This document shows positions 1-64,000 of a DNA stretch of 64,000 nucleotides, in pieces. The notes beneath the pieces are model-generated. The model was not told where the DNA came from, made no database searches, and saw only the letters and a list, made by a program, of their open reading frames with translations. The position numbers and the translations under genes are program-made. Source of the stretch: Parcubacteria bacterium C7867-005 (GTDB taxonomy: Bacteria > Patescibacteriota > Minisyncoccia > Phycocordibacterales > Zambryskibacteraceae); assembly GCA_001189165.1 (NCBI GenBank), contig LFCO01000003.1, forward strand, positions 50,769 to 114,768. Reading direction: 5' to 3'. How positions within the stretch are numbered: position 1 is the stretch's first letter; each line of letters begins with the position of its first letter.

Positions 1-321
1 ACCGGGGAGCTCTACAATCAACCTCTCCTCCTTATTACCGGATAGTAGTCCTGATTTTTCAGTCTGAATAAGCGGTTCAGAAACACCGAAGATGTTTATT
101 CTGCGTTCTATTACTTCCTTCAAACTCTCCATCGCACCGTCTACATCCGTTGTTTTAGAAGTATCTGCTCTGTAAACAAGCTCTGTACCTCCGACCAGAT
201 CCAAACCAAACCTAAATGGGAACCTGGATTCAGGACGATTTTGCCTGACCAAGAAGTAGGCTAAAAGGGCAAACACTATTATTAGAATGATGGATGCCCA
301 GAGGTGCTTTCGGCCTTGCAT
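1..321 (-). CDS. secD: Protein translocase subunit SecD, N-terminal fragment (gene continues beyond window start)
   Basis: Reverse-strand translation from ATG at 319-321 gives a TM helix followed by FRFGLDLVGGTELVY, the conserved SecD periplasmic start motif; not in ORF track because it runs off the window edge. Confidence 0.55.
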   Translation of the reverse strand, partial: MQGRKHLWASIILIIVFALLAYFLVRQNRPESRFPFRFGLDLVGGTELVYRADTSKTTDVDGAMESLKEVIERRINIFGVSEPLIQTEKSGLLSGNKEERLIVELPG

Positions 322-366
322 TATAGGGGCATTATACAGATTGATTTAATTCGAGCAAAGTACACT

Positions 367-1716
367 CTATTTACCCGCTCTAGAGAGGAGGGTTCGTACT
401 GTTCGAAGTGCGATGCGGAGATCGAGGAGGAATGATCTATTTTTGATGTAATAAAGATCATAGGAAAGTTTGTTTTTGGTTTCGAGTATATCTATAGAGT
501 GGTGAGGGTGCCCTTCATGGTAGATCTGTGCCCAGCCCGATAAACCTGGTTTGATAATATGCCTTACATTATAGAAAGGAATCTCCCCCATATACTGCTT
601 CACTGGATCAGGGAATTCTGGTCTTGGACCTATGAGAGAGATGTTGCCCACGATAACATTCCATAGTTGGGGTAGTTCGTCTATTCGACTATTTCGAAGA
701 AAAGCACCTACACGTGTCACCTTATTCTCAACACCACCCCACTTACCATCATCATTGGCTTTGGTCATGGTTCTAAACTTGATGATCTTTACGATTTTAT
801 TATTCTGGCCAACTCTATTCTGAAAACTAAACAAATCTCCACCATCGTCTAGTTTGATAGCGATAAATACAAATGGATAAATAATGAGCGACAAAATACC
901 TAACACCAGAGATATAGACACGTCCATCATCCGTTTGAGCATGTCATAAGCAACACGCGGTGAGGTAGAGACGTTTTCCAAAAACCAATTATATTTTATA
1001 AGAGAAAGAGGAACACGATCGAAGATGTCTTCATACATCTTGTGCATATCCACAAAATTTATATTCGAGAAAATTAGTTTATAGAAATATGGCAAAACTG
1101 GCTCTACTTCGGGGTGATTCAGGTCTATCACGACCAGAGAAACATCCTCGCTGTAGACGGTGGAAACAATTTCATCTAGAACATTTTTATCTCTAGTCTT
1201 GTCTAAATCTACCGAAGAAACAAAGTGGATATTATAAAGCGGTTGATTATTTATTTCTTCAAAGAGCCCCTTCATCTCTTCCCCACCGCCGATGATAACC
1301 GCATTGATAGGAGTCCTATTGCCCAAGAGAAAATACAGATAGGCTCTCCAAAACAAAACTACTCCAAAAGAGATTATGAGGTAGATAAATAGAACAGTTT
1401 TTGGCGTGATACCAAAATAAGGTACCAAATAGAAGAAAAGAACCGCCAAACCAGAATTAACTATCTGGGTGTTAAACAAAAGACCGGGGAGCCTCGAACG
1501 CAGGATGAGGGTCTGCTTCTCGTACAAACCAGCGACATAAAAAACCGACACCCAGATTATAAAAATCAGACCAAATGGGCCAAGGTGCGAGAGTAATACT
1601 TCTTTAGATGGTACCTCTAAATTTCTGATGGCCAAAGCTACAAACAAAGACAGGATAAAAAAGAAGATGTCACCAAAGAGGAGGATAAGCGGTCCTTTCC
1701 GTCTGAGAGAATTCAT
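367..1716 (-). CDS. Polyprenyl-phosphate glycosylphosphotransferase (bacterial sugar transferase, WbaP/WcaJ-like)
   Basis: 449 aa; multiple N-terminal TM helices, CoA-binding-like middle region, C-terminal bacterial sugar transferase domain (KFRTM...DELPQLWNVIVGNISLIGPRP). Confidence 0.8.
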   Translation of the reverse strand: MNSLRRKGPLILLFGDIFFFILSLFVALAIRNLEVPSKEVLLSHLGPFGLIFIIWVSVFYVAGLYEKQTLILRSRLPGLLFNTQIVNSGLAVLFFYLVPYFGITPKTVLFIYLIISFGVVLFWRAYLYFLLGNRTPINAVIIGGGEEMKGLFEEINNQPLYNIHFVSSVDLDKTRDKNVLDEIVSTVYSEDVSLVVIDLNHPEVEPVLPYFYKLIFSNINFVDMHKMYEDIFDRVPLSLIKYNWFLENVSTSPRVAYDMLKRMMDVSISLVLGILSLIIYPFVFIAIKLDDGGDLFSFQNRVGQNNKIVKIIKFRTMTKANDDGKWGGVENKVTRVGAFLRNSRIDELPQLWNVIVGNISLIGPRPEFPDPVKQYMGEIPFYNVRHIIKPGLSGWAQIYHEGHPHHSIDILETKNKLSYDLYYIKNRSFLLDLRIALRTVRTLLSRAGK

Positions 1717-1757
1717 TTACCGTGCATTATACACCAAAATCCATATAATGGCTATAT

Positions 1758-2855
1758 ATGAACACTTCCTCACCAAAACGAGTTCTATTTGGCATCACCA
1801 AATCAAATTTTGGCGGTGCACAAAGATATGTCTTTGACCTCGCACTTCGAGCAAGAGATATGGGACACCAGGTGACTGTCTTATGCGGTGGCAATGGAGA
1901 ATTAGTTGAGAAACTCAGATCTTCAAGTATTCGGGTGGTAAATATACCGATGTTTGGCCGGGACTTCTCTTGGTTATCCGACCTTCAATCATTGTTTTTT
2001 ATTATCAAAACTGTGGCAAGAGAAAGGCCGGATGTATTTCACATAAATAGTGCCAAGATGGGAGGTGCGGGTATATTTGCAGGACGACTGCTTAGAGTCC
2101 CTAAAATAATATTCACCGCCCATGGCTGGGCCTTCAACGAAAACCGATCCTGGATATCTAAAATATTTATAAAATTTTTATCCTGGCTCACTATCCTGGG
2201 TTCTCATCAAACAATCGCAGTATCAGAAAAAACCAGAAGGGATATCTCGAACTGGCCATTTATCAAAAGTAAAATAATAGTAATCAAGAATGGTATAAGT
2301 AAATTTGAATTAATTGAACGTACAAATCAAACTTTTACCGTTGGGACGATAGCTGAACTCCACCACATAAAGGGACTCGATGTACTCCTGAAAGCTTGGA
2401 GTAGATTCGTAGATAAACACAGGGATGTAAGACTGGTGATCATCGGAGATGGGGAGGAAAAACAAAATCTATTTAATTTGGCTCAAAGTTTAGGGATATC
2501 AAGTTCGGTCTCTTTCGAGGGATTTGTAGAGAATGCTAAATCTCATCTTTCACTATTTGATATCTTTGTGCTTCCCTCTCGTTCAGAGGCTATGCCATAT
2601 GCATTATTAGAAGCAGGAGTTGCTTCTCTGCCTGTTATCGCTTGTGCGGTCGGGGGGATACCAGAAGTTATAGAACACGGGAAATCTGGTCTGCTTATAA
2701 AACCCAACAACCCAGACGAACTGACTGAATCACTGGACAAACTAAAAGAAAATGAGAGTTTAAGAAAAGAACTGGGTGAACGTCTACATGAAAAAGTGAT
2801 TAAAGATTTTTCTGTAGAAAAGATGGTACGTGATACACTAAAACTGTATGTTTAG
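1758..2855 (+). CDS. Glycosyltransferase family 4 (GT-B, group 1)
   Basis: 365 aa; C-terminal EAGVASLPVIACAVGGIPEVI...GLL motif typical of GT4 retaining glycosyltransferases. Confidence 0.8.
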   Translation: MNTSSPKRVLFGITKSNFGGAQRYVFDLALRARDMGHQVTVLCGGNGELVEKLRSSSIRVVNIPMFGRDFSWLSDLQSLFFIIKTVARERPDVFHINSAKMGGAGIFAGRLLRVPKIIFTAHGWAFNENRSWISKIFIKFLSWLTILGSHQTIAVSEKTRRDISNWPFIKSKIIVIKNGISKFELIERTNQTFTVGTIAELHHIKGLDVLLKAWSRFVDKHRDVRLVIIGDGEEKQNLFNLAQSLGISSSVSFEGFVENAKSHLSLFDIFVLPSRSEAMPYALLEAGVASLPVIACAVGGIPEVIEHGKSGLLIKPNNPDELTESLDKLKENESLRKELGERLHEKVIKDFSVEKMVRDTLKLYV

Positions 2856-3306
2856 AAACACCCTCGACCGAGTTGATGCAAACATCATAAACTTTCTACG
2901 CAAGATTTCTTTCCCTATGGCGAGATTCGCTTTATTCTTGGTCTTCTTTTGGTTTGGATTTCTGAAGATAATAGACACCAGTCCAGCTGGGCCGATGGTC
3001 GTGTCACTCCTCGACCGAACTATGCCTTTTATTGCACCCGATACTTTTATGGTCTTCTTTGGTATTTTTGAAGTGATCATCGGCATCACTTTCATCATCC
3101 CCAAACTCGAGAGGCTGGCCATCGCACTTTTGGTGCCACACCTTATATCTACTGTTCTACCACTATTCCTGCTTCAAAGTATGACTTGGACCAGTATGTT
3201 TGTACCCACATTGGAAGGTCAATACATCATCAAAAATATCTTGATCATAGCTGTGGCCATCAGCCTCGCTGCCCATCTACATCCTCTTAAAACAAGATTG
3301 AATTAG
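2848..3306 (+). CDS. Hypothetical small integral membrane protein
   Basis: 152 aa, 4 predicted TM helices, 8-bp overlap with upstream GT4 gene. Confidence 0.4.
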   Translation: MFRNTLDRVDANIINFLRKISFPMARFALFLVFFWFGFLKIIDTSPAGPMVVSLLDRTMPFIAPDTFMVFFGIFEVIIGITFIIPKLERLAIALLVPHLISTVLPLFLLQSMTWTSMFVPTLEGQYIIKNILIIAVAISLAAHLHPLKTRLN

Positions 3307-3308
3307 TT

Positions 3309-4421
3309 CTAAATCCTCGGACCATTTGAGTGACCACTCATACTGGACAACATCCCTAAAGCAAACCACTCTGTCAAAAGATGTGATCCTCCATAGCTCA
3401 TAAACGGAAAAGTGATCCCCGTCACAGGCAAGACACCCATATTCATACCAGCATGGATGATGATGTGCACGGTGAACAAGATCGCCAGGCCTAAACCAAA
3501 AAGTGATTCGAAATTCGCTGGGGCAAATTGCGCACTATTCACAATTCTGAATAACAAGAGAATACACAGAAACAGGAGGAGGCATGTACCAACCAAACCC
3601 CATTCTTCAGCAAAGGAAGCGAAGATAAAGTCTGTCTGGAACTCTGGTAGAAACCTGAGTTTGGATTGACTGCCCTCTCCGATACCCTTACCAAAAACTT
3701 CTCCTGAACCAACGGCCACCGTGGATTGGTAGGCGTTGTATCCACTGCCGGTGATATTCGCAAGTGGGTGGAGGAAGTTAGCGATACGCGCTTTTTGATA
3801 TGGGGCGAAGACGAAGAACCACATTATCACGGTGACTATCGCACCGAGACCGATGACCAGTGCCAGATGCTTTTTGGATATACCAGAGACGAGGAGCATC
3901 CCAAACCAGATCGCAAAGATGATGACTGCCCCACCAAAATCGGGCTGTAAGAACACTAATAAAAAAACGATCAAAGCATAAATACCAGAGACAATGATGT
4001 GCTTGATATTCGCTATCTCTATATGTCTCCTGGAAAAATACTTGGCCAACATGAGAATGGTCACAAGCTTTGCAGGGTCAGATGGTTGAAAAGCAAAAAA
4101 GCCAAAATCAAACCAGCTTTGTGCTCCTTTGACCACTTGTCCGAGGCCAAACAAAAGCAAAAGTACGAAAACCATAATAAAAAATACAGTCATGAGGATT
4201 CTGGTTTGTCTTAGAAACCTCCAGTCGACGGCGCTCGCAAACACGAACGCCAACACAGATAAAAGTATCCAGATGGCTTGTTTAGAAAAAAATGAATGAT
4301 CGACGGAGAAAGAATTCATGGTGATCAAACCAAACAAAGATATGAGCATGGCTGGTACAAAGAGGTACCAATCGATCCGGATGCGCTCTCCGAATGTTTT
4401 AAAAAGTGAAACTAAACTCAT
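3309..4421 (-). CDS. SEDS-family peptidoglycan glycosyltransferase (FtsW/RodA/SpoVE)
   Basis: 370 aa polytopic membrane protein; C-terminal FtsW/RodA signature (EFQTDFIFASFAEEWG ... FPFMSYGGSHLL). Confidence 0.85.
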   Translation of the reverse strand: MSLVSLFKTFGERIRIDWYLFVPAMLISLFGLITMNSFSVDHSFFSKQAIWILLSVLAFVFASAVDWRFLRQTRILMTVFFIMVFVLLLLFGLGQVVKGAQSWFDFGFFAFQPSDPAKLVTILMLAKYFSRRHIEIANIKHIIVSGIYALIVFLLVFLQPDFGGAVIIFAIWFGMLLVSGISKKHLALVIGLGAIVTVIMWFFVFAPYQKARIANFLHPLANITGSGYNAYQSTVAVGSGEVFGKGIGEGSQSKLRFLPEFQTDFIFASFAEEWGLVGTCLLLFLCILLLFRIVNSAQFAPANFESLFGLGLAILFTVHIIIHAGMNMGVLPVTGITFPFMSYGGSHLLTEWFALGMLSSMSGHSNGPRI

Positions 4422-5227
4422 TTGATGAAACTTCGATCTGGTAAAATTCTGAGGAAAATTTCTGCTACATTTGTAGGATTAACAAAACCACTATTCCAAA
4501 CAAAAACCAACGGAGTAAATGCTCCTGGGTCTATGCTGTCTACGAATGTTTTCCCAGCTGTCACCACGTTACCACTTGGATCTGAAACCACCGCCACTAA
4601 CTCTATATTCGAAACTGCTGACAAAGATTTATTCAGCAGCCGGGCATCTAACCTCGCAGAAGTAGTCGCCCCTGAAAGTGTGATGTTTTCTATGGCTAAA
4701 TCAGGAGTGACGCGCTCATCTTTCTGCCAAACCAAAGTGTCTTCTGACCAAGCGAAGGTTGCTCTGGTGGGTATCGCATCTTCGAATACATACGGACCTT
4801 CGAATATGGCAAATGTAGAAGATTTGGGGACAAAAGTTTTACCGAGGATTGTCTTGATAGGGACAGAACTCGAGGCGTTAAAATATTTTATGGTGTATTC
4901 GGCTCTATTGATCATCCCATAAACATTTGGATTCTCTAGATTTATTAGTGTGACAAAAGTTTTATCACTAACTCTTATTAGCCTTGGATCGCCCTTGGAT
5001 ATCACTGGTAGAGATTCTGCAGGGCAGATCAAACTGCACGAACCACCACAATCCACTCCTGACTCATCCCCATTTCTTCTTTGGTCAAAACATGTTGGTT
5101 TTTGATGTAGAAAAAAATACAAAGGTAAACCAACTACGACAATCAAAAAGATGAGAACGATGGATAAAATAATCCTCTTCCTGCGTATAGACCATTGATT
5201 CATAAGAATAATTATAGCAAAAAACAC
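4418..5227 (-). CDS. Hypothetical membrane-anchored protein
   Basis: 269 aa, single N-terminal TM, Cys cluster (DCGGSCSLICP); 4-bp overlap with downstream SEDS gene suggests co-transcription. Confidence 0.45.
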   Translation of the reverse strand: MFFAIIILMNQWSIRRKRIILSIVLIFLIVVVGLPLYFFLHQKPTCFDQRRNGDESGVDCGGSCSLICPAESLPVISKGDPRLIRVSDKTFVTLINLENPNVYGMINRAEYTIKYFNASSSVPIKTILGKTFVPKSSTFAIFEGPYVFEDAIPTRATFAWSEDTLVWQKDERVTPDLAIENITLSGATTSARLDARLLNKSLSAVSNIELVAVVSDPSGNVVTAGKTFVDSIDPGAFTPLVFVWNSGFVNPTNVAEIFLRILPDRSFIK

Positions 5228-5250
5228 CGACTTAGGCGGTGTTTTTTGTT
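5221..5250 (-). terminator. Rho-independent terminator downstream of 5S rRNA
   Basis: GC hairpin (acaccg...cggtgt) followed by T-tract on the minus strand immediately after the 5S 3' end. Confidence 0.5.
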
Positions 5251-5260
5251 TTGAAAACTT

Positions 5261-5370
5261 AGTTCTGGCGACTAGCTACTTTCCCCCATAGGAGTATCAT
5301 CGCCTCAACAAGGCTTAACTTCCGTGTTCGGAATGAGAACGGGTGTGACCCTTGCGACAAATCACCAGAA
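5261..5370 (-). rRNA. rrf: 5S ribosomal RNA
   Basis: Reverse complement reads gttctggtgatttgtcgcaagggtcacacccgttctcattccgaacacggaagttaagcc...cgccagaac with paired termini, matching canonical bacterial 5S loop motifs (CCGAACACGGAAGTTAAG). Confidence 0.85.
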
Positions 5371-5535
5371 CTAAACTTTCAAATACATACAAAAAAACCG
5401 ACTGGAAACATTTTATCTTTTTGTTTTGGAAAATAAACACCAAATGGTTTGATCCCATTTAGCAGAACAGAGCATCCACATCAGACAACTGCAAGCAGTG
5501 GACATCTGATATGGGTTTGTGATTTCTAAATTTCC

Positions 5536-8455
<2,920 letters not shown>

Positions 8456-8961
8456 TTAGGAAATTTAAAAACCACTTACTTTTACTTCGCTCACGAATAA
8501 ATTCGCGAGACGAAGGAGTGCCGAGTTTGCACCGTCCAGTGCAAACTCGACCTGCTCTGTTCTGCTAAATGAAATCAATCATTTAGCAATTTATTTTCCT
8601 GCCCACCTCCATGTGTTTAAAGACCCCAAAACACCCTCTCGCTTGCGCGAGAAAGTGTCCTGATTCCGTCTTGCGACGGAATCATGGAGACACACGTGGT
8701 GGAATTAAAATGTCAAAGTTCGGGCCCAAAAATGAAGACCTCCGCTTCTTTCAAAGCGGAGGTCTTTTGAGACCAAAGCTAGCCGTTTGGCTAGCTTTTT
8801 CGCTTTGAAGAATTAAGGTTTTTAAACATTTTTGGGTCTCCGTATCTTATCTTTTCTCTCTTTATCTGTCAACAAGCCCACCATTTCCCCTTTTTACCCC
8901 TTTTGGGTATATCCTCATGCTTATCCCTTGACGACATAATGACAGGGTATATGCTTAGGGT

Positions 8962-9837
8962 ATGAAGAAGAGTAGCAAGTACGGCATCCCCAGTCTCAAG
9001 CGAGAATTTCCTACTGATGAAGCCTGTCTGAATTTTATATATGATTCTCTACATTCACGTCTCTGTTCGTGCGGGGGTACATACTCCCTACTGAAAGGCC
9101 GAAGGCAGTTCCAATGTTCAAATTGCCGGTTTCAGATAGCTCCCTGTATTGGTACCATCTTTGAAAAATCACCCACTCCTCTCACCCTCTGGTTCCACGC
9201 AGTACTTGTATTCTCAAACGCCAAGAGTGGGATCTCTTCCAAGCAGATGCAGAGAGAATTAGAGGTTACCTACAAGTGCGCCTACCGGATGCTCAAGATG
9301 GTCCGGGAATCACTTTCTGATAATGGTGATCTGCTCAAGGGAGATGTAGAGGTAGATAGTTCAGTTTTCGGGGGCAAGTCTTACGGAGGAAAATACAATA
9401 AATATCAGAAACAGATGTTGAATAATAAGAGCATCGCTATTGCCGCTCTCGAGAGAGGGGGTAGGGCTCGAGTGAAAGTGATCCCGGCAGACAATACCCA
9501 GGTTCAGACAGACTTTGTGATTGATAACATCAATATGAAAGGCACGCGCCTACTGACAGACAAAACTTCTAGATTAGTTCGGGTTCATCGAATGGGGTAC
9601 GATCGCCACAGTGTGAACCATACGAAGCGAGAATACGCTCGAGGCGATATCCATATAAATACCGTAGAGACCTGGTGGGCCCATGTGAAGAGGAGTATCC
9701 TAGGAACCCATAAGAACGTCTCTAAGCGATACTTGCAGTCTTACTTGGACGCTTTCGCTTGGCACTATGGCATGAGGCACAACGACAGGCGCCGTTTCGA
9801 GGTTTTGATTGGTGCTGTATTGCGACCTTCAAAATAG
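8962..9837 (+). mobile_element. IS1595-family (ISXO2-like) DDE transposase gene
   Basis: 291 aa; N-terminal transposase zinc-ribbon (CSCGG...CSNCRF) followed by ISXO2-like DDE domain (LTLWFHAVLVFSNAKSGISSKQMQRELEVTYKCAYRMLKMVRE). Terminal inverted repeats could not be delimited by eye. Confidence 0.75.
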
Positions 9838-10619
9838 TGAGGAACTTCTGAAGATTCATTGTCCCCAGTATAACCTAGAAACATGCTTGCACTAGCAAAA
9901 TATGCTATAATCTCTGATGTTGATGGTATCAGCATCACGGGCGTTCCCAACTTCGTACTAGTCAACGAAGTAAAACGATAAAGAGATTGTGGACTGAGTG
10001 TGGGGTGTCTGGAAAATGCTAGACGTCCCAAAGGACGGCAGAGTAAGAAGACTTACTTTATCGGCCAGCTCCCCCGCCCTCAGTTCAGAACCTTGTTTAT
10101 CAAAGAACCCTTTATTCCCGATTTTCTTCGGTTGTGTTCAGTTAGGCAGCCTCTTGTTTCAAAAGTTTCCTCCCAAGAGACACGGAAGTCTCGGTGTTTG
10201 TGAGGAGGGCGCTTCGCTAACGGTCAGCGTCCCTCTTTCTCGGAAGAGAAGACCGTCAGTTTGTGGACTGAACAACACCACAAAAAATGTTTCAATGTGT
10301 CACTTCCTTCCGTCATTGGAGGAGCAAAAAGATCATCAGCGCAAGCGATTATGGTCTTAAGTGCTTCCCTATTGGCGGAGGTAAAAAGAAAAGAGCGGGT
10401 GGACCGCTCAGTTCTTCTAAGAAATCTTCTTAGTTTCTTTCTCAAGCATTCACCCCGAAAGGGGTGTTTGCTTTATGTATATTCTAGTCTCGGGCGATCC
10501 AGGTTCCTAGTAAAAACGTGGATAACCTGGGGAAGCCAGTATACGCCAATGATCCGGAGGGTCAAGCTCGCCTACCATTATGTGTTCAAGGGATAGGTGT
10601 GTATATCCTGTGGGTAACA

Positions 10620-10650
10620 AGAAACCCAAGGTTTTACCCTTGGGTTTACA
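10620..10650 (-). terminator. Putative terminator for GC-rich ORF 10669-11052
   Basis: Hairpin aaacccaagg-tttta-cccttgggttt followed by T-rich run on the minus strand. Confidence 0.4.
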
Positions 10651-10668
10651 CGTATACCGCCTACACCT

Positions 10669-11052
10669 TCAAGGATAGATCTTGGCGAAGATCTCCCTCT
10701 CGCTCGGAGTCATCGAAGCGAGCACTCGGGACCTAGCTGCCGTCTGGTTGTCGCCGAAGTCCACGACCGCTGTAGGCTCACTGACGAGGAAAACCGTTCC
10801 CCCATTCGTGAGCACTCGAACCATCGGCCCTTCATACTCGACCGAATCCGGCGCCGAGTCGATCAAGCGATCGAGGATCGAGCCGTCTTCGTAGAACCCG
10901 AGGAGCTCTTTCGCTCCCGCTTTCCGATCACGCCTGACGATCTCCATGAGATCCATCGGCATGAAGAACGGAGTGCGAAACGTCGGGTCAGCAATAACTC
11001 TACGGATGTTTCGCTCGAGCAGTTCGCGGTCCTTCTTACTGATTTCGCTCAC
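10669..11052 (-). CDS. Hypothetical protein, GC-rich (atypical composition)
   Basis: 127 aa ORF with markedly higher GC than flanking DNA; no recognisable motif. Confidence 0.4.
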   Translation of the reverse strand: MSEISKKDRELLERNIRRVIADPTFRTPFFMPMDLMEIVRRDRKAGAKELLGFYEDGSILDRLIDSAPDSVEYEGPMVRVLTNGGTVFLVSEPTAVVDFGDNQTAARSRVLASMTPSEREIFAKIYP

Positions 11053-11176
11053 GGTCTCCTCTCTATGGGGGTCAGCAGCAAATTCAAAAACTTAGTCCAG
11101 AAACAACCCTACTCTCTTCATTAAAAAAGTAAAGCTTCTGGACACCAATCCTTTTGTCTCCCAACCCACCCATGGT

Positions 11177-11199
11177 GTGTCAACCTGCCAGGTTGACAC
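11177..11199. repeat. 23-bp perfect palindrome GTGTCAACCTGCCAGGTTGACAC, copy 1 (REP-like)
   Basis: Exact sequence shared with copies at 13400 and 14080; followed by GGGG as in copy 3. Confidence 0.9.
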
Positions 11200-11240
11200 G
11201 GGGATGGTAGATAAATAAGAAACGCCCCATTTCAGGAGCG

Positions 11241-11729
11241 TTAGACAGAGAGGTCAGGGAGATGCTTGAACCTCACGAGAACAGCCTCCCCACTCTCGAC
11301 CAAGAAATTCATGGGGAGAAGCTGTTGGGCATGCAGGAAATCTGGTTCCCTGCCAGACCGACGGAAGTGCACCGCCGTGACCTTGCCATCACCAGATGAG
11401 CGATGGTCAGAATACATCAGTATGGCGGGACAATTGTGATCCGTGTCCAGACCATAAAGCTCTCCGTGACGACCGGTCAGGTGGGCGAACTCGAGAAAGA
11501 CCGTCTCGAACTCACCGTACGTCAACTCGATTCGCACCCCGTACTTGGCACACAGATACCAGACCACGTCTTCGAGCATCCATACTAGCATCAGAGCTTC
11601 GAGCTGATCCCGCGTGAGCAAAGCGATGTACTGTTCACGAGTGATCCCGCCTTCTCGCTTCGGTGTCTGCATTGTAGCCCCGGTTGAGTGAGATTGAATT
11701 GAGAGTTTGTACCTAAATCCATCCCCCAC
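11241..11729 (-). CDS. Hypothetical protein, GC-rich
   Basis: 162 aa ORF between palindrome copies 1 and 2; atypical GC; no recognisable motif. Confidence 0.4.
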   Translation of the reverse strand: MGDGFRYKLSIQSHSTGATMQTPKREGGITREQYIALLTRDQLEALMLVWMLEDVVWYLCAKYGVRIELTYGEFETVFLEFAHLTGRHGELYGLDTDHNCPAILMYSDHRSSGDGKVTAVHFRRSGREPDFLHAQQLLPMNFLVESGEAVLVRFKHLPDLSV

Positions 11730-11777
11730 CCTACCGATTTATAAAAAATTGTAAAGAAGAACACTCCCAAAGGAGTG

Positions 11778-12170
11778 CTAGAGAAAGAGTAGGAAACCAC
11801 TCGCATAAGCGACAGCCCACGTGGGCAAGAAAACCCACTTGGCGAACTTGATGTGCTGATCTCTGTAGAGCCACCTCTCGTATGGCCATCCCCACTTGGC
11901 ATGGTATCCCAAGTAGGCCTGGAAGAAAAAGAGGCCGATCGCGGAAAGAGACAGAACCGTGTGAAGCTGGACCCAGACAGAGACACGGGACAGACTCACA
12001 CCATCCTGACTGATCACCACCATCAGGTACGTCGCATACATGTCAGCGACGAAGCCAGATATGGCGAGCACGACATGTGAAGCCCAGCTCCGCCTGGCGA
12101 TGAAGAACGCCGTGAGGTATAGCGCGAGCGCCACGGTCATCCACAGTTCGATCTGATGTCTGACTTCCAT
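11778..12170 (-). CDS. Hypothetical integral membrane protein, GC-rich
   Basis: 130 aa, 4 predicted TM helices; atypical GC. Confidence 0.45.
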   Translation of the reverse strand: MEVRHQIELWMTVALALYLTAFFIARRSWASHVVLAISGFVADMYATYLMVVISQDGVSLSRVSVWVQLHTVLSLSAIGLFFFQAYLGYHAKWGWPYERWLYRDQHIKFAKWVFLPTWAVAYASGFLLFL

Positions 12171-12284
12171 CTGCCTAACCCCCGGTTGGTTGAATTGTTA
12201 GAACTCCGTCCACTACCCTACCTTCTTATCCCAAAAAGTAAAGCCATTATTTCAATCTTAGAATATTGAATGTCCCACAAAAGA

Positions 12285-13094
12285 CTACTCTTTATCAACA
12301 CAGGCTGCTTGATCAGTCGTGCAGGCAAGTTTTTTATTTTTGCCACATGCACCAGATCTTTTAAAGAGATTTTTTCCACATGCCAAGTAAGTATTCTCGT
12401 TATAATTCTCGACCGTCCAATTAAAAGTCATATTACTATTAATGAATGTCTTGCACTGCCTTTGGTCAAAATCTGTCATTAGGTCGTTTTCACAATCATC
12501 TAGAGCAGCGTAGTGCTTTGCAATAGTCGAAATTGTTTTGTTTTTAAGTTTTTTATTTTTGTTTTGAGCGGGTTCAGTTTTTGGTAAATAGTAGTTGGTT
12601 AATGTTAAATCAACCATTTTTCGAAGAAGTCTCTTACAATTATTTTCATTGACCTGCTCGAGCAAAGAGCTATTGCATTTTTTACTTTCATACTTATCTT
12701 TAACTTTTATATACTCAGGGTTTTTTTCATAATTTTCTCCACCAGAAAAGTGCTGATCAGTGTCCACTAAGGGCGAGAAAGGTCCGTTACGGATTGTTGG
12801 GGTACTTGGCACGTAATGTTTAAAACTATCCAGGGAAGAGTTGCGGTAATTATCTAGATACGTCGAAGAATTTCCGGGGGCAATTTTATTTGTGTACGGA
12901 TTAATATTTCCTGGATAACTCCAATTATTATAGGGGCTACTATCTGGATCTGAGCGATAGTGTGGTTCAACATAAGTGCCATTTTTCCTGTAATAACCCC
13001 TTACACTTACGGCTGCATCTACGACCATAGGTAGGTAGGAAAAAAACACCAGTAGAACCAAGCTTAGTAGAAAAGATCGTTTTAGTGATGTCAT
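12285..13094 (-). CDS. Hypothetical secreted Cys-containing protein
   Basis: 269 aa; N-terminal signal peptide (LLSLVLLVFFSYLPMVVDAAVS), Tyr/Asn/Pro-rich N-terminal half, Cys-rich C-terminus; AT-rich like host genome. Confidence 0.5.
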   Translation of the reverse strand: MTSLKRSFLLSLVLLVFFSYLPMVVDAAVSVRGYYRKNGTYVEPHYRSDPDSSPYNNWSYPGNINPYTNKIAPGNSSTYLDNYRNSSLDSFKHYVPSTPTIRNGPFSPLVDTDQHFSGGENYEKNPEYIKVKDKYESKKCNSSLLEQVNENNCKRLLRKMVDLTLTNYYLPKTEPAQNKNKKLKNKTISTIAKHYAALDDCENDLMTDFDQRQCKTFINSNMTFNWTVENYNENTYLACGKNLFKRSGACGKNKKLACTTDQAACVDKE

Positions 13095-13380
13095 ATTGTA
13101 AATACTGTTTATAATTTACTCTGTCAGGAAAATAAAGCAACTCTACCTGAATCAGCCCCCTGCAAGTCATACATGATCTCATTTATGACCACTTGTGCGT
13201 TAGAGGTAGTTGGAGAAAAAACTATTAGTACTAGAACAAAGAGAGTTCTAGTAGTTTGCACGTATATGGTATATCGCAGCTAGGCTAAGTATAAGAATGA
13301 AGATAAAGCTAAGGAAAAATTTGAAGAAAGCTTTATCGAAATATTTCATAACTTAATATAACCACAAAAACTCTGAGTAA

Positions 13381-14049
13381 TCAATTTCCATTCCCCACTG
13401 TGTCAACCTGCCAGGTTGACACAGTTGGATTGTCGAGAAATTTGATGAGCTCTTTTTGATATTTTTTCTCATTTGTATCAAACATCTCATAGAACAGCTC
13501 CTTGTTAACAACTGCAGAATGCATCCCTGACCCATAAAAATCTTTGAAACTTGACCATTCATAGTTTGATAAAAAATCTAGAGCCTTGTCTGTATTTATT
13601 GATGACGATTTCCACTTAGGAAACTTTAAATCTAAGGGGTTAATGTCTATGTAGACCGGGGCGTAGATAAACTGGCTATCATCAGTCATGCGAACGATCT
13701 TGGCACTGTTCTGAAATAAGTAACCGCTTCTTTTACCATTCTTAGTATTAAAATATTTTGTATATGCATTTCCCAATCTTTTCGTAAACTCCAAAATACC
13801 TCCCTCTTCTAACTCATAAATCAGTAAGTGGTAGTGATTGGGCAAAAGGCTCCATTTAAAGATCTCTACCAACTTCTTACGTTTCAAGTCATTGTGTCCT
13901 AGTGTATTCCCTTGTCTTGTTCTTATTTTTCCCTCTTTGTTATTAAGTAAAAACAAGTTTTCAACAAAGCGCAAATAATCTTTTCTATTCAGAAAGATGT
14001 TTCTTTTTTCTACTCCTCTATTAAAGACATGAGCAATATCACCTACCAT
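13381..14049 (-). mobile_element. IS200-like / REP-associated tyrosine transposase (RAYT-like, HUH Y1 family, COG1943)
   Basis: 222 aa; HUH motif LPNHYHLLI (compare MPDHVHLLV of IS200 TnpA), conserved upstream N-terminal block HVFNRGVEKRNIF...DYLRFVENL, downstream GYLFQNS...YIAPVYIDINPL (compare RAYT GHLWQGRY...YIHxNPV). The ORF as called reads through palindrome copy 2, so the true stop is probably earlier. Confidence 0.7.
13400..13422. repeat. 23-bp perfect palindrome GTGTCAACCTGCCAGGTTGACAC, copy 2
   Basis: Exact copy; extended here to a 29-bp palindrome (act...agt); lies at the 3' end of the RAYT-like gene. Confidence 0.9.
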
Positions 14050-14079
14050 TAACTCTAATTCTATTTTGTTGTGGCCCCC

Positions 14080-14102
14080 GTGTCAACCTGCCAGGTTGAC
14101 AC
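14080..14102. repeat. 23-bp perfect palindrome GTGTCAACCTGCCAGGTTGACAC, copy 3
   Basis: Exact copy, extended by CCCCC/GGGGG to a 33-bp palindrome; lies 30 bp upstream of the RAYT-like gene start. Confidence 0.9.
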
Positions 14103-14145
14103 GGGGGAACGGTGGTGCGTGTTAATTTTTTGTTTTCACACATAA

Positions 14146-14173
14146 CAAAACCACCCCGTGAGGGGTGGTTTTG
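14146..14173 (-). terminator. Rho-independent terminator (bidirectional-looking) after surface protein gene
   Basis: aaaaccacccc-gtga-ggggtggtttt hairpin with T-runs on both strands. Confidence 0.55.
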
Positions 14174-14232
14174 AAACTCTCTAAACTTTTATCCTAGAGC
14201 ACGAGGCTCGAGAGATAAAGAGATTAGATAAC

Positions 14233-16170
14233 TTATATCACGTTCATTGACACAGCTGGAGTCAAGAAGTTATTCAAGTTGAAGTTGTAGACGTTTGCAT
14301 GTGCATCGCCGCTATCACTATCCCACTTGATACCTGTCATGACAACCTGGATTATACCGTCAGCATCTGCTTCAAGAACAACGCTGGTGGTAAATCTTCG
14401 AGTTGTGTTCTGATCAACCTTGAATGATGTTGAAACATCATCAGAGTCAACTGAACCTGAAGTTGTAATCGAGCTTACAGTCGTAGAACCTGTTGTTGAC
14501 TGTGAAGTAGTAGCAAACGAGTTACCGTTTACACCTGCTGATGCCTGTGTAGAGGTTGCTACAACAGTATCCTTGTCAACCCAGAGGTCAGCGCCGAAGG
14601 CAGTGACGTCGAATGTGAAGGTAAATGTTGCTTGATCCTGTTCACCTGCATCATCAGCTACAAATGTCTTAACTCCTGTAGGAGTACCAACAAGGGCAAC
14701 TGAGATACCGTCAACGAAGAATGCTTGAGCCTCTCCAGCAATGTTGTCTGTTACTGAAATTGCATCGCCTTGTTCATCTTCAGCATCAATCAAGTGACCA
14801 CGAACAGTAGCAGTAAGCTTGTCACCAGAGGTGAAGGCACTTGCTTCTGTGTCGTTTACGTCAACTTTGATTGTGTAGGTTTCTGTATCACCTGCATCGA
14901 TGGTCATATCTAGATCATCGAATACTATGACTGAAGTACCAGTAGCTGAAGCTGATGGGCTTTCACTTCCGATCTCAGTGTTACCGTGGTAGAGGTAAAC
15001 AGTCTTTGCGATCTGGTTAACTGAACCAACTGTACCAGTTGAGGTTGCGAGAAGGACACCGATTTCATCAACCCAAGCGTCTGAATCATCTCCGGCTTCA
15101 AGCTCGAATTCGATGAGAGTGATACCGTTGGTATCGTTTGTATCATCTACTTCGTGAGAGAGAGCGTTTGGTGAATCATTTCCTTCGGTCAATTCAAGAG
15201 CGCCGGCTGAGACGTCTTCAAATGTCATAGTGACAGTGTCAGAGTCATCACCTGCTTCCTGATCAATACCTGCTCCGTCGATAGCGCGGATACCGTTATC
15301 TTCTACAGATACCAAGAAGTCCTGGTCTGTATCAGAACCATCGATGTTGTCTTGAGCTGTTACTTCAAGGGTGTACCTTGCTGTAGCATCTTCTTTGACA
15401 ACGTTATTTAGACCACCGAAACGGATGGTGTAGATGTCAGAACCTTCGTCTGACCAGTCATCTTCATCACCGGCGTTTATAGTAGCGATCTTTGTACTGT
15501 CTCTGTAAAGAGAGAGAGTATCGATGTAATCCCAAGGCTCATCACCTAGGGCTTGGTTTGTTGCGTCGAACTGGAAGTCAATACGCTGAACTGAAAGGTC
15601 AGAGTCTTCTGCATCGAATTCAAACGCCATAACCTTGACTGTCTGTCCTTCCTGTACATCTTCGTTAGAAGGTGAACCTAGAACATCGAAGTCAGTGATA
15701 TCTCCTTCCGCTCCGGGAGTAGAGATAGCGCCAGTTGAAGGTGTACCGGTTGAAGGTGTACCTGGAACTGAAGGCATAGATGAGTTAGCAGCTGCGCGAG
15801 ACTTTGGTCCCCAGTAACCTACAGCAGGAGCGATTCCTGAAGCTGCTTGCCACTTTGCGACTGCGTTCTTTGTAAGAGCACCGAAATAACCCTTTGCTAC
15901 GCCAACTGGCATAACAAGGTGTCCCTTGGATTCAAGGAGATTCTGAAGTGCGACAACTTCTGAACCAGAACTACCGAGGGTAAGGTCGGTGTTGAATGAT
16001 CCTGTTGTAGCTGCTGCTGAACTACCTCCCATAGCTGCGATTTGCGCCATGAGAAGATCGATCTTTGCCTGTAGATCTGAAGTGCTCTGAGCTCCTGCTG
16101 TAACAGCGAAGCTTAGGGCTGCGATAGATCCTGCACTGTAGGCAGCGATTCTTGCGATTGTTTTACTCAT
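14233..16170 (-). CDS. Secreted surface protein with peptidoglycan-binding domain and long acidic Asp/Thr/Ser-rich region
   Basis: 645 aa; signal peptide ending AGAQS, PG_binding_1-like segment (GSSGSEVVALQNLLESKGHL...YFGALTKNAVAKWQAASG), then about 450 aa of low-complexity D/T/S/G-rich sequence. Confidence 0.6.
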   Translation of the reverse strand: MSKTIARIAAYSAGSIAALSFAVTAGAQSTSDLQAKIDLLMAQIAAMGGSSAAATTGSFNTDLTLGSSGSEVVALQNLLESKGHLVMPVGVAKGYFGALTKNAVAKWQAASGIAPAVGYWGPKSRAAANSSMPSVPGTPSTGTPSTGAISTPGAEGDITDFDVLGSPSNEDVQEGQTVKVMAFEFDAEDSDLSVQRIDFQFDATNQALGDEPWDYIDTLSLYRDSTKIATINAGDEDDWSDEGSDIYTIRFGGLNNVVKEDATARYTLEVTAQDNIDGSDTDQDFLVSVEDNGIRAIDGAGIDQEAGDDSDTVTMTFEDVSAGALELTEGNDSPNALSHEVDDTNDTNGITLIEFELEAGDDSDAWVDEIGVLLATSTGTVGSVNQIAKTVYLYHGNTEIGSESPSASATGTSVIVFDDLDMTIDAGDTETYTIKVDVNDTEASAFTSGDKLTATVRGHLIDAEDEQGDAISVTDNIAGEAQAFFVDGISVALVGTPTGVKTFVADDAGEQDQATFTFTFDVTAFGADLWVDKDTVVATSTQASAGVNGNSFATTSQSTTGSTTVSSITTSGSVDSDDVSTSFKVDQNTTRRFTTSVVLEADADGIIQVVMTGIKWDSDSGDAHANVYNFNLNNFLTPAVSMNVI

Positions 16171-16445
16171 TTTTAAATTTAAATACTAATGCGCAGGAGT
16201 GTCCCCAATGATTCTAAAGTGTCGGGTATAAACCTGCGTGGATTAATTTTGCCGACGACGGATAAGCCTTCGCCGGCAAGCTGATAATTCATTGCACCAA
16301 TTAATTATAGATTGGCGCAAAACAAACACCTAAATGTACTGTGGATAACTCTGTAGATAAGCCCTGCAATGGGAGTAGCTCAGAGAGTATCGGTTTAAGA
16401 TCATACCTTTTTGGACAGGCAAAGTCAAACAAATTACGGCCTAGA

Positions 16446-17348
16446 TTAAGGTCTTACGAGCGAATACCTGCTCCATCTTTTTTCTCCGTGCTTCCTCAAG
16501 ATTCCAGATTGGACCATGGAGAGAAGTTCCCGTTGAATGGTCTTCTCGCTACAGCCATCGATAAGAGGAGAAACGTCCTTTATCATGATCTCCTTTTTAC
16601 GCTTGAGTAGGGCAATGATGGTGCTCTGTCTACTATTTTTCTTCACTGCAACCACGCCGAACTCTTTTAGATCGTTCACCTCTGAGGCTTTACCTGCGTG
16701 CATCTTTTTGTCAGCTTGCTGTAAATGTCCCTTAAACGATTGTTCTGTTCTATTCGATATTAAATAGTCCTTTTCATCCAAAAGCTCCTGTTTTGGCTTT
16801 ACCACATAATTGTTTAGAGACACATTCTCTACTGGCTTTAGAAAACTATCTTGCAAGGTAACCCTTTCCGCTCCACTTTTAAGGTTCCTGTCCACATGGA
16901 AAAAACCTTCGTTCAAAGAAGAGTTACTGCCACTATAGGCATCTGCAGATAGATTCAGATTAAGAGAGAGCACATCGAACTCTTTGTTTATAATCCCATA
17001 ATTCATGTCTGAAATAAGCCCTATTTGTTTGGATACAGACAAGAGAGAAGTTACTTCCAAAATATTCGCCCTCATGGAAACAATGGTTGAATCCTTCCCT
17101 TTCGAACTATCATCCCTAAGCAAAAGACTTAGAGACAAAAGTTCTGAACCGAGTGTTCTGAGTCTCCATTTCAAAGGTTCGTTGTCCTGAAAGAAACCGG
17201 TAATCAAGTACAGCGCGGAAACCAACTTCTGAGTCTTTTTAAAGACAAAAATAAAACTTTCATTTCCAGAGAAAAGCTGGAGTGGACCAAAAACTCCTTG
17301 TTCTTGGGTGTTTTTTATTTCTATGCTTTTGTTTGTGTCTCTTTCCAT
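16446..17348 (-). CDS. Hypothetical protein with C-terminal winged-helix DNA-binding-like domain
   Basis: 300 aa; C-terminal TIIALLKRKKEIMIKDVSPLIDGCSEKTIQRELLSMVQSGILRKHGEKRWSRYSL resembles wHTH. Confidence 0.4.
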   Translation of the reverse strand: MERDTNKSIEIKNTQEQGVFGPLQLFSGNESFIFVFKKTQKLVSALYLITGFFQDNEPLKWRLRTLGSELLSLSLLLRDDSSKGKDSTIVSMRANILEVTSLLSVSKQIGLISDMNYGIINKEFDVLSLNLNLSADAYSGSNSSLNEGFFHVDRNLKSGAERVTLQDSFLKPVENVSLNNYVVKPKQELLDEKDYLISNRTEQSFKGHLQQADKKMHAGKASEVNDLKEFGVVAVKKNSRQSTIIALLKRKKEIMIKDVSPLIDGCSEKTIQRELLSMVQSGILRKHGEKRWSRYSLVRP

Positions 17349-17518
17349 AAAGGCCTGTTTTGTCGCTTGTTTAATGTCTTTTTTACTGTCCTTTAAACTA
17401 TATCACATTTTGTCCTTTATTGCAAGTCAGTTAATTATAGGACATTAGAGACATTAATTGCAATGCAAAAATCAGCAATGCTCCATGTGGTACTATTGTA
17501 GTCAAGACAAGCAAAACT

Positions 17519-19693
17519 ATGGCTAAAAAGAAGAGACAGAATACGGACGAATCCTCCTCATGGTTTGAGAACATATCCAAGGAGACTCTGAATGCCGTTT
17601 TGGGGGTGCTCTCTGTGGTGGTGATGCTTTTCCTACTACTTGCGGCCATGGGTAAGGGCGGACCAGTGGGTGGTGGAACCTATGGGTTACTCACCTATTT
17701 GTTTGGTATTGGATACTACCTCGTGGCCATCGTTTTCCTCATGCTCGCCATCTCTTTCTTCCAAGCCAAGGAACGTGATTTTGCCCTACCCCAGATAACT
17801 GGCGCATTAATTTTCTTTGTATCGGCCCTTGGACTGACTGATCTACTTTTTAATAAAGGAGGGGTCATAGGCGGATTCATCTCTAACCCACTCGACTCGC
17901 TTTTTGGACCATACCTATCCGCTATCATCATGATGGCTCTCATCATCATCTCTTTATTGGTTATCTTTGATACAGCAATAAAACTCGACTTGTTGTACCT
18001 ATTCGCCAAGATTTTCCAAAAGAAAGAGGTTGCGACAAGCATGGAGGACAGTGAGGTGGCTGCGGTGGAAAAGGCAGAAGAAGAAATGAGAGATAAATCC
18101 CCAGAAGAAACCAAGGGCAAAGAAATCGGATCTCTGGTCAAAAAAATGTTACCTAAGGACGACAGTGAGGGTTTTGTCCCTACAGTGACAAAAAGGCTCG
18201 GCAAACCATGGTCACCCCCACCCCTATCACTTCTAGAAAAGGATCGTGGTAAACCTGGTGTTGGAGATATAAAAGCTAATGCAAATCAAATCAAACGCAC
18301 TCTTCTCAACTTTGGAATCGTAGTAGAGATGGATGAAATATCTATTGGACCATCAGTCACCAGATATTCTTTGAAACCAGCAGAGGGGGTGAAGCTCTCT
18401 AAGATACTTGGTCTACAAAACAATTTGGAGCTGGCACTCGCTGCACACCCAGTCCGTATAGAAGCACCGATCCCTGGCAAATCCCTCGTCGGCATTGAAG
18501 TACCAAATACCTCTAAGGCGACCATCGGCCTCGGCAGCCTTTTGTCTGAACCTGGATATGCAGAATCGGAGAAACCATTACTCGTCTCCCTTGGGCGTGA
18601 CGTATCTGGACACACGCATTTTGCAAACTTGGCCAAGATGCCACACTGTTTGATCGCCGGTTCTACTGGTTCAGGAAAATCTGTGACTATACATGCGATG
18701 ATCAATTCTCTCTTGTTCAGGAATCCTCCAGAAAACCTCAAGTTCATCATGATCGACCCCAAGAGAGTCGAGCTAACCTTGTACAACAAAATCCCCCATC
18801 TACTAACACCTGTCATCACTGATGCTAAGAAGGCGATCCTCGCACTCAAGTGGGCTGCTAAAGAAATGGATCGCAGATACGATATCTTGGAAAAATGTGC
18901 CGTACGAGACATCGACTCTTATCACAAAACAATCCTCTCCCCCGTTAACAAAAAAAGTAAGGGTGATGAAGAAGATGACGGACTAGATCCTATGCCATAC
19001 ATGGTGATCATCATCGACGAACTCGCAGACCTCATGCAGGCATACCCAAGAGAACTCGAAAGTGCCATCATCCGCCTCGCGCAGATGAGTCGTGCTGTCG
19101 GCATACACCTCATGCTCTCTACCCAGAGGCCTTCAGTGAACGTCATCACTGGATTGATCAAAGCCAACGTCCCTGCCCGAATCGCCCTACAGGTATCTTC
19201 ACAAATAGATTCGAGGACAATCCTCGACATGGCCGGTGCAGAGAAACTGTTGGGTGCTGGAGACATGCTCTATGTAGGTGGAGAGATGTCCAAACCGGAA
19301 CGAATACAGTCAGCATATATATCTGAAGGAGAAGTTAAAAAGGTTGTTAAGTACCTCACAGATACATATATGGATGACCTCAATACTCAAATAGACTTTA
19401 CTAACGACAAGGTAGATAACTCTATCTTCTCTGCTACCCTCGGGGATGATGAGGCAAGCGAGGATGACGACGAGTTGTACGAGGAAGCCAGAGAAATAGT
19501 GGTTGGAGCAGGCAAGGCTTCTACATCATTCCTCCAAAGGAAGCTACGAGTGGGTTATGCTCGAGCAGCCAGACTGATAGATATGCTCGAAGAACGTGGA
19601 GTGATCGGCGCCGGATCTGGAGCAAAAGCAAGAGAAGTTATCGGTGCGACAAGTCCCGAATCAAATTTTGAAGATAAGGAAGAAGATGTATGA
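17519..19693 (+). CDS. ftsK: DNA translocase FtsK/SpoIIIE
   Basis: 724 aa; N-terminal TM segments, Walker A GSTGSGKS, Walker B IIIDELADL, C-terminal gamma wHTH domain. Confidence 0.9.
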   Translation: MAKKKRQNTDESSSWFENISKETLNAVLGVLSVVVMLFLLLAAMGKGGPVGGGTYGLLTYLFGIGYYLVAIVFLMLAISFFQAKERDFALPQITGALIFFVSALGLTDLLFNKGGVIGGFISNPLDSLFGPYLSAIIMMALIIISLLVIFDTAIKLDLLYLFAKIFQKKEVATSMEDSEVAAVEKAEEEMRDKSPEETKGKEIGSLVKKMLPKDDSEGFVPTVTKRLGKPWSPPPLSLLEKDRGKPGVGDIKANANQIKRTLLNFGIVVEMDEISIGPSVTRYSLKPAEGVKLSKILGLQNNLELALAAHPVRIEAPIPGKSLVGIEVPNTSKATIGLGSLLSEPGYAESEKPLLVSLGRDVSGHTHFANLAKMPHCLIAGSTGSGKSVTIHAMINSLLFRNPPENLKFIMIDPKRVELTLYNKIPHLLTPVITDAKKAILALKWAAKEMDRRYDILEKCAVRDIDSYHKTILSPVNKKSKGDEEDDGLDPMPYMVIIIDELADLMQAYPRELESAIIRLAQMSRAVGIHLMLSTQRPSVNVITGLIKANVPARIALQVSSQIDSRTILDMAGAEKLLGAGDMLYVGGEMSKPERIQSAYISEGEVKKVVKYLTDTYMDDLNTQIDFTNDKVDNSIFSATLGDDEASEDDDELYEEAREIVVGAGKASTSFLQRKLRVGYARAARLIDMLEERGVIGAGSGAKAREVIGATSPESNFEDKEEDV

Positions 19694-20037
19694 GAAGAGT
19701 AGAAATAAACCCTAGGTTTGTCGTCTTCACAGGATTTTTTGTTTTACTACTCGCCTACTCTTTGTATCAAGCCAGGTTCGTGATCCTCGGACCGCATATA
19801 AACATCGAGTATCCACAAGACGGCGACCTGGTAGATTCAAAAGTTTTCTCTGCGACAGGTCATGCAGAAAATATCGCTTATATCAGTTTGAACGACAGAC
19901 CGATATACATAGATGAGCACGGAAATTTTGATGAGAAGATAGTGGCACACATAGGCCTGAGTACGATGTCCATCAAAGCCAGAGATAGGTTCGGACGAGA
20001 AACGGAAAAAATAGTGAGGGTTGTATATAAAGAATAA
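19690..20037 (+). CDS. Hypothetical membrane-anchored protein
   Basis: 115 aa, N-terminal TM; start overlaps ftsK stop. Confidence 0.4.
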
Positions 20038-21088
20038 ACATATGAAAAAAACAAAAATACCAAAACCACCGAAAGAAATGGGAGAAAGAAATGAATCCAA
20101 GAACATAGACTCGACACTCGATGCGATCAAGATGAAATTCGGAGAAGACTCAATCATGATGCTCGGTGCCAAGCCGAGAGTGGGTATAGACGCTATCTCC
20201 ACTGGTTCTATAGGACTCGATGCAGCACTCGGTGTCGGTGGACTCCCTCGTGGTCGTATAGTAGAAATCTTTGGACCAGAATCATCTGGTAAGACTACCC
20301 TGTCTCTACATGTTATAGCTGAAGCACAAAAGCTCGGCGGTATCTGTGCGTTCATAGATGCAGAACATGCTATGGATCCAGAGTACTCGCAGAAACTCGG
20401 AGTAAAAATAAACGAGCTCCTCATCTCTCAACCCGACACGGGCGAACAAGCACTCGAGATAGTAGAGTCACTCGTGCGCTCGGGCAAGATGGATGTCATC
20501 GTCATCGACTCTGTGGCTGCGCTTACACCAAAGGATGAGATAGAAGGAGATATGGGTGCACACCATGTCGGCAAACAAGCGAGGTTGATGAGCCAAGCTC
20601 TCCGCAAGCTCACTGCAATCGTCGCCAGATCCAAAACTATAGTTATCTTCATCAACCAAATTCGTATGCAAATCGGCGTGATGTTTGGTAATCCAGAAAC
20701 AACCCCGGGAGGCAAAGCCTTGAAGTTCTATACATCAGTCAGACTCGACATCAGACGCATCGCTCAGATCAAAAAAGGTGAAGAGATCATGGGGGGACGT
20801 ATCCGTGTGAAGGTGGTCAAGAACAAAGTAGCTGCACCATTCAAACAAACAGAATTCGACCTCATGTACAACGAGGGTATCAGCCGTGAGGGAGAGATCA
20901 TCGCTCTCGGAGAAAAGATGGGCATGGTCAAGAAGACTGGAAACTCTTACTCCTATACCCCAGAGAAAGATGGTGAGGAAATAAAACTCGGTCGAGGTTA
21001 TGATTCTACTCGACAATTCTTAAGTGAAAATAAAAAAATCACTGATCAGATACTCAAAGAAATCCGCGCGAAACTAAAGGAAATATAG
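20021..21088 (+). CDS. recA: Recombinase RecA
   Basis: Walker [10 protein letters not shown], RecA L1/L2 loop regions, conserved FIDAEHA; track start is TTG, a later ATG about 20 bp downstream (MKKTKIP) is more plausible. Confidence 0.9.
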
Positions 21089-21443
21089 AAATATTGAAAC
21101 CTTGCAAAAGACTCGAACTTTGAGGTAGTATTCTATCCGCACTTACTTGAGTTAGAGAAATCCCTTTTCTAGGAGAGCTTGGTGTGCCCTATCTCGTCGG
21201 GGAGTCTCCACTACCTCCGTGGATCGATATGACCGACAGTTCTGAGACAAGACAAGCCAAGTGAGAACTCGGGGACGAAAATGGCATTTATTTGCCAGCC
21301 ATCAAACCGATGATTCTCAAAAAAGGTACCAGACCAACAATGGTCTGAATAACCTGCTCTTGAGTGCATTGCCACGGCTCTCCACCGTGGCTTCACTCTA
21401 TATTTTTTGACTTTAAAAAACAGACCAGTAGAATACTCTTACA

Positions 21444-22037
21444 ATGCTTGAATACAACGAAATAACTGAGAGAAAATACATCGTTTTCGAAGGTGAACCT
21501 TACGAAGTGCTAGACTCGCACGTCTTCCGCAAACAACAGAGAAAACCAGTGAACGCCACCAAACTCCGCAGTCTCCTCTCTGGGCGCATAGTAGAACATT
21601 CTTTCCATGTATCAGACAAAGCTGAAGAAGCAGACATCACCAAGCGTGAAGTAAAATTCTTATACAAAAACAAAGGAGAATTTTGGTTCGCAGAAATAAA
21701 AGATCCATCCAAGAGATTCAAACTCCCCGAAGACATGATCGGTGCTCCATCCAAATTCCTCAAGGATAATACTATTGTGGATGCAATGATGTTTGATGAT
21801 GGCAAATCCGAGGAAGGCAAGATTATCGGACTCAAGCTCCCTATCAAGATGGACCTGAAGGTTACCGAAGCTCACCCCGCAGTCAAGGGCAACACAGCCC
21901 AGGGTGGATCAAAGATGGTGACTTTGGAATCCGGCGCAGAAATCCAGGTACCAATGTTCATAAAAGAAGGTGACATCCTCCGTGTAAACACCGACACTGG
22001 TGAATATACAGACCGAGTGAACGGCAACAGCTTCTAA
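21444..22037 (+). CDS. efp: Translation elongation factor P
   Basis: 197 aa; KOW-like N-domain and two OB domains, conserved motifs across full length. Confidence 0.9.
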   Translation: MLEYNEITERKYIVFEGEPYEVLDSHVFRKQQRKPVNATKLRSLLSGRIVEHSFHVSDKAEEADITKREVKFLYKNKGEFWFAEIKDPSKRFKLPEDMIGAPSKFLKDNTIVDAMMFDDGKSEEGKIIGLKLPIKMDLKVTEAHPAVKGNTAQGGSKMVTLESGAEIQVPMFIKEGDILRVNTDTGEYTDRVNGNSF

Positions 22038-22040
22038 CAA

Positions 22041-22070
22041 AAAACCCTCACGATCGTGAGGGTTTTTTGT
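22041..22070 (+). terminator. Rho-independent terminator after efp
   Basis: ccctcacgatcgtgaggg hairpin followed by TTTTTTGTTT. Confidence 0.7.
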
Positions 22071-22274
22071 TTACCTGGTGACGTATGGGAGTAGCCCCAT
22101 GAATCGTGCGCGTTTGATAGCCATAGAAAGAGCACGCTGGCTCTTGGCTGAAGTTCCTGTCCTACGCTTGCCCTGGATACGTGCGTGGGGAGTAAGGAAT
22201 TTCTTCAAGGTATCTACATCTTTGTAGTCGATGTATTCGATCTTGTGATCTTTGAAGTAACACTGCTTTTTCAT
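22071..22274 (-). CDS. rpsR: 30S ribosomal protein S18
   Basis: 67 aa; [15 protein letters not shown]...[18 protein letters not shown] is the S18 signature. Confidence 0.85.
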
Positions 22275-22294
22275 GATTTTATTTTAATTTTAAT

Positions 22295-22747
22295 TTAGAA
22301 AGGAATATCGTCTGGGTTGATATCTTCTTCTGGATATTCGATCGTGTCGATCGGAGGTGCGTCGTTCCCTGCTTTTGGAGCTGGTGCACTTTTGGCCCCC
22401 GCATCGTATGAACCACTTTCTTTCCTTGGACCGAACTGCACTCTGTCGGCGACGATCTCTGTACGATATCTCTTTGATCCGTCTGCCGCATCCCATGATC
22501 TGGTTTGCATCCTCCCCTCTACCATCACACTCGCACCTTTCCTCAGGAACTGATTAGCAGTTTCTGCTTGTCTACCAAAGACTACTACGTTGTGGTAATC
22601 AACCGATTCTTGTTTGACACCATTCTTGTCTTTCCAAACTCGATTAGTGGCAAGCGACATACTGCAAACTTGAATTCCAGAAGGAAGAGATTTGAGCTCT
22701 GGATCGCGGGTGAGGTTCCCTATGACGATAGCCTTGTTGAAATACAT
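22295..22747 (-). CDS. ssb: Single-stranded DNA-binding protein
   Basis: 150 aa; OB-fold N-terminus (MYFNKAIVIGNLTRDPELK), Gly/Pro-rich linker, acidic tail ending DDIPF. Confidence 0.9.
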   Translation of the reverse strand: MYFNKAIVIGNLTRDPELKSLPSGIQVCSMSLATNRVWKDKNGVKQESVDYHNVVVFGRQAETANQFLRKGASVMVEGRMQTRSWDAADGSKRYRTEIVADRVQFGPRKESGSYDAGAKSAPAPKAGNDAPPIDTIEYPEEDINPDDIPF

Positions 22748-22752
22748 ATTTA

Positions 22753-23250
22753 TTATTCTACCACAGGGTCAGCGACCGGAGCCTCGACTGCTTTGTCTTC
22801 ATCAGCCTTTGGTTCTCCTGGAAGTTCTGGCAAGACAGCATTTAGGGCTGCTTCCCTCGCCTCTCTGGCCTTTTGAGCCATCTCGAAGGTGAAGGTTGTC
22901 TCTCTAGGTGTCTTAATAAGCAAAGATCTCAGAACCTCTTCGATCTTATCTACGCCTATTTTTATGGCTTCAACCTGACTTGATTCTGCTTCAAATTTCA
23001 TCCAACCGATATAAGCTTCGTCTACAACATACTTGCGGGCACCAACACTTTTGGACATAGAGTACGCAAGCTCTTCGAGGTGAGGTTCCTCTGAATCAAG
23101 CTTGGTGGCCCCTGCCTTTTCTACAACAGAAACTAGTTTGTCGACCACTTTGGAGAGGTTTTCTTCAGTAACACTTGGCAATATGAGGTATCCTACCTCA
23201 TAAACACCAGCTGTTCCTTCGTTCTCCTTGTGATCTTCTGTAATGGGCAT
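22753..23250 (-). CDS. rpsF: 30S ribosomal protein S6 (with extensions)
   Basis: 165 aa; YEVGYLILP core matching the S6 N-terminus, acidic C-terminus; conserved S6-SSB-S18 gene order. Confidence 0.7.
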   Translation of the reverse strand: MPITEDHKENEGTAGVYEVGYLILPSVTEENLSKVVDKLVSVVEKAGATKLDSEEPHLEELAYSMSKSVGARKYVVDEAYIGWMKFEAESSQVEAIKIGVDKIEEVLRSLLIKTPRETTFTFEMAQKAREAREAALNAVLPELPGEPKADEDKAVEAPVADPVVE

Positions 23251-23340
23251 GAGTCTTATGACTAATTGTTAAACTCCAAGCGTCCCACTCGTAGAGGGAC
23301 GTACAGAAGGAGTCCCGATAGAGTATCACGCATAGACCCC

Positions 23341-24123
23341 CTAGGCAAGGTCTATTTTAAACATCCTTTTTGCGTTTTTGAGGAGAGCGCTTTCGATTAT
23401 TTCGAGGCTCTCACCACGGATTTCAGCGATCTTTTTCGCCACCTCGCTCACATAACTTGGCTCATTCCTCTTACCTCTGTATGGTACTGGAGCGACGTAT
23501 GGCGCATCTGTCTCAGACATGATCATGCCAAGTGGTGCATTCCTTATCACCTCATCATAGTCTCTGGCAAAAGTGATGACTCCTGTAAAAGATGTAGTAA
23601 AACCGATAGCCCAATATCTCTTGGCTTCTTCGAGTGTCCCCGTGAAGAAATGCGAATTGCCGCGGAGTTTAGGCCCGTGTTTTTGAACCAATGGTTCGAG
23701 TATTTCTAATACTTCGACGTAAGCCGAACGAGAATGGATCATGATCGGCTTGTCGTGTCCGAGGGCAAAATCAATTTGCTCCAAAAACAGCCTCTTCTGT
23801 CTTTCAAAATCTTCATCTTTATTTATTCGAAACAAATCTATCCCACACTCCCCTACAGCTACCACTTTTGGATGTTTTACTAATTCTTCAAACTTTTCTT
23901 TTTCAAAAACAATATTTGGATCATCTACAGGATGCACTCCGATACAAGCATAAATATTCTCATGTTGTCCGGCAAGCTCTACTGCCCATTTGGAAGTCTC
24001 ATAATCTGTCCCTATGACTATGGTCTGTGTATCTGAAAGAGCGAGGCGCTCCATCACAGCCTCACGATCTGCATCATATTCATGGGAGTTTAGATGCGAA
24101 TGTATGTCTATATACTTAGGCAT
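23341..24123 (-). CDS. TatD-family metal-dependent DNase/hydrolase
   Basis: 260 aa; N-terminal IDIHSHL, conserved His/Glu/Asp metal ligands of the TatD fold. Confidence 0.85.
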   Translation of the reverse strand: MPKYIDIHSHLNSHEYDADREAVMERLALSDTQTIVIGTDYETSKWAVELAGQHENIYACIGVHPVDDPNIVFEKEKFEELVKHPKVVAVGECGIDLFRINKDEDFERQKRLFLEQIDFALGHDKPIMIHSRSAYVEVLEILEPLVQKHGPKLRGNSHFFTGTLEEAKRYWAIGFTTSFTGVITFARDYDEVIRNAPLGMIMSETDAPYVAPVPYRGKRNEPSYVSEVAKKIAEIRGESLEIIESALLKNAKRMFKIDLA

Positions 24124-25564
24124 CTTTGCGGAGGAACAGTGGCTGTTCTGGTTTTTTGTTTGATTTGACTAAGTTTTTTATTTGCTCTGATGTCTGAGGC
24201 ATGAATGGATTGAGCATTCTTGCAACCGTATACAAATCTACAGATAATTCGCGAATAATTTTCTTTGCTTCTTCTTCGTCTGTTTTTATTAATTTGAACG
24301 GTTCCGTTTCTTGTATTCTACTATCCATCAAACCTATTTTGTCCCAAATTAAATTTATCGCCTTACCCAACTCAAATTTTTCTAAAGAATCAACAAATTC
24401 TTGTGGGATTGATTTATCTGGCACAGATACTGGTTCAGTCAAATTTTTCTCTGCCATGGTCATAATACGTGAAGTGAGATTGCCTATACCGTTCGCTAAA
24501 TTTGCATTGTATGTCTCATGGAACCTCTCCCAAGTAAAATCTGAATCCTCAAAGGTGGATAATTCTCTGCAAACAAAATACCTCAACGCCTCCGCACCAT
24601 ACTTTTCTACCACTTCGAAAGGATCCACTGTATTACCCAAAGACTTGGACATCTTCTGTCCCCCCGCACCATTTATAAACCCATCTATGACAATAGTGTG
24701 GGAGGTTGGAAGATTCACAGAGAGAAGCATCGCTTGCCACATGGCCGACTGCTGACGGAGATTATCCTTGCCCGCGTATTGAACAGGGGTGCCGTTTTTC
24801 CAAAATTTATCAAAATTAGCCTCATCCTCGGGCCAGCCCAAGGTAGAGATATAGTTCACCAAGGCATCAAACCACACATACATAACATGGTTATCATCTC
24901 CGGGCACAGGCACTCCCCAACTCATCTTCTCTTTCAGTCTAGAGATGGAGAAATCCTCTAGTCCCCTCTCTACGAATGCTTTGATCTCATTAAATCTAAA
25001 ATCTGGTACAACAAAATTTGGATTCTTCTTATACAAATCAAGGAGTGGTTTCTGATATTTAGAGAATCTAAAGAAATAATTCTCTTCTTCTCTGACTTCT
25101 AGTTCTAAGCTCGGATGGAGTGGACAATACCCGTCAACGAGCTCTGAGTCTGTTTTCTCCAGCTCGCAACCCACACAATATTTAACGGTGTAGTTCTTCT
25201 TATAAATATCTCCAGCCTGATCGCACTTCTTCCAGAATTCCTGCGCGGCTTTTACATGATGTGCATCGGTAGTACGGATAAAGTGAACATCAGGAGAGAT
25301 GAGAAGTGACGGATTTAATACTTTGAACCTTTCTGCATATCCATCTACATAATCCTGAACATCTTTACCTGCATCAATAGATTTCTGCCAAATCTTCTGG
25401 CCGTGCTCATCTGTGCCTGTATTAAAAAACACATCAAACCCTTCGAGCTTCTTCCACCTTGCTATAACGTCCGCACGGATAATCTCCATCGCAAAACCGA
25501 TGTGCGGATCTGCATTAACATACGGTAAGGTGGTAGTGATGTAGAAACTCTTTTTTTCGTTCAT
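24116..25564 (-). CDS. metG: Methionyl-tRNA synthetase (core enzyme, no C-terminal tRNA-binding extension)
   Basis: 482 aa; class I HIGH-like (PHIGF), KMSKS (KMSKSLGNTVDP), Zn-knuckle CVGC...C in connective peptide. Confidence 0.8.
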   Translation of the reverse strand: MNEKKSFYITTTLPYVNADPHIGFAMEIIRADVIARWKKLEGFDVFFNTGTDEHGQKIWQKSIDAGKDVQDYVDGYAERFKVLNPSLLISPDVHFIRTTDAHHVKAAQEFWKKCDQAGDIYKKNYTVKYCVGCELEKTDSELVDGYCPLHPSLELEVREEENYFFRFSKYQKPLLDLYKKNPNFVVPDFRFNEIKAFVERGLEDFSISRLKEKMSWGVPVPGDDNHVMYVWFDALVNYISTLGWPEDEANFDKFWKNGTPVQYAGKDNLRQQSAMWQAMLLSVNLPTSHTIVIDGFINGAGGQKMSKSLGNTVDPFEVVEKYGAEALRYFVCRELSTFEDSDFTWERFHETYNANLANGIGNLTSRIMTMAEKNLTEPVSVPDKSIPQEFVDSLEKFELGKAINLIWDKIGLMDSRIQETEPFKLIKTDEEEAKKIIRELSVDLYTVARMLNPFMPQTSEQIKNLVKSNKKPEQPLFLRKDA

Positions 25565-25565
25565 T

Positions 25566-26666
25566 TTATTTTTCTGGAACTTTCTCCATATGTCTACTCA
25601 TCTTCTCTGTCTCAAAGTCTGAAAGTAACTCCATCAATATGGTGGCCACAGGCACAGAGATAAGTAACCCCAAGAAACCGCCCAAATATCCTCCAACCAA
25701 AAGGGCGAGGATCGACACCATAGGAGGCACCCCGACCACCTTCTTTACCACCAGAGGATATATGAGGTGGTTCTCAAACTGCTGGATGATGACAAATAGG
25801 CCGGTTACCACCAACGCCTCGGTCATACCCCCACCCGAAAAACCGATGAGTACTGCGGGAATAGCGGCGACGATCGGACCGAAAAGAGGGATGATCTCCA
25901 AGATCCCCGCGAAAACAGCGAGGAGCAATGCATGCTGAACCCCTATGAGTAAGAGTCCGAGGTAAACCAAGATAGTGATGATCACTGCGAGCATCATCTG
26001 TCCCTGCATCCACAAACCTATCTTGGCCTGAGAACGCTTCCAGAGATTCACTATGTATTTCTCTTGTTTCCATGGTGTGACGATCCTCAAGAACTTGCCT
26101 ACCCCATCTTCTTGTACTGCCAGATAGAAAGAAAGAATGATAATGATAATGAAACTGAAAAATCCACCGAAAATAAACGAGACGCTGGAGAGTGCGCCCT
26201 TGGAAAATGAAGAGACGATGGAGTTGGCTTGATTCGCCAAGTCTTGAACAGAGATCGTCTTGGTCACATTGCCAAAGACGCTGGTAGAACCAAAGGCATC
26301 AGAAAACGCAGGATCCTTCACTAAAGCGCTCGAATACTCTGGGAAAGCCCGAACGAAATTCGACAATTCTCCGAGGAGGGGCAGGAGCAAAAAATAGAAC
26401 AAGAAAGCGAAGACAAGGGCGCCGGATATATATACACCAAGGATAGAGGGTATCCTGGGGATCTTCCTCTCCTTGGCCCAAGTGGCCACCGGCTCCAGTG
26501 CAGAAGCGATCACTATAGAGGTTAAGAAGATCAAGATCAGATTACTGATAGAAAAGAGTGCGAGTGTGCCTACTATGACCAAAACAGCCCTGATCCAAGA
26601 GCCCGTGGTTATGTCTAGTAGCTTTATTTCCCCTTCATTTTCTCCGGAGGCTTTCATTTGCCACAT
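25566..26666 (-). CDS. AI-2E family transporter (PerM/UPF0118)
   Basis: 366 aa polytopic membrane protein with AI-2E-like C-terminal motif region. Confidence 0.65.
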   Translation of the reverse strand: MWQMKASGENEGEIKLLDITTGSWIRAVLVIVGTLALFSISNLILIFLTSIVIASALEPVATWAKERKIPRIPSILGVYISGALVFAFLFYFLLLPLLGELSNFVRAFPEYSSALVKDPAFSDAFGSTSVFGNVTKTISVQDLANQANSIVSSFSKGALSSVSFIFGGFFSFIIIIILSFYLAVQEDGVGKFLRIVTPWKQEKYIVNLWKRSQAKIGLWMQGQMMLAVIITILVYLGLLLIGVQHALLLAVFAGILEIIPLFGPIVAAIPAVLIGFSGGGMTEALVVTGLFVIIQQFENHLIYPLVVKKVVGVPPMVSILALLVGGYLGGFLGLLISVPVATILMELLSDFETEKMSRHMEKVPEK

Positions 26667-26679
26667 AATACCACGCGGA

Positions 26680-27969
26680 CTATTTTTTAACAGAAAGGAG
26701 TTTTAGAGTATCTACGAGCTCTTTTTGATCTTTTATGTTGCCTATGACCGCGAGGTTCAGACCTTCGTTTTTGAAAATATCTCTGGCTACTTTCTGAATA
26801 TCTTTGGCAGTGACCCCCTCTATCTCTTTCTTGATTTCATCTGGAGTTTTTATTTTTCTTTTGATTATCTCTTGGATACCGTTAAATTCTGCAAGAGAGT
26901 CGCTGGTCTCAAGACCCAAATACAAATGCCCGGTCATAAAATCCTTTGTTTTCTTTAGCTCTGCATCACTGACCAGTTCAACGGTTAGCTTCTGACATTC
27001 TTCAAGCAAGACCTTCACTACTTCCACTATGCGTTTGTTGTCTACACCTGTGCTGATGGAGAAAAATCCGTGGTCAGTATATGTGTCCGCAGAACTACGA
27101 ACATAATAACAAACGCCCATCTCTTCCCTCAATTTATTGAAGAGTCTAGAAGACATGCCTGCACCGAGTACTCCAGAGAGAACAGAAAGCGCCCTAGTCC
27201 TTTTATCAAAAGCATCATAGGCTCTGAAACCCAAAACCATATGGGTTTGATCTGTCTCTTTTTGTTTTACTAAAATTTTAGGCTCCTTTTGTGATTCTAC
27301 GACTTTTTTCTTTGGAGATTTCTTTCCTTTGGATATTTCTTTGAAATACTTCTCCGCGGATTTGAAAACTTGTTCTGGAGAACACTTCCCGGCGACCACG
27401 AGAGTGGTCGCACTCGCTACATAGTGTTTGGATCTATACTCGACAAAATCTCCACGCTTCATCTTGCTGATATTTTCTTTTGGACCTGCGATGCCCCACC
27501 CAGCAGGTTGATCTCCGTATAAAAGCTCCATGAACAACCAACCAACCAATGTTTGAGGTAGATCTTCGTACATGTTGATCTCTTGTATGATCACCCCCTT
27601 CTCTTTCTCCATCTCTGCTTCTGGAAATGTTGGGTTCAGATACATGTCAGAGATGATGTCGACGATCTGGTTCAAATGCTTGGATTCTGCCTTGGCATAA
27701 TAGCCGGTGAATTCTTCTGTTGTGAAAGCATTTGATTGGGCACCAAGACCGTCGAGCTCCTGGTTCACGTGCATAGAGGTTGGCCGTTTTTTGGTCCCTT
27801 TAAAGCACATATGTTCTAGGAAATGTGAAATGCCATTTTTGTCCTTGGTCTCATACTTTGAACCCGCCTCAACCAGGGTCAGTACAGTAACCGTATTTGT
27901 ATCCTTCATGGGCACTACGACCACCCGCATACCATTCCTCAGTACCTTTTTCTTGTATTGCATAGGCAC
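26680..27969 (-). CDS. M16-family zinc peptidase (insulinase/pitrilysin-like)
   Basis: 429 aa; inverted zinc-binding motif HFLEH...E near the N-terminus, two M16 half-domains. Confidence 0.8.
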   Translation of the reverse strand: MPMQYKKKVLRNGMRVVVVPMKDTNTVTVLTLVEAGSKYETKDKNGISHFLEHMCFKGTKKRPTSMHVNQELDGLGAQSNAFTTEEFTGYYAKAESKHLNQIVDIISDMYLNPTFPEAEMEKEKGVIIQEINMYEDLPQTLVGWLFMELLYGDQPAGWGIAGPKENISKMKRGDFVEYRSKHYVASATTLVVAGKCSPEQVFKSAEKYFKEISKGKKSPKKKVVESQKEPKILVKQKETDQTHMVLGFRAYDAFDKRTRALSVLSGVLGAGMSSRLFNKLREEMGVCYYVRSSADTYTDHGFFSISTGVDNKRIVEVVKVLLEECQKLTVELVSDAELKKTKDFMTGHLYLGLETSDSLAEFNGIQEIIKRKIKTPDEIKKEIEGVTAKDIQKVARDIFKNEGLNLAVIGNIKDQKELVDTLKLLSVKK

Positions 27970-27979
27970 ACAGAATATC

Positions 27980-28966
27980 TTATTTGAGTACTTCCTTCAA
28001 ATCTAAAAACTGCTCTCTTATTTTATAAGTATCCCCATGTTTAAGTAGCCCCAGATACGAAGCTCTAGTTTCTTTAGATTGATTCGTTTTCAGATTCTTC
28101 AACACCCTCCTCTTAGTAGCCGTCCTTAGTATCCTGTGGGTCGGAAAGTGAATCCAACCGAGGAAATCTACTCCGGAAACAAGGGTTTTGATAGAGACCT
28201 TACTAGGGTGCAGTTCTAGCTTTAGTTTCTCCGATAGGAACACCTTCATAGACCCGAGAGTATTTGTTAACCCTGATTTATCTGGAGACAGAAGAACGAA
28301 ATCATCTGCATAGCGGATGTAGTACTTGATTTTCAGTTTATGCTTCACAAAGTGATCAAACTCGTTCATGTAGATATTGACCAAAAGTTGAGAGGTGAGG
28401 TTTCCCAGAGGTAGTCCCTTGCCTTCAGTGCTAGAGTTAAAGCTTTCTATCACTCTCTCCAGAAGATTGAGAGTGTCTTTGTCTTCTATGTATTTGGTAA
28501 GGATATTAAGCAAGATTTGGTGATCTATGGAGGCAAAGAATTTGCGCATATCGCACTTCAGTGTCCAAGAAGTTTTGGTGTTATTCTTTGAGATCTTGTA
28601 ACCAAAACTTCTGAACCTGTTCAGGGCCTTGTGTGTACCCTTATTCAAACGGCAGGAATATGAGTCATGGATGAACTTCTTGTCGAAGTATGGGTATAAG
28701 ACTCTGTATATAGCATGGTGGAGTAATCTGTCTCGAACTGATGCTTTGTGAATATTCCGAGGCTTGGGATCTGAGATGTTGAAGGCTTGATAATCTGAGT
28801 GACTGTATGTCTTGTTCAATAAGTCTTGATGGAGGTCAAATATATTTTCTGAAAGATTTAGGCTAAAGATGGCAACATCTTTTCTTTGTCTTTTACCACA
28901 AATGAATTCCTCCCATGCTTTGTATAAATTTTCTATTGATATGATACTCTGATAATTCATGAACAC
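27980..28966 (-). CDS. Diversity-generating retroelement (DGR) reverse transcriptase
   Basis: 328 aa; RT motifs incl. YADD (IRYADDFVLL) and the DGR-diagnostic [I/L]GxxxSQ box (GLPLGNLTSQLLVNIYMNEFDHF) replacing QGxxxSP; same size as phage BPP-1 bRT; adjacent to Avd and TR/VR. Confidence 0.85.
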   Translation of the reverse strand: MFMNYQSIISIENLYKAWEEFICGKRQRKDVAIFSLNLSENIFDLHQDLLNKTYSHSDYQAFNISDPKPRNIHKASVRDRLLHHAIYRVLYPYFDKKFIHDSYSCRLNKGTHKALNRFRSFGYKISKNNTKTSWTLKCDMRKFFASIDHQILLNILTKYIEDKDTLNLLERVIESFNSSTEGKGLPLGNLTSQLLVNIYMNEFDHFVKHKLKIKYYIRYADDFVLLSPDKSGLTNTLGSMKVFLSEKLKLELHPSKVSIKTLVSGVDFLGWIHFPTHRILRTATKRRVLKNLKTNQSKETRASYLGLLKHGDTYKIREQFLDLKEVLK

Positions 28967-29001
28967 TAATCATACTCAATACCCCCCCCCGAGAAGCACC
29001 C

Positions 29002-29346
29002 ATGGTGCTCCTCAAATCGAAAGATGCATACAGACTTTGGCTTAAGATTGAAAGAGACCTGCCCAAGGTTGAAAGATTGGGTATCGGAAACAAAATTGAT
29101 TCTACTTTCCTAGAGTTCTTGGAAATTCTATTTGTATCTAGCTATACAGCCCTAGACAAAAAACTTTTGCTGCTTGGACAAGCGATGTCAAAACACGATT
29201 CTCTCAAATTTTTCTGCCAGATTGCTTGGGAAAACAAATTGATTCATACATCAAAGTATTCTGAGCTTTCAGCCCATCTTGAAGAGATTGGAAGAATGCT
29301 TGGTGGCTGGCGAAAGGGGCTACAAACAAAACTCCCAGCCAATTAG
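29002..29346 (+). CDS. avd: DGR accessory variability determinant (Avd), four-helix-bundle family
   Basis: 114 aa, basic; C-terminus EEIGRMLGGWRKGLQTK resembles Bordetella phage bAvd AEVGRILGSWIARVNRK; immediately abuts TR. On the opposite strand to RT, TR and target. Confidence 0.7.
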   Translation: MVLLKSKDAYRLWLKIERDLPKVERLGIGNKIDSTFLEFLEILFVSSYTALDKKLLLLGQAMSKHDSLKFFCQIAWENKLIHTSKYSELSAHLEEIGRMLGGWRKGLQTKLPAN

Positions 29347-29368
29347 GTCGGGAGAAAAACAGCATTTT

Positions 29369-29477
29369 CGAGAGAACGCACGATTGCCAGCGTTCCACCT
29401 GTTGTCGTCGCGGCGCCACGTGTTCACGTTCCACTTGCCATCATCGGCATTCCAGTTCACGTTCACGACACAGGAAG
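29369..29477 (-). repeat. DGR template repeat (TR)
   Basis: 109-bp repeat; 93 of 109 bp identical to VR at 29795-29903. On the minus strand all 16 mismatches are at TR adenines (16 of 24 adenines), with no other differences. Confidence 0.85.
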
Positions 29478-29699
29478 CATTGTTCTCGTACGAGGTTACA
29501 TCCATACCACCGCCAGCCGATCACTCGATTGGTTGTATTTTATTTGGGACATATAAGTCCTCCACAACCCCGTACCAAATCTTGTTATTTTTTAAAGAAA
29601 ATTATTGCTCTCGTGTATAAGACGTATCCAATACACTCTCACATATAATTCTCCCAAACTGTGCCAAGAAAGCCGTGGCCATCTTGCTCACACAAGTTC

Positions 29700-29733
29700 T
29701 CAATCATTATACAAAAAAATGGACCCTTCAGTT
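29700..29733 (-). terminator. Rho-independent terminator after DGR target gene, immediately followed by a TATAAT -10-like box
   Basis: ggacccttcgaaactgaagggtcc hairpin plus T7 run (minus sense), then ttgtataatg. Confidence 0.55.
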
Positions 29734-29790
29734 TCGAAGGGTCCAAGGTTCCTAGGTTCCAAGAATCAGAGAGACTCAAGGAACCAAGAT

Positions 29791-30390
29791 TCAGCGAGAG
29801 AACGCACGATCGCCAGCGCTCCACCCGATGACGTCGCGGCGCCACGTGCCCACGTTCCACCGGCCAACATCGGCAAGCCAGCGCACGACCACGACACAGG
29901 AAGAGGTGTAGAAGAGGTTGGCGAACCCGTTGTTCAAGAGTTCGCCCTCCTTGCCTCCCTCCTGCTCCGTGATGAGCTTCTGGATCACGGCACAGACTTC
30001 AACTTCGGTGAAGATGTGCCCGTTGCCGAGCATCTCTTCGATCTCCTTGTCCGTCATGTCGCGTGGGAGTGCAACGCTCTTCGACACGATCGGCTTCGCC
30101 TGCTCGCCTTTACCAACCTTGGCAAGAACGAGATCACGGAAACCGTCGTAGATGAAGAGGTCGGAACGGGTCTGGAAGAACTCGTGGTAATAGGGAGCGG
30201 GCATCTCCGTCACAGTGAATTTCACCGTGTCGTCGAGGATCCCGCGAGCGACCTGCCCACCACCGATCTTCTTGACGAGAGCGTTAAGCTCCCCTTGCGT
30301 CCAGTCCTTGGTCGTCCAGTTCATCGCTGTCTCCTTGGGCTTCGTTGCCCAAAAGATTTTGCCTCTCACCCGAGGCGGGGTCGTGGCCAA
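29791..30390 (-). CDS. DGR target protein (C-terminal variable region, putative C-type-lectin/FGE-like ligand-binding fold)
   Basis: 199 aa; C-terminus CVVVVRWLADVGRWNVGTWRRDVIGWSAGDRAFSR corresponds to TR-encoded CVVNVNWNADDGKWNVNTWRRDDNRWNAGNRAFSR (Asn AAY codons diversified); GC-rich (about 58%). Confidence 0.75.
   Translation of the reverse strand: MATTPPRVRGKIFWATKPKETAMNWTTKDWTQGELNALVKKIGGGQVARGILDDTVKFTVTEMPAPYYHEFFQTRSDLFIYDGFRDLVLAKVGKGEQAKPIVSKSVALPRDMTDKEIEEMLGNGHIFTEVEVCAVIQKLITEQEGGKEGELLNNGFANLFYTSSCVVVVRWLADVGRWNVGTWRRDVIGWSAGDRAFSR
29795..29903 (-). repeat. DGR variable repeat (VR) at 3' end of target gene
   Basis: See TR; lies within the last 37 codons of ORF 29791-30390 and ends 1 bp before its stop codon. 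Confidence 0.85.
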
Positions 30391-30467
30391 AAGACCACCT
30401 TACAAAGTGCTGTTACCTATATATTATACACACAAATAACCTCATTTGTCAATAGGACAAATGGGCC

Positions 30468-31697
30468 TTATTTTATAGCTTCTTTTAGGTCTTCTATTTT
30501 TACTCTTTTTTGTTCTCCAGTATCTCGATCACGAACAGTCACTGTATCCAAAAGTTCTGGATTCTCGCCGAGAGTGTCGAAGTCGATAGTGATGCAGTAC
30601 GGAGTGCCTATCTCATCTTGTCTTCTATACCTCTTACCAATGTTGCCGTTGTCGTCCCAAGCAATCCACTGGTTAAATTCTTTCTGTAACTTTGCCCTTA
30701 TCTCCTTTGCTTTCTTTACCAACTCTGGTTTGTTTTTCAGGAGCGGAAAGACCGCGGCCTTAAGCGGTGCGATTTCCTTAGGTAATTTCAGATACATCCT
30801 CGATTCTCCACCAAGATCATCTTCTCTGTACGCAGACAGCAGTATCGCGAGGATCGTCCTGTCTACCCCCAGAGATGGCTCGATCACATGAGGGACAAAT
30901 CTCTCCCCAGTTTCTTCATCAAAATACGAGAGGTCTACTGTGCTCGAAGCAGAATGAGCAGAGAGGTCAAAGTCTGTTCTGTATGCGAGGCCCCAAAGCT
31001 CCTTACGGCCAAACGGATAATCGAACTCGAAGTCAATCGTACGTTTACTATAGTGGGCACGGTCACCATCCCCCACTTCTAATTCATACACCTCTTCTAT
31101 GCCGACTGCCTTTGCAAAATCTTTCATCTTATTTCTCCATTCTTCAAAAGATTTCTCCCAATCCTTCTCCCTTATAAAATATTCTACTTCCATCTGCTCG
31201 AACTCTCTTTGTCTAAATATAAAATCTCTTGGAGATATTTCATTCCTAAATGCTTTACCGATCTGGGCAATGCCGAAAGGAAGTTTTGGATGATGGGAAT
31301 CAATAATATTCTTGAAATTCACAAATATACCCTGAGCTGTCTCTGGTCGTAAATAACTAGTTACAGCTGATTCACCGGCACCTACTGATGTCTGGAACAT
31401 CACATTAAACTTCTCACCACTTTCTAGTGGGTCTGCAAATCCAGCCACATGACCGCTCGCTTCCCATACTTTGGGGTTCATGATGATCGCCGCATCAAGG
31501 CCATACATGTCATCTCTCTCATCCCTGAACATTTGGAGCCAGACTTTTTTCAAATTCTCTTTCAACAGAACTCCCATAGGACCATAGTCAAAGCTTCCTG
31601 CAAGGCCACCATACACAAGAGACCCTGGGTATATAAACCCTCTACCCTTGGCAAGAGATATCACTTTTTCCATCAATTCTGGGTTTTTGTCTTTCAT
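30468..31697 (-). CDS. glyQS: Glycyl-tRNA synthetase (dimeric alpha2 type)
   Basis: 409 aa; class II motifs, conserved N-terminal LAKGRGFIYPGSLVYGGLAGSFDYGPMG. Confidence 0.9.
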   Translation of the reverse strand: MKDKNPELMEKVISLAKGRGFIYPGSLVYGGLAGSFDYGPMGVLLKENLKKVWLQMFRDERDDMYGLDAAIIMNPKVWEASGHVAGFADPLESGEKFNVMFQTSVGAGESAVTSYLRPETAQGIFVNFKNIIDSHHPKLPFGIAQIGKAFRNEISPRDFIFRQREFEQMEVEYFIREKDWEKSFEEWRNKMKDFAKAVGIEEVYELEVGDGDRAHYSKRTIDFEFDYPFGRKELWGLAYRTDFDLSAHSASSTVDLSYFDEETGERFVPHVIEPSLGVDRTILAILLSAYREDDLGGESRMYLKLPKEIAPLKAAVFPLLKNKPELVKKAKEIRAKLQKEFNQWIAWDDNGNIGKRYRRQDEIGTPYCITIDFDTLGENPELLDTVTVRDRDTGEQKRVKIEDLKEAIK

Positions 31698-31723
31698 TCT
31701 TGGTATTTTAGCTTACCACCACA

Positions 31724-33643
31724 TCATTTAACAACCAGCTCGTCTCCTTGGACAAATGTCGGATCAGAGTTGATTCGTGTAGTGACTGAAGGAGCGTTCA
31801 CACTCATGCTCTCTGAGGTAAAGGCGTCTGTCCCAGAAAAAGAAATCCCCTGCACCAGGATTGGTGTCGTACCAATCTGACCGATGGATGGAGTCAGAGA
31901 GATTTTAAAAGAAATCTCTCTACCTGGAGCAGAAAACCCTGTGCCAGACAAAAGAGTAGTCGCCTGCCAAGTCACTATCCTGGTTGTCTCATCAAAAGTA
32001 ATGGTTTCTGTCTCTGGACTTGTTTCTCCGAGCCACTTCACATTTGAGCCAAGGGTCGCCACTACCTTCGGATTATAAACATCATTCCTTGTGTTACCGA
32101 GATTCATCGTGATGGTATAAGTCGTCTCTGCCTCTGCCTTTGGTGGAACAGGGCCAGTGTTTTGAAATGGCCCACGAGAGTATACAGCCTTAGCAGACAG
32201 AGCTACCTCTGAGGCAATCTTCACTGAATTGTTTTTGGTGGCTACCAGGTTTAGTGATGTGTCTCTGCTCTGCGGTTCTGCACTAAAATTACTGGTGAGG
32301 GTGATTTCAGAGTTTTTCTGGCTTCCGGAAGCTGATGGTAAAGAAGCAAAACTGAACAAAACTTCCCCCTCATCGCCCGGGCCAATAGTAGAAAGTTTAC
32401 TATTACTTGTCTTGTCCCAAGTTATTGTGTTGTCTACAGAATTATAGAACCCTCCGTTTTGAGCCTTCACAGAAAATTTGTCCAGAATATTACCAGCGAG
32501 TTTGACTTGAACTTTGGCATTCTGAATATTCGACGGTAGATTGTTTTTGTAAGACACGCTAGCTTGGATACTCTTGCCACCTGGAGCAACGTACGGATTC
32601 GAAGTATCTCCATTCAACCTCACAGAGAGACCCACTGACGATCGGTTTATAGAAACAGTTTCGGATAAAGCAGTTATGGGTGTGGTGAACTTTTCTGGAT
32701 TATCACTACTGCCAAGACCTGTATAAAACCTGAAAGTTCTTTCTTCTTCATTCTCTCCAGAGATAACGCCCTTGATCATCACTGTTCTTTTGTCTCCTGG
32801 GGCCAAGTCGCCCAGTGACCAGACATTGTTTGAGAGAACTGCTTTGGGCACAGACTCTACAACAGAATAACCGTATGGATATTCGCCCCTAACCAAAATA
32901 CCTTTGAGTATCTCGTTTGAATTAGATACAACAGAGATTGTGGTGGTGAAAACTTCTCCAGATGCTACCGAGGGACTCCTTTCTATGGTCATGGTCACCG
33001 GCGCTGAATTTATATTTACTTCATAAACCTTTTCTTTGGTAAAAGTTGCATTCGATCCTTTTACTTTATAGCTCAAAGATATGCGGATCTCTTTGACGTC
33101 TCCTTTTTGCCCGAACAGTATGGCCTTCTCATTTATAACTATCTCTCTTCCAGAAGATATCTCCTCTAATGGAAGTCTCTTGTCTTCCTGATTAATGTTT
33201 GAATCTTCTGCTGATCTACTACCCTCTGGATAATCTATAAACATGTTCACAGATGTAAGATCCGCGTTGTTTTTGTTCAAAATTGTTACCCCTAATTCTA
33301 TTGGGTCGCCTGCAGAAACAGACACTGGTCCAAGGATACTGATCTCCACATTTTTTGAAGAAACCAAATTACCTCCACCAAAATATACAAAAGCGGCCAG
33401 GCCTGTGGCTATCACAAAAAATATAACAGCAAAAATAAAGAATTTTCTCATAATGGGGTGGCCTTCTGTGTCTTTTTTTTGATGAAGGAGCATCTCATCG
33501 AGTTCCCTACCTTGCCAGTCTGGGGGGATATCGGTCGGTTCGTCTGGATTCATGTGCACTCGTGAATCACTCGGATCTTTGTATCTAGTGCGCGAGTAAA
33601 GAGATTCGTCGAGCGCACCAACCTTGCTCTTCTCTTCTTTCAT
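31724..33643 (-). CDS. Hypothetical membrane-anchored surface protein
   Basis: 639 aa; cytoplasmic N-terminus, one TM (FFIFAVIFFVIATGLAAFVYF), large Ser/Thr/Asn-rich extracellular region with repeated beta-rich segments. Confidence 0.5.
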   Translation of the reverse strand: MKEEKSKVGALDESLYSRTRYKDPSDSRVHMNPDEPTDIPPDWQGRELDEMLLHQKKDTEGHPIMRKFFIFAVIFFVIATGLAAFVYFGGGNLVSSKNVEISILGPVSVSAGDPIELGVTILNKNNADLTSVNMFIDYPEGSRSAEDSNINQEDKRLPLEEISSGREIVINEKAILFGQKGDVKEIRISLSYKVKGSNATFTKEKVYEVNINSAPVTMTIERSPSVASGEVFTTTISVVSNSNEILKGILVRGEYPYGYSVVESVPKAVLSNNVWSLGDLAPGDKRTVMIKGVISGENEEERTFRFYTGLGSSDNPEKFTTPITALSETVSINRSSVGLSVRLNGDTSNPYVAPGGKSIQASVSYKNNLPSNIQNAKVQVKLAGNILDKFSVKAQNGGFYNSVDNTITWDKTSNSKLSTIGPGDEGEVLFSFASLPSASGSQKNSEITLTSNFSAEPQSRDTSLNLVATKNNSVKIASEVALSAKAVYSRGPFQNTGPVPPKAEAETTYTITMNLGNTRNDVYNPKVVATLGSNVKWLGETSPETETITFDETTRIVTWQATTLLSGTGFSAPGREISFKISLTPSIGQIGTTPILVQGISFSGTDAFTSESMSVNAPSVTTRINSDPTFVQGDELVVK

Positions 33644-33659
33644 CAGGGTATTATAGCAT

Positions 33660-34253
33660 TTATACCAATCCGGTTGTCCTAATGCCCTGGTTAATAACTT
33701 CTATTATTTTCTTTTTATTTTTAATCACAATATCAGATAATTCTTTGTTGAATTCTCCTCTAATAACTTCTTTGGGAACATCTCGCTCTGCCAAATAACC
33801 CAAGTGGTACAAGATTCTCGACACTAGAACAATCTCTATGGCCAGGGCCGTATCTGAATCCTCGGTCAGGTTCGCTGAGGTTATAAAAATATCTTCTATG
33901 GCATCAAAGAGTTCTTTGTGCTTTTCTTCTCCTTGAACGAGTTTCTCGAGCAAGAAAAGTGCCTGAAACAAAGACTTGGCCAAATCTTTGTTGGTCTTCT
34001 GAAGTGGAGAGATGCTCTTTAGTAAAAATGAGCTGGTAACTCTCCAATTAGATTTTCCTTTGATCAAGGAGATACTAGAAAGTGAGAGCGGTTCAAGCCC
34101 AGCCCTTAGCTTCGAGTTTTCCTTGCGTGTACCAGATGCCCTGGCGAATATGACGCCCAAATCCCTAGACAAAATGGTGTACAAGCCATCAGCTTCCCTG
34201 ATTGGCAAAAGTGAGAGAACGATGCCCTTGGTCGTATAGATGTTATATGACAT
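33660..34253 (-). CDS. recO: DNA repair protein RecO (short form)
   Basis: 197 aa; N-terminal OB-fold pattern GIVLSLLPIREADGLYTILSRDLGVIFARASGTRK. Confidence 0.6.
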   Translation of the reverse strand: MSYNIYTTKGIVLSLLPIREADGLYTILSRDLGVIFARASGTRKENSKLRAGLEPLSLSSISLIKGKSNWRVTSSFLLKSISPLQKTNKDLAKSLFQALFLLEKLVQGEEKHKELFDAIEDIFITSANLTEDSDTALAIEIVLVSRILYHLGYLAERDVPKEVIRGEFNKELSDIVIKNKKKIIEVINQGIRTTGLV

Positions 34254-37200
34254 TAAGAAACTATCTCTATATTGGTGAGTCCCCTAATCTCTTTTTCAAA
34301 TTTATCAAAAACGTCTTCTTCACCTGACTGTATTTGATAATCCATCTTGTCGCTTGGTTTTAGATTTCTTTCTTTTCTCAAATCTTGGATAGTTCTGACC
34401 ACATCACGCATTCTGCCTTCGAGTATGAGCTCTGGAGTAAGCTCTGTATCGAGTTCAACTCCATCTATATCCTTATTAGAGACGGATTTTACATTAACCT
34501 CTTCTTGGACTATGTCCCCGTAGGCCCCCCCTAATCTGACAAACAAAGAAGAGAGTGGTTGCCTGACCTTGATATTAGCCTTGGACCTGGCCTCTAATGC
34601 TTGGGTGACGATCTTCCTGGTCTCTTGCATATTATCCAAAACCTTAGGGTCGATCTCTCCTGCTTCTGGCCACTTATCCAGATGCACGCTCTCTGGGTCG
34701 GCTTCTAAACGCAACTTCTGATACAGATCTTCTGCAAAAAATGGAGCGAAAGGAGCAAGAAGTTTGGAAATTGTTTTCAAAACAAAATATAGATTTTGCT
34801 TGGATTCTTTATCTCCTTCTTTTAACCTATCCCTCGACCTACGCAAATACCAAGTAGACAAGTCGTCCACAAAATCCCTGAGTGCCCTGGTTGGTTCAAG
34901 TAACTTATAGGCGTCGAGCTTGCCTGTCATATCTCCTACGAGCTGATTCAGTCTGGAGAGAATCCATGTGTCGAGGGGATTATCGTTTAAAGCCGGAGCA
35001 TTCTTCTCTTCTCCTCTGTCTCTATAAAGTTCATAAAAGGTATGAATATTATCAAGAAGATTAAAAATCCTTTTAGAAACTTCATCTACAGAACGCTCAT
35101 CGAATCTCTTGGACTCCCCAGGTTGGTTCACTGAGTACATCCACATGCGCAAAGTATCAACACCATATTTATCCATCATCTCCCAAGGATCAACCACATT
35201 GCCTATCGACTTGGACATTTTCTTGCCATCTTTATCCAGAATATGTCCGAGGCAAATAACATTTTTATATGCGAGTCCCCTGTCCATGAGTACACCGATA
35301 GCATGTAGAGTGTAAAACCAACCCCTTGTTTGATCTATCGCTTCAGAAATAAAATCTGCTGGATACAGGACGTCCTTAAAATCTCCAGGGTTAACTCTGT
35401 CTAAGGCGTCTTGAGCAAATGGCACAGCCCCAGAATCGAACCATACGTCCATCACCTCTTTTACTCTCCTCATCTCTTTGCCCTCATCGCTTATCAAAAT
35501 GCATTCATCTATATAAGGTTTGTGTAGATCAACCGCAAAATTCTTGTCATGTGGCATCGGGGCAAAAGGTAAATTCCTAACCTCTGCGTTACTGAAGCGC
35601 ACAAAGTCGCTCACATAAGCGTGTGTGTTGGGCATCTTGTATTCTTTATTTTCAGGAAGATAGAGCCCGGATGTAACGTATAGAAGCCAGGCTGGACCAC
35701 CATGTGTAACGATAAGAATATTTTTATCCTTATATTTTTCTTCTATCTCATATATGAATTCACCCATCCTCCTGCGTACATCCGAGAGTGATTCTCCGCC
35801 AGGCATAGTCTGAGTGAACCAGTCACGGCCCGAAGAATACATCACCTGATGATATTCATTCCAATCTTTACCATCAAACTCGCCTGGGTCTATTTCTTGG
35901 ATTCTCTTATCTAGGACAATATTCTCTTTCGAATAACCCAGAACATCTGCGACAATGTTAGCTGTCTCCTGCGTACGAGTGAACGGCGAAGAGATAATGA
36001 GATCTATCTTCTCGGTCTTCAGTCTATTAGCAGAATCAAGTGCTTGGGCCTTACCCTCTTCGGTCAGGTGGTCATCAGCTTGTTTCTTAAAACTGACCAC
36101 CTCTTTCTTATTTCCTTCTGTACCACCGTGCCTCATCACCAAATACTTGTTCCCTGATTTTTTGATCCTCTGCCTCAATGTTTCTATAGAATCCACGACA
36201 AATCTCTCTTTCCCATCTTCTGTCTGCCAGATAGGAAGTGGTGTACCCCAATACCTCTCTCTAGAAATCGCCCAATCTTTGACTTCTCTGAGCCATTCAC
36301 CAAATCGTCCGTCTTTGGTGTGTTCGGGTTCCCAATTTATCTTTTGGTTTTCACTCACAAGCTTATCTCTAAGCTCGGACATGCGGATGTACCAAGAGTC
36401 TCTGGCGTAGTAAATCAATCTGGTTTTACATCTCCAACAAAACGGATACGAGTGTGTGTAGTTTTCTTTCTTGAAAAGTAGATTTCTGTTTTGTAAATCT
36501 TTTAAAATATCTACAGAGATATTCTCATCTACAACTGATTTACCCTCTAACCAATCAGTTCCTTTTACAAAAGTTCCATCAGGTGTAACCAGATGTTCTT
36601 TGGGTAAACCGACCTTGGTGCCCAGGTCAAAGTCTTCTTGTCCATACATGACTGCGGTATGCACGATACCTGTACCATCTTCTGTGGTGACAAAATCTGC
36701 GGTATAAACTTTGTGGACCTTGTCTGACTTATCTTTGAGGAATGGGTACGGAGGCTCATAACCCATACCAACCATTTCTTTTCCTTTGTGTTCTGCGATT
36801 ATTTCATATGGTCCATCTATTATGGACAGTCTCTCTTTGGCCAAGACGAGAATCTCCTCACCGACTTTCACCTCCACATAAATTATGTCTTCACCGACGG
36901 CAAGTGCGAGATTCCCCGGCAGGGTCCAGGGGGTGGTAGTCCAAGCCAAGAAATAAGCGTTTGGAAAACCGATAATTTTAAATTTGGCATAAATAGAAAG
37001 ATCTTTGACATCCTTATACCCCTGTGCGAGTTCATGAGAAGACAGCGCAGTACCACAACGAGGACACCACGGGACTACTTTGTAATCTTTATATAAAAGC
37101 CCTTTCTTTTCTACATGAGAGAGTATGGACCAGATCGATTCAATAAATGGGTTATGAAAAGTAAAATATGCATGACTTTGATCAGCCCAGTAACCAATAC

Positions 37201-37609
37201 GATCGGTAAACCTCCCCCATTCATCTATATACCTCAGGACGCTCTTCTTACATTCAGCATTAAATTTATCTATACCAAAGTTTTCTATTTCTTTTTTAGA
37301 TTTTAAACCCAAATTTTTCTCCGCTTCTATCTCCACAGGAAGACCGTGTGTATCCCAGCCCGCTTTTCTGCGAACATGAAAACCCTGCATTGTCTTGTAT
37401 CTGGGTATCGCATCTTTGAATGAACGGGCCTCTACGTGGTGTATAGCTGGGAGACCGTTCGCTGTTGGCGGTCCCTCATAAAATACAAAGTCACCCTTTG
37501 GAGATTCTTTCTCCAGGGTTTTCTCAAAAATCTTGTTCTTTTTCCAAAATTCAAGGACTTTTTCCTCTCGTTCTGCTCTTTGGGATTTGGGCCCTTTATC
37601 TTCAGGCAT
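34253..37609 (-). CDS. ileS: Isoleucyl-tRNA synthetase with an inserted histidine-phosphatase-like domain
   Basis: 1118 aa; class I catalytic core, CP1 editing domain, KMSKS (KMSKSIGNVVDP), WCPRCGT zinc motif. Between PLPIW (aa about 460) and DVWFDSG (aa about 721) there are about 260 aa instead of the usual about 65, containing RHGGTE ... IVTHGGP (histidine phosphatase RHG/His motifs). Confidence 0.9.
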   Translation of the reverse strand: MPEDKGPKSQRAEREEKVLEFWKKNKIFEKTLEKESPKGDFVFYEGPPTANGLPAIHHVEARSFKDAIPRYKTMQGFHVRRKAGWDTHGLPVEIEAEKNLGLKSKKEIENFGIDKFNAECKKSVLRYIDEWGRFTDRIGYWADQSHAYFTFHNPFIESIWSILSHVEKKGLLYKDYKVVPWCPRCGTALSSHELAQGYKDVKDLSIYAKFKIIGFPNAYFLAWTTTPWTLPGNLALAVGEDIIYVEVKVGEEILVLAKERLSIIDGPYEIIAEHKGKEMVGMGYEPPYPFLKDKSDKVHKVYTADFVTTEDGTGIVHTAVMYGQEDFDLGTKVGLPKEHLVTPDGTFVKGTDWLEGKSVVDENISVDILKDLQNRNLLFKKENYTHSYPFCWRCKTRLIYYARDSWYIRMSELRDKLVSENQKINWEPEHTKDGRFGEWLREVKDWAISRERYWGTPLPIWQTEDGKERFVVDSIETLRQRIKKSGNKYLVMRHGGTEGNKKEVVSFKKQADDHLTEEGKAQALDSANRLKTEKIDLIISSPFTRTQETANIVADVLGYSKENIVLDKRIQEIDPGEFDGKDWNEYHQVMYSSGRDWFTQTMPGGESLSDVRRRMGEFIYEIEEKYKDKNILIVTHGGPAWLLYVTSGLYLPENKEYKMPNTHAYVSDFVRFSNAEVRNLPFAPMPHDKNFAVDLHKPYIDECILISDEGKEMRRVKEVMDVWFDSGAVPFAQDALDRVNPGDFKDVLYPADFISEAIDQTRGWFYTLHAIGVLMDRGLAYKNVICLGHILDKDGKKMSKSIGNVVDPWEMMDKYGVDTLRMWMYSVNQPGESKRFDERSVDEVSKRIFNLLDNIHTFYELYRDRGEEKNAPALNDNPLDTWILSRLNQLVGDMTGKLDAYKLLEPTRALRDFVDDLSTWYLRRSRDRLKEGDKESKQNLYFVLKTISKLLAPFAPFFAEDLYQKLRLEADPESVHLDKWPEAGEIDPKVLDNMQETRKIVTQALEARSKANIKVRQPLSSLFVRLGGAYGDIVQEEVNVKSVSNKDIDGVELDTELTPELILEGRMRDVVRTIQDLRKERNLKPSDKMDYQIQSGEEDVFDKFEKEIRGLTNIEIVS

Positions 37610-37680
37610 TGTCAGACTACTCTAACATTTTTAAAAATTTTAAAAAAGAAGAGGACCCGCGAGGGTCCTTGTTGTTTATC

Positions 37681-38250
37681 TCACCCATTCTGGGTCATCG
37701 AAATCCATCTCCGGTGACCGCCGAGCACCTGAGCCACGACATGTTTCTTGTCGTGCTTGGACGTGTCGATGACGAGGTCGAAAGCATCCTGCTCCCAGAT
37801 CGAACCGGGATACAAATCTCGATACCTCAACTCATCGTCATCATCCCGTTTCAGGATGGCGGCGAGGACCTCGTCGAGAGACTTGCCGGGGTAATCAAGT
37901 ATCCGTCTCGTCGCCCGAACACCCGGAGGGCACACCAGGAGGATCTTGAAGGCATGTGGCATGAAGAAATGCGGCAGACGCCCATCGCAGACCACGTAGT
38001 CGTGCTCTGCGAATTTCTGGATCATCATGTCGCACACCAGGTCATGCCCATCTTCTGGGTGCTTACGGTTATGCTCTGCGAAAGCCTCGATGCTCGGAAA
38101 GCCGAGCTCTTCGGCCTTGGCCCGCATGATCGAACCACCACTGACGAAACGATATGGGAGCCTCACGAACCGCTCCCTCAGGGCGGAGACGAGGGAGGTC
38201 GATCCTACTCCAGACTGGCCGGTGATGGAGAACTGATTCAGGTGGCGCAA
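37681..38250 (-). CDS. P-loop nucleoside monophosphate kinase, cytidylate-kinase-2-like; GC-rich
   Basis: 189 aa; P-loop ITGQSGVGSTSL, family-2 cytidylate kinase-like layout; about 57% GC versus about 40% background. Confidence 0.45.
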   Translation of the reverse strand: MRHLNQFSITGQSGVGSTSLVSALRERFVRLPYRFVSGGSIMRAKAEELGFPSIEAFAEHNRKHPEDGHDLVCDMMIQKFAEHDYVVCDGRLPHFFMPHAFKILLVCPPGVRATRRILDYPGKSLDEVLAAILKRDDDDELRYRDLYPGSIWEQDAFDLVIDTSKHDKKHVVAQVLGGHRRWISMTQNG

Positions 38251-38320
38251 GGCTGTATCCTCGGTCGAGTGGTTGTCTACTGTCTGAGGGTAGACTAGAT
38301 CAAAAAAACCGTCTTGTAAA

Positions 38321-40105
38321 CTACATCCTTTCAGGAGTTGGGATACCGAGTATGGTCAGACCATTCTTCATCACTGTATTAAATGCTTTGGTGACAGCGA
38401 TGAGGTATGCGGATTCTGGTTTATCAGAAAGGATCTGTTCTCTGGCATACAGGCTGTTGAAACTCCCTGCAAGTTGAGTCAGATAAGTGGTGATGTGGCT
38501 CGGTGCGAATTCATCCATCGCATTCTCTACTACTTCTGGAAATCTGTAGAGAAGTTTCTCTATCTCATAGTTTTCTTCTATCTTGATATTTGTATCGGCG
38601 GATTTATCTGCTTTTTCCAATATGGAGTTAGTTCGTGCATAAGCATATTGGAGATAGACACCAGAATCTCCTTCGGTAGAAACAGATTTTTCCAAATCAA
38701 AAATAATATCATTCCCTATCGACTGCCTGAGGATCATATATTTGATCGCTCCTATGGCCACCTCCTCTTGGGCGATGTCTCCTTTATCTGAGATAATTTT
38801 CTTAACATCTTCAATCAAATCTTCTGCGGTGATAATCGTCCCAGTTCTAGACGACATCTTTCCGGAGGGTAGCTTTAGGACACCATGAGATAAGTGCCTC
38901 AGCTTGCCATTTAATTCTGGGAAGATTTGGCTAATCGCCACTTCCACAACATTGAAGAAAGCATCCTGCTCATTCGCAGTTATGGTTATGGATTCGTCGT
39001 ATACAAATTTATTCTTTTTAATTTTAGCCAAACCGACTTCCTTAGCCTCATACGTTGGCAACTTTTCTGAGTTTAAAAAGACTCTAGTATGTAGACCGAA
39101 TTTTTCACCTTTAAAAATGATTGCTCCCTCGCTTTCTTCAAAGACCTCGCCCGCGTTTTCTAAAACTAATTTCTTTCCTATTTCCCCAGCTTCGCTCTCA
39201 TAAAAGTGGCCAGCAAATTCGCTACCTAGCCTTTTGTACATAAGCTCAAAATCATCTAGAGAATTTTGTCTGCCGGATTCATACAGAGCGTTAACCTTGC
39301 TATCTGATTTATCATAAATCTTTTTGTTGATCTCTATTATTTCTTTTTTAGCATTTTCATCATCTTCATAAGATTTGTGTCCGAAAGCATAAGCTCCAGT
39401 AAAGTCACCTGATTGTTTTAGTGCCCCCCATATAGCCTTGGCGACATGGAGTCCGACATCGCCGTGATAGGTAACGGTTTTTACATTTGCCCCATTTGCC
39501 TTGATCATCCCAGCCACAGATTCGCCGATGATATTGTTCATCATGTGACCAATATGAAATTCTTTGAATGGGTTTGGCTGTGTATGTTCAACCAAGAACT
39601 TTTTATCTTCCAGATTAGAATTTTGACCAAAATTATCTCCGGCATCAATGATCTGTTTGAGTGAGTTTAAAAAGAATTTTTTGGAGAGATAGAAATTGAT
39701 AAACCCAGGGCCGGCGATTTCTACCCTCTCTATGTCATCTGTCTTGTTTTTATCCAAATATTCAAATATCTCTTGTGCACGGGTACGACGCTTGATCCCC
39801 ACATTTGTAGAATAATCCCCCATTTTTAGGTCCGCGGGGTGCTCCACCACAAAGTCCGTATCCTGTATATCGAGCCCCCTTAAGGCCTCTTTTATCAGTA
39901 TTTCTATAGTATTTTTCACCTCCTCATGATACCCGAAAGGAGGGTGGATAGAAATATGTAAAGAAACCTGCTCGTTAGAGCAGGTTGTACAGCTAAGCCA
40001 GGAGCTTGTCGAGAGTCGTTCGGAAATCCTCCCAGACTTCTTCAATATCACGACTCGCGTCGATCTGGATGACTCGGGCGAATTCAGAGAACTCACCGTA
40101 GCCAC
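38321..40105 (-). CDS. argS: Arginyl-tRNA synthetase (annotated ORF is 5'-extended; true start probably near 39950)
   Basis: ArgRS N-terminal add-1-like domain, catalytic core, DALR anticodon-binding C-terminus. The first about 50 codons of the track ORF overlap tmk and its terminator hairpin and are probably not translated. Confidence 0.8.
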   Translation of the reverse strand: MATVSSLNSPESSRSTRVVILKKSGRISERLSTSSWLSCTTCSNEQVSLHISIHPPFGYHEEVKNTIEILIKEALRGLDIQDTDFVVEHPADLKMGDYSTNVGIKRRTRAQEIFEYLDKNKTDDIERVEIAGPGFINFYLSKKFFLNSLKQIIDAGDNFGQNSNLEDKKFLVEHTQPNPFKEFHIGHMMNNIIGESVAGMIKANGANVKTVTYHGDVGLHVAKAIWGALKQSGDFTGAYAFGHKSYEDDENAKKEIIEINKKIYDKSDSKVNALYESGRQNSLDDFELMYKRLGSEFAGHFYESEAGEIGKKLVLENAGEVFEESEGAIIFKGEKFGLHTRVFLNSEKLPTYEAKEVGLAKIKKNKFVYDESITITANEQDAFFNVVEVAISQIFPELNGKLRHLSHGVLKLPSGKMSSRTGTIITAEDLIEDVKKIISDKGDIAQEEVAIGAIKYMILRQSIGNDIIFDLEKSVSTEGDSGVYLQYAYARTNSILEKADKSADTNIKIEENYEIEKLLYRFPEVVENAMDEFAPSHITTYLTQLAGSFNSLYAREQILSDKPESAYLIAVTKAFNTVMKNGLTILGIPTPERM

Positions 40106-40613
40106 GACGCACCCTCTTGTGGAACTCGAGGTCCTTATCGTCGAAGGAGTTCGTATCCGTCGACCGACGCTTCCTCCCCAGACCGATCTCCGGATCTATA
40201 TCCAGATAGACGTATATCGGGGCGACGACACCACTCATCATCTCCTCTCTCACCACTCGGAAAAGCGAGATGAGGCCGTGATGCTCTTCGCCCCAGATCT
40301 GGTAAGCGAAGGTTGAAGCATCAAAACGATCCGAGACAACATTCGCACCACGGAGAAGCGCGGGCATGATCTTCGTTTTGAGGTGATCGGCTCTCGCGGC
40401 CCAGAAGAGATGGAACTGTGCCTCTGCTGATAGATCCTTTCCTCTCTCCGAGAACAAGAGGCCCCTAATCTCCTCGGCGATCGGGGTACCACCTGGCTCT
40501 CTGGTAACAACCAGTTCAGCCCCCCCGCCGGCGTACTTTTCGTAACGCTTGAGGTGGGTGCTTTTGCCTGAACCCTCTCCGCCTTCGACCACCACAAATG
40601 ATCCACGTCGCAT
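39993..40613 (-). CDS. tmk: Thymidylate kinase
   Basis: 206 aa; P-loop VVVEGGEGSGKST, TREPGGT motif, LID region; GC-rich. Confidence 0.85.
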   Translation of the reverse strand: MRRGSFVVVEGGEGSGKSTHLKRYEKYAGGGAELVVTREPGGTPIAEEIRGLLFSERGKDLSAEAQFHLFWAARADHLKTKIMPALLRGANVVSDRFDASTFAYQIWGEEHHGLISLFRVVREEMMSGVVAPIYVYLDIDPEIGLGRKRRSTDTNSFDDKDLEFHKRVRRGYGEFSEFARVIQIDASRDIEEVWEDFRTTLDKLLA

Positions 40614-40703
40614 AAAACCCCCGCCTAGGTTTGTTTTCCAAAAACAGTCTATAAACAGAGTAGACCTCCTCCACTAAAAGGTAAACTTGACTCGCCCTCC
40701 AAT

Positions 40704-41579
40704 ATGTTTAGTATGGGCACCGGAAGCAACGCCCTTTACCACCTCAGCAGGAGTATCAAGATGCCGAATGTGCCCATCAGGATCTTCAACATCGCGAGTA
40801 CCCAGGTGGATCGCGAGGAAGTTCGCAAGTGGCTCGATTTCATCGGGGCAGAAGGATACGAGATCCCCGAAGATGGTGCGGTCACCAACCCCGCATTGCT
40901 CATCGCTCTCGCTGGTCGTCGATGCTACAAGAGCTTCGTGCCGGGTCTCAACCCGAACGTCACGAAGATCCGCAAGGACATGGCGGACTACATCGACAAC
41001 ATCCTCGCGTCGGGCCATGGCTCAGTGCTCGAACACTCGGTCTACACCTTCGCGATCGAGAACGTGAGCCGAGTCTTCACCGGGGAGATGAATCGTCACC
41101 GTGCTGGATGGGCCATCTCGGAAGGTAGCATGCGCTACATCCGATTCACCGACATCGATTGGTGGATGCCGACTTCTCTCCAGGATTCCCCAGATGATTC
41201 GGTGGAGCTTCGGCTTCGCAAGCAACAGAGTCGAGACATCTTCACGGCGGCGTTCAAGATGCAAAGCCAGGCCTACTCGAGCTTGCTCGAGGTCTGGGAC
41301 ATCCCCGAAGGCCATCATGATTTCCACTACAAGAAGGTCGTGACTTCCTGCCTGCGTCGCATCGTCGGCATGGGTGTCGCCACAGGAGGAATCTGGACCG
41401 GCAACATCCGAGCCATCCGCCACGTCATCACCATGAGGGCTGATTCGGCGGCCGAGGAGGAGATCTTCTATGTCTTCTCAAACATCCTCAAGATGATGGC
41501 GGAGAAGGAGCCCATGCTCTTCGGTGACTTCAAGCAGAACGAGAGTGGCTCTTGGGTGCCTGAATACAGGAAGGTGTGA
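40704..41579 (+). CDS. thyX: Flavin-dependent thymidylate synthase ThyX
   Basis: 291 aa; ThyX signature RHRxxxxxxSxRY (NRHRAGWAISEGSMRYI); GC-rich. Confidence 0.85.
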   Translation: MFSMGTGSNALYHLSRSIKMPNVPIRIFNIASTQVDREEVRKWLDFIGAEGYEIPEDGAVTNPALLIALAGRRCYKSFVPGLNPNVTKIRKDMADYIDNILASGHGSVLEHSVYTFAIENVSRVFTGEMNRHRAGWAISEGSMRYIRFTDIDWWMPTSLQDSPDDSVELRLRKQQSRDIFTAAFKMQSQAYSSLLEVWDIPEGHHDFHYKKVVTSCLRRIVGMGVATGGIWTGNIRAIRHVITMRADSAAEEEIFYVFSNILKMMAEKEPMLFGDFKQNESGSWVPEYRKV

Positions 41580-41644
41580 CCAAACCCCATGACGTAGCGC
41601 GTCGTGGGGTTCTTAATTTATTTTTAATTTGTTATATTTACTAA

Positions 41645-42316
41645 ATGGCCCTATCAGACAAACGTATTTTGGAAGAAATCAAAAAAGGAGACATAGTCGT
41701 CGAGCCCTTTCGCAAGGAAAACCTGGCTACGTCAAGCTACGATGTGACCCTGGGAGAATTTTATTTTAGGGAACAAAGACCGAAGCATCTTTATAATATT
41801 TACAATATCTACGACAAACGACACACCGATCATGTGTGGGGTACTGTGGCGCATAAAGCTGAAACAGCGAGAGAAGTTTTCCAAGATGTGAAGTTCGACT
41901 ACATAGGCATAAAACCAAACGACAAGATTATCTTGCTTGAACCTGGAGAAACAATCCTCGCACATACTAATGAATTCATCGGCGGCAAACACCACATCAC
42001 CACCATGATGAAAGCGAGGTCTTCTTTGGGTAGAAATTTTATCGAGGTGTGCAAATGTGCTGGTTGGGGTGACGTTGGTTTTACAAACAGATGGACCATG
42101 GAGATCACCAACAACTCTTCACACTACTCTATTCCCCTCGTGGTTGGCAGACGCATCGCCCAGATTATATTCTTTGAGACCGGAGAGATACTTAAGAGTG
42201 ATTATACAAAACTTGGTAAATACCAAACTACGAACGACATTAAACAAATGAAAAGGGACTGGAAGCCTGACAGTATGCTCCCAAGACTTTACACGGACAG
42301 AGATATAAAGAAATAA
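41645..42316 (+). CDS. dcd: dCTP deaminase (dUTPase superfamily)
   Basis: 223 aa; N-terminal ILSDKRILEEI...PF...SYDVTLG and trimeric dUTPase-fold motifs; AT-rich like host. Confidence 0.8.
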   Translation: MALSDKRILEEIKKGDIVVEPFRKENLATSSYDVTLGEFYFREQRPKHLYNIYNIYDKRHTDHVWGTVAHKAETAREVFQDVKFDYIGIKPNDKIILLEPGETILAHTNEFIGGKHHITTMMKARSSLGRNFIEVCKCAGWGDVGFTNRWTMEITNNSSHYSIPLVVGRRIAQIIFFETGEILKSDYTKLGKYQTTNDIKQMKRDWKPDSMLPRLYTDRDIKK

Positions 42317-42371
42317 TCTCCACAACAAAAGCCCCGCTCCGGTTTCGGAACGGGGCTTTTGCATTTAAATC

Positions 42372-42797
42372 TTATCCTTTGATGTCTACACCCATGCTTC
42401 GAGCAGTACCGGAGATAATCTTCATCGCTCCGTCTATATCGTTTGCATTCAGGTCTGGCATTTTCTTCTCTGCGATCTGTTTTACCTGAGCTTTAGTGAT
42501 CGAACCAATCTTTGCTGAATTAGGTTTACCCGAACCCTTTTCTTGACCAAGGACTTTCAAAATAAGATTTGAAGCTGGTTCAGTTTTGTAAGTCATGTGG
42601 TAGCTTCTGTCCTCATAGATCTCTACCACGGTGGGGACTATCTCTCCAACACGATCTTTGGTCTCATCATTAAAGCGTTTGACGAATTCACCGATCTGAA
42701 TACCGGCACCTCCAAGTACTGGGCCAAGGGCCTGTCCAGGGACGGCCTTGCCCCCAGGAATCTGTAATTTAAGTATTTTTGTAACTTTCTTTGCCAT
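42372..42797 (-). CDS. rplK: 50S ribosomal protein L11
   Basis: 141 aa; conserved KLQIPGGKA...PPVGPALG-like N-terminus. Confidence 0.9.
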   Translation of the reverse strand: MAKKVTKILKLQIPGGKAVPGQALGPVLGGAGIQIGEFVKRFNDETKDRVGEIVPTVVEIYEDRSYHMTYKTEPASNLILKVLGQEKGSGKPNSAKIGSITKAQVKQIAEKKMPDLNANDIDGAMKIISGTARSMGVDIKG

Positions 42798-42818
42798 ATA
42801 AGTAGAAAATAGAGTACC

Positions 42819-43364
42819 TTACATCTTCTTCACTTGCAAGAAGTCTAGTTCGACCGGAGTTTCGCGCCCGAACATAGATACGAGGACTTTGACCTTGCCC
42901 CTCTCTTCATCTACCTCACTAACCCTACCTTCAAGATCCTTGAAGGGTCCATCAGTGATCTGGACGGCATCATCTTGGACCAAGTTTATAGTGTGCATAA
43001 CCTTGTCTCCGCTCATACGAGAGAATAGGGACTCAACCTCCTTAGGATCAATGGGTACAGGATACACACCAGAGCCGACGAAGCCGGTAACACGAGGAGT
43101 GTTTCGGACCACGTACCAAGAATCGTCAGTCACTATCATGTCTACCAAGATATATCCTGGATAGATTTTTTCCTCTTCTTCTACTCTCTTGCCCCCTTTG
43201 ATTTTGATCTTCTTTTCTGTAGGAACAACAACGTTAAAGATCTTGTCCTCCATGCCCAAAGATTCAATGCGCTGTTTGAGGTTTCTCATCACCGCGTTCT
43301 CATATCCAGCATAAGTATGGATGACGTACCAGTTTCTACCTTCAGAAAGTTTTTGTTTTGTCAT
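42819..43364 (-). CDS. nusG: Transcription termination/antitermination factor NusG
   Basis: 181 aa; NGN domain (WYVIHTYAGYENAV) and C-terminal KOW. Confidence 0.9.
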   Translation of the reverse strand: MTKQKLSEGRNWYVIHTYAGYENAVMRNLKQRIESLGMEDKIFNVVVPTEKKIKIKGGKRVEEEEKIYPGYILVDMIVTDDSWYVVRNTPRVTGFVGSGVYPVPIDPKEVESLFSRMSGDKVMHTINLVQDDAVQITDGPFKDLEGRVSEVDEERGKVKVLVSMFGRETPVELDFLQVKKM

Positions 43365-43376
43365 GACAAGGATATT

Positions 43377-43559
43377 TTAGAGAACGAATTTTTGTAAGAT
43401 GAGAGAGAAAATATAGTCAAAAAATCCAAGATAGATGGAGACGAAAACAGATACCAAGATCACTACCACAGTAAAAGCGATCGTCTGTTTACGAGTTGGC
43501 CAAGAGACGTGTTTGAGTTCACCGCGTGTATCGCGCAAGTAATTGATGAGGTTTGACAT
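43377..43559 (-). CDS. secE: Preprotein translocase subunit SecE
   Basis: 60 aa; single TM, KxxWP motif (HVSWPTRKQT); conserved secE-nusG-rplK order. Confidence 0.8.
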   Translation of the reverse strand: MSNLINYLRDTRGELKHVSWPTRKQTIAFTVVVILVSVFVSIYLGFFDYIFSLILQKFVL

Positions 43560-43561
43560 TT

Positions 43562-43590
43562 TGTATTAAAAAACGCCCCTTCGGCGTTTC
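43562..43590 (-). terminator. Rho-independent terminator upstream of secE (ends the SIMPL gene transcript)
   Basis: aaacgcccc-ttcg-gggcgttt hairpin with T-tract in minus sense. Confidence 0.6.
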
Positions 43591-43637
43591 TTAATCATAC
43601 TATAAGTCTATTCAGTATGTCAAACAGGTAACTTGGA

Positions 43638-44429
43638 CTAGCGTATCTCGTAGGTTACGGTCACATTGGCCGTAGTCTTGTTTTCTCCTACTGGTAGAGT
43701 TGGGGCGGAAGCCACAGAAGACTTCATCATATCCCCTCCCATCCCCTCACCATACATTGGATATCCACCAAAGTTATTATCGTAGTAACCAACAACTCGG
43801 ACAAGTCTCACTCCAAGTTTCTTACTGAGTTCTTTGGCTTTTTCTTTGGCATCCTCTATAGCCGCATCTCTTGCCTCCTTCATAACCATATCTGGATCAT
43901 CAGTGGTGAAGTTAAGACCAGAGATATTTGTTGCTCCCTTTGTACCAACAACAGACAGAGCTTTGCCTGCATCATCTGTCTTTCGTACCTTTACGGTGAT
44001 GGAATGACTGACTGTGTAACCATCTGCAATTTGCCTAGATGGATAACAAAGACCAGTTGAACATTCTACTGGTTCATATTTGTATTTTGGCCAAACTGAA
44101 TAATCACTAGTCTTAATATCTTTTTCCTCTATATCTAGAGTGTCGAGTTCTGCGAGAATAGCATCGATCTTGCCGGTAACGCTGTTCTGTGCGTCTGATA
44201 CAGCCTTCGCATCAGCTGACACGGTGAAAGAAAATACAGCCACATCTGGTACAGAAACAGCCTCTCCCTTGCCGTTCACAGAGATCGAATTGTACGCCGG
44301 ACTAACCGTGCGCCATGCTTTCAAAGCACCCAGGGCCTGGAAAGCCAGAAATATGCCCAAGACGAGGACGACCCATGAACCCCATTTAAGGAGTCGCCTT
44401 ACCTCATCTTTCATCAGATTTAAATCCAT
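43638..44429 (-). CDS. SIMPL-domain (DUF541) exported protein
   Basis: 263 aa; N-terminal TM/signal, SIMPL-like domain layout. Confidence 0.6.
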   Translation of the reverse strand: MDLNLMKDEVRRLLKWGSWVVLVLGIFLAFQALGALKAWRTVSPAYNSISVNGKGEAVSVPDVAVFSFTVSADAKAVSDAQNSVTGKIDAILAELDTLDIEEKDIKTSDYSVWPKYKYEPVECSTGLCYPSRQIADGYTVSHSITVKVRKTDDAGKALSVVGTKGATNISGLNFTTDDPDMVMKEARDAAIEDAKEKAKELSKKLGVRLVRVVGYYDNNFGGYPMYGEGMGGDMMKSSVASAPTLPVGENKTTANVTVTYEIR

Positions 44430-44466
44430 TTTATTTATAAATTATGAATAATAGACCTCTATCCTA

Positions 44467-45132
44467 TCATAGAGAGCTCTTACGCCTCAAAAAATCTTTT
44501 TCCTCCAAAAAAATACTGAAGATAAGGACCGAAAAGCTCACACAAAGTATGCCTAGGGCCGTGCCGGCCAAAACATCTAGAGCGAAGTGTGCCCCCAAAT
44601 AAAGTCTGGATATAGATATAGCTCCAGCTCCAAAAACGCAGAACAAAACTATCAAAACCTTGCTCGAAACCGTCTTCATTCGACCAAAAAAGGCATGGGC
44701 GAAAGCAAAGAAAAATGCTGTAGCCACCGTCGCATGTCCACTCGGGAAACTGAAACTCGCCGGGGTGATCAGACCACCAGTGGGTCTGGGCAAATGTATG
44801 GCATTTTTTAAAATGGTGAAAGAAATTATTGAAAGCAAAATAGAAACAATAAAAAGGAGGGTGTCGTACGTATCTCTCTGAAGCACAACCACTATAGCCA
44901 GGATCAAAGCAACAAAGGAAAGCACCAAGGGACTCCCAACATTTGTCACAGTAACCATGATGCCAGTGAGTATGGGGTGCCTGATACGCATCATAAAATC
45001 AGAGACAGCGGTATTTAATGGCAACAACTCACTCCCAGTGATGAGACCGTCGATGATGATAACCAAAGCTAGACCCGACAGGATATAAACAATAAGAAAT
45101 ATTAGATTCTTTGCCCAATTGCGGAAGAGCAT
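44467..45132 (-). CDS. PAP2-family membrane phosphatase
   Basis: 221 aa; PAP2 motifs KxxxxxxRP (LKNAIHLPRP), PSGH (FPSGHATVA), SRxxxxxHxxxD-like region. Confidence 0.7.
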   Translation of the reverse strand: MLFRNWAKNLIFLIVYILSGLALVIIIDGLITGSELLPLNTAVSDFMMRIRHPILTGIMVTVTNVGSPLVLSFVALILAIVVVLQRDTYDTLLFIVSILLSIISFTILKNAIHLPRPTGGLITPASFSFPSGHATVATAFFFAFAHAFFGRMKTVSSKVLIVLFCVFGAGAISISRLYLGAHFALDVLAGTALGILCVSFSVLIFSIFLEEKDFLRRKSSL

Positions 45133-45222
45133 GTATAAAGCCTAGCACAAAAATAAAAAAGATGCCCCGACCGATGTGGTCGAGGCTCCGCTCTGTGGCG
45201 GTGTACTACTGTCGGGGTTGTA

Positions 45223-45558
45223 TCAGGAGACTTCTGCCCCCATGTCCTGCTTCCATCGCGTGAGGTGGATGACGATCTCCTCCGATGAACAACGGAAGAG
45301 GCCGACGACCATCGACTCAGGGGCACCGAAATCCCTCAGGAAGGAATCGAAGATGCGATTCCGCTCCTTACGGAGTTCCATGCTGTCATGAGTCGTGCCC
45401 TTACTCCTGAGAAGTTCGTGGAGCTCCTTGAGCCTCGCGATCTTCGTGCTGCCAGCGGTGATGCTCGGATGTTGACCCGGAGCGACACCGGAGAGCCCGA
45501 TCCCGGAATCTACTGCTGCTCCCTGCACTGGCTGGTGCGTCATTCTGACGTACTCCAA
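45223..45558 (-). CDS. Hypothetical protein in GC-rich patch
   Basis: 111 aa ORF in a 450-bp GC-rich segment; competing ORFs on the opposite strand; coding status uncertain. Confidence 0.3.
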   Translation of the reverse strand: MEYVRMTHQPVQGAAVDSGIGLSGVAPGQHPSITAGSTKIARLKELHELLRSKGTTHDSMELRKERNRIFDSFLRDFGAPESMVVGLFRCSSEEIVIHLTRWKQDMGAEVS

Positions 45559-45669
45559 CTGAAGGTAAGTGGAACAAAAAAGTGAGCCCCGATGCTCACT
45601 TCTTCACATTATCAGGCTTATGACACAAAGTCAAGTTAGCCGAAACGCATCACTGTGGAAAACGCTTCC

Positions 45670-46032
45670 TTAGTTTCTATTTTTATAGAAATAATAGAGT
45701 GCGAGAGGTGCTGCCCAGTTCGCAAACCTTTCGATGAAGTCCCACACTGGCATACCCACCAATGGTCGGACGAGTGCTGTCCAAAAACCCCAGAAAGCCA
45801 TCCACAAAAGAACAGGACGAATAGGTTTGAACAAAACTATAAGGGCCATGAGCACATCCATGATACCGACTACAAAAATAAACTGTGCGGCCATCTCTGC
45901 ATTCATACCTGAGAGTTCCTGTGTCCATTTGATCCAATCTGCTTTTCCTAATAGAGCAAAAACTCCGTGACCAAGAAATTCACCGGCGACGCCGATCCTC
46001 AGAATCCACTCGATCTTTTTTTCGTTTGACAT
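45670..46032 (-). CDS. DoxX-like small membrane protein
   Basis: 120 aa, 4 TM helices, DoxX-like pattern. Confidence 0.5.
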   Translation of the reverse strand: MSNEKKIEWILRIGVAGEFLGHGVFALLGKADWIKWTQELSGMNAEMAAQFIFVVGIMDVLMALIVLFKPIRPVLLWMAFWGFWTALVRPLVGMPVWDFIERFANWAAPLALYYFYKNRN

Positions 46033-46154
46033 AATTAAAAATTATTTGTAATTCCTCTTAACATTCTATCAGTATTAAATTTTCGTGTACCTAAAAGGTG
46101 GATATGCTGTGCTAGCACTTTGAGATCATAGGAGTAACATATAGGGGAAAGGGC

Positions 46155-46550
46155 TTGTTTATAAATAAAACAAAAATTAATAACATGCAACCAAACCACT
46201 ACTACGGCGACAAAGTGAGATCTCTACTCATCGGTGCCGGCATAATCATGATCCTCACCATGCCTTTCTTTTCTGGCCTTTTACCAAAGCCTGCATTCTT
46301 CTCCATCTTGGCAGTATTGTTGTTAGTTGTTTTAAGTGGCCTCATCAGTCCAGCACAAAAAGTTTTAGTGGCACTTACCACACTAGTATCAGCTGGAGCA
46401 TTCATAGCATTTGAATACTATGCTGTAAGTGCTTCTCAAATGTACGGCTCGGGGAGTCCGTTCTTTTTGGTTAATCAACTCCTTGCTCTTATCTTCCTTT
46501 TGGCAACCTATTTTGGCACAAAAAGTATCAGAGGAATTACTCAGGCATAA
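46155..46550 (+). CDS. Hypothetical integral membrane protein
   Basis: 131 aa, 4 TM helices. Confidence 0.45.
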   Translation: MFINKTKINNMQPNHYYGDKVRSLLIGAGIIMILTMPFFSGLLPKPAFFSILAVLLLVVLSGLISPAQKVLVALTTLVSAGAFIAFEYYAVSASQMYGSGSPFFLVNQLLALIFLLATYFGTKSIRGITQA

Positions 46551-46609
46551 AACAAAACTTCTACAGTGAAAACAAAAAACTCTGCATAAGGCAGGGTTTT
46601 TGTTTTCAT

Positions 46610-46684
46610 GGGTGCCCACCGGGAATCGAACCCGAATTGCAAGTTCCACAAACTTGAGTGTTAACCGTTACACCATGGGCACCA
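46610..46684 (-). tRNA. tRNA-His (anticodon GTG)
   Basis: Cloverleaf readable in reverse complement: extra 5' G(-1), D-arm gtgtaacggttaacac, anticodon loop ttGTGga, T-arm ggttcgattcc. Confidence 0.8.
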
Positions 46685-46698
46685 TTATTCGCACAAAA

Positions 46699-47250
46699 CT
46701 AATTATAGCTCGGAGCGGTCTCCTTTATACCAGATTTATGGTTCGAGAGTCGAGCCAGCGCATAAAGGATGCTCGACAATCTGTTCATAAAACTCAAAGT
46801 CTCTTTTTTGGGTAAAACTATTTTTTCTTCACTGACTCCCACAACTCTCCTCTCTGCTCTACGGGCGATTGTTCGAGCTACATCAAAACATGCTCCCAAC
46901 TCTGAGCCACCAGAAATAAAGAATGTTTTTATTGGTGGCATCTCCCCTTCTGCTTGGTTGATGAGGTTCTCTACCAAAGTAACCTTATCAGGAGTTATAA
47001 ACTTATCTGCACCAGCTATTTCAGCTTGAACAGTGAAGAGATTTTCTTGAAGCATGTGAACTATCTCTTCAAAAGTTTTATCTCCGAGAGTAAAACCAGA
47101 TTCTTTTGATTTAACCTTGCAGATACCCAAGTAGGAATTTATTTCGTCCAAAGATCCGAGTGCTTCGGCGATAGATGAACTCTTAGAAACCCTTTGGTCA
47201 CAGCCAAAGGTCTTTGTAGTACCATCATCACCTTTTCTTGTGTACAACAT
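46699..47250 (-). CDS. ATP:cob(I)alamin adenosyltransferase, PduO/MMAB type
   Basis: 183 aa; N-terminal MLYTRKGDDGTT...DEINSYLG typical of Cob_adeno_trans family. Confidence 0.75.
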   Translation of the reverse strand: MLYTRKGDDGTTKTFGCDQRVSKSSSIAEALGSLDEINSYLGICKVKSKESGFTLGDKTFEEIVHMLQENLFTVQAEIAGADKFITPDKVTLVENLINQAEGEMPPIKTFFISGGSELGACFDVARTIARRAERRVVGVSEEKIVLPKKETLSFMNRLSSILYALARLSNHKSGIKETAPSYN

Positions 47251-47334
47251 GGTGCTCGGGAGAGGATTTGAACCTCCATGCCTCTCGGCGCTACCACCTC
47301 AAGGTAGTGCGTCTACCAATTTCGCCACCCGAGC
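47251..47334 (-). tRNA. tRNA-Leu (anticodon GAG), type II with long variable arm
   Basis: Reverse complement gctcgggtggcgaaattggtagacgcactaccttGAGgtggtag...ggttcaaatcc...cccgagcacca; encoded CCA abuts the start codon of the upstream gene. Confidence 0.8.
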
Positions 47335-47360
47335 ATGGGCAAACAGTAACAGGAAACAGA

Positions 47361-47747
47361 TTACGCTTCAACCGGAGTTTCTTCTGCTGTATCCTTGGCC
47401 ATACGAACATTTCGCATCTGCCTTCTGATATCCTTGGCTGCCTTGTCTCTGATGTGGTATAGCTTGGCGCGACGAACCTTAGAACGTTTAATGACTTCTA
47501 TCTTGTCTATCGCTGGAGAATAAAGGAGGAAAGTTTTTTCTACCCCTACACCAGATGCGACTCGACGAACAGTGAAAGTGGCACCAGCTTCGCGCCCGTG
47601 CTTGCGAGCTAGTACCAAGCCCTCAAATGCCTGGAGACGAGTCTTGCCCTTCTCTTGGATTTTCTGCCAAACACGAATAGTGTCTCCAGAACGGAGATCG
47701 AGCTTGCTCCTCTCTTCTACTTTTATTGGTGAATGCACTGTGGTCAT
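47361..47747 (-). CDS. rplS: 50S ribosomal protein L19
   Basis: 128 aa; conserved GDTIRVW...GKTR...FEG and RRAKLYHIR motifs. Confidence 0.9.
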
Positions 47748-47777
47748 AAGTCAGAGTAATCTAACATAAGGAATACC

Positions 47778-48521
47778 CTATGGCAAATCTTTGGGAACAT
47801 AGTTTATAGCCTCAAAAGCCTTCAAGAAGTCCTCCGGATAATCTGCTTTTATTGATTTGACCATGCCCTGAAAATCCTTGAATTCAACCTTTCGGGCATG
47901 GAGAGCAAGACGATTAAACCCCAAGAGGGCTGGTTTTGATGCTCCGTAAAGTTTGTCGCAGACAACCGGTCTCTGAAGCGATTGAAAATGAACACGAATC
48001 TGATGAGTACGTCCTGTCTTTGGTTTGGCCTCCACAAGGGTCACATCCTTGTCTCGCTTTAGAACCTGATAATAAGTTACCGCCTCTCTCATCTCCCCCG
48101 TTGCACCACGGCCAGCTGAATATTTACGGAAATCTGTTGGACTCTTGCCGATAGATGTATTCAGGGTTCCATGATCATCCTTTAGAGAACCGTGCACAAA
48201 AGCAATATATGTTTTACTGATAATACGTTTTAAAAATTGATTCTTTAGATGCTCAAAACCTTTTTGGGTCTTGGCCAGTAAAAGTACTCCGGAAGTATCC
48301 CTGTCCAAGCGGTGGACTACCCCGCTTCTGTCTATTATCTCTCCGCCCTCGAGTCTGATCATCTCTCCTACCCCTCGAGCTTCTGGGTACTTAGAACAAA
48401 ACCATTCTGAGACGCTTGATTCTTTGGTTCGCCCATCTCCATGAACAACAATCCCTGACGGTTTGTCCAAGGCCAAGATGTCTTCGTCTTCAAAGATAAT
48501 GCGGTCTGATAAATCAAACAT
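47778..48521 (-). CDS. RluA-family pseudouridine synthase (start trimmed to Met downstream of tRNA-Val)
   Basis: Catalytic motif HRLDRDTSGVLLLAK. The track ORF (to 48581) overlaps tRNA-Val, so the start is more likely the internal Met (MFDLSDRI) at about 48521. Confidence 0.8.
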   Translation of the reverse strand: MFDLSDRIIFEDEDILALDKPSGIVVHGDGRTKESSVSEWFCSKYPEARGVGEMIRLEGGEIIDRSGVVHRLDRDTSGVLLLAKTQKGFEHLKNQFLKRIISKTYIAFVHGSLKDDHGTLNTSIGKSPTDFRKYSAGRGATGEMREAVTYYQVLKRDKDVTLVEAKPKTGRTHQIRVHFQSLQRPVVCDKLYGASKPALLGFNRLALHARKVEFKDFQGMVKSIKADYPEDFLKAFEAINYVPKDLP

Positions 48522-48523
48522 TG

Positions 48524-48596
48524 TGGGCGATACAGGACTCGAACCTGTGACCTTCTCAGTGTAAATGAGTTGCTCTACCAACTGAGCTAATCGCCC
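48524..48596 (-). tRNA. tRNA-Val (anticodon TAC)
   Basis: Reverse complement gggcgattagctcagttggtagagca-actca-ttTACac-tgaga-...ggttcgagtcc...atcgccca. Confidence 0.75.
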
Positions 48597-48656
48597 TAGA
48601 TATGCTCGGGAAACCCCGATGGAAGGATACTAACATATAATGTATTGTCTTTAAAT

Positions 48657-48741
48657 GAGCATGTGGCGGAACTGGTATACGCGTACGATTCAGAATCGTA
48701 TGCCGCAAGGCTTGAGGGTTCAAATCCCTCCATGCTCACCA
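48657..48741 (+). tRNA. tRNA-Leu (anticodon CAG), type II
   Basis: gagcatgtggcggaactggtatacgcg-tacga-ttCAGaa-tcgta-long variable arm-gggttcaaatccctc-catgctcacca. Confidence 0.8.
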
Positions 48742-48747
48742 AACAAA

Positions 48748-48782
48748 AAACACCCGATCAAAGACAAAGGGTGTTTTTTGTT
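48748..48782. terminator. Bidirectional rho-independent terminator
   Basis: acacccgatcaaagacaaagggtgt hairpin flanked by A-run and T-run; sits between tRNA-Leu (+) and the convergent ORF 48799-49176 (-). Confidence 0.6.
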
Positions 48783-48798
48783 TGTAGAAACAGATAGA

Positions 48799-49176
48799 TT
48801 ACATTTGTGGCATACTCTGCGCCATACCCTGGCCCTTGCGAGCCTTGAGTCCAGAAACGAGGATAACCAAACCTAGGACCAAGTGAAGCCAGTTGTCTGC
48901 GCCGTTCACATGGATAAGTCCTAGAACTGATTCAGAACTAGACATAAAACCAAGTAGAGCAACCAAAAGATAGATTACCCCGAACACTACCAGAGCAGTG
49001 CCCGCCTTAGCTTGTGATTTGTATGCTACCCAAAGCAGGACAACACCCGAAAGAAGGTGAACGATGTTGTGGTTTAAATCAGTTTGGAACAATGATTCTG
49101 TTCCGCCAATGATTGGATTAGGAATAAATCCAAGAATACCAACGACGAGGAACACCCAACCGAATAGCTTTGCCAT
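48799..49176 (-). CDS. Hypothetical small membrane protein
   Basis: 125 aa, 4 TM helices. Confidence 0.45.
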   Translation of the reverse strand: MAKLFGWVFLVVGILGFIPNPIIGGTESLFQTDLNHNIVHLLSGVVLLWVAYKSQAKAGTALVVFGVIYLLVALLGFMSSSESVLGLIHVNGADNWLHLVLGLVILVSGLKARKGQGMAQSMPQM

Positions 49177-49275
49177 AAAATAATTAAACTCGTTAATACT
49201 AATTTTCCGACCCTTACATTATACAACCAGAAAATACCGCAAATAGATTATCCGCAGAAATTGTTGATAAGCGAT

Positions 49276-49350
49276 TGGTGTCCCTGGCAGGAATCGAACC
49301 TACATCAAAGCCTTAGAAGAGCTCTGTTCTATCCATTGAACTACAGGGAC
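49276..49350 (-). tRNA. tRNA-Arg (anticodon TCT)
   Basis: Reverse complement gtccctgtagttcaatggatagaacagagct-ctTCTaa-ggctt...ggttcgattcctgccagggacacca; anticodon stem has two G-U pairs. Confidence 0.7.
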
Positions 49351-49371
49351 GCAAGGAAGATAGTACCCGCA

Positions 49372-49704
49372 CTAGAGGGTCGGGTCAACGGTACTATCCT
49401 TAGTTTTCTTTATTTCCTCGAATATTTTAGCTCTATTTTCATAATATCTCACTGTCTTTTTTAGAGTGATTAGATCAAGGGTTGACTGGATTTCTGGTTC
49501 CTTTTTATCGGCCATAAATATCCCTCCTTGTGATATCTTCACGAACATATATACCCCCAATACTGCCATCAGGAAGGTTAGTAAAATGAGCCCGACAAAT
49601 ATAGCCTTCCAATCAGCATTCGGGCTGACACCGAAACCAAATAGTTTTCCGTTCTTATGGAGATGCAAATTTAGGTCGAGTTTTTTCATATTATTTAAAG
49701 ACAT
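49372..49704 (-). CDS. Hypothetical membrane-anchored protein (possible pilus assembly accessory)
   Basis: 110 aa, one TM; immediately downstream of the pilMNO-like genes, overlapping by 14 bp. Confidence 0.35.
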   Translation of the reverse strand: MSLNNMKKLDLNLHLHKNGKLFGFGVSPNADWKAIFVGLILLTFLMAVLGVYMFVKISQGGIFMADKKEPEIQSTLDLITLKKTVRYYENRAKIFEEIKKTKDSTVDPTL

Positions 49705-50266
49705 TAATCGAGAGACTCGTTGTCATCCTCCAGATTTTTCCGTTTGGTGTCTTCCCTCCTGTATCATCAAACATAGCTTCAGAAGAAGCTCCCTGTCCAT
49801 ATACGAGGGTAATACTTTCTATAGATGCATGCATAGGGAGATTCTCTAGTGCGTGCAGGAAGCCTATATTTGCTTGCCAAGAACCGTCTGTTTCCATGTT
49901 AACTTTAACTAAATTCTGATTTGTTGCTTTGGCTTTTGGGTCCAGCTTGTCTGGAGAAACAGAAACTGTTTTGGTCTTGAGCCCCATTCCCCTCCCTGTG
50001 TTTTCTATGACTTCAATAAAAGGAACGAGTGTTTCTTCGTTTACAGATACTCCTTCGAGCTTGGCGATGTCTTCCTTGTGGCTATTCCTCATCGCCCGAA
50101 TTGTTTGTACCAAGTTGTCTCTCTCTGTGCGAGCATCCGTTTCATTCAGCAACGCAGAAGTTTCGTGAGATTTAGTACGAATATAATATATTTCATATCC
50201 AAAAACCAATACCAGTAAGATGGTTAGGAAAACTGAACTGAACAATAGTGTTTTGGTTTTTGACAT
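49691..50266 (-). CDS. PilO-like type IV pilus assembly protein (tentative)
   Basis: 191 aa; N-terminal TM followed by coiled-coil then periplasmic domain, position after pilM/pilN. Confidence 0.4.
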   Translation of the reverse strand: MSKTKTLLFSSVFLTILLVLVFGYEIYYIRTKSHETSALLNETDARTERDNLVQTIRAMRNSHKEDIAKLEGVSVNEETLVPFIEVIENTGRGMGLKTKTVSVSPDKLDPKAKATNQNLVKVNMETDGSWQANIGFLHALENLPMHASIESITLVYGQGASSEAMFDDTGGKTPNGKIWRMTTSLSINVFK

Positions 50267-50270
50267 AAAA

Positions 50271-50816
50271 TTATTCAGTATTTGGTGACAAGTTTAACTG
50301 GAATTCTATATCCTTATCTTTGGCAAAGTTTGATACAGGTAAAACAATTTTGGAAAAATTATCAGAAGAGTTTAAACGATTCTCAAAATCTATAAGGGTT
50401 TTCCTGTCCCTTGCAACACCAGAAAGTGAAATATTTCTTTTCTTACGGTCCTTGTCGTCTATTTTCCATGAGATATTGAGAATAGATATTCCTGCTGGCT
50501 TAACAAAAATTATCTTTTGGATAAATTCATATGGTTTATCTGTATCTTGTTCAGGAGAAACAGCCTTCAGCTTTTCGTTAGTTAGCGACAGCCATTCTTC
50601 CATGGCCAAGCCATCAGAGGCAGAGGTGGAGTGTTTTAAGGCCTCAGTCCTGGATACAACCTCATCCATCCTATAGTTTGAAGTAATGTACGAAGGCACC
50701 AAAGCAAAAATACCTATAAACAAAGAAAAAGAGATGCCTGAAAAAATAATGGTTGTCCTGCGGATTTTATATTCGCGCTCGACTTTGGCTCTTGAATTTT
50801 CAGTTAATAATTTAAA
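50271..50816 (-). CDS. PilN-like type IV pilus assembly protein (start trimmed)
   Basis: Short cytoplasmic N-terminus, one TM, periplasmic domain; track ORF extends to 50933 overlapping pilM, internal Met (MFKLLTEN) gives typical 5-bp overlap. Confidence 0.5.
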   Translation of the reverse strand, partial: FKLLTENSRAKVEREYKIRRTTIIFSGISFSLFIGIFALVPSYITSNYRMDEVVSRTEALKHSTSASDGLAMEEWLSLTNEKLKAVSPEQDTDKPYEFIQKIIFVKPAGISILNISWKIDDKDRKKRNISLSGVARDRKTLIDFENRLNSSDNFSKIVLPVSNFAKDKDIEFQLNLSPNTE

Positions 50817-51861
50817 CATATTTAGGTTCTTTGTTTGGTAAAGCCGTACCAATCGCCGCTCCATAAGAAAGTGACTCTTCAAAAGAGATGTCCGGAAGAT
50901 ACTCGTTAAATGAAAAGGCATTCGCCCAGACATTAGCTACTGAATACTCTACATCGATACCTTCCATCAAATCTGAGAGGAATCCTTCATTCTTTTTGTT
51001 TGCTCCAACTCCTGTAAGGATGATTTTCTCTATTTTTTTCTGAGGTATGCCCATTTTGTTTAATCTGGTATTCCAGAAAACAAAAAGCTTTCTCATTTCT
51101 GTTTTTAGATTAGACAAATCTGGGTAACCACCGGAGTCATCTTGTCTGGTTCCATAAGCTGGGGTAGAACTGAACTGCATAACTTCATCTTCAGCTATAT
51201 AAAACCCCGTTTTATCCTCGCTCAAATTTAGTATGAGGTGAGCTCGAGTATCACCCGTGAGGATGACTGCTCGGGCTATGGCTTGTGACTCAATATCAAA
51301 AGAGATTGGTGTTATACCCGCATCCTCGAATATTTTTAGATAAACTTCAACAGCTTTGTTTGGCAGAACAGCTACAGCAACTTTGACCAAAGCCTTATCT
51401 TCTGTATCTCCGATAATATCAAAATCAAAAACAGACTCACTGAGGGCCACGGGGACGTTCTCTTCTATGGTGAAAGCTACTCGGTCCCTCAGACTATCAA
51501 AAGGTTTTTTGTCTACCTGGGTAGTAAAAACATAAGCTTTTTCCTCTGGTAGTGTCGCCCGTGCGAAATCAAAACCATATTTTATCCTCAAGTCGGACAG
51601 GACCTTGCTCAGGGCCTCTTTGTCGTGGATATAACCAGCAACAATCAACCCCGGAGCGAGCCTCACCTCAACTGCAGTCAGCAGGGTTAGGTCGCCCCTA
51701 TGGCCTGTTTGTCTAAATTCAACCAAGTGAACGGCTCTATCCGAGAGGGCGATACCTACTCTCGATATATGTAGAAACCCCGGGGTTGGAAAAAGGGTGA
51801 AGAAACCTTTTTTGTGTGAGTGTGTTGAAGGAACTACTTCTGACATAAAGATATTATACAC
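50812..51861 (-). CDS. pilM: Type IV pilus assembly ATPase-like protein PilM (actin/FtsA fold)
   Basis: 349 aa; FtsA/actin-like two-domain pattern with conserved Gly-rich phosphate loops, gene context pilM-pilN-pilO. Confidence 0.65.
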   Translation of the reverse strand: MYNIFMSEVVPSTHSHKKGFFTLFPTPGFLHISRVGIALSDRAVHLVEFRQTGHRGDLTLLTAVEVRLAPGLIVAGYIHDKEALSKVLSDLRIKYGFDFARATLPEEKAYVFTTQVDKKPFDSLRDRVAFTIEENVPVALSESVFDFDIIGDTEDKALVKVAVAVLPNKAVEVYLKIFEDAGITPISFDIESQAIARAVILTGDTRAHLILNLSEDKTGFYIAEDEVMQFSSTPAYGTRQDDSGGYPDLSNLKTEMRKLFVFWNTRLNKMGIPQKKIEKIILTGVGANKKNEGFLSDLMEGIDVEYSVANVWANAFSFNEYLPDISFEESLSYGAAIGTALPNKEPKYV

Positions 51862-51882
51862 TCACTCTGAGCATAGCGTAGA

Positions 51883-52209
51883 CTATTTTACACGGAGACC
51901 GACCGGAACATCTGAAGATACTTTGAGCAAAGAGAAGATTTCATCATTTGAGACAGCGAGGATCATGGCTTCACTCGGTATGCCCATAAGAGGTCTGGGT
52001 TCTAGGTTTGTGGCGAAGGCGCACTTCACTCCGACCAAGACCTGTGGGTCAGCAAAATACTTTCTAATCCCTGACACAACTGTTCTTGGTTTTTCTTCTG
52101 CAAATTTAACTGATAATTTCAAAAGCTTTTCGGAAGCTTCGATAGTCTCAACCGACAAAATCTCTCCGATGCTTATCTCCCCTTTTTTGAATTCATCTAT
52201 GGTGATCAT
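51883..52209 (-). CDS. Stand-alone tRNA-binding protein (CsaA/Trbp111/EMAP-like OB-fold domain)
   Basis: 108 aa; MITIDEFKKGEISIGEILSVE...KLLKLSV matches the MetRS C-terminal-like tRNA-binding domain family. Confidence 0.7.
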   Translation of the reverse strand: MITIDEFKKGEISIGEILSVETIEASEKLLKLSVKFAEEKPRTVVSGIRKYFADPQVLVGVKCAFATNLEPRPLMGIPSEAMILAVSNDEIFSLLKVSSDVPVGLRVK

Positions 52210-52601
52210 TTATTTGAATCTATATAACTTTTAAGTATGAGTGCCGCGGCTGATGCATCTCTCATGGTTGTTTTACCCTGTAGTCTATCTGCTTCCATCG
52301 AAGTATAGACCTCTGGATGCAGTACAACATCGAATCCTCTAGATTTTAAATCATTTATGAATAATTTAATTTCTTCGAAAATTGGATTGTGTTTGCCGTC
52401 CAAATTTTTGGATTCACCAACCACAACCCTCTCTATTTTGCTCTCTCTGACCATCTGAGATATGTCGTTCAAAAGATTCGGATCGTTCGGCAAAACTACT
52501 CTAGGCAGAGCGAATTGGCCAGATTCATCCGTCGAGGCAACCCCGACCCTCTTTGCTCCATAATCTACTGCCAAAATCTTCATCCTCGCATTATAGTACA
52601 A
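52206..52601 (-). CDS. ruvX: Holliday-junction-resolvase-like RNase H-fold nuclease YqgF/RuvX
   Basis: 131 aa; MKILAVDYGAKRVGVA N-terminus. Confidence 0.85.
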   Translation of the reverse strand: MYYNARMKILAVDYGAKRVGVASTDESGQFALPRVVLPNDPNLLNDISQMVRESKIERVVVGESKNLDGKHNPIFEEIKLFINDLKSRGFDVVLHPEVYTSMEADRLQGKTTMRDASAAALILKSYIDSNK

Positions 52602-52608
52602 TTAACTG

Positions 52609-52821
52609 ATGGAAACCTGGATCACCGACCACCCCCTACTCGCACTGCTCACTCTGGCCTGGATTATCATCTGGAAGGGCCTGGCTCTGTGGAAAGCTGC
52701 TGGGCTTCAGCAAAAGTATTGGTTTATGGCACTTCTTGTCATCAACACTTTCGGTTTACTTGAAATCTTCTATCTGTACGCCATCGGCAGGAAATATGAG
52801 GTAAAGGTTTTGAAAGACTAG
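52609..52821 (+). CDS. Hypothetical small 2-TM membrane protein
   Basis: 70 aa, two hydrophobic helices. Confidence 0.35.
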   Translation: METWITDHPLLALLTLAWIIIWKGLALWKAAGLQQKYWFMALLVINTFGLLEIFYLYAIGRKYEVKVLKD

Positions 52822-52879
52822 TTTCATATCTATAAATATAGCTACTTGCAAACAGTTGCCCATACTGTATGATTAAAGT

Positions 52880-53251
52880 ATGAGGATAACACAGAGAAAA
52901 GGTGATGTCGCAGTAGCCCAAGCGGTGGCAACTTTCACCCGATACGGCTTTGACGTATCTCTCCCCCTCACCGAATCAGCCGCTTATGATTTGATAGTTG
53001 ATACTGGTAAAGATATAAGGAGGGTGCAAATCAAATTTGCTTCTGGGAAAGAAGTGGGTCTACGTAGAGTACACTCAAACTCAAAGGGTTATGTCGTCAA
53101 AAAACCTCTTAAAAATACCTTCGACTGGCTTTACGTCCTTAATAGCTCTGGTGAAGAATTTTTGGTAACATACAGCCTGGCTGGGAGAAACTGTATAAAC
53201 CCCCAGTCCAAAGATATACTGGCTAGTGTGCTGAGAAGCATTAAAGCCTGA
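52880..53251 (+). CDS. Hypothetical PD-(D/E)xK-like nuclease-fold protein (Hjc/Vsr-like, tentative)
   Basis: 123 aa; AAYDLIVD...RVQIKF resembles D...(E/Q)xK restriction-endonuclease-like core. Confidence 0.35.
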   Translation: MRITQRKGDVAVAQAVATFTRYGFDVSLPLTESAAYDLIVDTGKDIRRVQIKFASGKEVGLRRVHSNSKGYVVKKPLKNTFDWLYVLNSSGEEFLVTYSLAGRNCINPQSKDILASVLRSIKA

Positions 53252-53252
53252 G

Positions 53253-53340
53253 GGAGGAGTGGCTCGAGAGGTTTAAGGCACCGCACTTGAAATGCGGCAT
53301 GGGGTAAATCCCATCGTGAGTTCGAATCTCACCTCCTCCG
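53253..53340 (+). tRNA. tRNA-Ser (anticodon TGA), type II
   Basis: ggaggagtggctcgagaggtttaaggc-accgca-ctTGAaa-tgcgg-long variable arm-gtgagttcgaatctcac-ctcctccg. Confidence 0.8.
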
Positions 53341-53353
53341 CACGAAGTTTGTC

Positions 53354-53842
53354 TTGTGCTACAATTTTTGTATGAATGAAGGTACTTTCAAAATCGAGTG
53401 GGAAGCACATGAATATGAACACAAGGAACGTAGCCATGATTGGTTCTGGGCTGTTGGTATCGCCACAGTGGGTATAGCTATCGCTTCCATTATTTTTGGT
53501 AATATAATCTTTGCCATACTCATCCTTGTATCTGTTTTTGCTCTAACCTTATTTGTAAACAGAGAACCCGAATCAATACGAGTAATACTAGATGAAAAAG
53601 GTATCAGCAAAGATAAGGTCCTCTACCCCTTTGATACTCTCCATTCTTTTTGGATTGATACAGACCATCCCCACAAAAAAATACTCCTAAGGTCAAAAAA
53701 GCTTTTGATGCCGTACATCATAATCCCTCTAGGAGATAACCCGGACAAAGAAAATTTAAAAAAGAAACTTTCAAACTATATAAAAGAAGAGTACCACCGC
53801 CTCTCCTTCGCCGAAACAATACTTGAATACCTAGGATTTTAA
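53354..53842 (+). CDS. Hypothetical membrane protein
   Basis: 162 aa; two TM helices near N-terminus. Confidence 0.4.
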   Translation: MCYNFCMNEGTFKIEWEAHEYEHKERSHDWFWAVGIATVGIAIASIIFGNIIFAILILVSVFALTLFVNREPESIRVILDEKGISKDKVLYPFDTLHSFWIDTDHPHKKILLRSKKLLMPYIIIPLGDNPDKENLKKKLSNYIKEEYHRLSFAETILEYLGF

Positions 53843-53869
53843 CTCTTGACACCACTCAATGTCTCGACA

Positions 53870-55117
53870 TTATGTCAGGTGAGATCCTGCAATTACCGAC
53901 TTCTCTATCTTAATTCTATTTAATACAAATAGACTGATTATCAAAAGTAGCGTGAGAGAAATCAACCCTGTCTGGTATCCCCTAACTCCCTCTCCCATAG
54001 TAATAAGAGCAATACTCCAGACAGCTGGTCCTACAAACGTGGCGAATCTCTCAGCGACGACATAGTAACTGTACGAAGATGCGACAAGGTGCGGCGGAGC
54101 AAGTTCTCCCACCAGCGCACGACTTATACCCCACACTGGTCCAAAAAGTATTCCGGCAAATAGGAAAATTGGAATCAAGGTTTTAAAATTTGTTACCAAA
54201 ACCATCGCCATGAAAATGAAACACCAAACGACAAGAATGATTTTCAGAGTTTTCAAATTTCCCTTTTTATCCGCAATCTTACCGAAAATAATTGCACCGA
54301 TAGCTGCAAGAATGAGAATGCTTGCGGTAAGGAGAGACTTGACCGTATCAGTTGCATGATGGACTGTTTCTAAGTAAAGAGGGAAGTTATTCGCAAATGT
54401 GAGCATGGCGTCGCTGAATAGAAAATATGCCAACAAAAGAAGAGCTAGGGGTTTGCAAGAAAAAACTTCCCTGAATAATGAAACTGGGTTTGACTGACCC
54501 TTGGCCAGAGGAATATCAATGACAGAATTAGCATTTTCTCGGTAAAATAAGAGCATCGGTAATGCCAGTAGTCCAAAAATAATTGTTGCTGGAAACAAAG
54601 CTTGAGCTCTACCCGGATCGCCAAATAACGTGACCCCGTTTACGAATGGAAGTGTAATTAGAATCCCAACTACTTGGCCGATCGAGTTCGCACTCTGACC
54701 TATTCCCGATCTCCAAGAGCGATTTTCTTGACTTGATAAATCGTTGAGCATCGGAGTGAAGTAGAGAAAACAAACGAGATATGCATAAGTGGAAAGTGTG
54801 TATAATATTGTGGCAAAAACCTCCAGACTATCTGAAAACATCACAAGAAGAGAAACCCCTGTATAGCCAGCAAAAGTAAGAAGTGTCCAAAACCGAAGAC
54901 CCTTGATTTTTACTTTCGTTGCATCGATTTTCTTGCTCACAAGAGGCGCTGTAATAATGAACAGTGTTGAAGAAACGATAAGTGCAGCGTTATACCACCA
55001 TGCGGGTTTTCCTTGATCAATGACAAGCCATTGAGAAAAATAGAAAAGGAAGGCCATCAAGACAATAGAATTGGCAAAATCATATAGCGACCAGAGAAAC
55101 AGTGGTTTTTTGCTCAT
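53870..55117 (-). CDS. MFS transporter
   Basis: 415 aa, about 12 TM helices, MFS-like 6+6 arrangement. Confidence 0.75.
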   Translation of the reverse strand: MSKKPLFLWSLYDFANSIVLMAFLFYFSQWLVIDQGKPAWWYNAALIVSSTLFIITAPLVSKKIDATKVKIKGLRFWTLLTFAGYTGVSLLVMFSDSLEVFATILYTLSTYAYLVCFLYFTPMLNDLSSQENRSWRSGIGQSANSIGQVVGILITLPFVNGVTLFGDPGRAQALFPATIIFGLLALPMLLFYRENANSVIDIPLAKGQSNPVSLFREVFSCKPLALLLLAYFLFSDAMLTFANNFPLYLETVHHATDTVKSLLTASILILAAIGAIIFGKIADKKGNLKTLKIILVVWCFIFMAMVLVTNFKTLIPIFLFAGILFGPVWGISRALVGELAPPHLVASSYSYYVVAERFATFVGPAVWSIALITMGEGVRGYQTGLISLTLLLIISLFVLNRIKIEKSVIAGSHLT

Positions 55118-55197
55118 CAGTTTAATTCTAGCCTAGAATCTCCTATCTCTAAAACAAATTACCAATTTCAACAACCTTGGTCTCTCTCAACAAAAGG

Positions 55198-55269
55198 TGC
55201 CCCTGGCAGGAATCGAACCTGCATCATAACTTCCGCAAAGTTACGTCCTATCCATTGAACGACAGGAGC
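55198..55269 (-). tRNA. tRNA-Arg (anticodon GCG; anticodon assignment tentative)
   Basis: Reverse complement gctcctgtcgttcaatggataggacg-taact-ttGCGga-agtta-...ggttcgattcctgccaggggcacc. Confidence 0.65.
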
Positions 55270-55300
55270 AATTTATTTTCTATCTCGAACTCAAATAAGC

Positions 55301-55561
55301 TTAAAGCTTTTTTATCTGTTTAGAAAGACGGGAGGTCTTCCTAGACGCAGTGTTCTTGTTCAAAGTTTTCTCTTTGACTGCTTTATCTAGAGCACTCTGC
55401 ACATCTCTTAAAGCGAGGAGGGCTTCTTTCTTCTTGTTTTCGTTTATGAGTTTTTTAACCACCTTCAAAGCTCTGGCAACCTTGTCTTTGCGAGCGAGGT
55501 TAGCCTCTCGTTTTTTGACGGATGACCTCAGAGCTTTTTTGGCTGAACGTGTTATAGGCAT
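55301..55561 (-). CDS. rpsT: 30S ribosomal protein S20
   Basis: 86 aa; highly basic, MPITRSAKKALR N-terminus. Confidence 0.85.
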   Translation of the reverse strand: MPITRSAKKALRSSVKKREANLARKDKVARALKVVKKLINENKKKEALLALRDVQSALDKAVKEKTLNKNTASRKTSRLSKQIKKL

Positions 55562-55618
55562 CCGTGGATTCTACCCCACGCCCTTACATAAATCAAGGTT
55601 TTCTATTATTATGGGCCA

Positions 55619-56197
55619 ATGATTGGCACCCTCAGAGGATCGGTCGTATACAAGGATCTACACTCTCTAATCGTAGATGTAAACGGCGTTGGATATAAGG
55701 TATCTGTGACCACAGACACTACCCTAGATGCCGTCCCTAGCGAACCAATATTCCTCTGGACATACCTGGCGGTTAGAGAAACTGCGCTGGATCTTTATGG
55801 ATTCTCTTCAAAGGAAACCTTGGAGGTCTTTGAGCTTCTGATTACTATCTCTGGCATAGGACCCAAGACAGCGCTCGGCATACTGAATGTTGCTTCTACA
55901 GATATGCTCCGCCAGGCGGTGGCCGAAGACGACACTTCTTATCTAACTCGTGTATCAGGTATAGGCAAGAAAAATGCAGAGAAAATAGTGCTTGAGCTGA
56001 GAGACAAACTTGTCAGTGTCTCCACAGAAAAAGGCCTCAACCTCAGGGCAGAAGGAGATGCTCTGGAAGCCCTGGTGTCTTTGGGTTACAGCGAAAGAGA
56101 TGCCCGTGAAGCACTGAAGAAAATACCAAAAGATGTAGAAAATACGAGTGAACGAGTCAAGCAGGCGCTTAAACTCCTTTCCAAAAATCATGGATAA
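55619..56197 (+). CDS. ruvA: Holliday junction DNA helicase subunit RuvA
   Basis: 192 aa; MIGTLRGSV...VNGVGYKV OB domain, two HhH motifs, C-terminal domain III. Confidence 0.85.
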   Translation: MIGTLRGSVVYKDLHSLIVDVNGVGYKVSVTTDTTLDAVPSEPIFLWTYLAVRETALDLYGFSSKETLEVFELLITISGIGPKTALGILNVASTDMLRQAVAEDDTSYLTRVSGIGKKNAEKIVLELRDKLVSVSTEKGLNLRAEGDALEALVSLGYSERDAREALKKIPKDVENTSERVKQALKLLSKNHG

Positions 56198-57476
56198 AAT
56201 ACTCTGGTTTATCAAAAAATTTATTCCCAAGAATCTTTTTGATTCTTTGGCTCCGCTCTACCACTACGCTTTGGCTGTGTCGGGTGCTCTTATCTACAGA
56301 TTCCCCTCAAAGCACATCACCACCATCGCCGTCACCGGCACCAAAGGCAAGTCGAGCACAATAGAGATGTTGAATGCGATGTTCGAAGCCGGTGGCCACA
56401 AAACAGCACTCCTCGGCACAATCCGTTTCAAGATCGGAGATGAATCAAGACCAAACAAAACCAAGATGACCATCCCTGGTAGATTTTTTGTTCAGAAATT
56501 TCTACGACAGGCGGTGAAGAGTGGTTGTAGTGTGGCTATATTAGAGATGTCATCCGAAGCGGCCAAACAGTACAGACATAAATTCATTTATCTTGATGCA
56601 CTAGTCTTTACGAACCTTTCTCCTGAACACATCGAGTCTCATGGATCGTTTGAAAAATACCGTAAGGCTAAGTTGGAAATTACCAAAGTACTAAAAAAGA
56701 AACTTAAACCCAAGAGCGTGGTTGTGGCTAACGCAGATGATCCAAATGCAGATTTATTTTTAAAATGTGGAGCCGAAGAATCTTATCCATATTCCCTTTC
56801 GAATGGAGAACCTTATACTGTCGATTCAAGTGGTATCCGTTTTACCTACAAGGGCGTAGAGATAAAATCTGGTCTAAGGGGCGTGTTTAACCTGTACAAC
56901 CTCCTAGGCGCATCTGTATGTGCAGATGCCTTCGGAGTTCCGACTCTCTCTATAAAAGAGGGGGTAGAAAGACTTTCACTCATACGTGGCCGAGTAGAGT
57001 TTGTAAAACTATCTGAAGATAATCCAAATAACAGCAAACAAAATTTCGATGTGATAGTGGATTATGCCCACACGGCGGGTTCACTTGGTGAGCTATACAA
57101 AACATTTGAGGGGCAGAGAAAAGTCTGCGTGTTTGGAAACACTGGTGGCGGTAGAGACAAGTGGAAGAGACCAGAAATGGCCAAGGTAGCTGATAATTTT
57201 TGTGATGAAGTGATCCTCACAAACGAGGATCCTTATGATGAAGACCCGAAACAAATAATCTCTGACATGTTACCCGGATTTAAAAAAAATAATCCAGAGA
57301 TAATTATGGATAGGCGCGAAGCCATCCACGCAGCTATCAGTAAAGCCAAAAACGGAGATGCTGTGCTTATCACCGGTAAGGGCACGGACCCAGCTATCAT
57401 GCTCGCTGATGGTAAGCGACTCGAGTGGAGCGACTACGAAGTAGCAAAAGAGGAGTTGGAAAAAATTTTAAAATAA
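56193..57476 (+). CDS. Mur-ligase-family enzyme (MurE-like UDP-MurNAc-tripeptide synthetase)
   Basis: ATP-binding motif VTGTKGKSST, Mur ligase central and C-terminal domains; start set to internal Met (MDKILWF) giving 5-bp overlap with ruvA rather than the 5'-extended track ORF 56148. Confidence 0.75.
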   Translation, partial: DKILWFIKKFIPKNLFDSLAPLYHYALAVSGALIYRFPSKHITTIAVTGTKGKSSTIEMLNAMFEAGGHKTALLGTIRFKIGDESRPNKTKMTIPGRFFVQKFLRQAVKSGCSVAILEMSSEAAKQYRHKFIYLDALVFTNLSPEHIESHGSFEKYRKAKLEITKVLKKKLKPKSVVVANADDPNADLFLKCGAEESYPYSLSNGEPYTVDSSGIRFTYKGVEIKSGLRGVFNLYNLLGASVCADAFGVPTLSIKEGVERLSLIRGRVEFVKLSEDNPNNSKQNFDVIVDYAHTAGSLGELYKTFEGQRKVCVFGNTGGGRDKWKRPEMAKVADNFCDEVILTNEDPYDEDPKQIISDMLPGFKKNNPEIIMDRREAIHAAISKAKNGDAVLITGKGTDPAIMLADGKRLEWSDYEVAKEELEKILK

Positions 57477-57488
57477 TTTGCATAAATA

Positions 57489-57520
57489 TGGCCCCGACAC
57501 TTTGTCGGGGCCTGTTTGTT
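57489..57520 (+). terminator. Rho-independent terminator after Mur ligase gene
   Basis: ggccccgacactttgtcggggcc hairpin followed by tgtttgtt. Confidence 0.55.
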
Positions 57521-57966
57521 CACCACCACGCACTCGCAACCCCAACCAAGAGAAGGGCCCCGAAAAGCCCCCGGAAGAATTCCTTGACCTTCTCGAGAAA
57601 GCTCGCTCCCTCAAAAAGGGGGTCCTTGATTGGAGGGAACATCACCCTATGTGCCTCCTCCCTGATGACTTCGATCATCTGGTGGACCATCACGTTCTCA
57701 GTCTTGATGACCGTGAGCTTCGGCTCCTCGTTCGAGACGGTCCTCGTGTAGATGAACAGGATGCGATCCTCAGGCCGGGCGAGTCCCAAGCCGTGCGCGA
57801 TGTTGATCCCCTGAACGGCCAGGTAAACCGGCCGAAGCACGTCGCGAATCTCCTCTCTCTGCTTCTGTGAGGAAGACGGCCCAACAAGGACACGGTAGAT
57901 GGTGTTCCCGTGCCAGGTGACTTCGACCAACATGTGGTCGAAGGTTACCGCCCTTTCTTCGATCAT
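57520..57966 (-). CDS. Hypothetical protein in GC-rich patch
   Basis: 148 aa; segment 57.5-58.4 kb is about 57% GC; no recognisable motif. Confidence 0.3.
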   Translation of the reverse strand: MIEERAVTFDHMLVEVTWHGNTIYRVLVGPSSSQKQREEIRDVLRPVYLAVQGINIAHGLGLARPEDRILFIYTRTVSNEEPKLTVIKTENVMVHQMIEVIREEAHRVMFPPIKDPLFEGASFLEKVKEFFRGLFGALLLVGVASAWW

Positions 57967-58448
57967 TGTTTCCTCATGAGTCGTGAGTGAAGGTGCTCCA
58001 ACAAATATAATACCACATTTATAGGTCCGAAGTCAAGCTATAAATACCTTGTTTATTAGCCTCAAAGTGCTAATTTTTAGATAGATACAAGCTCAAACCC
58101 TTCCCCGACAGGAGCACCATGCCCAAGATCGATCGGCGGTGTAGGAACAAGGACGGGAGTCCCAAGATCAAGTACCGCGATATCGGACTTGCCCGAGAAG
58201 CAGCGAGGAAGCTCGGTCACGGACAGCAGGCGTATTCTTGCGGAAGGTGTAGTTTTTGCCACACCGGCCACCGCAAGACATCTGGCCATACACACAGGTC
58301 AAACCATGGGGTGAGCCGGACCTATCGCCATAAGCTTGGCAGAAAGGTCCGAGACTCACGGATCCAACATCATCCACACGCAGCCTAGACAGGCTGCTCT
58401 CTTTTATCTAAGCTAGCCAAAATTCTTTTGAACGAATAAGCTGTCGTT

Positions 58449-59309
58449 ATGCCCGAATTACCCGAGGTGCAAACTACTGTGGATGGTTTAAACAAAACCG
58501 TGAAGGGACGGATTATTAAAGATGTCACTACCACTTATAAAAGTGCGTACCACAAAAACAAAGACAGCATAAAGGATCCAAAATTCTTTAGATACTTTCA
58601 AGAAAAAGTTGTTGGACAAAAAATCTTGAGCGCAGATAGAAGAGCAAAAAATATATTGATCCATCTATCGAACGGATTCACCATACTCACCCACATGAAG
58701 ATGACTGGTTTTTATTTCTATGACGCACCGCCTGATGCTAAATTCATCCGCCTAAATTTCATTTTAGATAACGGCAAATCGCTCGCCTTCTCTGATATGC
58801 GCAAATTCGCCAAAGTGACTGTCGTAGAATCAAAAGATATACACTCCTCCACCCACCTCGTACACCTTGGTAGAGAACCGCTTGATAAAAGCTTCACTTA
58901 TAAAATATTCAAGGGCGCTCTACTAAAACGACCCGGCGCGCCTGTTAAAACCGTTTTAATGGACCAAACGCTCATATCAGGAATCGGCAATATATATTCA
59001 GATGAAATACTCTGGCGCGCGAATGTTCACCCCTTGTCTAAAACCAAACTGATCCCAGACAAAAATTTAAAGCTGGCGTTTATCGCCACCAAAGAAACCC
59101 TGAAAAAAGGCATCGACTTCGGTGGAGATTCTATGTCTGACTATAAAAACATCCACGGCCTACCGGGCAAATTCCAAGACCACCACCGAGCATATAAACA
59201 GAATAAGAAAAGATGTCAGAAAAGAAATTGCAAAGGTACCATCGAAAGGATGGTTGTAGGCACACGCAGTGCTCACTTCTGCCCCAGGCACCAAAAACTA
59301 TTTAGTTAA
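58449..59309 (+). CDS. fpg: Formamidopyrimidine-DNA glycosylase (Fpg/Nei family)
   Basis: 286 aa; N-terminal MPELPEV catalytic Pro2/Glu3, H2TH motif, C-terminal zinc finger CPRC. Confidence 0.85.
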   Translation: MPELPEVQTTVDGLNKTVKGRIIKDVTTTYKSAYHKNKDSIKDPKFFRYFQEKVVGQKILSADRRAKNILIHLSNGFTILTHMKMTGFYFYDAPPDAKFIRLNFILDNGKSLAFSDMRKFAKVTVVESKDIHSSTHLVHLGREPLDKSFTYKIFKGALLKRPGAPVKTVLMDQTLISGIGNIYSDEILWRANVHPLSKTKLIPDKNLKLAFIATKETLKKGIDFGGDSMSDYKNIHGLPGKFQDHHRAYKQNKKRCQKRNCKGTIERMVVGTRSAHFCPRHQKLFS

Positions 59310-59768
59310 TGAGTATAGAGCAATCCCCGCAGCAACAGCGACATTCAGAGATTCTTTCTCACCTTTCATCTCTATCTCCACAATATGATCAGCTGATTCA
59401 AGTACGGACTTAGATACTCCATCGACCTCATTGCCGACGACAAGCATAAATTTATCAGGGGCTTGGAAAATTTTTAATTCCTTAGAATTTTCTGACTGCT
59501 CGAGGGCGATAATCTGATATTCTTCCTTTCTCAACTTTTCGATGACTGGTTCAATAGTCTTAGAATATTCCCAAGGTACAGACTCCTCTGCCCCCAAAGA
59601 TACCTTAATAAAATCTTTTCTTTTCCTTCCAAATCTATCTATAGGGGCCGGTGATGTGCCTATCAGATAAATCTTGGATATCCCCAAGCAATCTGCTGTA
59701 CGAAAAACAGATCCAACATTGGCCACGCTCCTTATATCTTCGAGGATTAGTATTGCTTCTTTGGACAT
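59298..59768 (-). CDS. SpoU/TrmH-family RNA 2'-O-methyltransferase (TrmL-like)
   Basis: 156 aa; SPOUT knot motifs (NVGSVFRTA, LVVGNEVDGVS, SLNVAVAAGIALY). Confidence 0.75.
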   Translation of the reverse strand: MSKEAILILEDIRSVANVGSVFRTADCLGISKIYLIGTSPAPIDRFGRKRKDFIKVSLGAEESVPWEYSKTIEPVIEKLRKEEYQIIALEQSENSKELKIFQAPDKFMLVVGNEVDGVSKSVLESADHIVEIEMKGEKESLNVAVAAGIALYSLTK

Positions 59769-59803
59769 GTGAAAAGACTAACACGGGATGATATAGTAGA
59801 TAC

Positions 59804-60208
59804 ATGCTTAATACTTTTCCAGATCTACTCACCTACTCCCTCTTGGGACCATTCCTGATAAGAGTAGTGGTGGGAATAATCTTTGTTGATTTAGGGATAT
59901 TAAAGTTCAGAGGAGAAAAACAGAATTGGAAAAACTCCTTTGAAGCCCTCCATCTAAACCCAGCAGAAAAAATGGTGTCTATGGTTGGAGTAGTAAATAT
60001 CGTTTGCGGTGCCCTTTTGATTATCGGGTTATGGACCCAAGTAGCTGCTCTCATACTCGGTGTATTAACCCTAATGGAAGTTGCTGTGGAGTGGAGAGAG
60101 GCTCATATCCTCAAAAGGGATCTGGTTTTTTATTTCCTTATGCTTTCAATTTTAATCTCTCTTATGATGACGGGGGCAGGTGCGTTCGCCGTTGATATTC
60201 CTCTATAA
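59804..60208 (+). CDS. DoxX-family membrane protein
   Basis: 134 aa, 4 TM, DoxX pattern. Confidence 0.6.
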   Translation: MLNTFPDLLTYSLLGPFLIRVVVGIIFVDLGILKFRGEKQNWKNSFEALHLNPAEKMVSMVGVVNIVCGALLIIGLWTQVAALILGVLTLMEVAVEWREAHILKRDLVFYFLMLSILISLMMTGAGAFAVDIPL

Positions 60209-60211
60209 AAC

Positions 60212-60577
60212 ATGAGTCCGGGTAACATAAAAATCGAAGAAGGCACAGAAGAAACTCCGATCGAGGCCGCGATGCCGGTTGTGCCTGAATCAGTGAGGAA
60301 TGTTGTAGGCAAAACCAAAAAGATAGCCTCCGTAGAATTCGAGGAGACAAACCTGGAAGCATTCTTTAGAACTGTAAAGAACTCGAGGATGGTCCAGTGG
60401 GTTATGGATTTCTCTGGGGGTTTTGTAAAGGACACCAAGCAGGCTAACTACGTTCTGTTACTCATAGCTGTTCTGATATTCTCTATATCTGCAGTCATCA
60501 TTATTAGAACATTCTCCACCGAACCCATACCCGCACCAGAAGAATTCGATATGGTAGCTACTCCACAAAATTTATGA
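60212..60577 (+). CDS. Hypothetical protein with C-terminal TM
   Basis: 121 aa; overlaps the downstream pilin gene by 4 bp. Confidence 0.35.
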   Translation: MSPGNIKIEEGTEETPIEAAMPVVPESVRNVVGKTKKIASVEFEETNLEAFFRTVKNSRMVQWVMDFSGGFVKDTKQANYVLLLIAVLIFSISAVIIIRTFSTEPIPAPEEFDMVATPQNL

Positions 60578-61143
60578 AAAAACAAACAAAGTCTGGCTTT
60601 ACTCTGATTGAACTGATGGTGGTTATCTCAATCATCAGTCTTCTGACTAGTGTTAGTTTGTCTGCACTAAATGTCGCCAAGATGAGGAGTAGGGATGCAA
60701 GGAGAATCGAGGATTTCAAACAGATCCAACTAGCTCTCGAGCTATACAGAGATGATTTTGGATACTACCCAGGATCGAATTGCGGTTGGGACTGCAATGG
60801 CTATAGGTACAGTTATATAAGCGGAGTTTCTACAAGTGCTTGGGACGCCCTGGCAAACGATCTATTACCTTATATAAAAGTATTACCCAAAGACCCCATA
60901 AATGCAGCTTGTACTCCTTGGACTATCGCGGGTGCGTGCCACTCGTATACTTATGGTAATGTTGGCAGAAACAACAACCCACACGGGTATGATTTGACCG
61001 CAAGATTAGAAGATCCAAACAGCCCCTACAGATGCGGAGTAAAGGGTTATAGATTCTATTTTAATGATTCTACACTATGGTGCGTGGCGTTTGGTGGTTC
61101 TTATAGCAACCAAATCTACGAAGGATCAATACCTGCAAGGTAA
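60574..61143 (+). CDS. Type IV pilin / pseudopilin (prepilin-type N-terminal cleavage-methylation domain)
   Basis: 189 aa; KSGFTLIELMVVISII class III signal peptide, Cys pairs in C-terminal domain. Confidence 0.75.
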   Translation: MKKQTKSGFTLIELMVVISIISLLTSVSLSALNVAKMRSRDARRIEDFKQIQLALELYRDDFGYYPGSNCGWDCNGYRYSYISGVSTSAWDALANDLLPYIKVLPKDPINAACTPWTIAGACHSYTYGNVGRNNNPHGYDLTARLEDPNSPYRCGVKGYRFYFNDSTLWCVAFGGSYSNQIYEGSIPAR

Positions 61144-61716
61144 TTATTTTGGTTCCAAAATATATTCGTATCTGAATTCTTTATTTCTGTTGTAGATCCT
61201 AAAAATCCTAAGATCGAACTCTCCGCTTTCGGTGGTCCGTATGTTTATTCTTGCCACGGCCTGAGGGTCTATCCCTGAAAGAGGTTTCCCACCAAACAGA
61301 TCGCCTAACTTACCCCTCATCTCTTCACTTATAAGCAGGCCAAACCCGTTTATAAGGACGTGGTTCTTTTTGTTCATCCAAGCATCCCTGATTTTAGTTA
61401 TAAATTCTATGGTGTTCTCCGGGCTTCGTAAGTTCCATTTTTTAAGTATCCCGTTTTCATCTACGATGTCTATAGCTGTACTTAAATCCCATGATCTAGT
61501 CATACCCGCTTCGATATCCCCGATGCTAACCCTCCTGGACATCATGTAGTGTTCAACCAAAAATTCTTCTATCGCTTTCTCAGACTCAAAGATGGTTTGA
61601 TGTAGATACTCTGTTAGCTTTCCTATATCTAAATCCGAAGACTCGAATCTCCAGTAGTGTGTCTCCTCCTCAGGGGCTGGTTCTGGTATAAGTGGGAATT
61701 CTCCTGATTGTCTCAT
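61144..61716 (-). CDS. Hypothetical protein
   Basis: 190 aa soluble, no motif recognised. Confidence 0.4.
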   Translation of the reverse strand: MRQSGEFPLIPEPAPEEETHYWRFESSDLDIGKLTEYLHQTIFESEKAIEEFLVEHYMMSRRVSIGDIEAGMTRSWDLSTAIDIVDENGILKKWNLRSPENTIEFITKIRDAWMNKKNHVLINGFGLLISEEMRGKLGDLFGGKPLSGIDPQAVARINIRTTESGEFDLRIFRIYNRNKEFRYEYILEPK

Positions 61717-61736
61717 TCCTCTATCCTAACATTCTG

Positions 61737-61809
61737 TGCGCCCGGCAGGAATCGAACCTGCGACCATCTCCTTAAAAGGGAGCTGCTCTACCGACTGAGC
61801 TACGGGCGC
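61737..61809 (-). tRNA. tRNA-Lys (anticodon TTT)
   Basis: Reverse complement gcgcccgtagctcagtcggtagagca-gctcc-ctTTTaa-ggaga-...ggttcgattcctgccgggcgca. Confidence 0.75.
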
Positions 61810-61859
61810 TTGTATAGAAGCTCTGAAAATATACCCCATGAAGTGCTCTCTGTCTATAT

Positions 61860-62327
61860 TTAGAGCGACAAAATTGTTTTTTCAACTAAGGTGCCGATCT
61901 CCCCCTTACCCCTCCTAGCATTATGGTAACCAACCAACAAGGATTGAGACAGGCTTTCAAGATCGCCTTCCTTAAAATTTACTAGGTTAGATTTTGCCTT
62001 ACTGTACGGGAAGGGTTTCATATCTGCCTCATCGGCTGATTTGGTTACTTTGGCCAAAAGCATCGTTTTTATGGCCCATACTATTTTCCAAAAGATTTCT
62101 TCTGGGACCATACCTGATGCAAGAGCTTTTTGATAAAGCACCCAGGCATCTTTTTTGTTTCTAGCCCCAACTGCATCAGTGAAAGAAAAAATATTAAAAC
62201 CCGACTTTGCTTTTGGTCCTATAGCGTCGCTCTCTTCTTCGACGAACTGCAAATCTACATCAACTACATCGTCAAATATATTTTTATGATAAAACTCTTC
62301 TGTCATAGCGTTTTCATCTCCCCCCAA
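61860..62327 (-). CDS. Hypothetical protein
   Basis: 155 aa; overlaps the polA stop by about 25 bp, a later Met is a possible start. Confidence 0.35.
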   Translation of the reverse strand: MGGDENAMTEEFYHKNIFDDVVDVDLQFVEEESDAIGPKAKSGFNIFSFTDAVGARNKKDAWVLYQKALASGMVPEEIFWKIVWAIKTMLLAKVTKSADEADMKPFPYSKAKSNLVNFKEGDLESLSQSLLVGYHNARRGKGEIGTLVEKTILSL

Positions 62328-64000
62328 TTATCACCCACATTAGCGGATACAATTATAGGTACTCCTTGTTTTTTATCTTCTGATAAAACATTCTCCATGA
62401 TAGGCTTGATATCTCTAACCACACCTTCAACCAAATCCTCCCTTATTTCGTAGATTAGTTCGTCATGAACCTGGAGTATCAGCCTGATATCCCCTTCTTG
62501 CTTTCTATCCCTTATATACTGATCTATTCTCTGCATACTTATCTTCGTAAAATCTGCTTGGGTTCCTTGAATCGGAGCATTGATGGCCATACGCTCTGCA
62601 CTCGCCCGTATGAACGGTAACGGTGACTTGAATCCTGCAAAATACCTTCTTCTCCCAAACATTGTTTCTGTATATCCCTTCCTCTCTGCGTCTGCTTTAA
62701 CGCTGTCGAGATAACTCGCAAGGCCGGAGAAAGTTTCAAAATAATTATTATAAAACTCCTGTGCCTCTTTTCTGTCTGTACCAAGGTTTGTTTTCAGAGC
62801 GTTTACTCCCATCCCATATAGAATTCCGAAATTTATAATCTTGGCCTTCCTTCTCATCTCCTTATCTACTGATGCCGGATCAACTTTAAACACCCTTGAT
62901 GCCACACCAGTATGAACATCCTCTCCCTTCTTAAAAATATCTACCAACTTTTTATCTCCAGACAAAATTGCCGCAATGCGGAGCTCTATCTGAGAATAGT
63001 CCAGAGCCACAAGCTTGAAACCGTCCTCGGCTATAAAGGCATGTCTGATCGCTTGTCCTAAACTAGATTTGATAGGAATATTCTGAAGGTTAGGATTGTT
63101 TGAAGACATCCTCCCCGTCGTGGCACCGGCCTGATCAAAAGTAGAATGAAGCCTCGAATTAAGATCCAGTTGTGGTGGTATGGCATCTATATAAGTAGAT
63201 AGAAGTTTCTGTAGTTCTCGATAATTCAAGATCGGTACGATGATGTCGTGCTTATCTTTTATCTTTTCTAATTCAGATTCCTTGGTAGAGAAAGTTCCAC
63301 TCGCTGTCTTTTTTTGTCTTTTCTCAGCTAAACCTAATTTACCGAAGAGGATCTCCCCCATCTGTTTTGGTGAGTTTATATTAAAATTTTCTCCGGCCAA
63401 ATCCCATATCTTTTTCTCTAGTTTAGAGAGTTCCTCATGATATGTCTTGGACAAATCTTTGAGCACCGCTTTATCCACTTTGACCCCAGTCTTGTTCATC
63501 TGTTCTATGACTGGGGTTATCGGCATTTCTATTTCCTCAAATACACTACGAACCTTCCTTTTGTCCAATTCCTCTTCGATAATTTTGTCTGCCTCCTCTA
63601 AACTTTTTTGTTTAGTAAAAGCCAAAATATCCTCAACGGTTGGAGAAGTTATATTTGAGTCTATGACCCACAAAGCTAAAGCGAGCTTTTTCTCCAATTC
63701 GCTTTTGGGCAGAGTTTTCTCTTTCTCTTTGGTTTGTTTCTTGGGATCTACCTCTCCTCTCTCGGTCTTATCGATACCACTCACTAACATCTTGATTCGT
63801 TCGCCTAAAGTTCTGAACTCTAGTTGTCTAAATAATTCAAGCAAGTTATCTATGACCAAATCTTCTTTCCATTCTTTTGGTAATTTAAAATCAATGGGCG
63901 CATCTATTCGAATAGTAGCTAGGGTTTTAGAAAACAAAGCCTCTTCCTCGTTTGCTACAAGTAGCTCGGCGATTCTGTCTGTGATCCCCGCCTTACTGTA
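62303..64000 (-). CDS. polA: DNA polymerase I (family A), C-terminal polymerase domain; N-terminal part lies beyond window end
   Basis: Motif A/B/C of family A polymerases (RRKAKIINFGILYGMG, QVHDELIYE); reading frame stays open to position 64000. Confidence 0.85.
   Translation of the reverse strand, partial: YSKAGITDRIAELLVANEEEALFSKTLATIRIDAPIDFKLPKEWKEDLVIDNLLELFRQLEFRTLGERIKMLVSGIDKTERGEVDPKKQTKEKEKTLPKSELEKKLALALWVIDSNITSPTVEDILAFTKQKSLEEADKIIEEELDKRKVRSVFEEIEMPITPVIEQMNKTGVKVDKAVLKDLSKTYHEELSKLEKKIWDLAGENFNINSPKQMGEILFGKLGLAEKRQKKTASGTFSTKESELEKIKDKHDIIVPILNYRELQKLLSTYIDAIPPQLDLNSRLHSTFDQAGATTGRMSSNNPNLQNIPIKSSLGQAIRHAFIAEDGFKLVALDYSQIELRIAAILSGDKKLVDIFKKGEDVHTGVASRVFKVDPASVDKEMRRKAKIINFGILYGMGVNALKTNLGTDRKEAQEFYNNYFETFSGLASYLDSVKADAERKGYTETMFGRRRYFAGFKSPLPFIRASAERMAINAPIQGTQADFTKISMQRIDQYIRDRKQEGDIRLILQVHDELIYEIREDLVEGVVRDIKPIMENVLSEDKKQGVPIIVSANVGDNWGEMKTL

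What the first reader, a model, noticed from the sequence alone, without database searches (positions are those of the whole stretch)
35540..36214. Isoleucyl-tRNA synthetase carries an inserted, apparently complete histidine-phosphatase domain
Between the conserved PLPIW element (aa about 460) and the DVWFDSG element (aa about 721) this IleRS has about 260 residues where typical enzymes have about 65. The extra segment contains the catalytic RHG motif (RHGGTE), a downstream acid/substrate region (ISSPFTRTQETA) and the second catalytic His (IVTHGGPAWLL). That is the full signature of the phosphoglycerate-mutase/histidine-phosphatase superfamily. The insertion is in-frame and leaves HIGH-like, editing and KMSKS elements intact, so it reads as a true domain fusion, not an intein or assembly chimera.
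Basis: partly seen in the sequence, partly recalled or inferred. Interest (0 to 1): 0.6.

Follow-up and report, generated by a model that had tools for sequence, protein, structure and literature searches.

The report
Phosphatase domain built into isoleucyl-tRNA synthetase
The isoleucyl-tRNA synthetase of this Parcubacteria genome carries a complete, apparently active histidine-phosphatase domain spliced into its catalytic core, and in related bacteria the same phosphatase is a separate gene lying just in front of the synthetase gene, so the two seem to work together, though on what is unknown.

Summary
ORF 34253..37609 (-) is a 1118-aa type-2 IleRS (TIGR00392, 876 bits). About 205 extra residues (aa 481-688, nt 35546..36169) match Pfam His_Phos_1 at E=2.4e-37.

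The insert sits in the loop of the CP2 zinc knuckle. It folds as an independent histidine-phosphatase domain in the AF2 models (pLDDT about 89-97). The catalytic set R493-H494, N500, R545, E572 and H636 is present, and each position holds the same or an equivalent residue (N/Q, E/D) in all 87 inserted IleRS examined.

It is not a chimera. All 120 best homologs carry the domain, and so do 103 species-representative genomes, all from Parcubacteria-group lineages, almost always as one ORF of at least 1029 aa.

The new point is the gene context. The closest free-standing relatives (41% identity) lie directly between argS and an insert-less ileS, in the same argS-[HP]-ileS-recO cluster, in 54 of 80 metagenome loci. 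Fused loci have no free-standing copy nearby. The same phosphatase is also found fused to the ArgRS C-terminus and to TsaC/Sua5, and some IleRS carry 2-4 copies.

No paper describing this was found. The substrate is unknown. The best reading is an active phosphomonoesterase functionally coupled to adenylate-forming tRNA enzymes.

The parts
34253..37609 (-). ileS: 1118-aa type-2 isoleucyl-tRNA synthetase carrying the insert (stop codon included)
   Evidence: ORF list. TIGR00392 ileS 876.2 bits against a cut-off of 621.4. PDB IleRS2 8c8w E=1.7e-233. 100% identical to the NCBI protein 'isoleucyl-tRNA synthetase [Parcubacteria bacterium C7867-005]'.
36170..37609 (-). IleRS aa 1-480: first half of the Rossmann/HUP catalytic domain, CP1 with the editing domain, and the start of CP2 up to the first arm of the former zinc knuckle
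   Evidence: Aligns to 8c8w residues 9-476. The editing domain matches 1wk8 over aa 197-389 at E=1.7e-34.
37436..37447 (-). Signature motif A55-I-H-H58, the non-canonical G/AXHH form of HIGH
   Evidence: Translation. The motif class and its link to mupirocin hyper-resistance are described in PMC10485003.
35546..36169 (-). Inserted module, aa 481-688 (about 205 residues net): histidine-phosphatase domain plus its C-terminal beta-strand and linker (NAEVRxLPFxPxPH)
   Evidence: Gap in the alignment to 8c8w. Insert-less relatives have 3-24 residues here. AF2 pLDDT is 89-97 across the module in the full-length model, and the stand-alone model has pLDDT 88.9 and pTM 0.89.
35609..36142 (-). Pfam His_Phos_1 (PF00300) match, aa 490-667
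   Evidence: E=2.4e-37, 128.9 bits. Foldseek top hits are 4ij5/4ij6 (iPSP1), GpgP, a riboflavin-pathway histidine-family phosphatase, CobC and PhoE, all with probability 1.00.
36125..36133 (-). R493-H494-G495: the RHG motif with the phospho-accepting histidine
   Evidence: Translation. R493 and H494 are invariant in 63 orthologs and present in all 87 inserted IleRS.
36110..36112 (-). N500, the Asn of the RHGxxxxN motif
   Evidence: Translation. At least 90% conserved. N or Q in all 87 inserted copies.
35975..35977 (-). R545, the second catalytic Arg (SPFxRTxxT motif)
   Evidence: Invariant.
35894..35896 (-). E572, the predicted proton donor (RxxExxxGxxxGK)
   Evidence: Invariant in 63 orthologs. 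E or D in all 87 inserted copies.
35702..35704 (-). H636, the second catalytic His (VTHGG)
   Evidence: Invariant.
34256..35545 (-). IleRS aa 689-1118: second arm of the former zinc knuckle, second Rossmann half (DVWFDSG), KMSKS, anticodon-binding domain and C-terminal DUF5915 domains
   Evidence: Aligns to 8c8w residues 482-851. Pfam Anticodon_1 at aa 880-1020 and DUF5915 at aa 1035-1109.
35207..35221 (-). KMSKS motif (aa 797-801)
   Evidence: Translation. The K-M-S-K residues are invariant in orthologs.
38321..40105 (-). argS (ArgRS), the upstream member of the conserved argS-[HP]-ileS-recO cluster. The true start is probably near aa 60 of the listed ORF.
   Evidence: Pfam Arg_tRNA_synt_N, tRNA-synt_1d and DALR_1. 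Synteny with L082 and L085 and with 58 of 81 fused loci.
37681..38250 (-). Cytidylate-kinase-like gene in the argS-ileS slot, where relatives have the free-standing phosphatase. It is GC-rich (0.57).
   Evidence: Pfam Cytidylate_kin2 E=3.2e-10. GC 0.572 and GC3 0.711.
33660..34253 (-). recO, the downstream member of the conserved cluster
   Evidence: Pfam RecO_N. recO lies downstream of ileS in 66 of 81 fused loci.

Best explanation
Shown: this is a working-type IleRS (type 2, non-canonical AIHH motif) with a complete branch-1 histidine-phosphatase (HP) domain inserted into the loop of its CP2 zinc knuckle. The architecture is ancient and conserved in Parcubacteria-group lineages (records labelled Zambryskibacteria, Nomurabacteria, Minisyncoccia and others). 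The insert is the fused counterpart of a free-standing, roughly 200-aa HP gene that in other lineages lies directly between argS and ileS, and that can instead be fused to the C-terminus of ArgRS or to TsaC/Sua5. Inferred: the HP module is catalytically active, forming a phospho-His494 intermediate with R493, R545 and H636 holding the phosphate and E572 acting as the acid. It folds autonomously and is tethered by short linkers to the periphery of the catalytic core, so IleRS still charges tRNA-Ile. Most likely working model (weakest step): it is a phosphomonoesterase whose job is tied to adenylate-forming, tRNA-directed enzymes. It would act on a nucleotide-like phosphomonoester or on a product or by-product of the aminoacylation reaction; candidates include AMP and related 5'-phospho-ribosyl compounds, and PPi. 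Physical tethering would give a 1:1 ratio and proximity to the synthetase. In this lineage the zinc-binding cysteines that flank the site were lost after the insertion, so the HP domain has probably taken over the structural role of the knuckle.
For: The domain identity, the fold and the intact catalytic residues are supported, nearly all of 217 domain copies keep R-H...R...E/D...H. The IleRS is intact. The architecture is conserved: all 120 best homologs have PF00300, 103 GTDB species representatives matched, and 64 of 66 complete ORFs are at least 1029 aa. Of the best 150 cluster representatives for the insert out of 1.84 billion proteins, 101 are embedded in IleRS. Base composition of the insert equals the rest of the gene: GC 0.436 against 0.419 and 0.418. 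Gene-context link: P0030 and P0034 (41% identical, free-standing) lie 4-14 bp upstream of an insert-less ileS and downstream of argS. In 80 metagenome loci, 54 have a stand-alone HP directly upstream of ileS, 7 have it just after argS, and 10 have it inserted. In 78 fused loci there is exactly one HP copy inside ileS and none free within 4 kb either side, with argS upstream in 58 and recO downstream in 66. Alternative fusions: ArgRS-HP (P0367 in L171, and L150) and TsaC/Sua5-HP (P0279). One free-standing copy lies in the ribosomal-protein operon between map and infA. Some IleRS carry 2-4 copies that are mostly catalytically intact. Zinc-knuckle cysteines: all 37 insert-less IleRS keep them, while 67 of 87 inserted ones, including this one, have lost them all. 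The nearest solved relatives include nucleotide-like 5'-phosphate phosphatases (CobC and the riboflavin-pathway histidine-family phosphatase 9mmh) as well as phosphoserine phosphatase and PhoE.
Against: There is no biochemical evidence, and no curated phosphatase subfamily model reaches its cut-off: CobC 95 against 163, PspA 79 against 350, dPGM_arch 71 against 225 (for the free-standing forms). The substrate is therefore open. CPR genomes are compact and strongly syntenic, so adjacency of housekeeping genes alone is weak evidence of functional coupling. Histidine phosphatases are not known pyrophosphatases. More distant free-standing relatives (P0087, P0099) are not linked to translation genes.
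Confidence: 0.55

Rival explanations
1. The HP domain is an ordinary metabolic enzyme unrelated to translation, for example the 'missing' phosphoglycerate mutase of some Parcubacteria, a metal-independent phosphoserine phosphatase, or a broad-specificity PhoE-type phosphatase. It became fused to neighbouring housekeeping genes in streamlined genomes only because this secures co-expression. IleRS is merely a carrier.
For: The closest solved structures are phosphoserine phosphatase iPSP1 and PhoE. The best NCBIfam hit of the free-standing forms is the archaeal-type dPGM. Jaffe et al. 2020 (PMC7304191) report PGM as apparently absent from several shallow Parcubacteria clades, possibly because the forms are too divergent to detect. 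The ArgRS C-terminal fusion can arise by simple loss of a stop codon between adjacent genes. More distant family members lie in non-translation contexts.
Against: Read-through cannot produce an insertion into the middle of ileS at one precise loop. The association holds in three different formats (gene neighbour, ArgRS fusion, IleRS insertion), plus a TsaC fusion and a ribosomal-protein-operon location. No dPGM, PspA or CobC model reaches its cut-off. The domain is the short PhoE-like form, about 165-200 aa, rather than the longer dPGM form.
Confidence: 0.25
2. The HP domain acts on a macromolecule handled by the synthetase. It could remove a 2'/3'-phosphate from damaged or toxin-modified tRNA 3' ends before charging. 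It could instead reverse an inhibitory phosphorylation of the synthetase itself, the kind of modification that HipA-type kinases place on other synthetases.
For: All fusion partners (IleRS, ArgRS, TsaC/Sua5) are tRNA-directed enzymes. The histidine-phosphatase superfamily includes protein phosphatases such as SixA, PGAM5 and Sts-1 (established knowledge). The free-standing forms give weak SixA hits of 28-37 bits against a cut-off of 74.5.
Against: No member of this superfamily is known to be an RNA-end phosphatase (own knowledge). There are no matches to defence-system models in PADLOC. A repair enzyme tethered to one synthetase would serve only one tRNA species. SixA-model scores are below the cut-off.
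Confidence: 0.12
3. The insert is mainly structural. It would replace the lost zinc knuckle of CP2 or mediate dimerisation, as many histidine phosphatases are dimers, and catalysis would be irrelevant.
For: The zinc-binding cysteines are lost in 67 of 87 inserted IleRS, including this one. Tandem or double copies in some IleRS could form pseudo-dimers.
Against: Every catalytic residue is kept at 33-75% domain identity, including both copies in nearly all multi-copy forms. Between 17 and 18 inserted IleRS still keep the full zinc knuckle. The free-standing homolog has no scaffold to replace.
Confidence: 0.05
4. The insert is an artefact or a selfish element: an assembly chimera, an intein, or a recent mobile insertion.
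For: None beyond the unusual length. One relative (P0334) does carry an IS200-like transposase domain in frame elsewhere in the protein.
Against: The architecture is identical in more than 100 independent assemblies. There is no Hint or endonuclease domain. There is no compositional break. The insertion site is conserved and the sequence is under purifying selection.
Confidence: 0.01

Closest known systems
Type-2 IleRS with the non-canonical G/AXHH signature motif (IleRS2; Brkic et al. 2023, PMC10485003; PDB 8c8u-8c9d)
   Same: Same overall enzyme: HUP catalytic domain, CP1 with editing domain, CP2, KMSKS and type-2 C-terminal domains. 781 bits to 8c8w. The motif A-I-H-H fits the described G/AXHH class.
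   Different: Described IleRS2 enzymes have an intact Cys4 zinc knuckle and about 5 residues where this protein has a 205-aa phosphatase domain. A 2026 survey that annotated the domain architectures of 96,219 IleRS sequences does not mention any phosphatase.
Small branch-1 histidine phosphatases: PhoE (1ebb/1h2e), metal-independent phosphoserine phosphatase iPSP1/PspA (4ij5), alpha-ribazole phosphatase CobC (6nru/6e4b), riboflavin-pathway histidine-family phosphatase (9mmh)
   Same: Same fold and the same catalytic RHG...R...E...H set. Profile E-values of 1e-21 to 1e-29 and Foldseek probability 1.00.
   Different: Only 22-28% identity. No curated subfamily cut-off is met. All of these are free-standing enzymes, none is embedded in another enzyme. 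The CPR subfamily has its own NxY signature before beta-1 and a C-terminal NAEVR/PLPH linker.
NCBIfam NF040702 'isoleucine--tRNA ligase, N-acetyltransferase domain-containing' (ileS_w_GNAT)
   Same: A precedent for an IleRS that carries an extra catalytic domain. One relative here (P0334) has both the phosphatase and a GNAT domain.
   Different: The extra domain is a GNAT rather than a histidine phosphatase. The query scores 303 bits against a cut-off of 1999. In P0334 the GNAT appears to sit at a second site, after DVWFDSG.
Bifunctional RNase H/acid phosphatase (Rv2228c type, NF005567)
   Same: A CobC/PhoE-like histidine phosphatase fused to a nucleic-acid enzyme. 92.5 bits over the phosphatase part.
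   Different: That is an end-to-end fusion to RNase HI, not an insertion into a synthetase, and the score is far below the cut-off of 326.

Membership tests
Isoleucyl-tRNA synthetase (TIGR00392 ileS) | Whole-protein score above the curated equivalog cut-off | tested here: met
   876.2 bits against a cut-off of 621.4, in two stretches interrupted by the insert.
Isoleucyl-tRNA synthetase (TIGR00392 ileS) | Class I signature motifs HIGH and KMSKS | tested here: met
   KMSKS at aa 797-801. The HIGH position reads AIHH, the documented G/AXHH variant of IleRS2.
Isoleucyl-tRNA synthetase (TIGR00392 ileS) | CP1 editing domain and anticodon-binding domain present | tested here: met
   aa 197-389 match the isolated editing domain 1wk8 at E=1.7e-34. 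Pfam Anticodon_1 at aa 880-1020.
Isoleucyl-tRNA synthetase (TIGR00392 ileS) | Charges tRNA-Ile with isoleucine | not testable with these tools
   Needs an aminoacylation assay.
Histidine phosphatase superfamily, branch 1 (Pfam PF00300) | Profile score above the gathering threshold | tested here: met
   128.9 bits against 21.7, covering profile positions 2-179 of 194.
Histidine phosphatase superfamily, branch 1 (Pfam PF00300) | Catalytic core: RHG nucleophile His, second Arg, acidic proton donor, second His | tested here: met
   R493, H494, R545, E572 and H636 are present and invariant in 63 orthologs. Each position holds the same or an equivalent residue in 87 of 87 inserted copies.
Histidine phosphatase superfamily, branch 1 (Pfam PF00300) | Alpha/beta phosphoglycerate-mutase-like fold | tested here: met
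   AF2 model with pLDDT 88.9 and pTM 0.89. Foldseek probability 1.00 and TM 0.65-0.73 to 4ij5, 6s2q, 9mmh and 1h2e.
Histidine phosphatase superfamily, branch 1 (Pfam PF00300) | Phosphatase or mutase activity through a phospho-histidine intermediate | not testable with these tools
   Needs enzyme assays with H494A as a control.
Cofactor-dependent phosphoglycerate mutase (GpmA, dPGM_arch, GpmB models) | Score above the curated equivalog cut-off | tested here: not met
   dPGM_arch 70.8 against 225, GpmB 58.1 against 261, PRK01295 42.9 against 316. The free-standing relatives score 64-94 against 225.
Phosphoserine phosphatase PspA (NF045917) and alpha-ribazole phosphatase CobC (TIGR03162) | Score above the curated equivalog cut-off | tested here: not met
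   PspA 78.9 against 350. CobC 95.1 against 162.9.
Intein | Hint splicing domain (with or without a homing endonuclease) bracketing the insert | tested here: not met
   No Hint, LAGLIDADG or HNH family among the Pfam hits. The insert is fully accounted for by His_Phos_1.
Mupirocin-resistance IleRS MupA/MupB (NF000257/NF000258) | Score above the 'exception' model cut-off | tested here: not met
   756 and 780 bits against a cut-off of 1900. This reflects general type-2 IleRS similarity only.
IleRS with GNAT domain (NF040702) | Score above the cut-off, and a GNAT domain present | tested here: not met
   302.9 bits against 1999. No acetyltransferase family was found in the query.

The most novel reading that the evidence does not exclude
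Parcubacteria-group bacteria possess a dedicated translation-coupled phosphatase that evolution has repeatedly wired into adenylate-forming tRNA enzymes: as an operon partner between argS and ileS, as an ArgRS C-terminal fusion, as a TsaC fusion, and as a CP2 insertion in IleRS, sometimes in 2-4 copies. It would act directly on a substrate, product or by-product of aminoacylation, or on the tRNA 3' end. Possible jobs are clearing AMP, PPi or a nucleotide by-product, or healing phosphorylated tRNA ends. That would make it a previously unrecognised type of accessory catalytic domain of aminoacyl-tRNA synthetases.
Probability: 0.3. Interest if true: 0.8.

Novelty: new variant of a known kind. Interest (0 to 1): 0.62.

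Why it matters
Aminoacyl-tRNA synthetases are among the most conserved enzymes, and their bacterial forms rarely carry unrelated catalytic domains. Here a second, apparently active enzyme sits inside the catalytic core of an essential synthetase across a large uncultivated lineage. The gene-neighbour, fusion and insertion series links the two proteins in the way Rosetta-stone arguments require.

If the phosphatase takes part in aminoacylation chemistry or tRNA-end maintenance, it reveals an accessory step of translation specific to these reduced, symbiotic bacteria. If instead it is the missing PGM or phosphoserine phosphatase, metabolic reconstructions of Parcubacteria need correcting, because domain-level searches hide it inside 'IleRS'. 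Some source annotations already name the free-standing phosphatase 'isoleucyl-tRNA synthetase'.

It also gives a natural example of a large domain tolerated in the CP2 zinc knuckle, followed by loss of the zinc ligands.

Tried and rejected
1. The apparent closest free-standing homolog, P0010 (57% identity), turned out to be one fragment of a frameshifted fused ileS (L001), so it was not used as evidence.

2. A genome scan with the divergent alignment A2 failed because it had no conserved 7-10 column stretch. It was repeated with the narrower alignment A3, so the count of 103 species is a lower bound tied to two narrow peptide patterns.

3. A neighbour-joining tree of 217 domain copies places the ileS-adjacent free-standing forms and the ArgRS- and TsaC-fused forms among the IleRS-inserted ones. 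It has no support values, so I do not use it to count insertion events.

4. Pairwise identities of IleRS cores grouped by HIGH type and cysteine status did not settle whether there was one insertion or several.

5. A fold search of the full-length model against AFDB50 was not possible because the library is unavailable.

6. Four literature searches for the fusion found nothing relevant. A fifth search on Patescibacteria synthetases, and reading two IleRS papers and one domain-insertion survey, also found no description of it.

7. PADLOC defence models gave no hit.

8. Cross-genome recurrence makes it unnecessary.

9. Whole-genome questions could not be asked because only the 64-kb window and locus flanks are available. 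These include the presence of ppa, gpm or serB, the HD domain of the CCA-adding enzyme, and a second ileS.
Full report
**1. The observation**

ORF 34253..37609 on the minus strand encodes a 1118-aa protein. It is an isoleucyl-tRNA synthetase: TIGR00392 scores 876 bits against a cut-off of 621, and PDB IleRS2 8c8w matches at E=1.7e-233. The 8c8w alignment covers query residues 10-480 and 689-1047, with only about five residues of the solved enzyme in between. About 205 residues are therefore extra.

Pfam assigns aa 490-667 (nt 35609..36142) to His_Phos_1 at E=2.4e-37. So are N500 and the proton donor E572. KMSKS (aa 797-801), the CP1 editing domain and the anticodon-binding domain are intact.

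**2. Not an artefact**

The protein is 100% identical to the deposited 'isoleucyl-tRNA synthetase [Parcubacteria bacterium C7867-005]'. All 120 best full-length homologs (60-75% identity, 1051-1192 aa) also carry PF00300.

A scan of one genome per GTDB species with two narrow peptide patterns found 103 relatives, and 80 loci were fetched. All the records carry Patescibacteria or Parcubacteria-group labels such as Zambryskibacteria, Nomurabacteria, Paceibacteria and Minisyncoccia. In 64 of 66 complete cases the phosphatase lies in a single ORF of at least 1029 aa.

In an exhaustive search of 1.84 billion cluster representatives with the insert alone, 101 of the best 150 hits are embedded in IleRS. 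The insert has the same base composition as the rest of the gene: GC 0.436 against 0.419 and 0.418. No intein-type domain is present.

**3. Anatomy**

The insertion point is the loop of the CP2 zinc knuckle. All 37 insert-less relatives have CxxC...CxC/CxxC on the two sides of the site, with 3-24 residues between them. P. megaterium IleRS2 shows the same pattern (WECEGC...TCPVCSG).

Of 87 inserted IleRS, 67 have lost all four cysteines. This protein is one of them, reading WQTEDGK...ILISDEGK. A further 17-18 still keep the cysteines, and the site is the same in every case.

AF2 predicts the full-length protein with pLDDT 87 and pTM 0.79, and pLDDT 89-97 across the insert. The insert alone gives pLDDT 88.9 and pTM 0.89. 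It has the phosphoglycerate-mutase-like fold. The nearest solved structures are iPSP1 phosphoserine phosphatase, GpgP, the riboflavin-pathway histidine-family phosphatase, CobC and PhoE.

R493, H494, R545, E572 and H636 are invariant in 63 orthologs. They are also conserved in distant fused forms at 33-43% domain identity. In all 87 inserted copies each position holds the same or an equivalent residue. Mean column identity of the insert is 0.61. That is lower than the catalytic core (0.76-0.81) and similar to the C-terminal domains (0.63), which indicates purifying selection on a peripheral module.

**4. Where the insert comes from, and what it is associated with**

The nearest real free-standing homologs, P0030 and P0034 (41% identity), lie 4-14 bp upstream of an insert-less ileS of 961-972 aa and directly downstream of argS, with recO further on. 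The window has the same order, with the phosphatase inside ileS: argS 38321..40105, ileS, recO 33660..34253.

I scanned metagenome contigs with an alignment of the free-standing forms and classified the 80 returned loci by tblastn:
- 54 have a stand-alone ORF of about 200 aa immediately upstream of ileS.
- 7 have it just after argS, with ileS further away or beyond the contig end.
- 10 have it inserted in ileS.
- 9 are other or too short to classify.

Conversely, 78 fused loci contain exactly one phosphatase copy, inside ileS, and none free within 4 kb either side. argS is upstream in 58 of them and recO downstream in 66. The two states are therefore complementary within one conserved cluster.

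Further formats exist:
- ArgRS with a C-terminal phosphatase: P0367 in L171, where ileS is absent from the cluster, and L150, where ileS follows.
- TsaC/Sua5 fused to the phosphatase: P0279.
- A free-standing copy in the ribosomal-protein operon between map and infA: P0036.
- IleRS with two to four copies, in tandem or at second sites after DVWFDSG or before the anticodon-binding domain. The catalytic sets are intact in nearly all copies; one copy in P0293 has substitutions at two non-core conserved positions.

The free-standing family includes records labelled Staskawiczbacteria, so both states occur within the Parcubacteria group.

**5. Mechanism**

Shown:
- An intact IleRS and an intact-looking histidine phosphatase share one polypeptide.
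- The architecture is conserved across the lineage.
- The phosphatase has a conserved genomic and physical association with class I synthetases and with TsaC.

Inferred from the family's established chemistry: His494 is transiently phosphorylated, R493, R545 and H636 bind the phosphoryl group, and E572 protonates the leaving group.

The substrate is not known. No curated subfamily model is met: CobC 95 against 163, PspA 79 against 350, dPGM_arch 71 against 225.

My preferred model (confidence about 0.55 for the whole statement; the architectural part is near certain) is an active phosphomonoesterase whose role is tied to adenylate-forming tRNA enzymes. It would act on a nucleotide-like phosphomonoester or on a reaction product. 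I prefer it for two reasons:
- The association takes four independent forms, which simple read-through fusion cannot explain.
- The structural neighbours include nucleotide-like 5'-phosphatases.

Rivals:
- An unrelated metabolic enzyme using IleRS as a carrier (0.25). This is notable because PGM is reported as apparently missing in some Parcubacteria clades (PMC7304191).
- A tRNA-end or protein phosphatase (0.12).
- A purely structural replacement of the zinc knuckle, or a dimerisation module (0.05).
- An artefact or mobile element (0.01).

**6. Comparison with what is known**

The host enzyme is a type-2 IleRS with the non-canonical G/AXHH motif (here AIHH). That motif was shown experimentally to confer mupirocin hyper-resistance in other IleRS2 enzymes (PMC10485003).

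The insert is a member of Pfam His_Phos_1 but of no characterised subfamily. NCBIfam already recognises an IleRS with a GNAT domain (NF040702). That is a precedent for catalytic add-ons in IleRS, but the query does not belong to that family.

I found no paper describing a phosphatase-bearing IleRS. Four searches for the fusion returned nothing relevant. A fifth search on Patescibacteria synthetases also found nothing on it. A 2026 survey that annotated the domain architectures of 96,219 IleRS sequences does not mention one, and neither does a 2026 survey of domain insertions.

The proteins are in public databases, annotated simply as IleRS or 'class I tRNA ligase family protein'.

**7. Verdict**

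This is a real, conserved and apparently undescribed domain insertion, with a clear evolutionary link to a neighbouring free-standing gene. I rate it a new variant of a known kind, namely a synthetase with an accessory catalytic domain. Interest is 0.62. The function is open but directly testable.

Noticed in passing
window 37436..37447 (-): The IleRS class I signature motif reads A-I-H-H instead of H-x-G-H. This is the non-canonical G/AXHH form that Brkic et al. 2023 linked experimentally to mupirocin hyper-resistance in IleRS2. Among the inserted IleRS surveyed, the motif varies (GIHH, ALHH, AIHH, GLHH, HYGH).
   Followed up: partly
window 36208..36231 and 35477..35500 (-), aa 460-467 and 704-711: The four zinc-binding cysteines of the CP2 knuckle that flank the insertion site are all replaced in this protein (WQTEDGK / ILISDEGK). 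All 37 insert-less relatives keep them, and so do 17-18 of the 87 inserted relatives.
   Followed up: yes
window 37681..38250 (-), 39993..40613 (-), 40704..41579 (+): Three nucleotide-metabolism genes (cytidylate-kinase-like, thymidylate kinase, ThyX) have GC 0.56-0.57 (GC3 up to 0.71) against 0.44 for the window, which suggests horizontal acquisition. The cytidylate-kinase-like gene occupies the argS-ileS slot where relatives have the free-standing phosphatase. A dCTP-deaminase-like gene follows at 41645..42316.
   Followed up: partly
window 38321..40105 (-): The listed ArgRS ORF starts at a GTG about 60 codons upstream of the first Pfam-matched residue and overlaps the thymidylate kinase gene (39993..40613). 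The real start is probably further downstream.
   Followed up: no
P0334, P0243, P0276, P0302, P0293, P0382 (relatives from the representative search): Some IleRS relatives are heavily decorated. They carry two to four histidine-phosphatase copies, in tandem or at second sites after DVWFDSG or before the anticodon-binding domain. One also has an in-frame IS200-like Y1 transposase domain in the editing region plus a GNAT domain.
   Followed up: partly
L171:6001-8070, L150, L170:977-2140: The same phosphatase subfamily is fused to the C-terminus of ArgRS. In L171, recO follows directly and ileS is absent from the cluster. It is also fused to a TsaC/Sua5 (t6A pathway) domain.
   Followed up: partly
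L001:219-3563: A fused ileS relative is called as four consecutive gene fragments, with the phosphatase as a separate 187-aa 'gene' (P0010). This is either a frameshifted assembly or a pseudogene, and it mimics a free-standing phosphatase in protein databases.
   Followed up: partly
P0391, P0456: JGI annotation names two free-standing phosphatases of about 200 aa 'isoleucyl-tRNA synthetase', apparently by transfer from the fused proteins. This is an annotation error that could spread.
   Followed up: no
window 5263..8458 (-) and 46610..61809: A 23S rRNA (5534..8458) and a 5S rRNA (5263..5369) are present, but no 16S rRNA was detected anywhere in the 64-kb window. Eight tRNA genes are scattered between 46.6 and 61.8 kb.
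   Followed up: no
window 30468..31697 (-) and 31724..33643 (-): Downstream of recO lie a DUF11-repeat protein and a 409-aa class II synthetase (tRNA-synt_2b plus HGTP_anticodon). L171 has a similar order, with a DUF7619 protein in the corresponding position, so the synteny of this translation-gene cluster extends beyond argS-ileS-recO.
   Followed up: no
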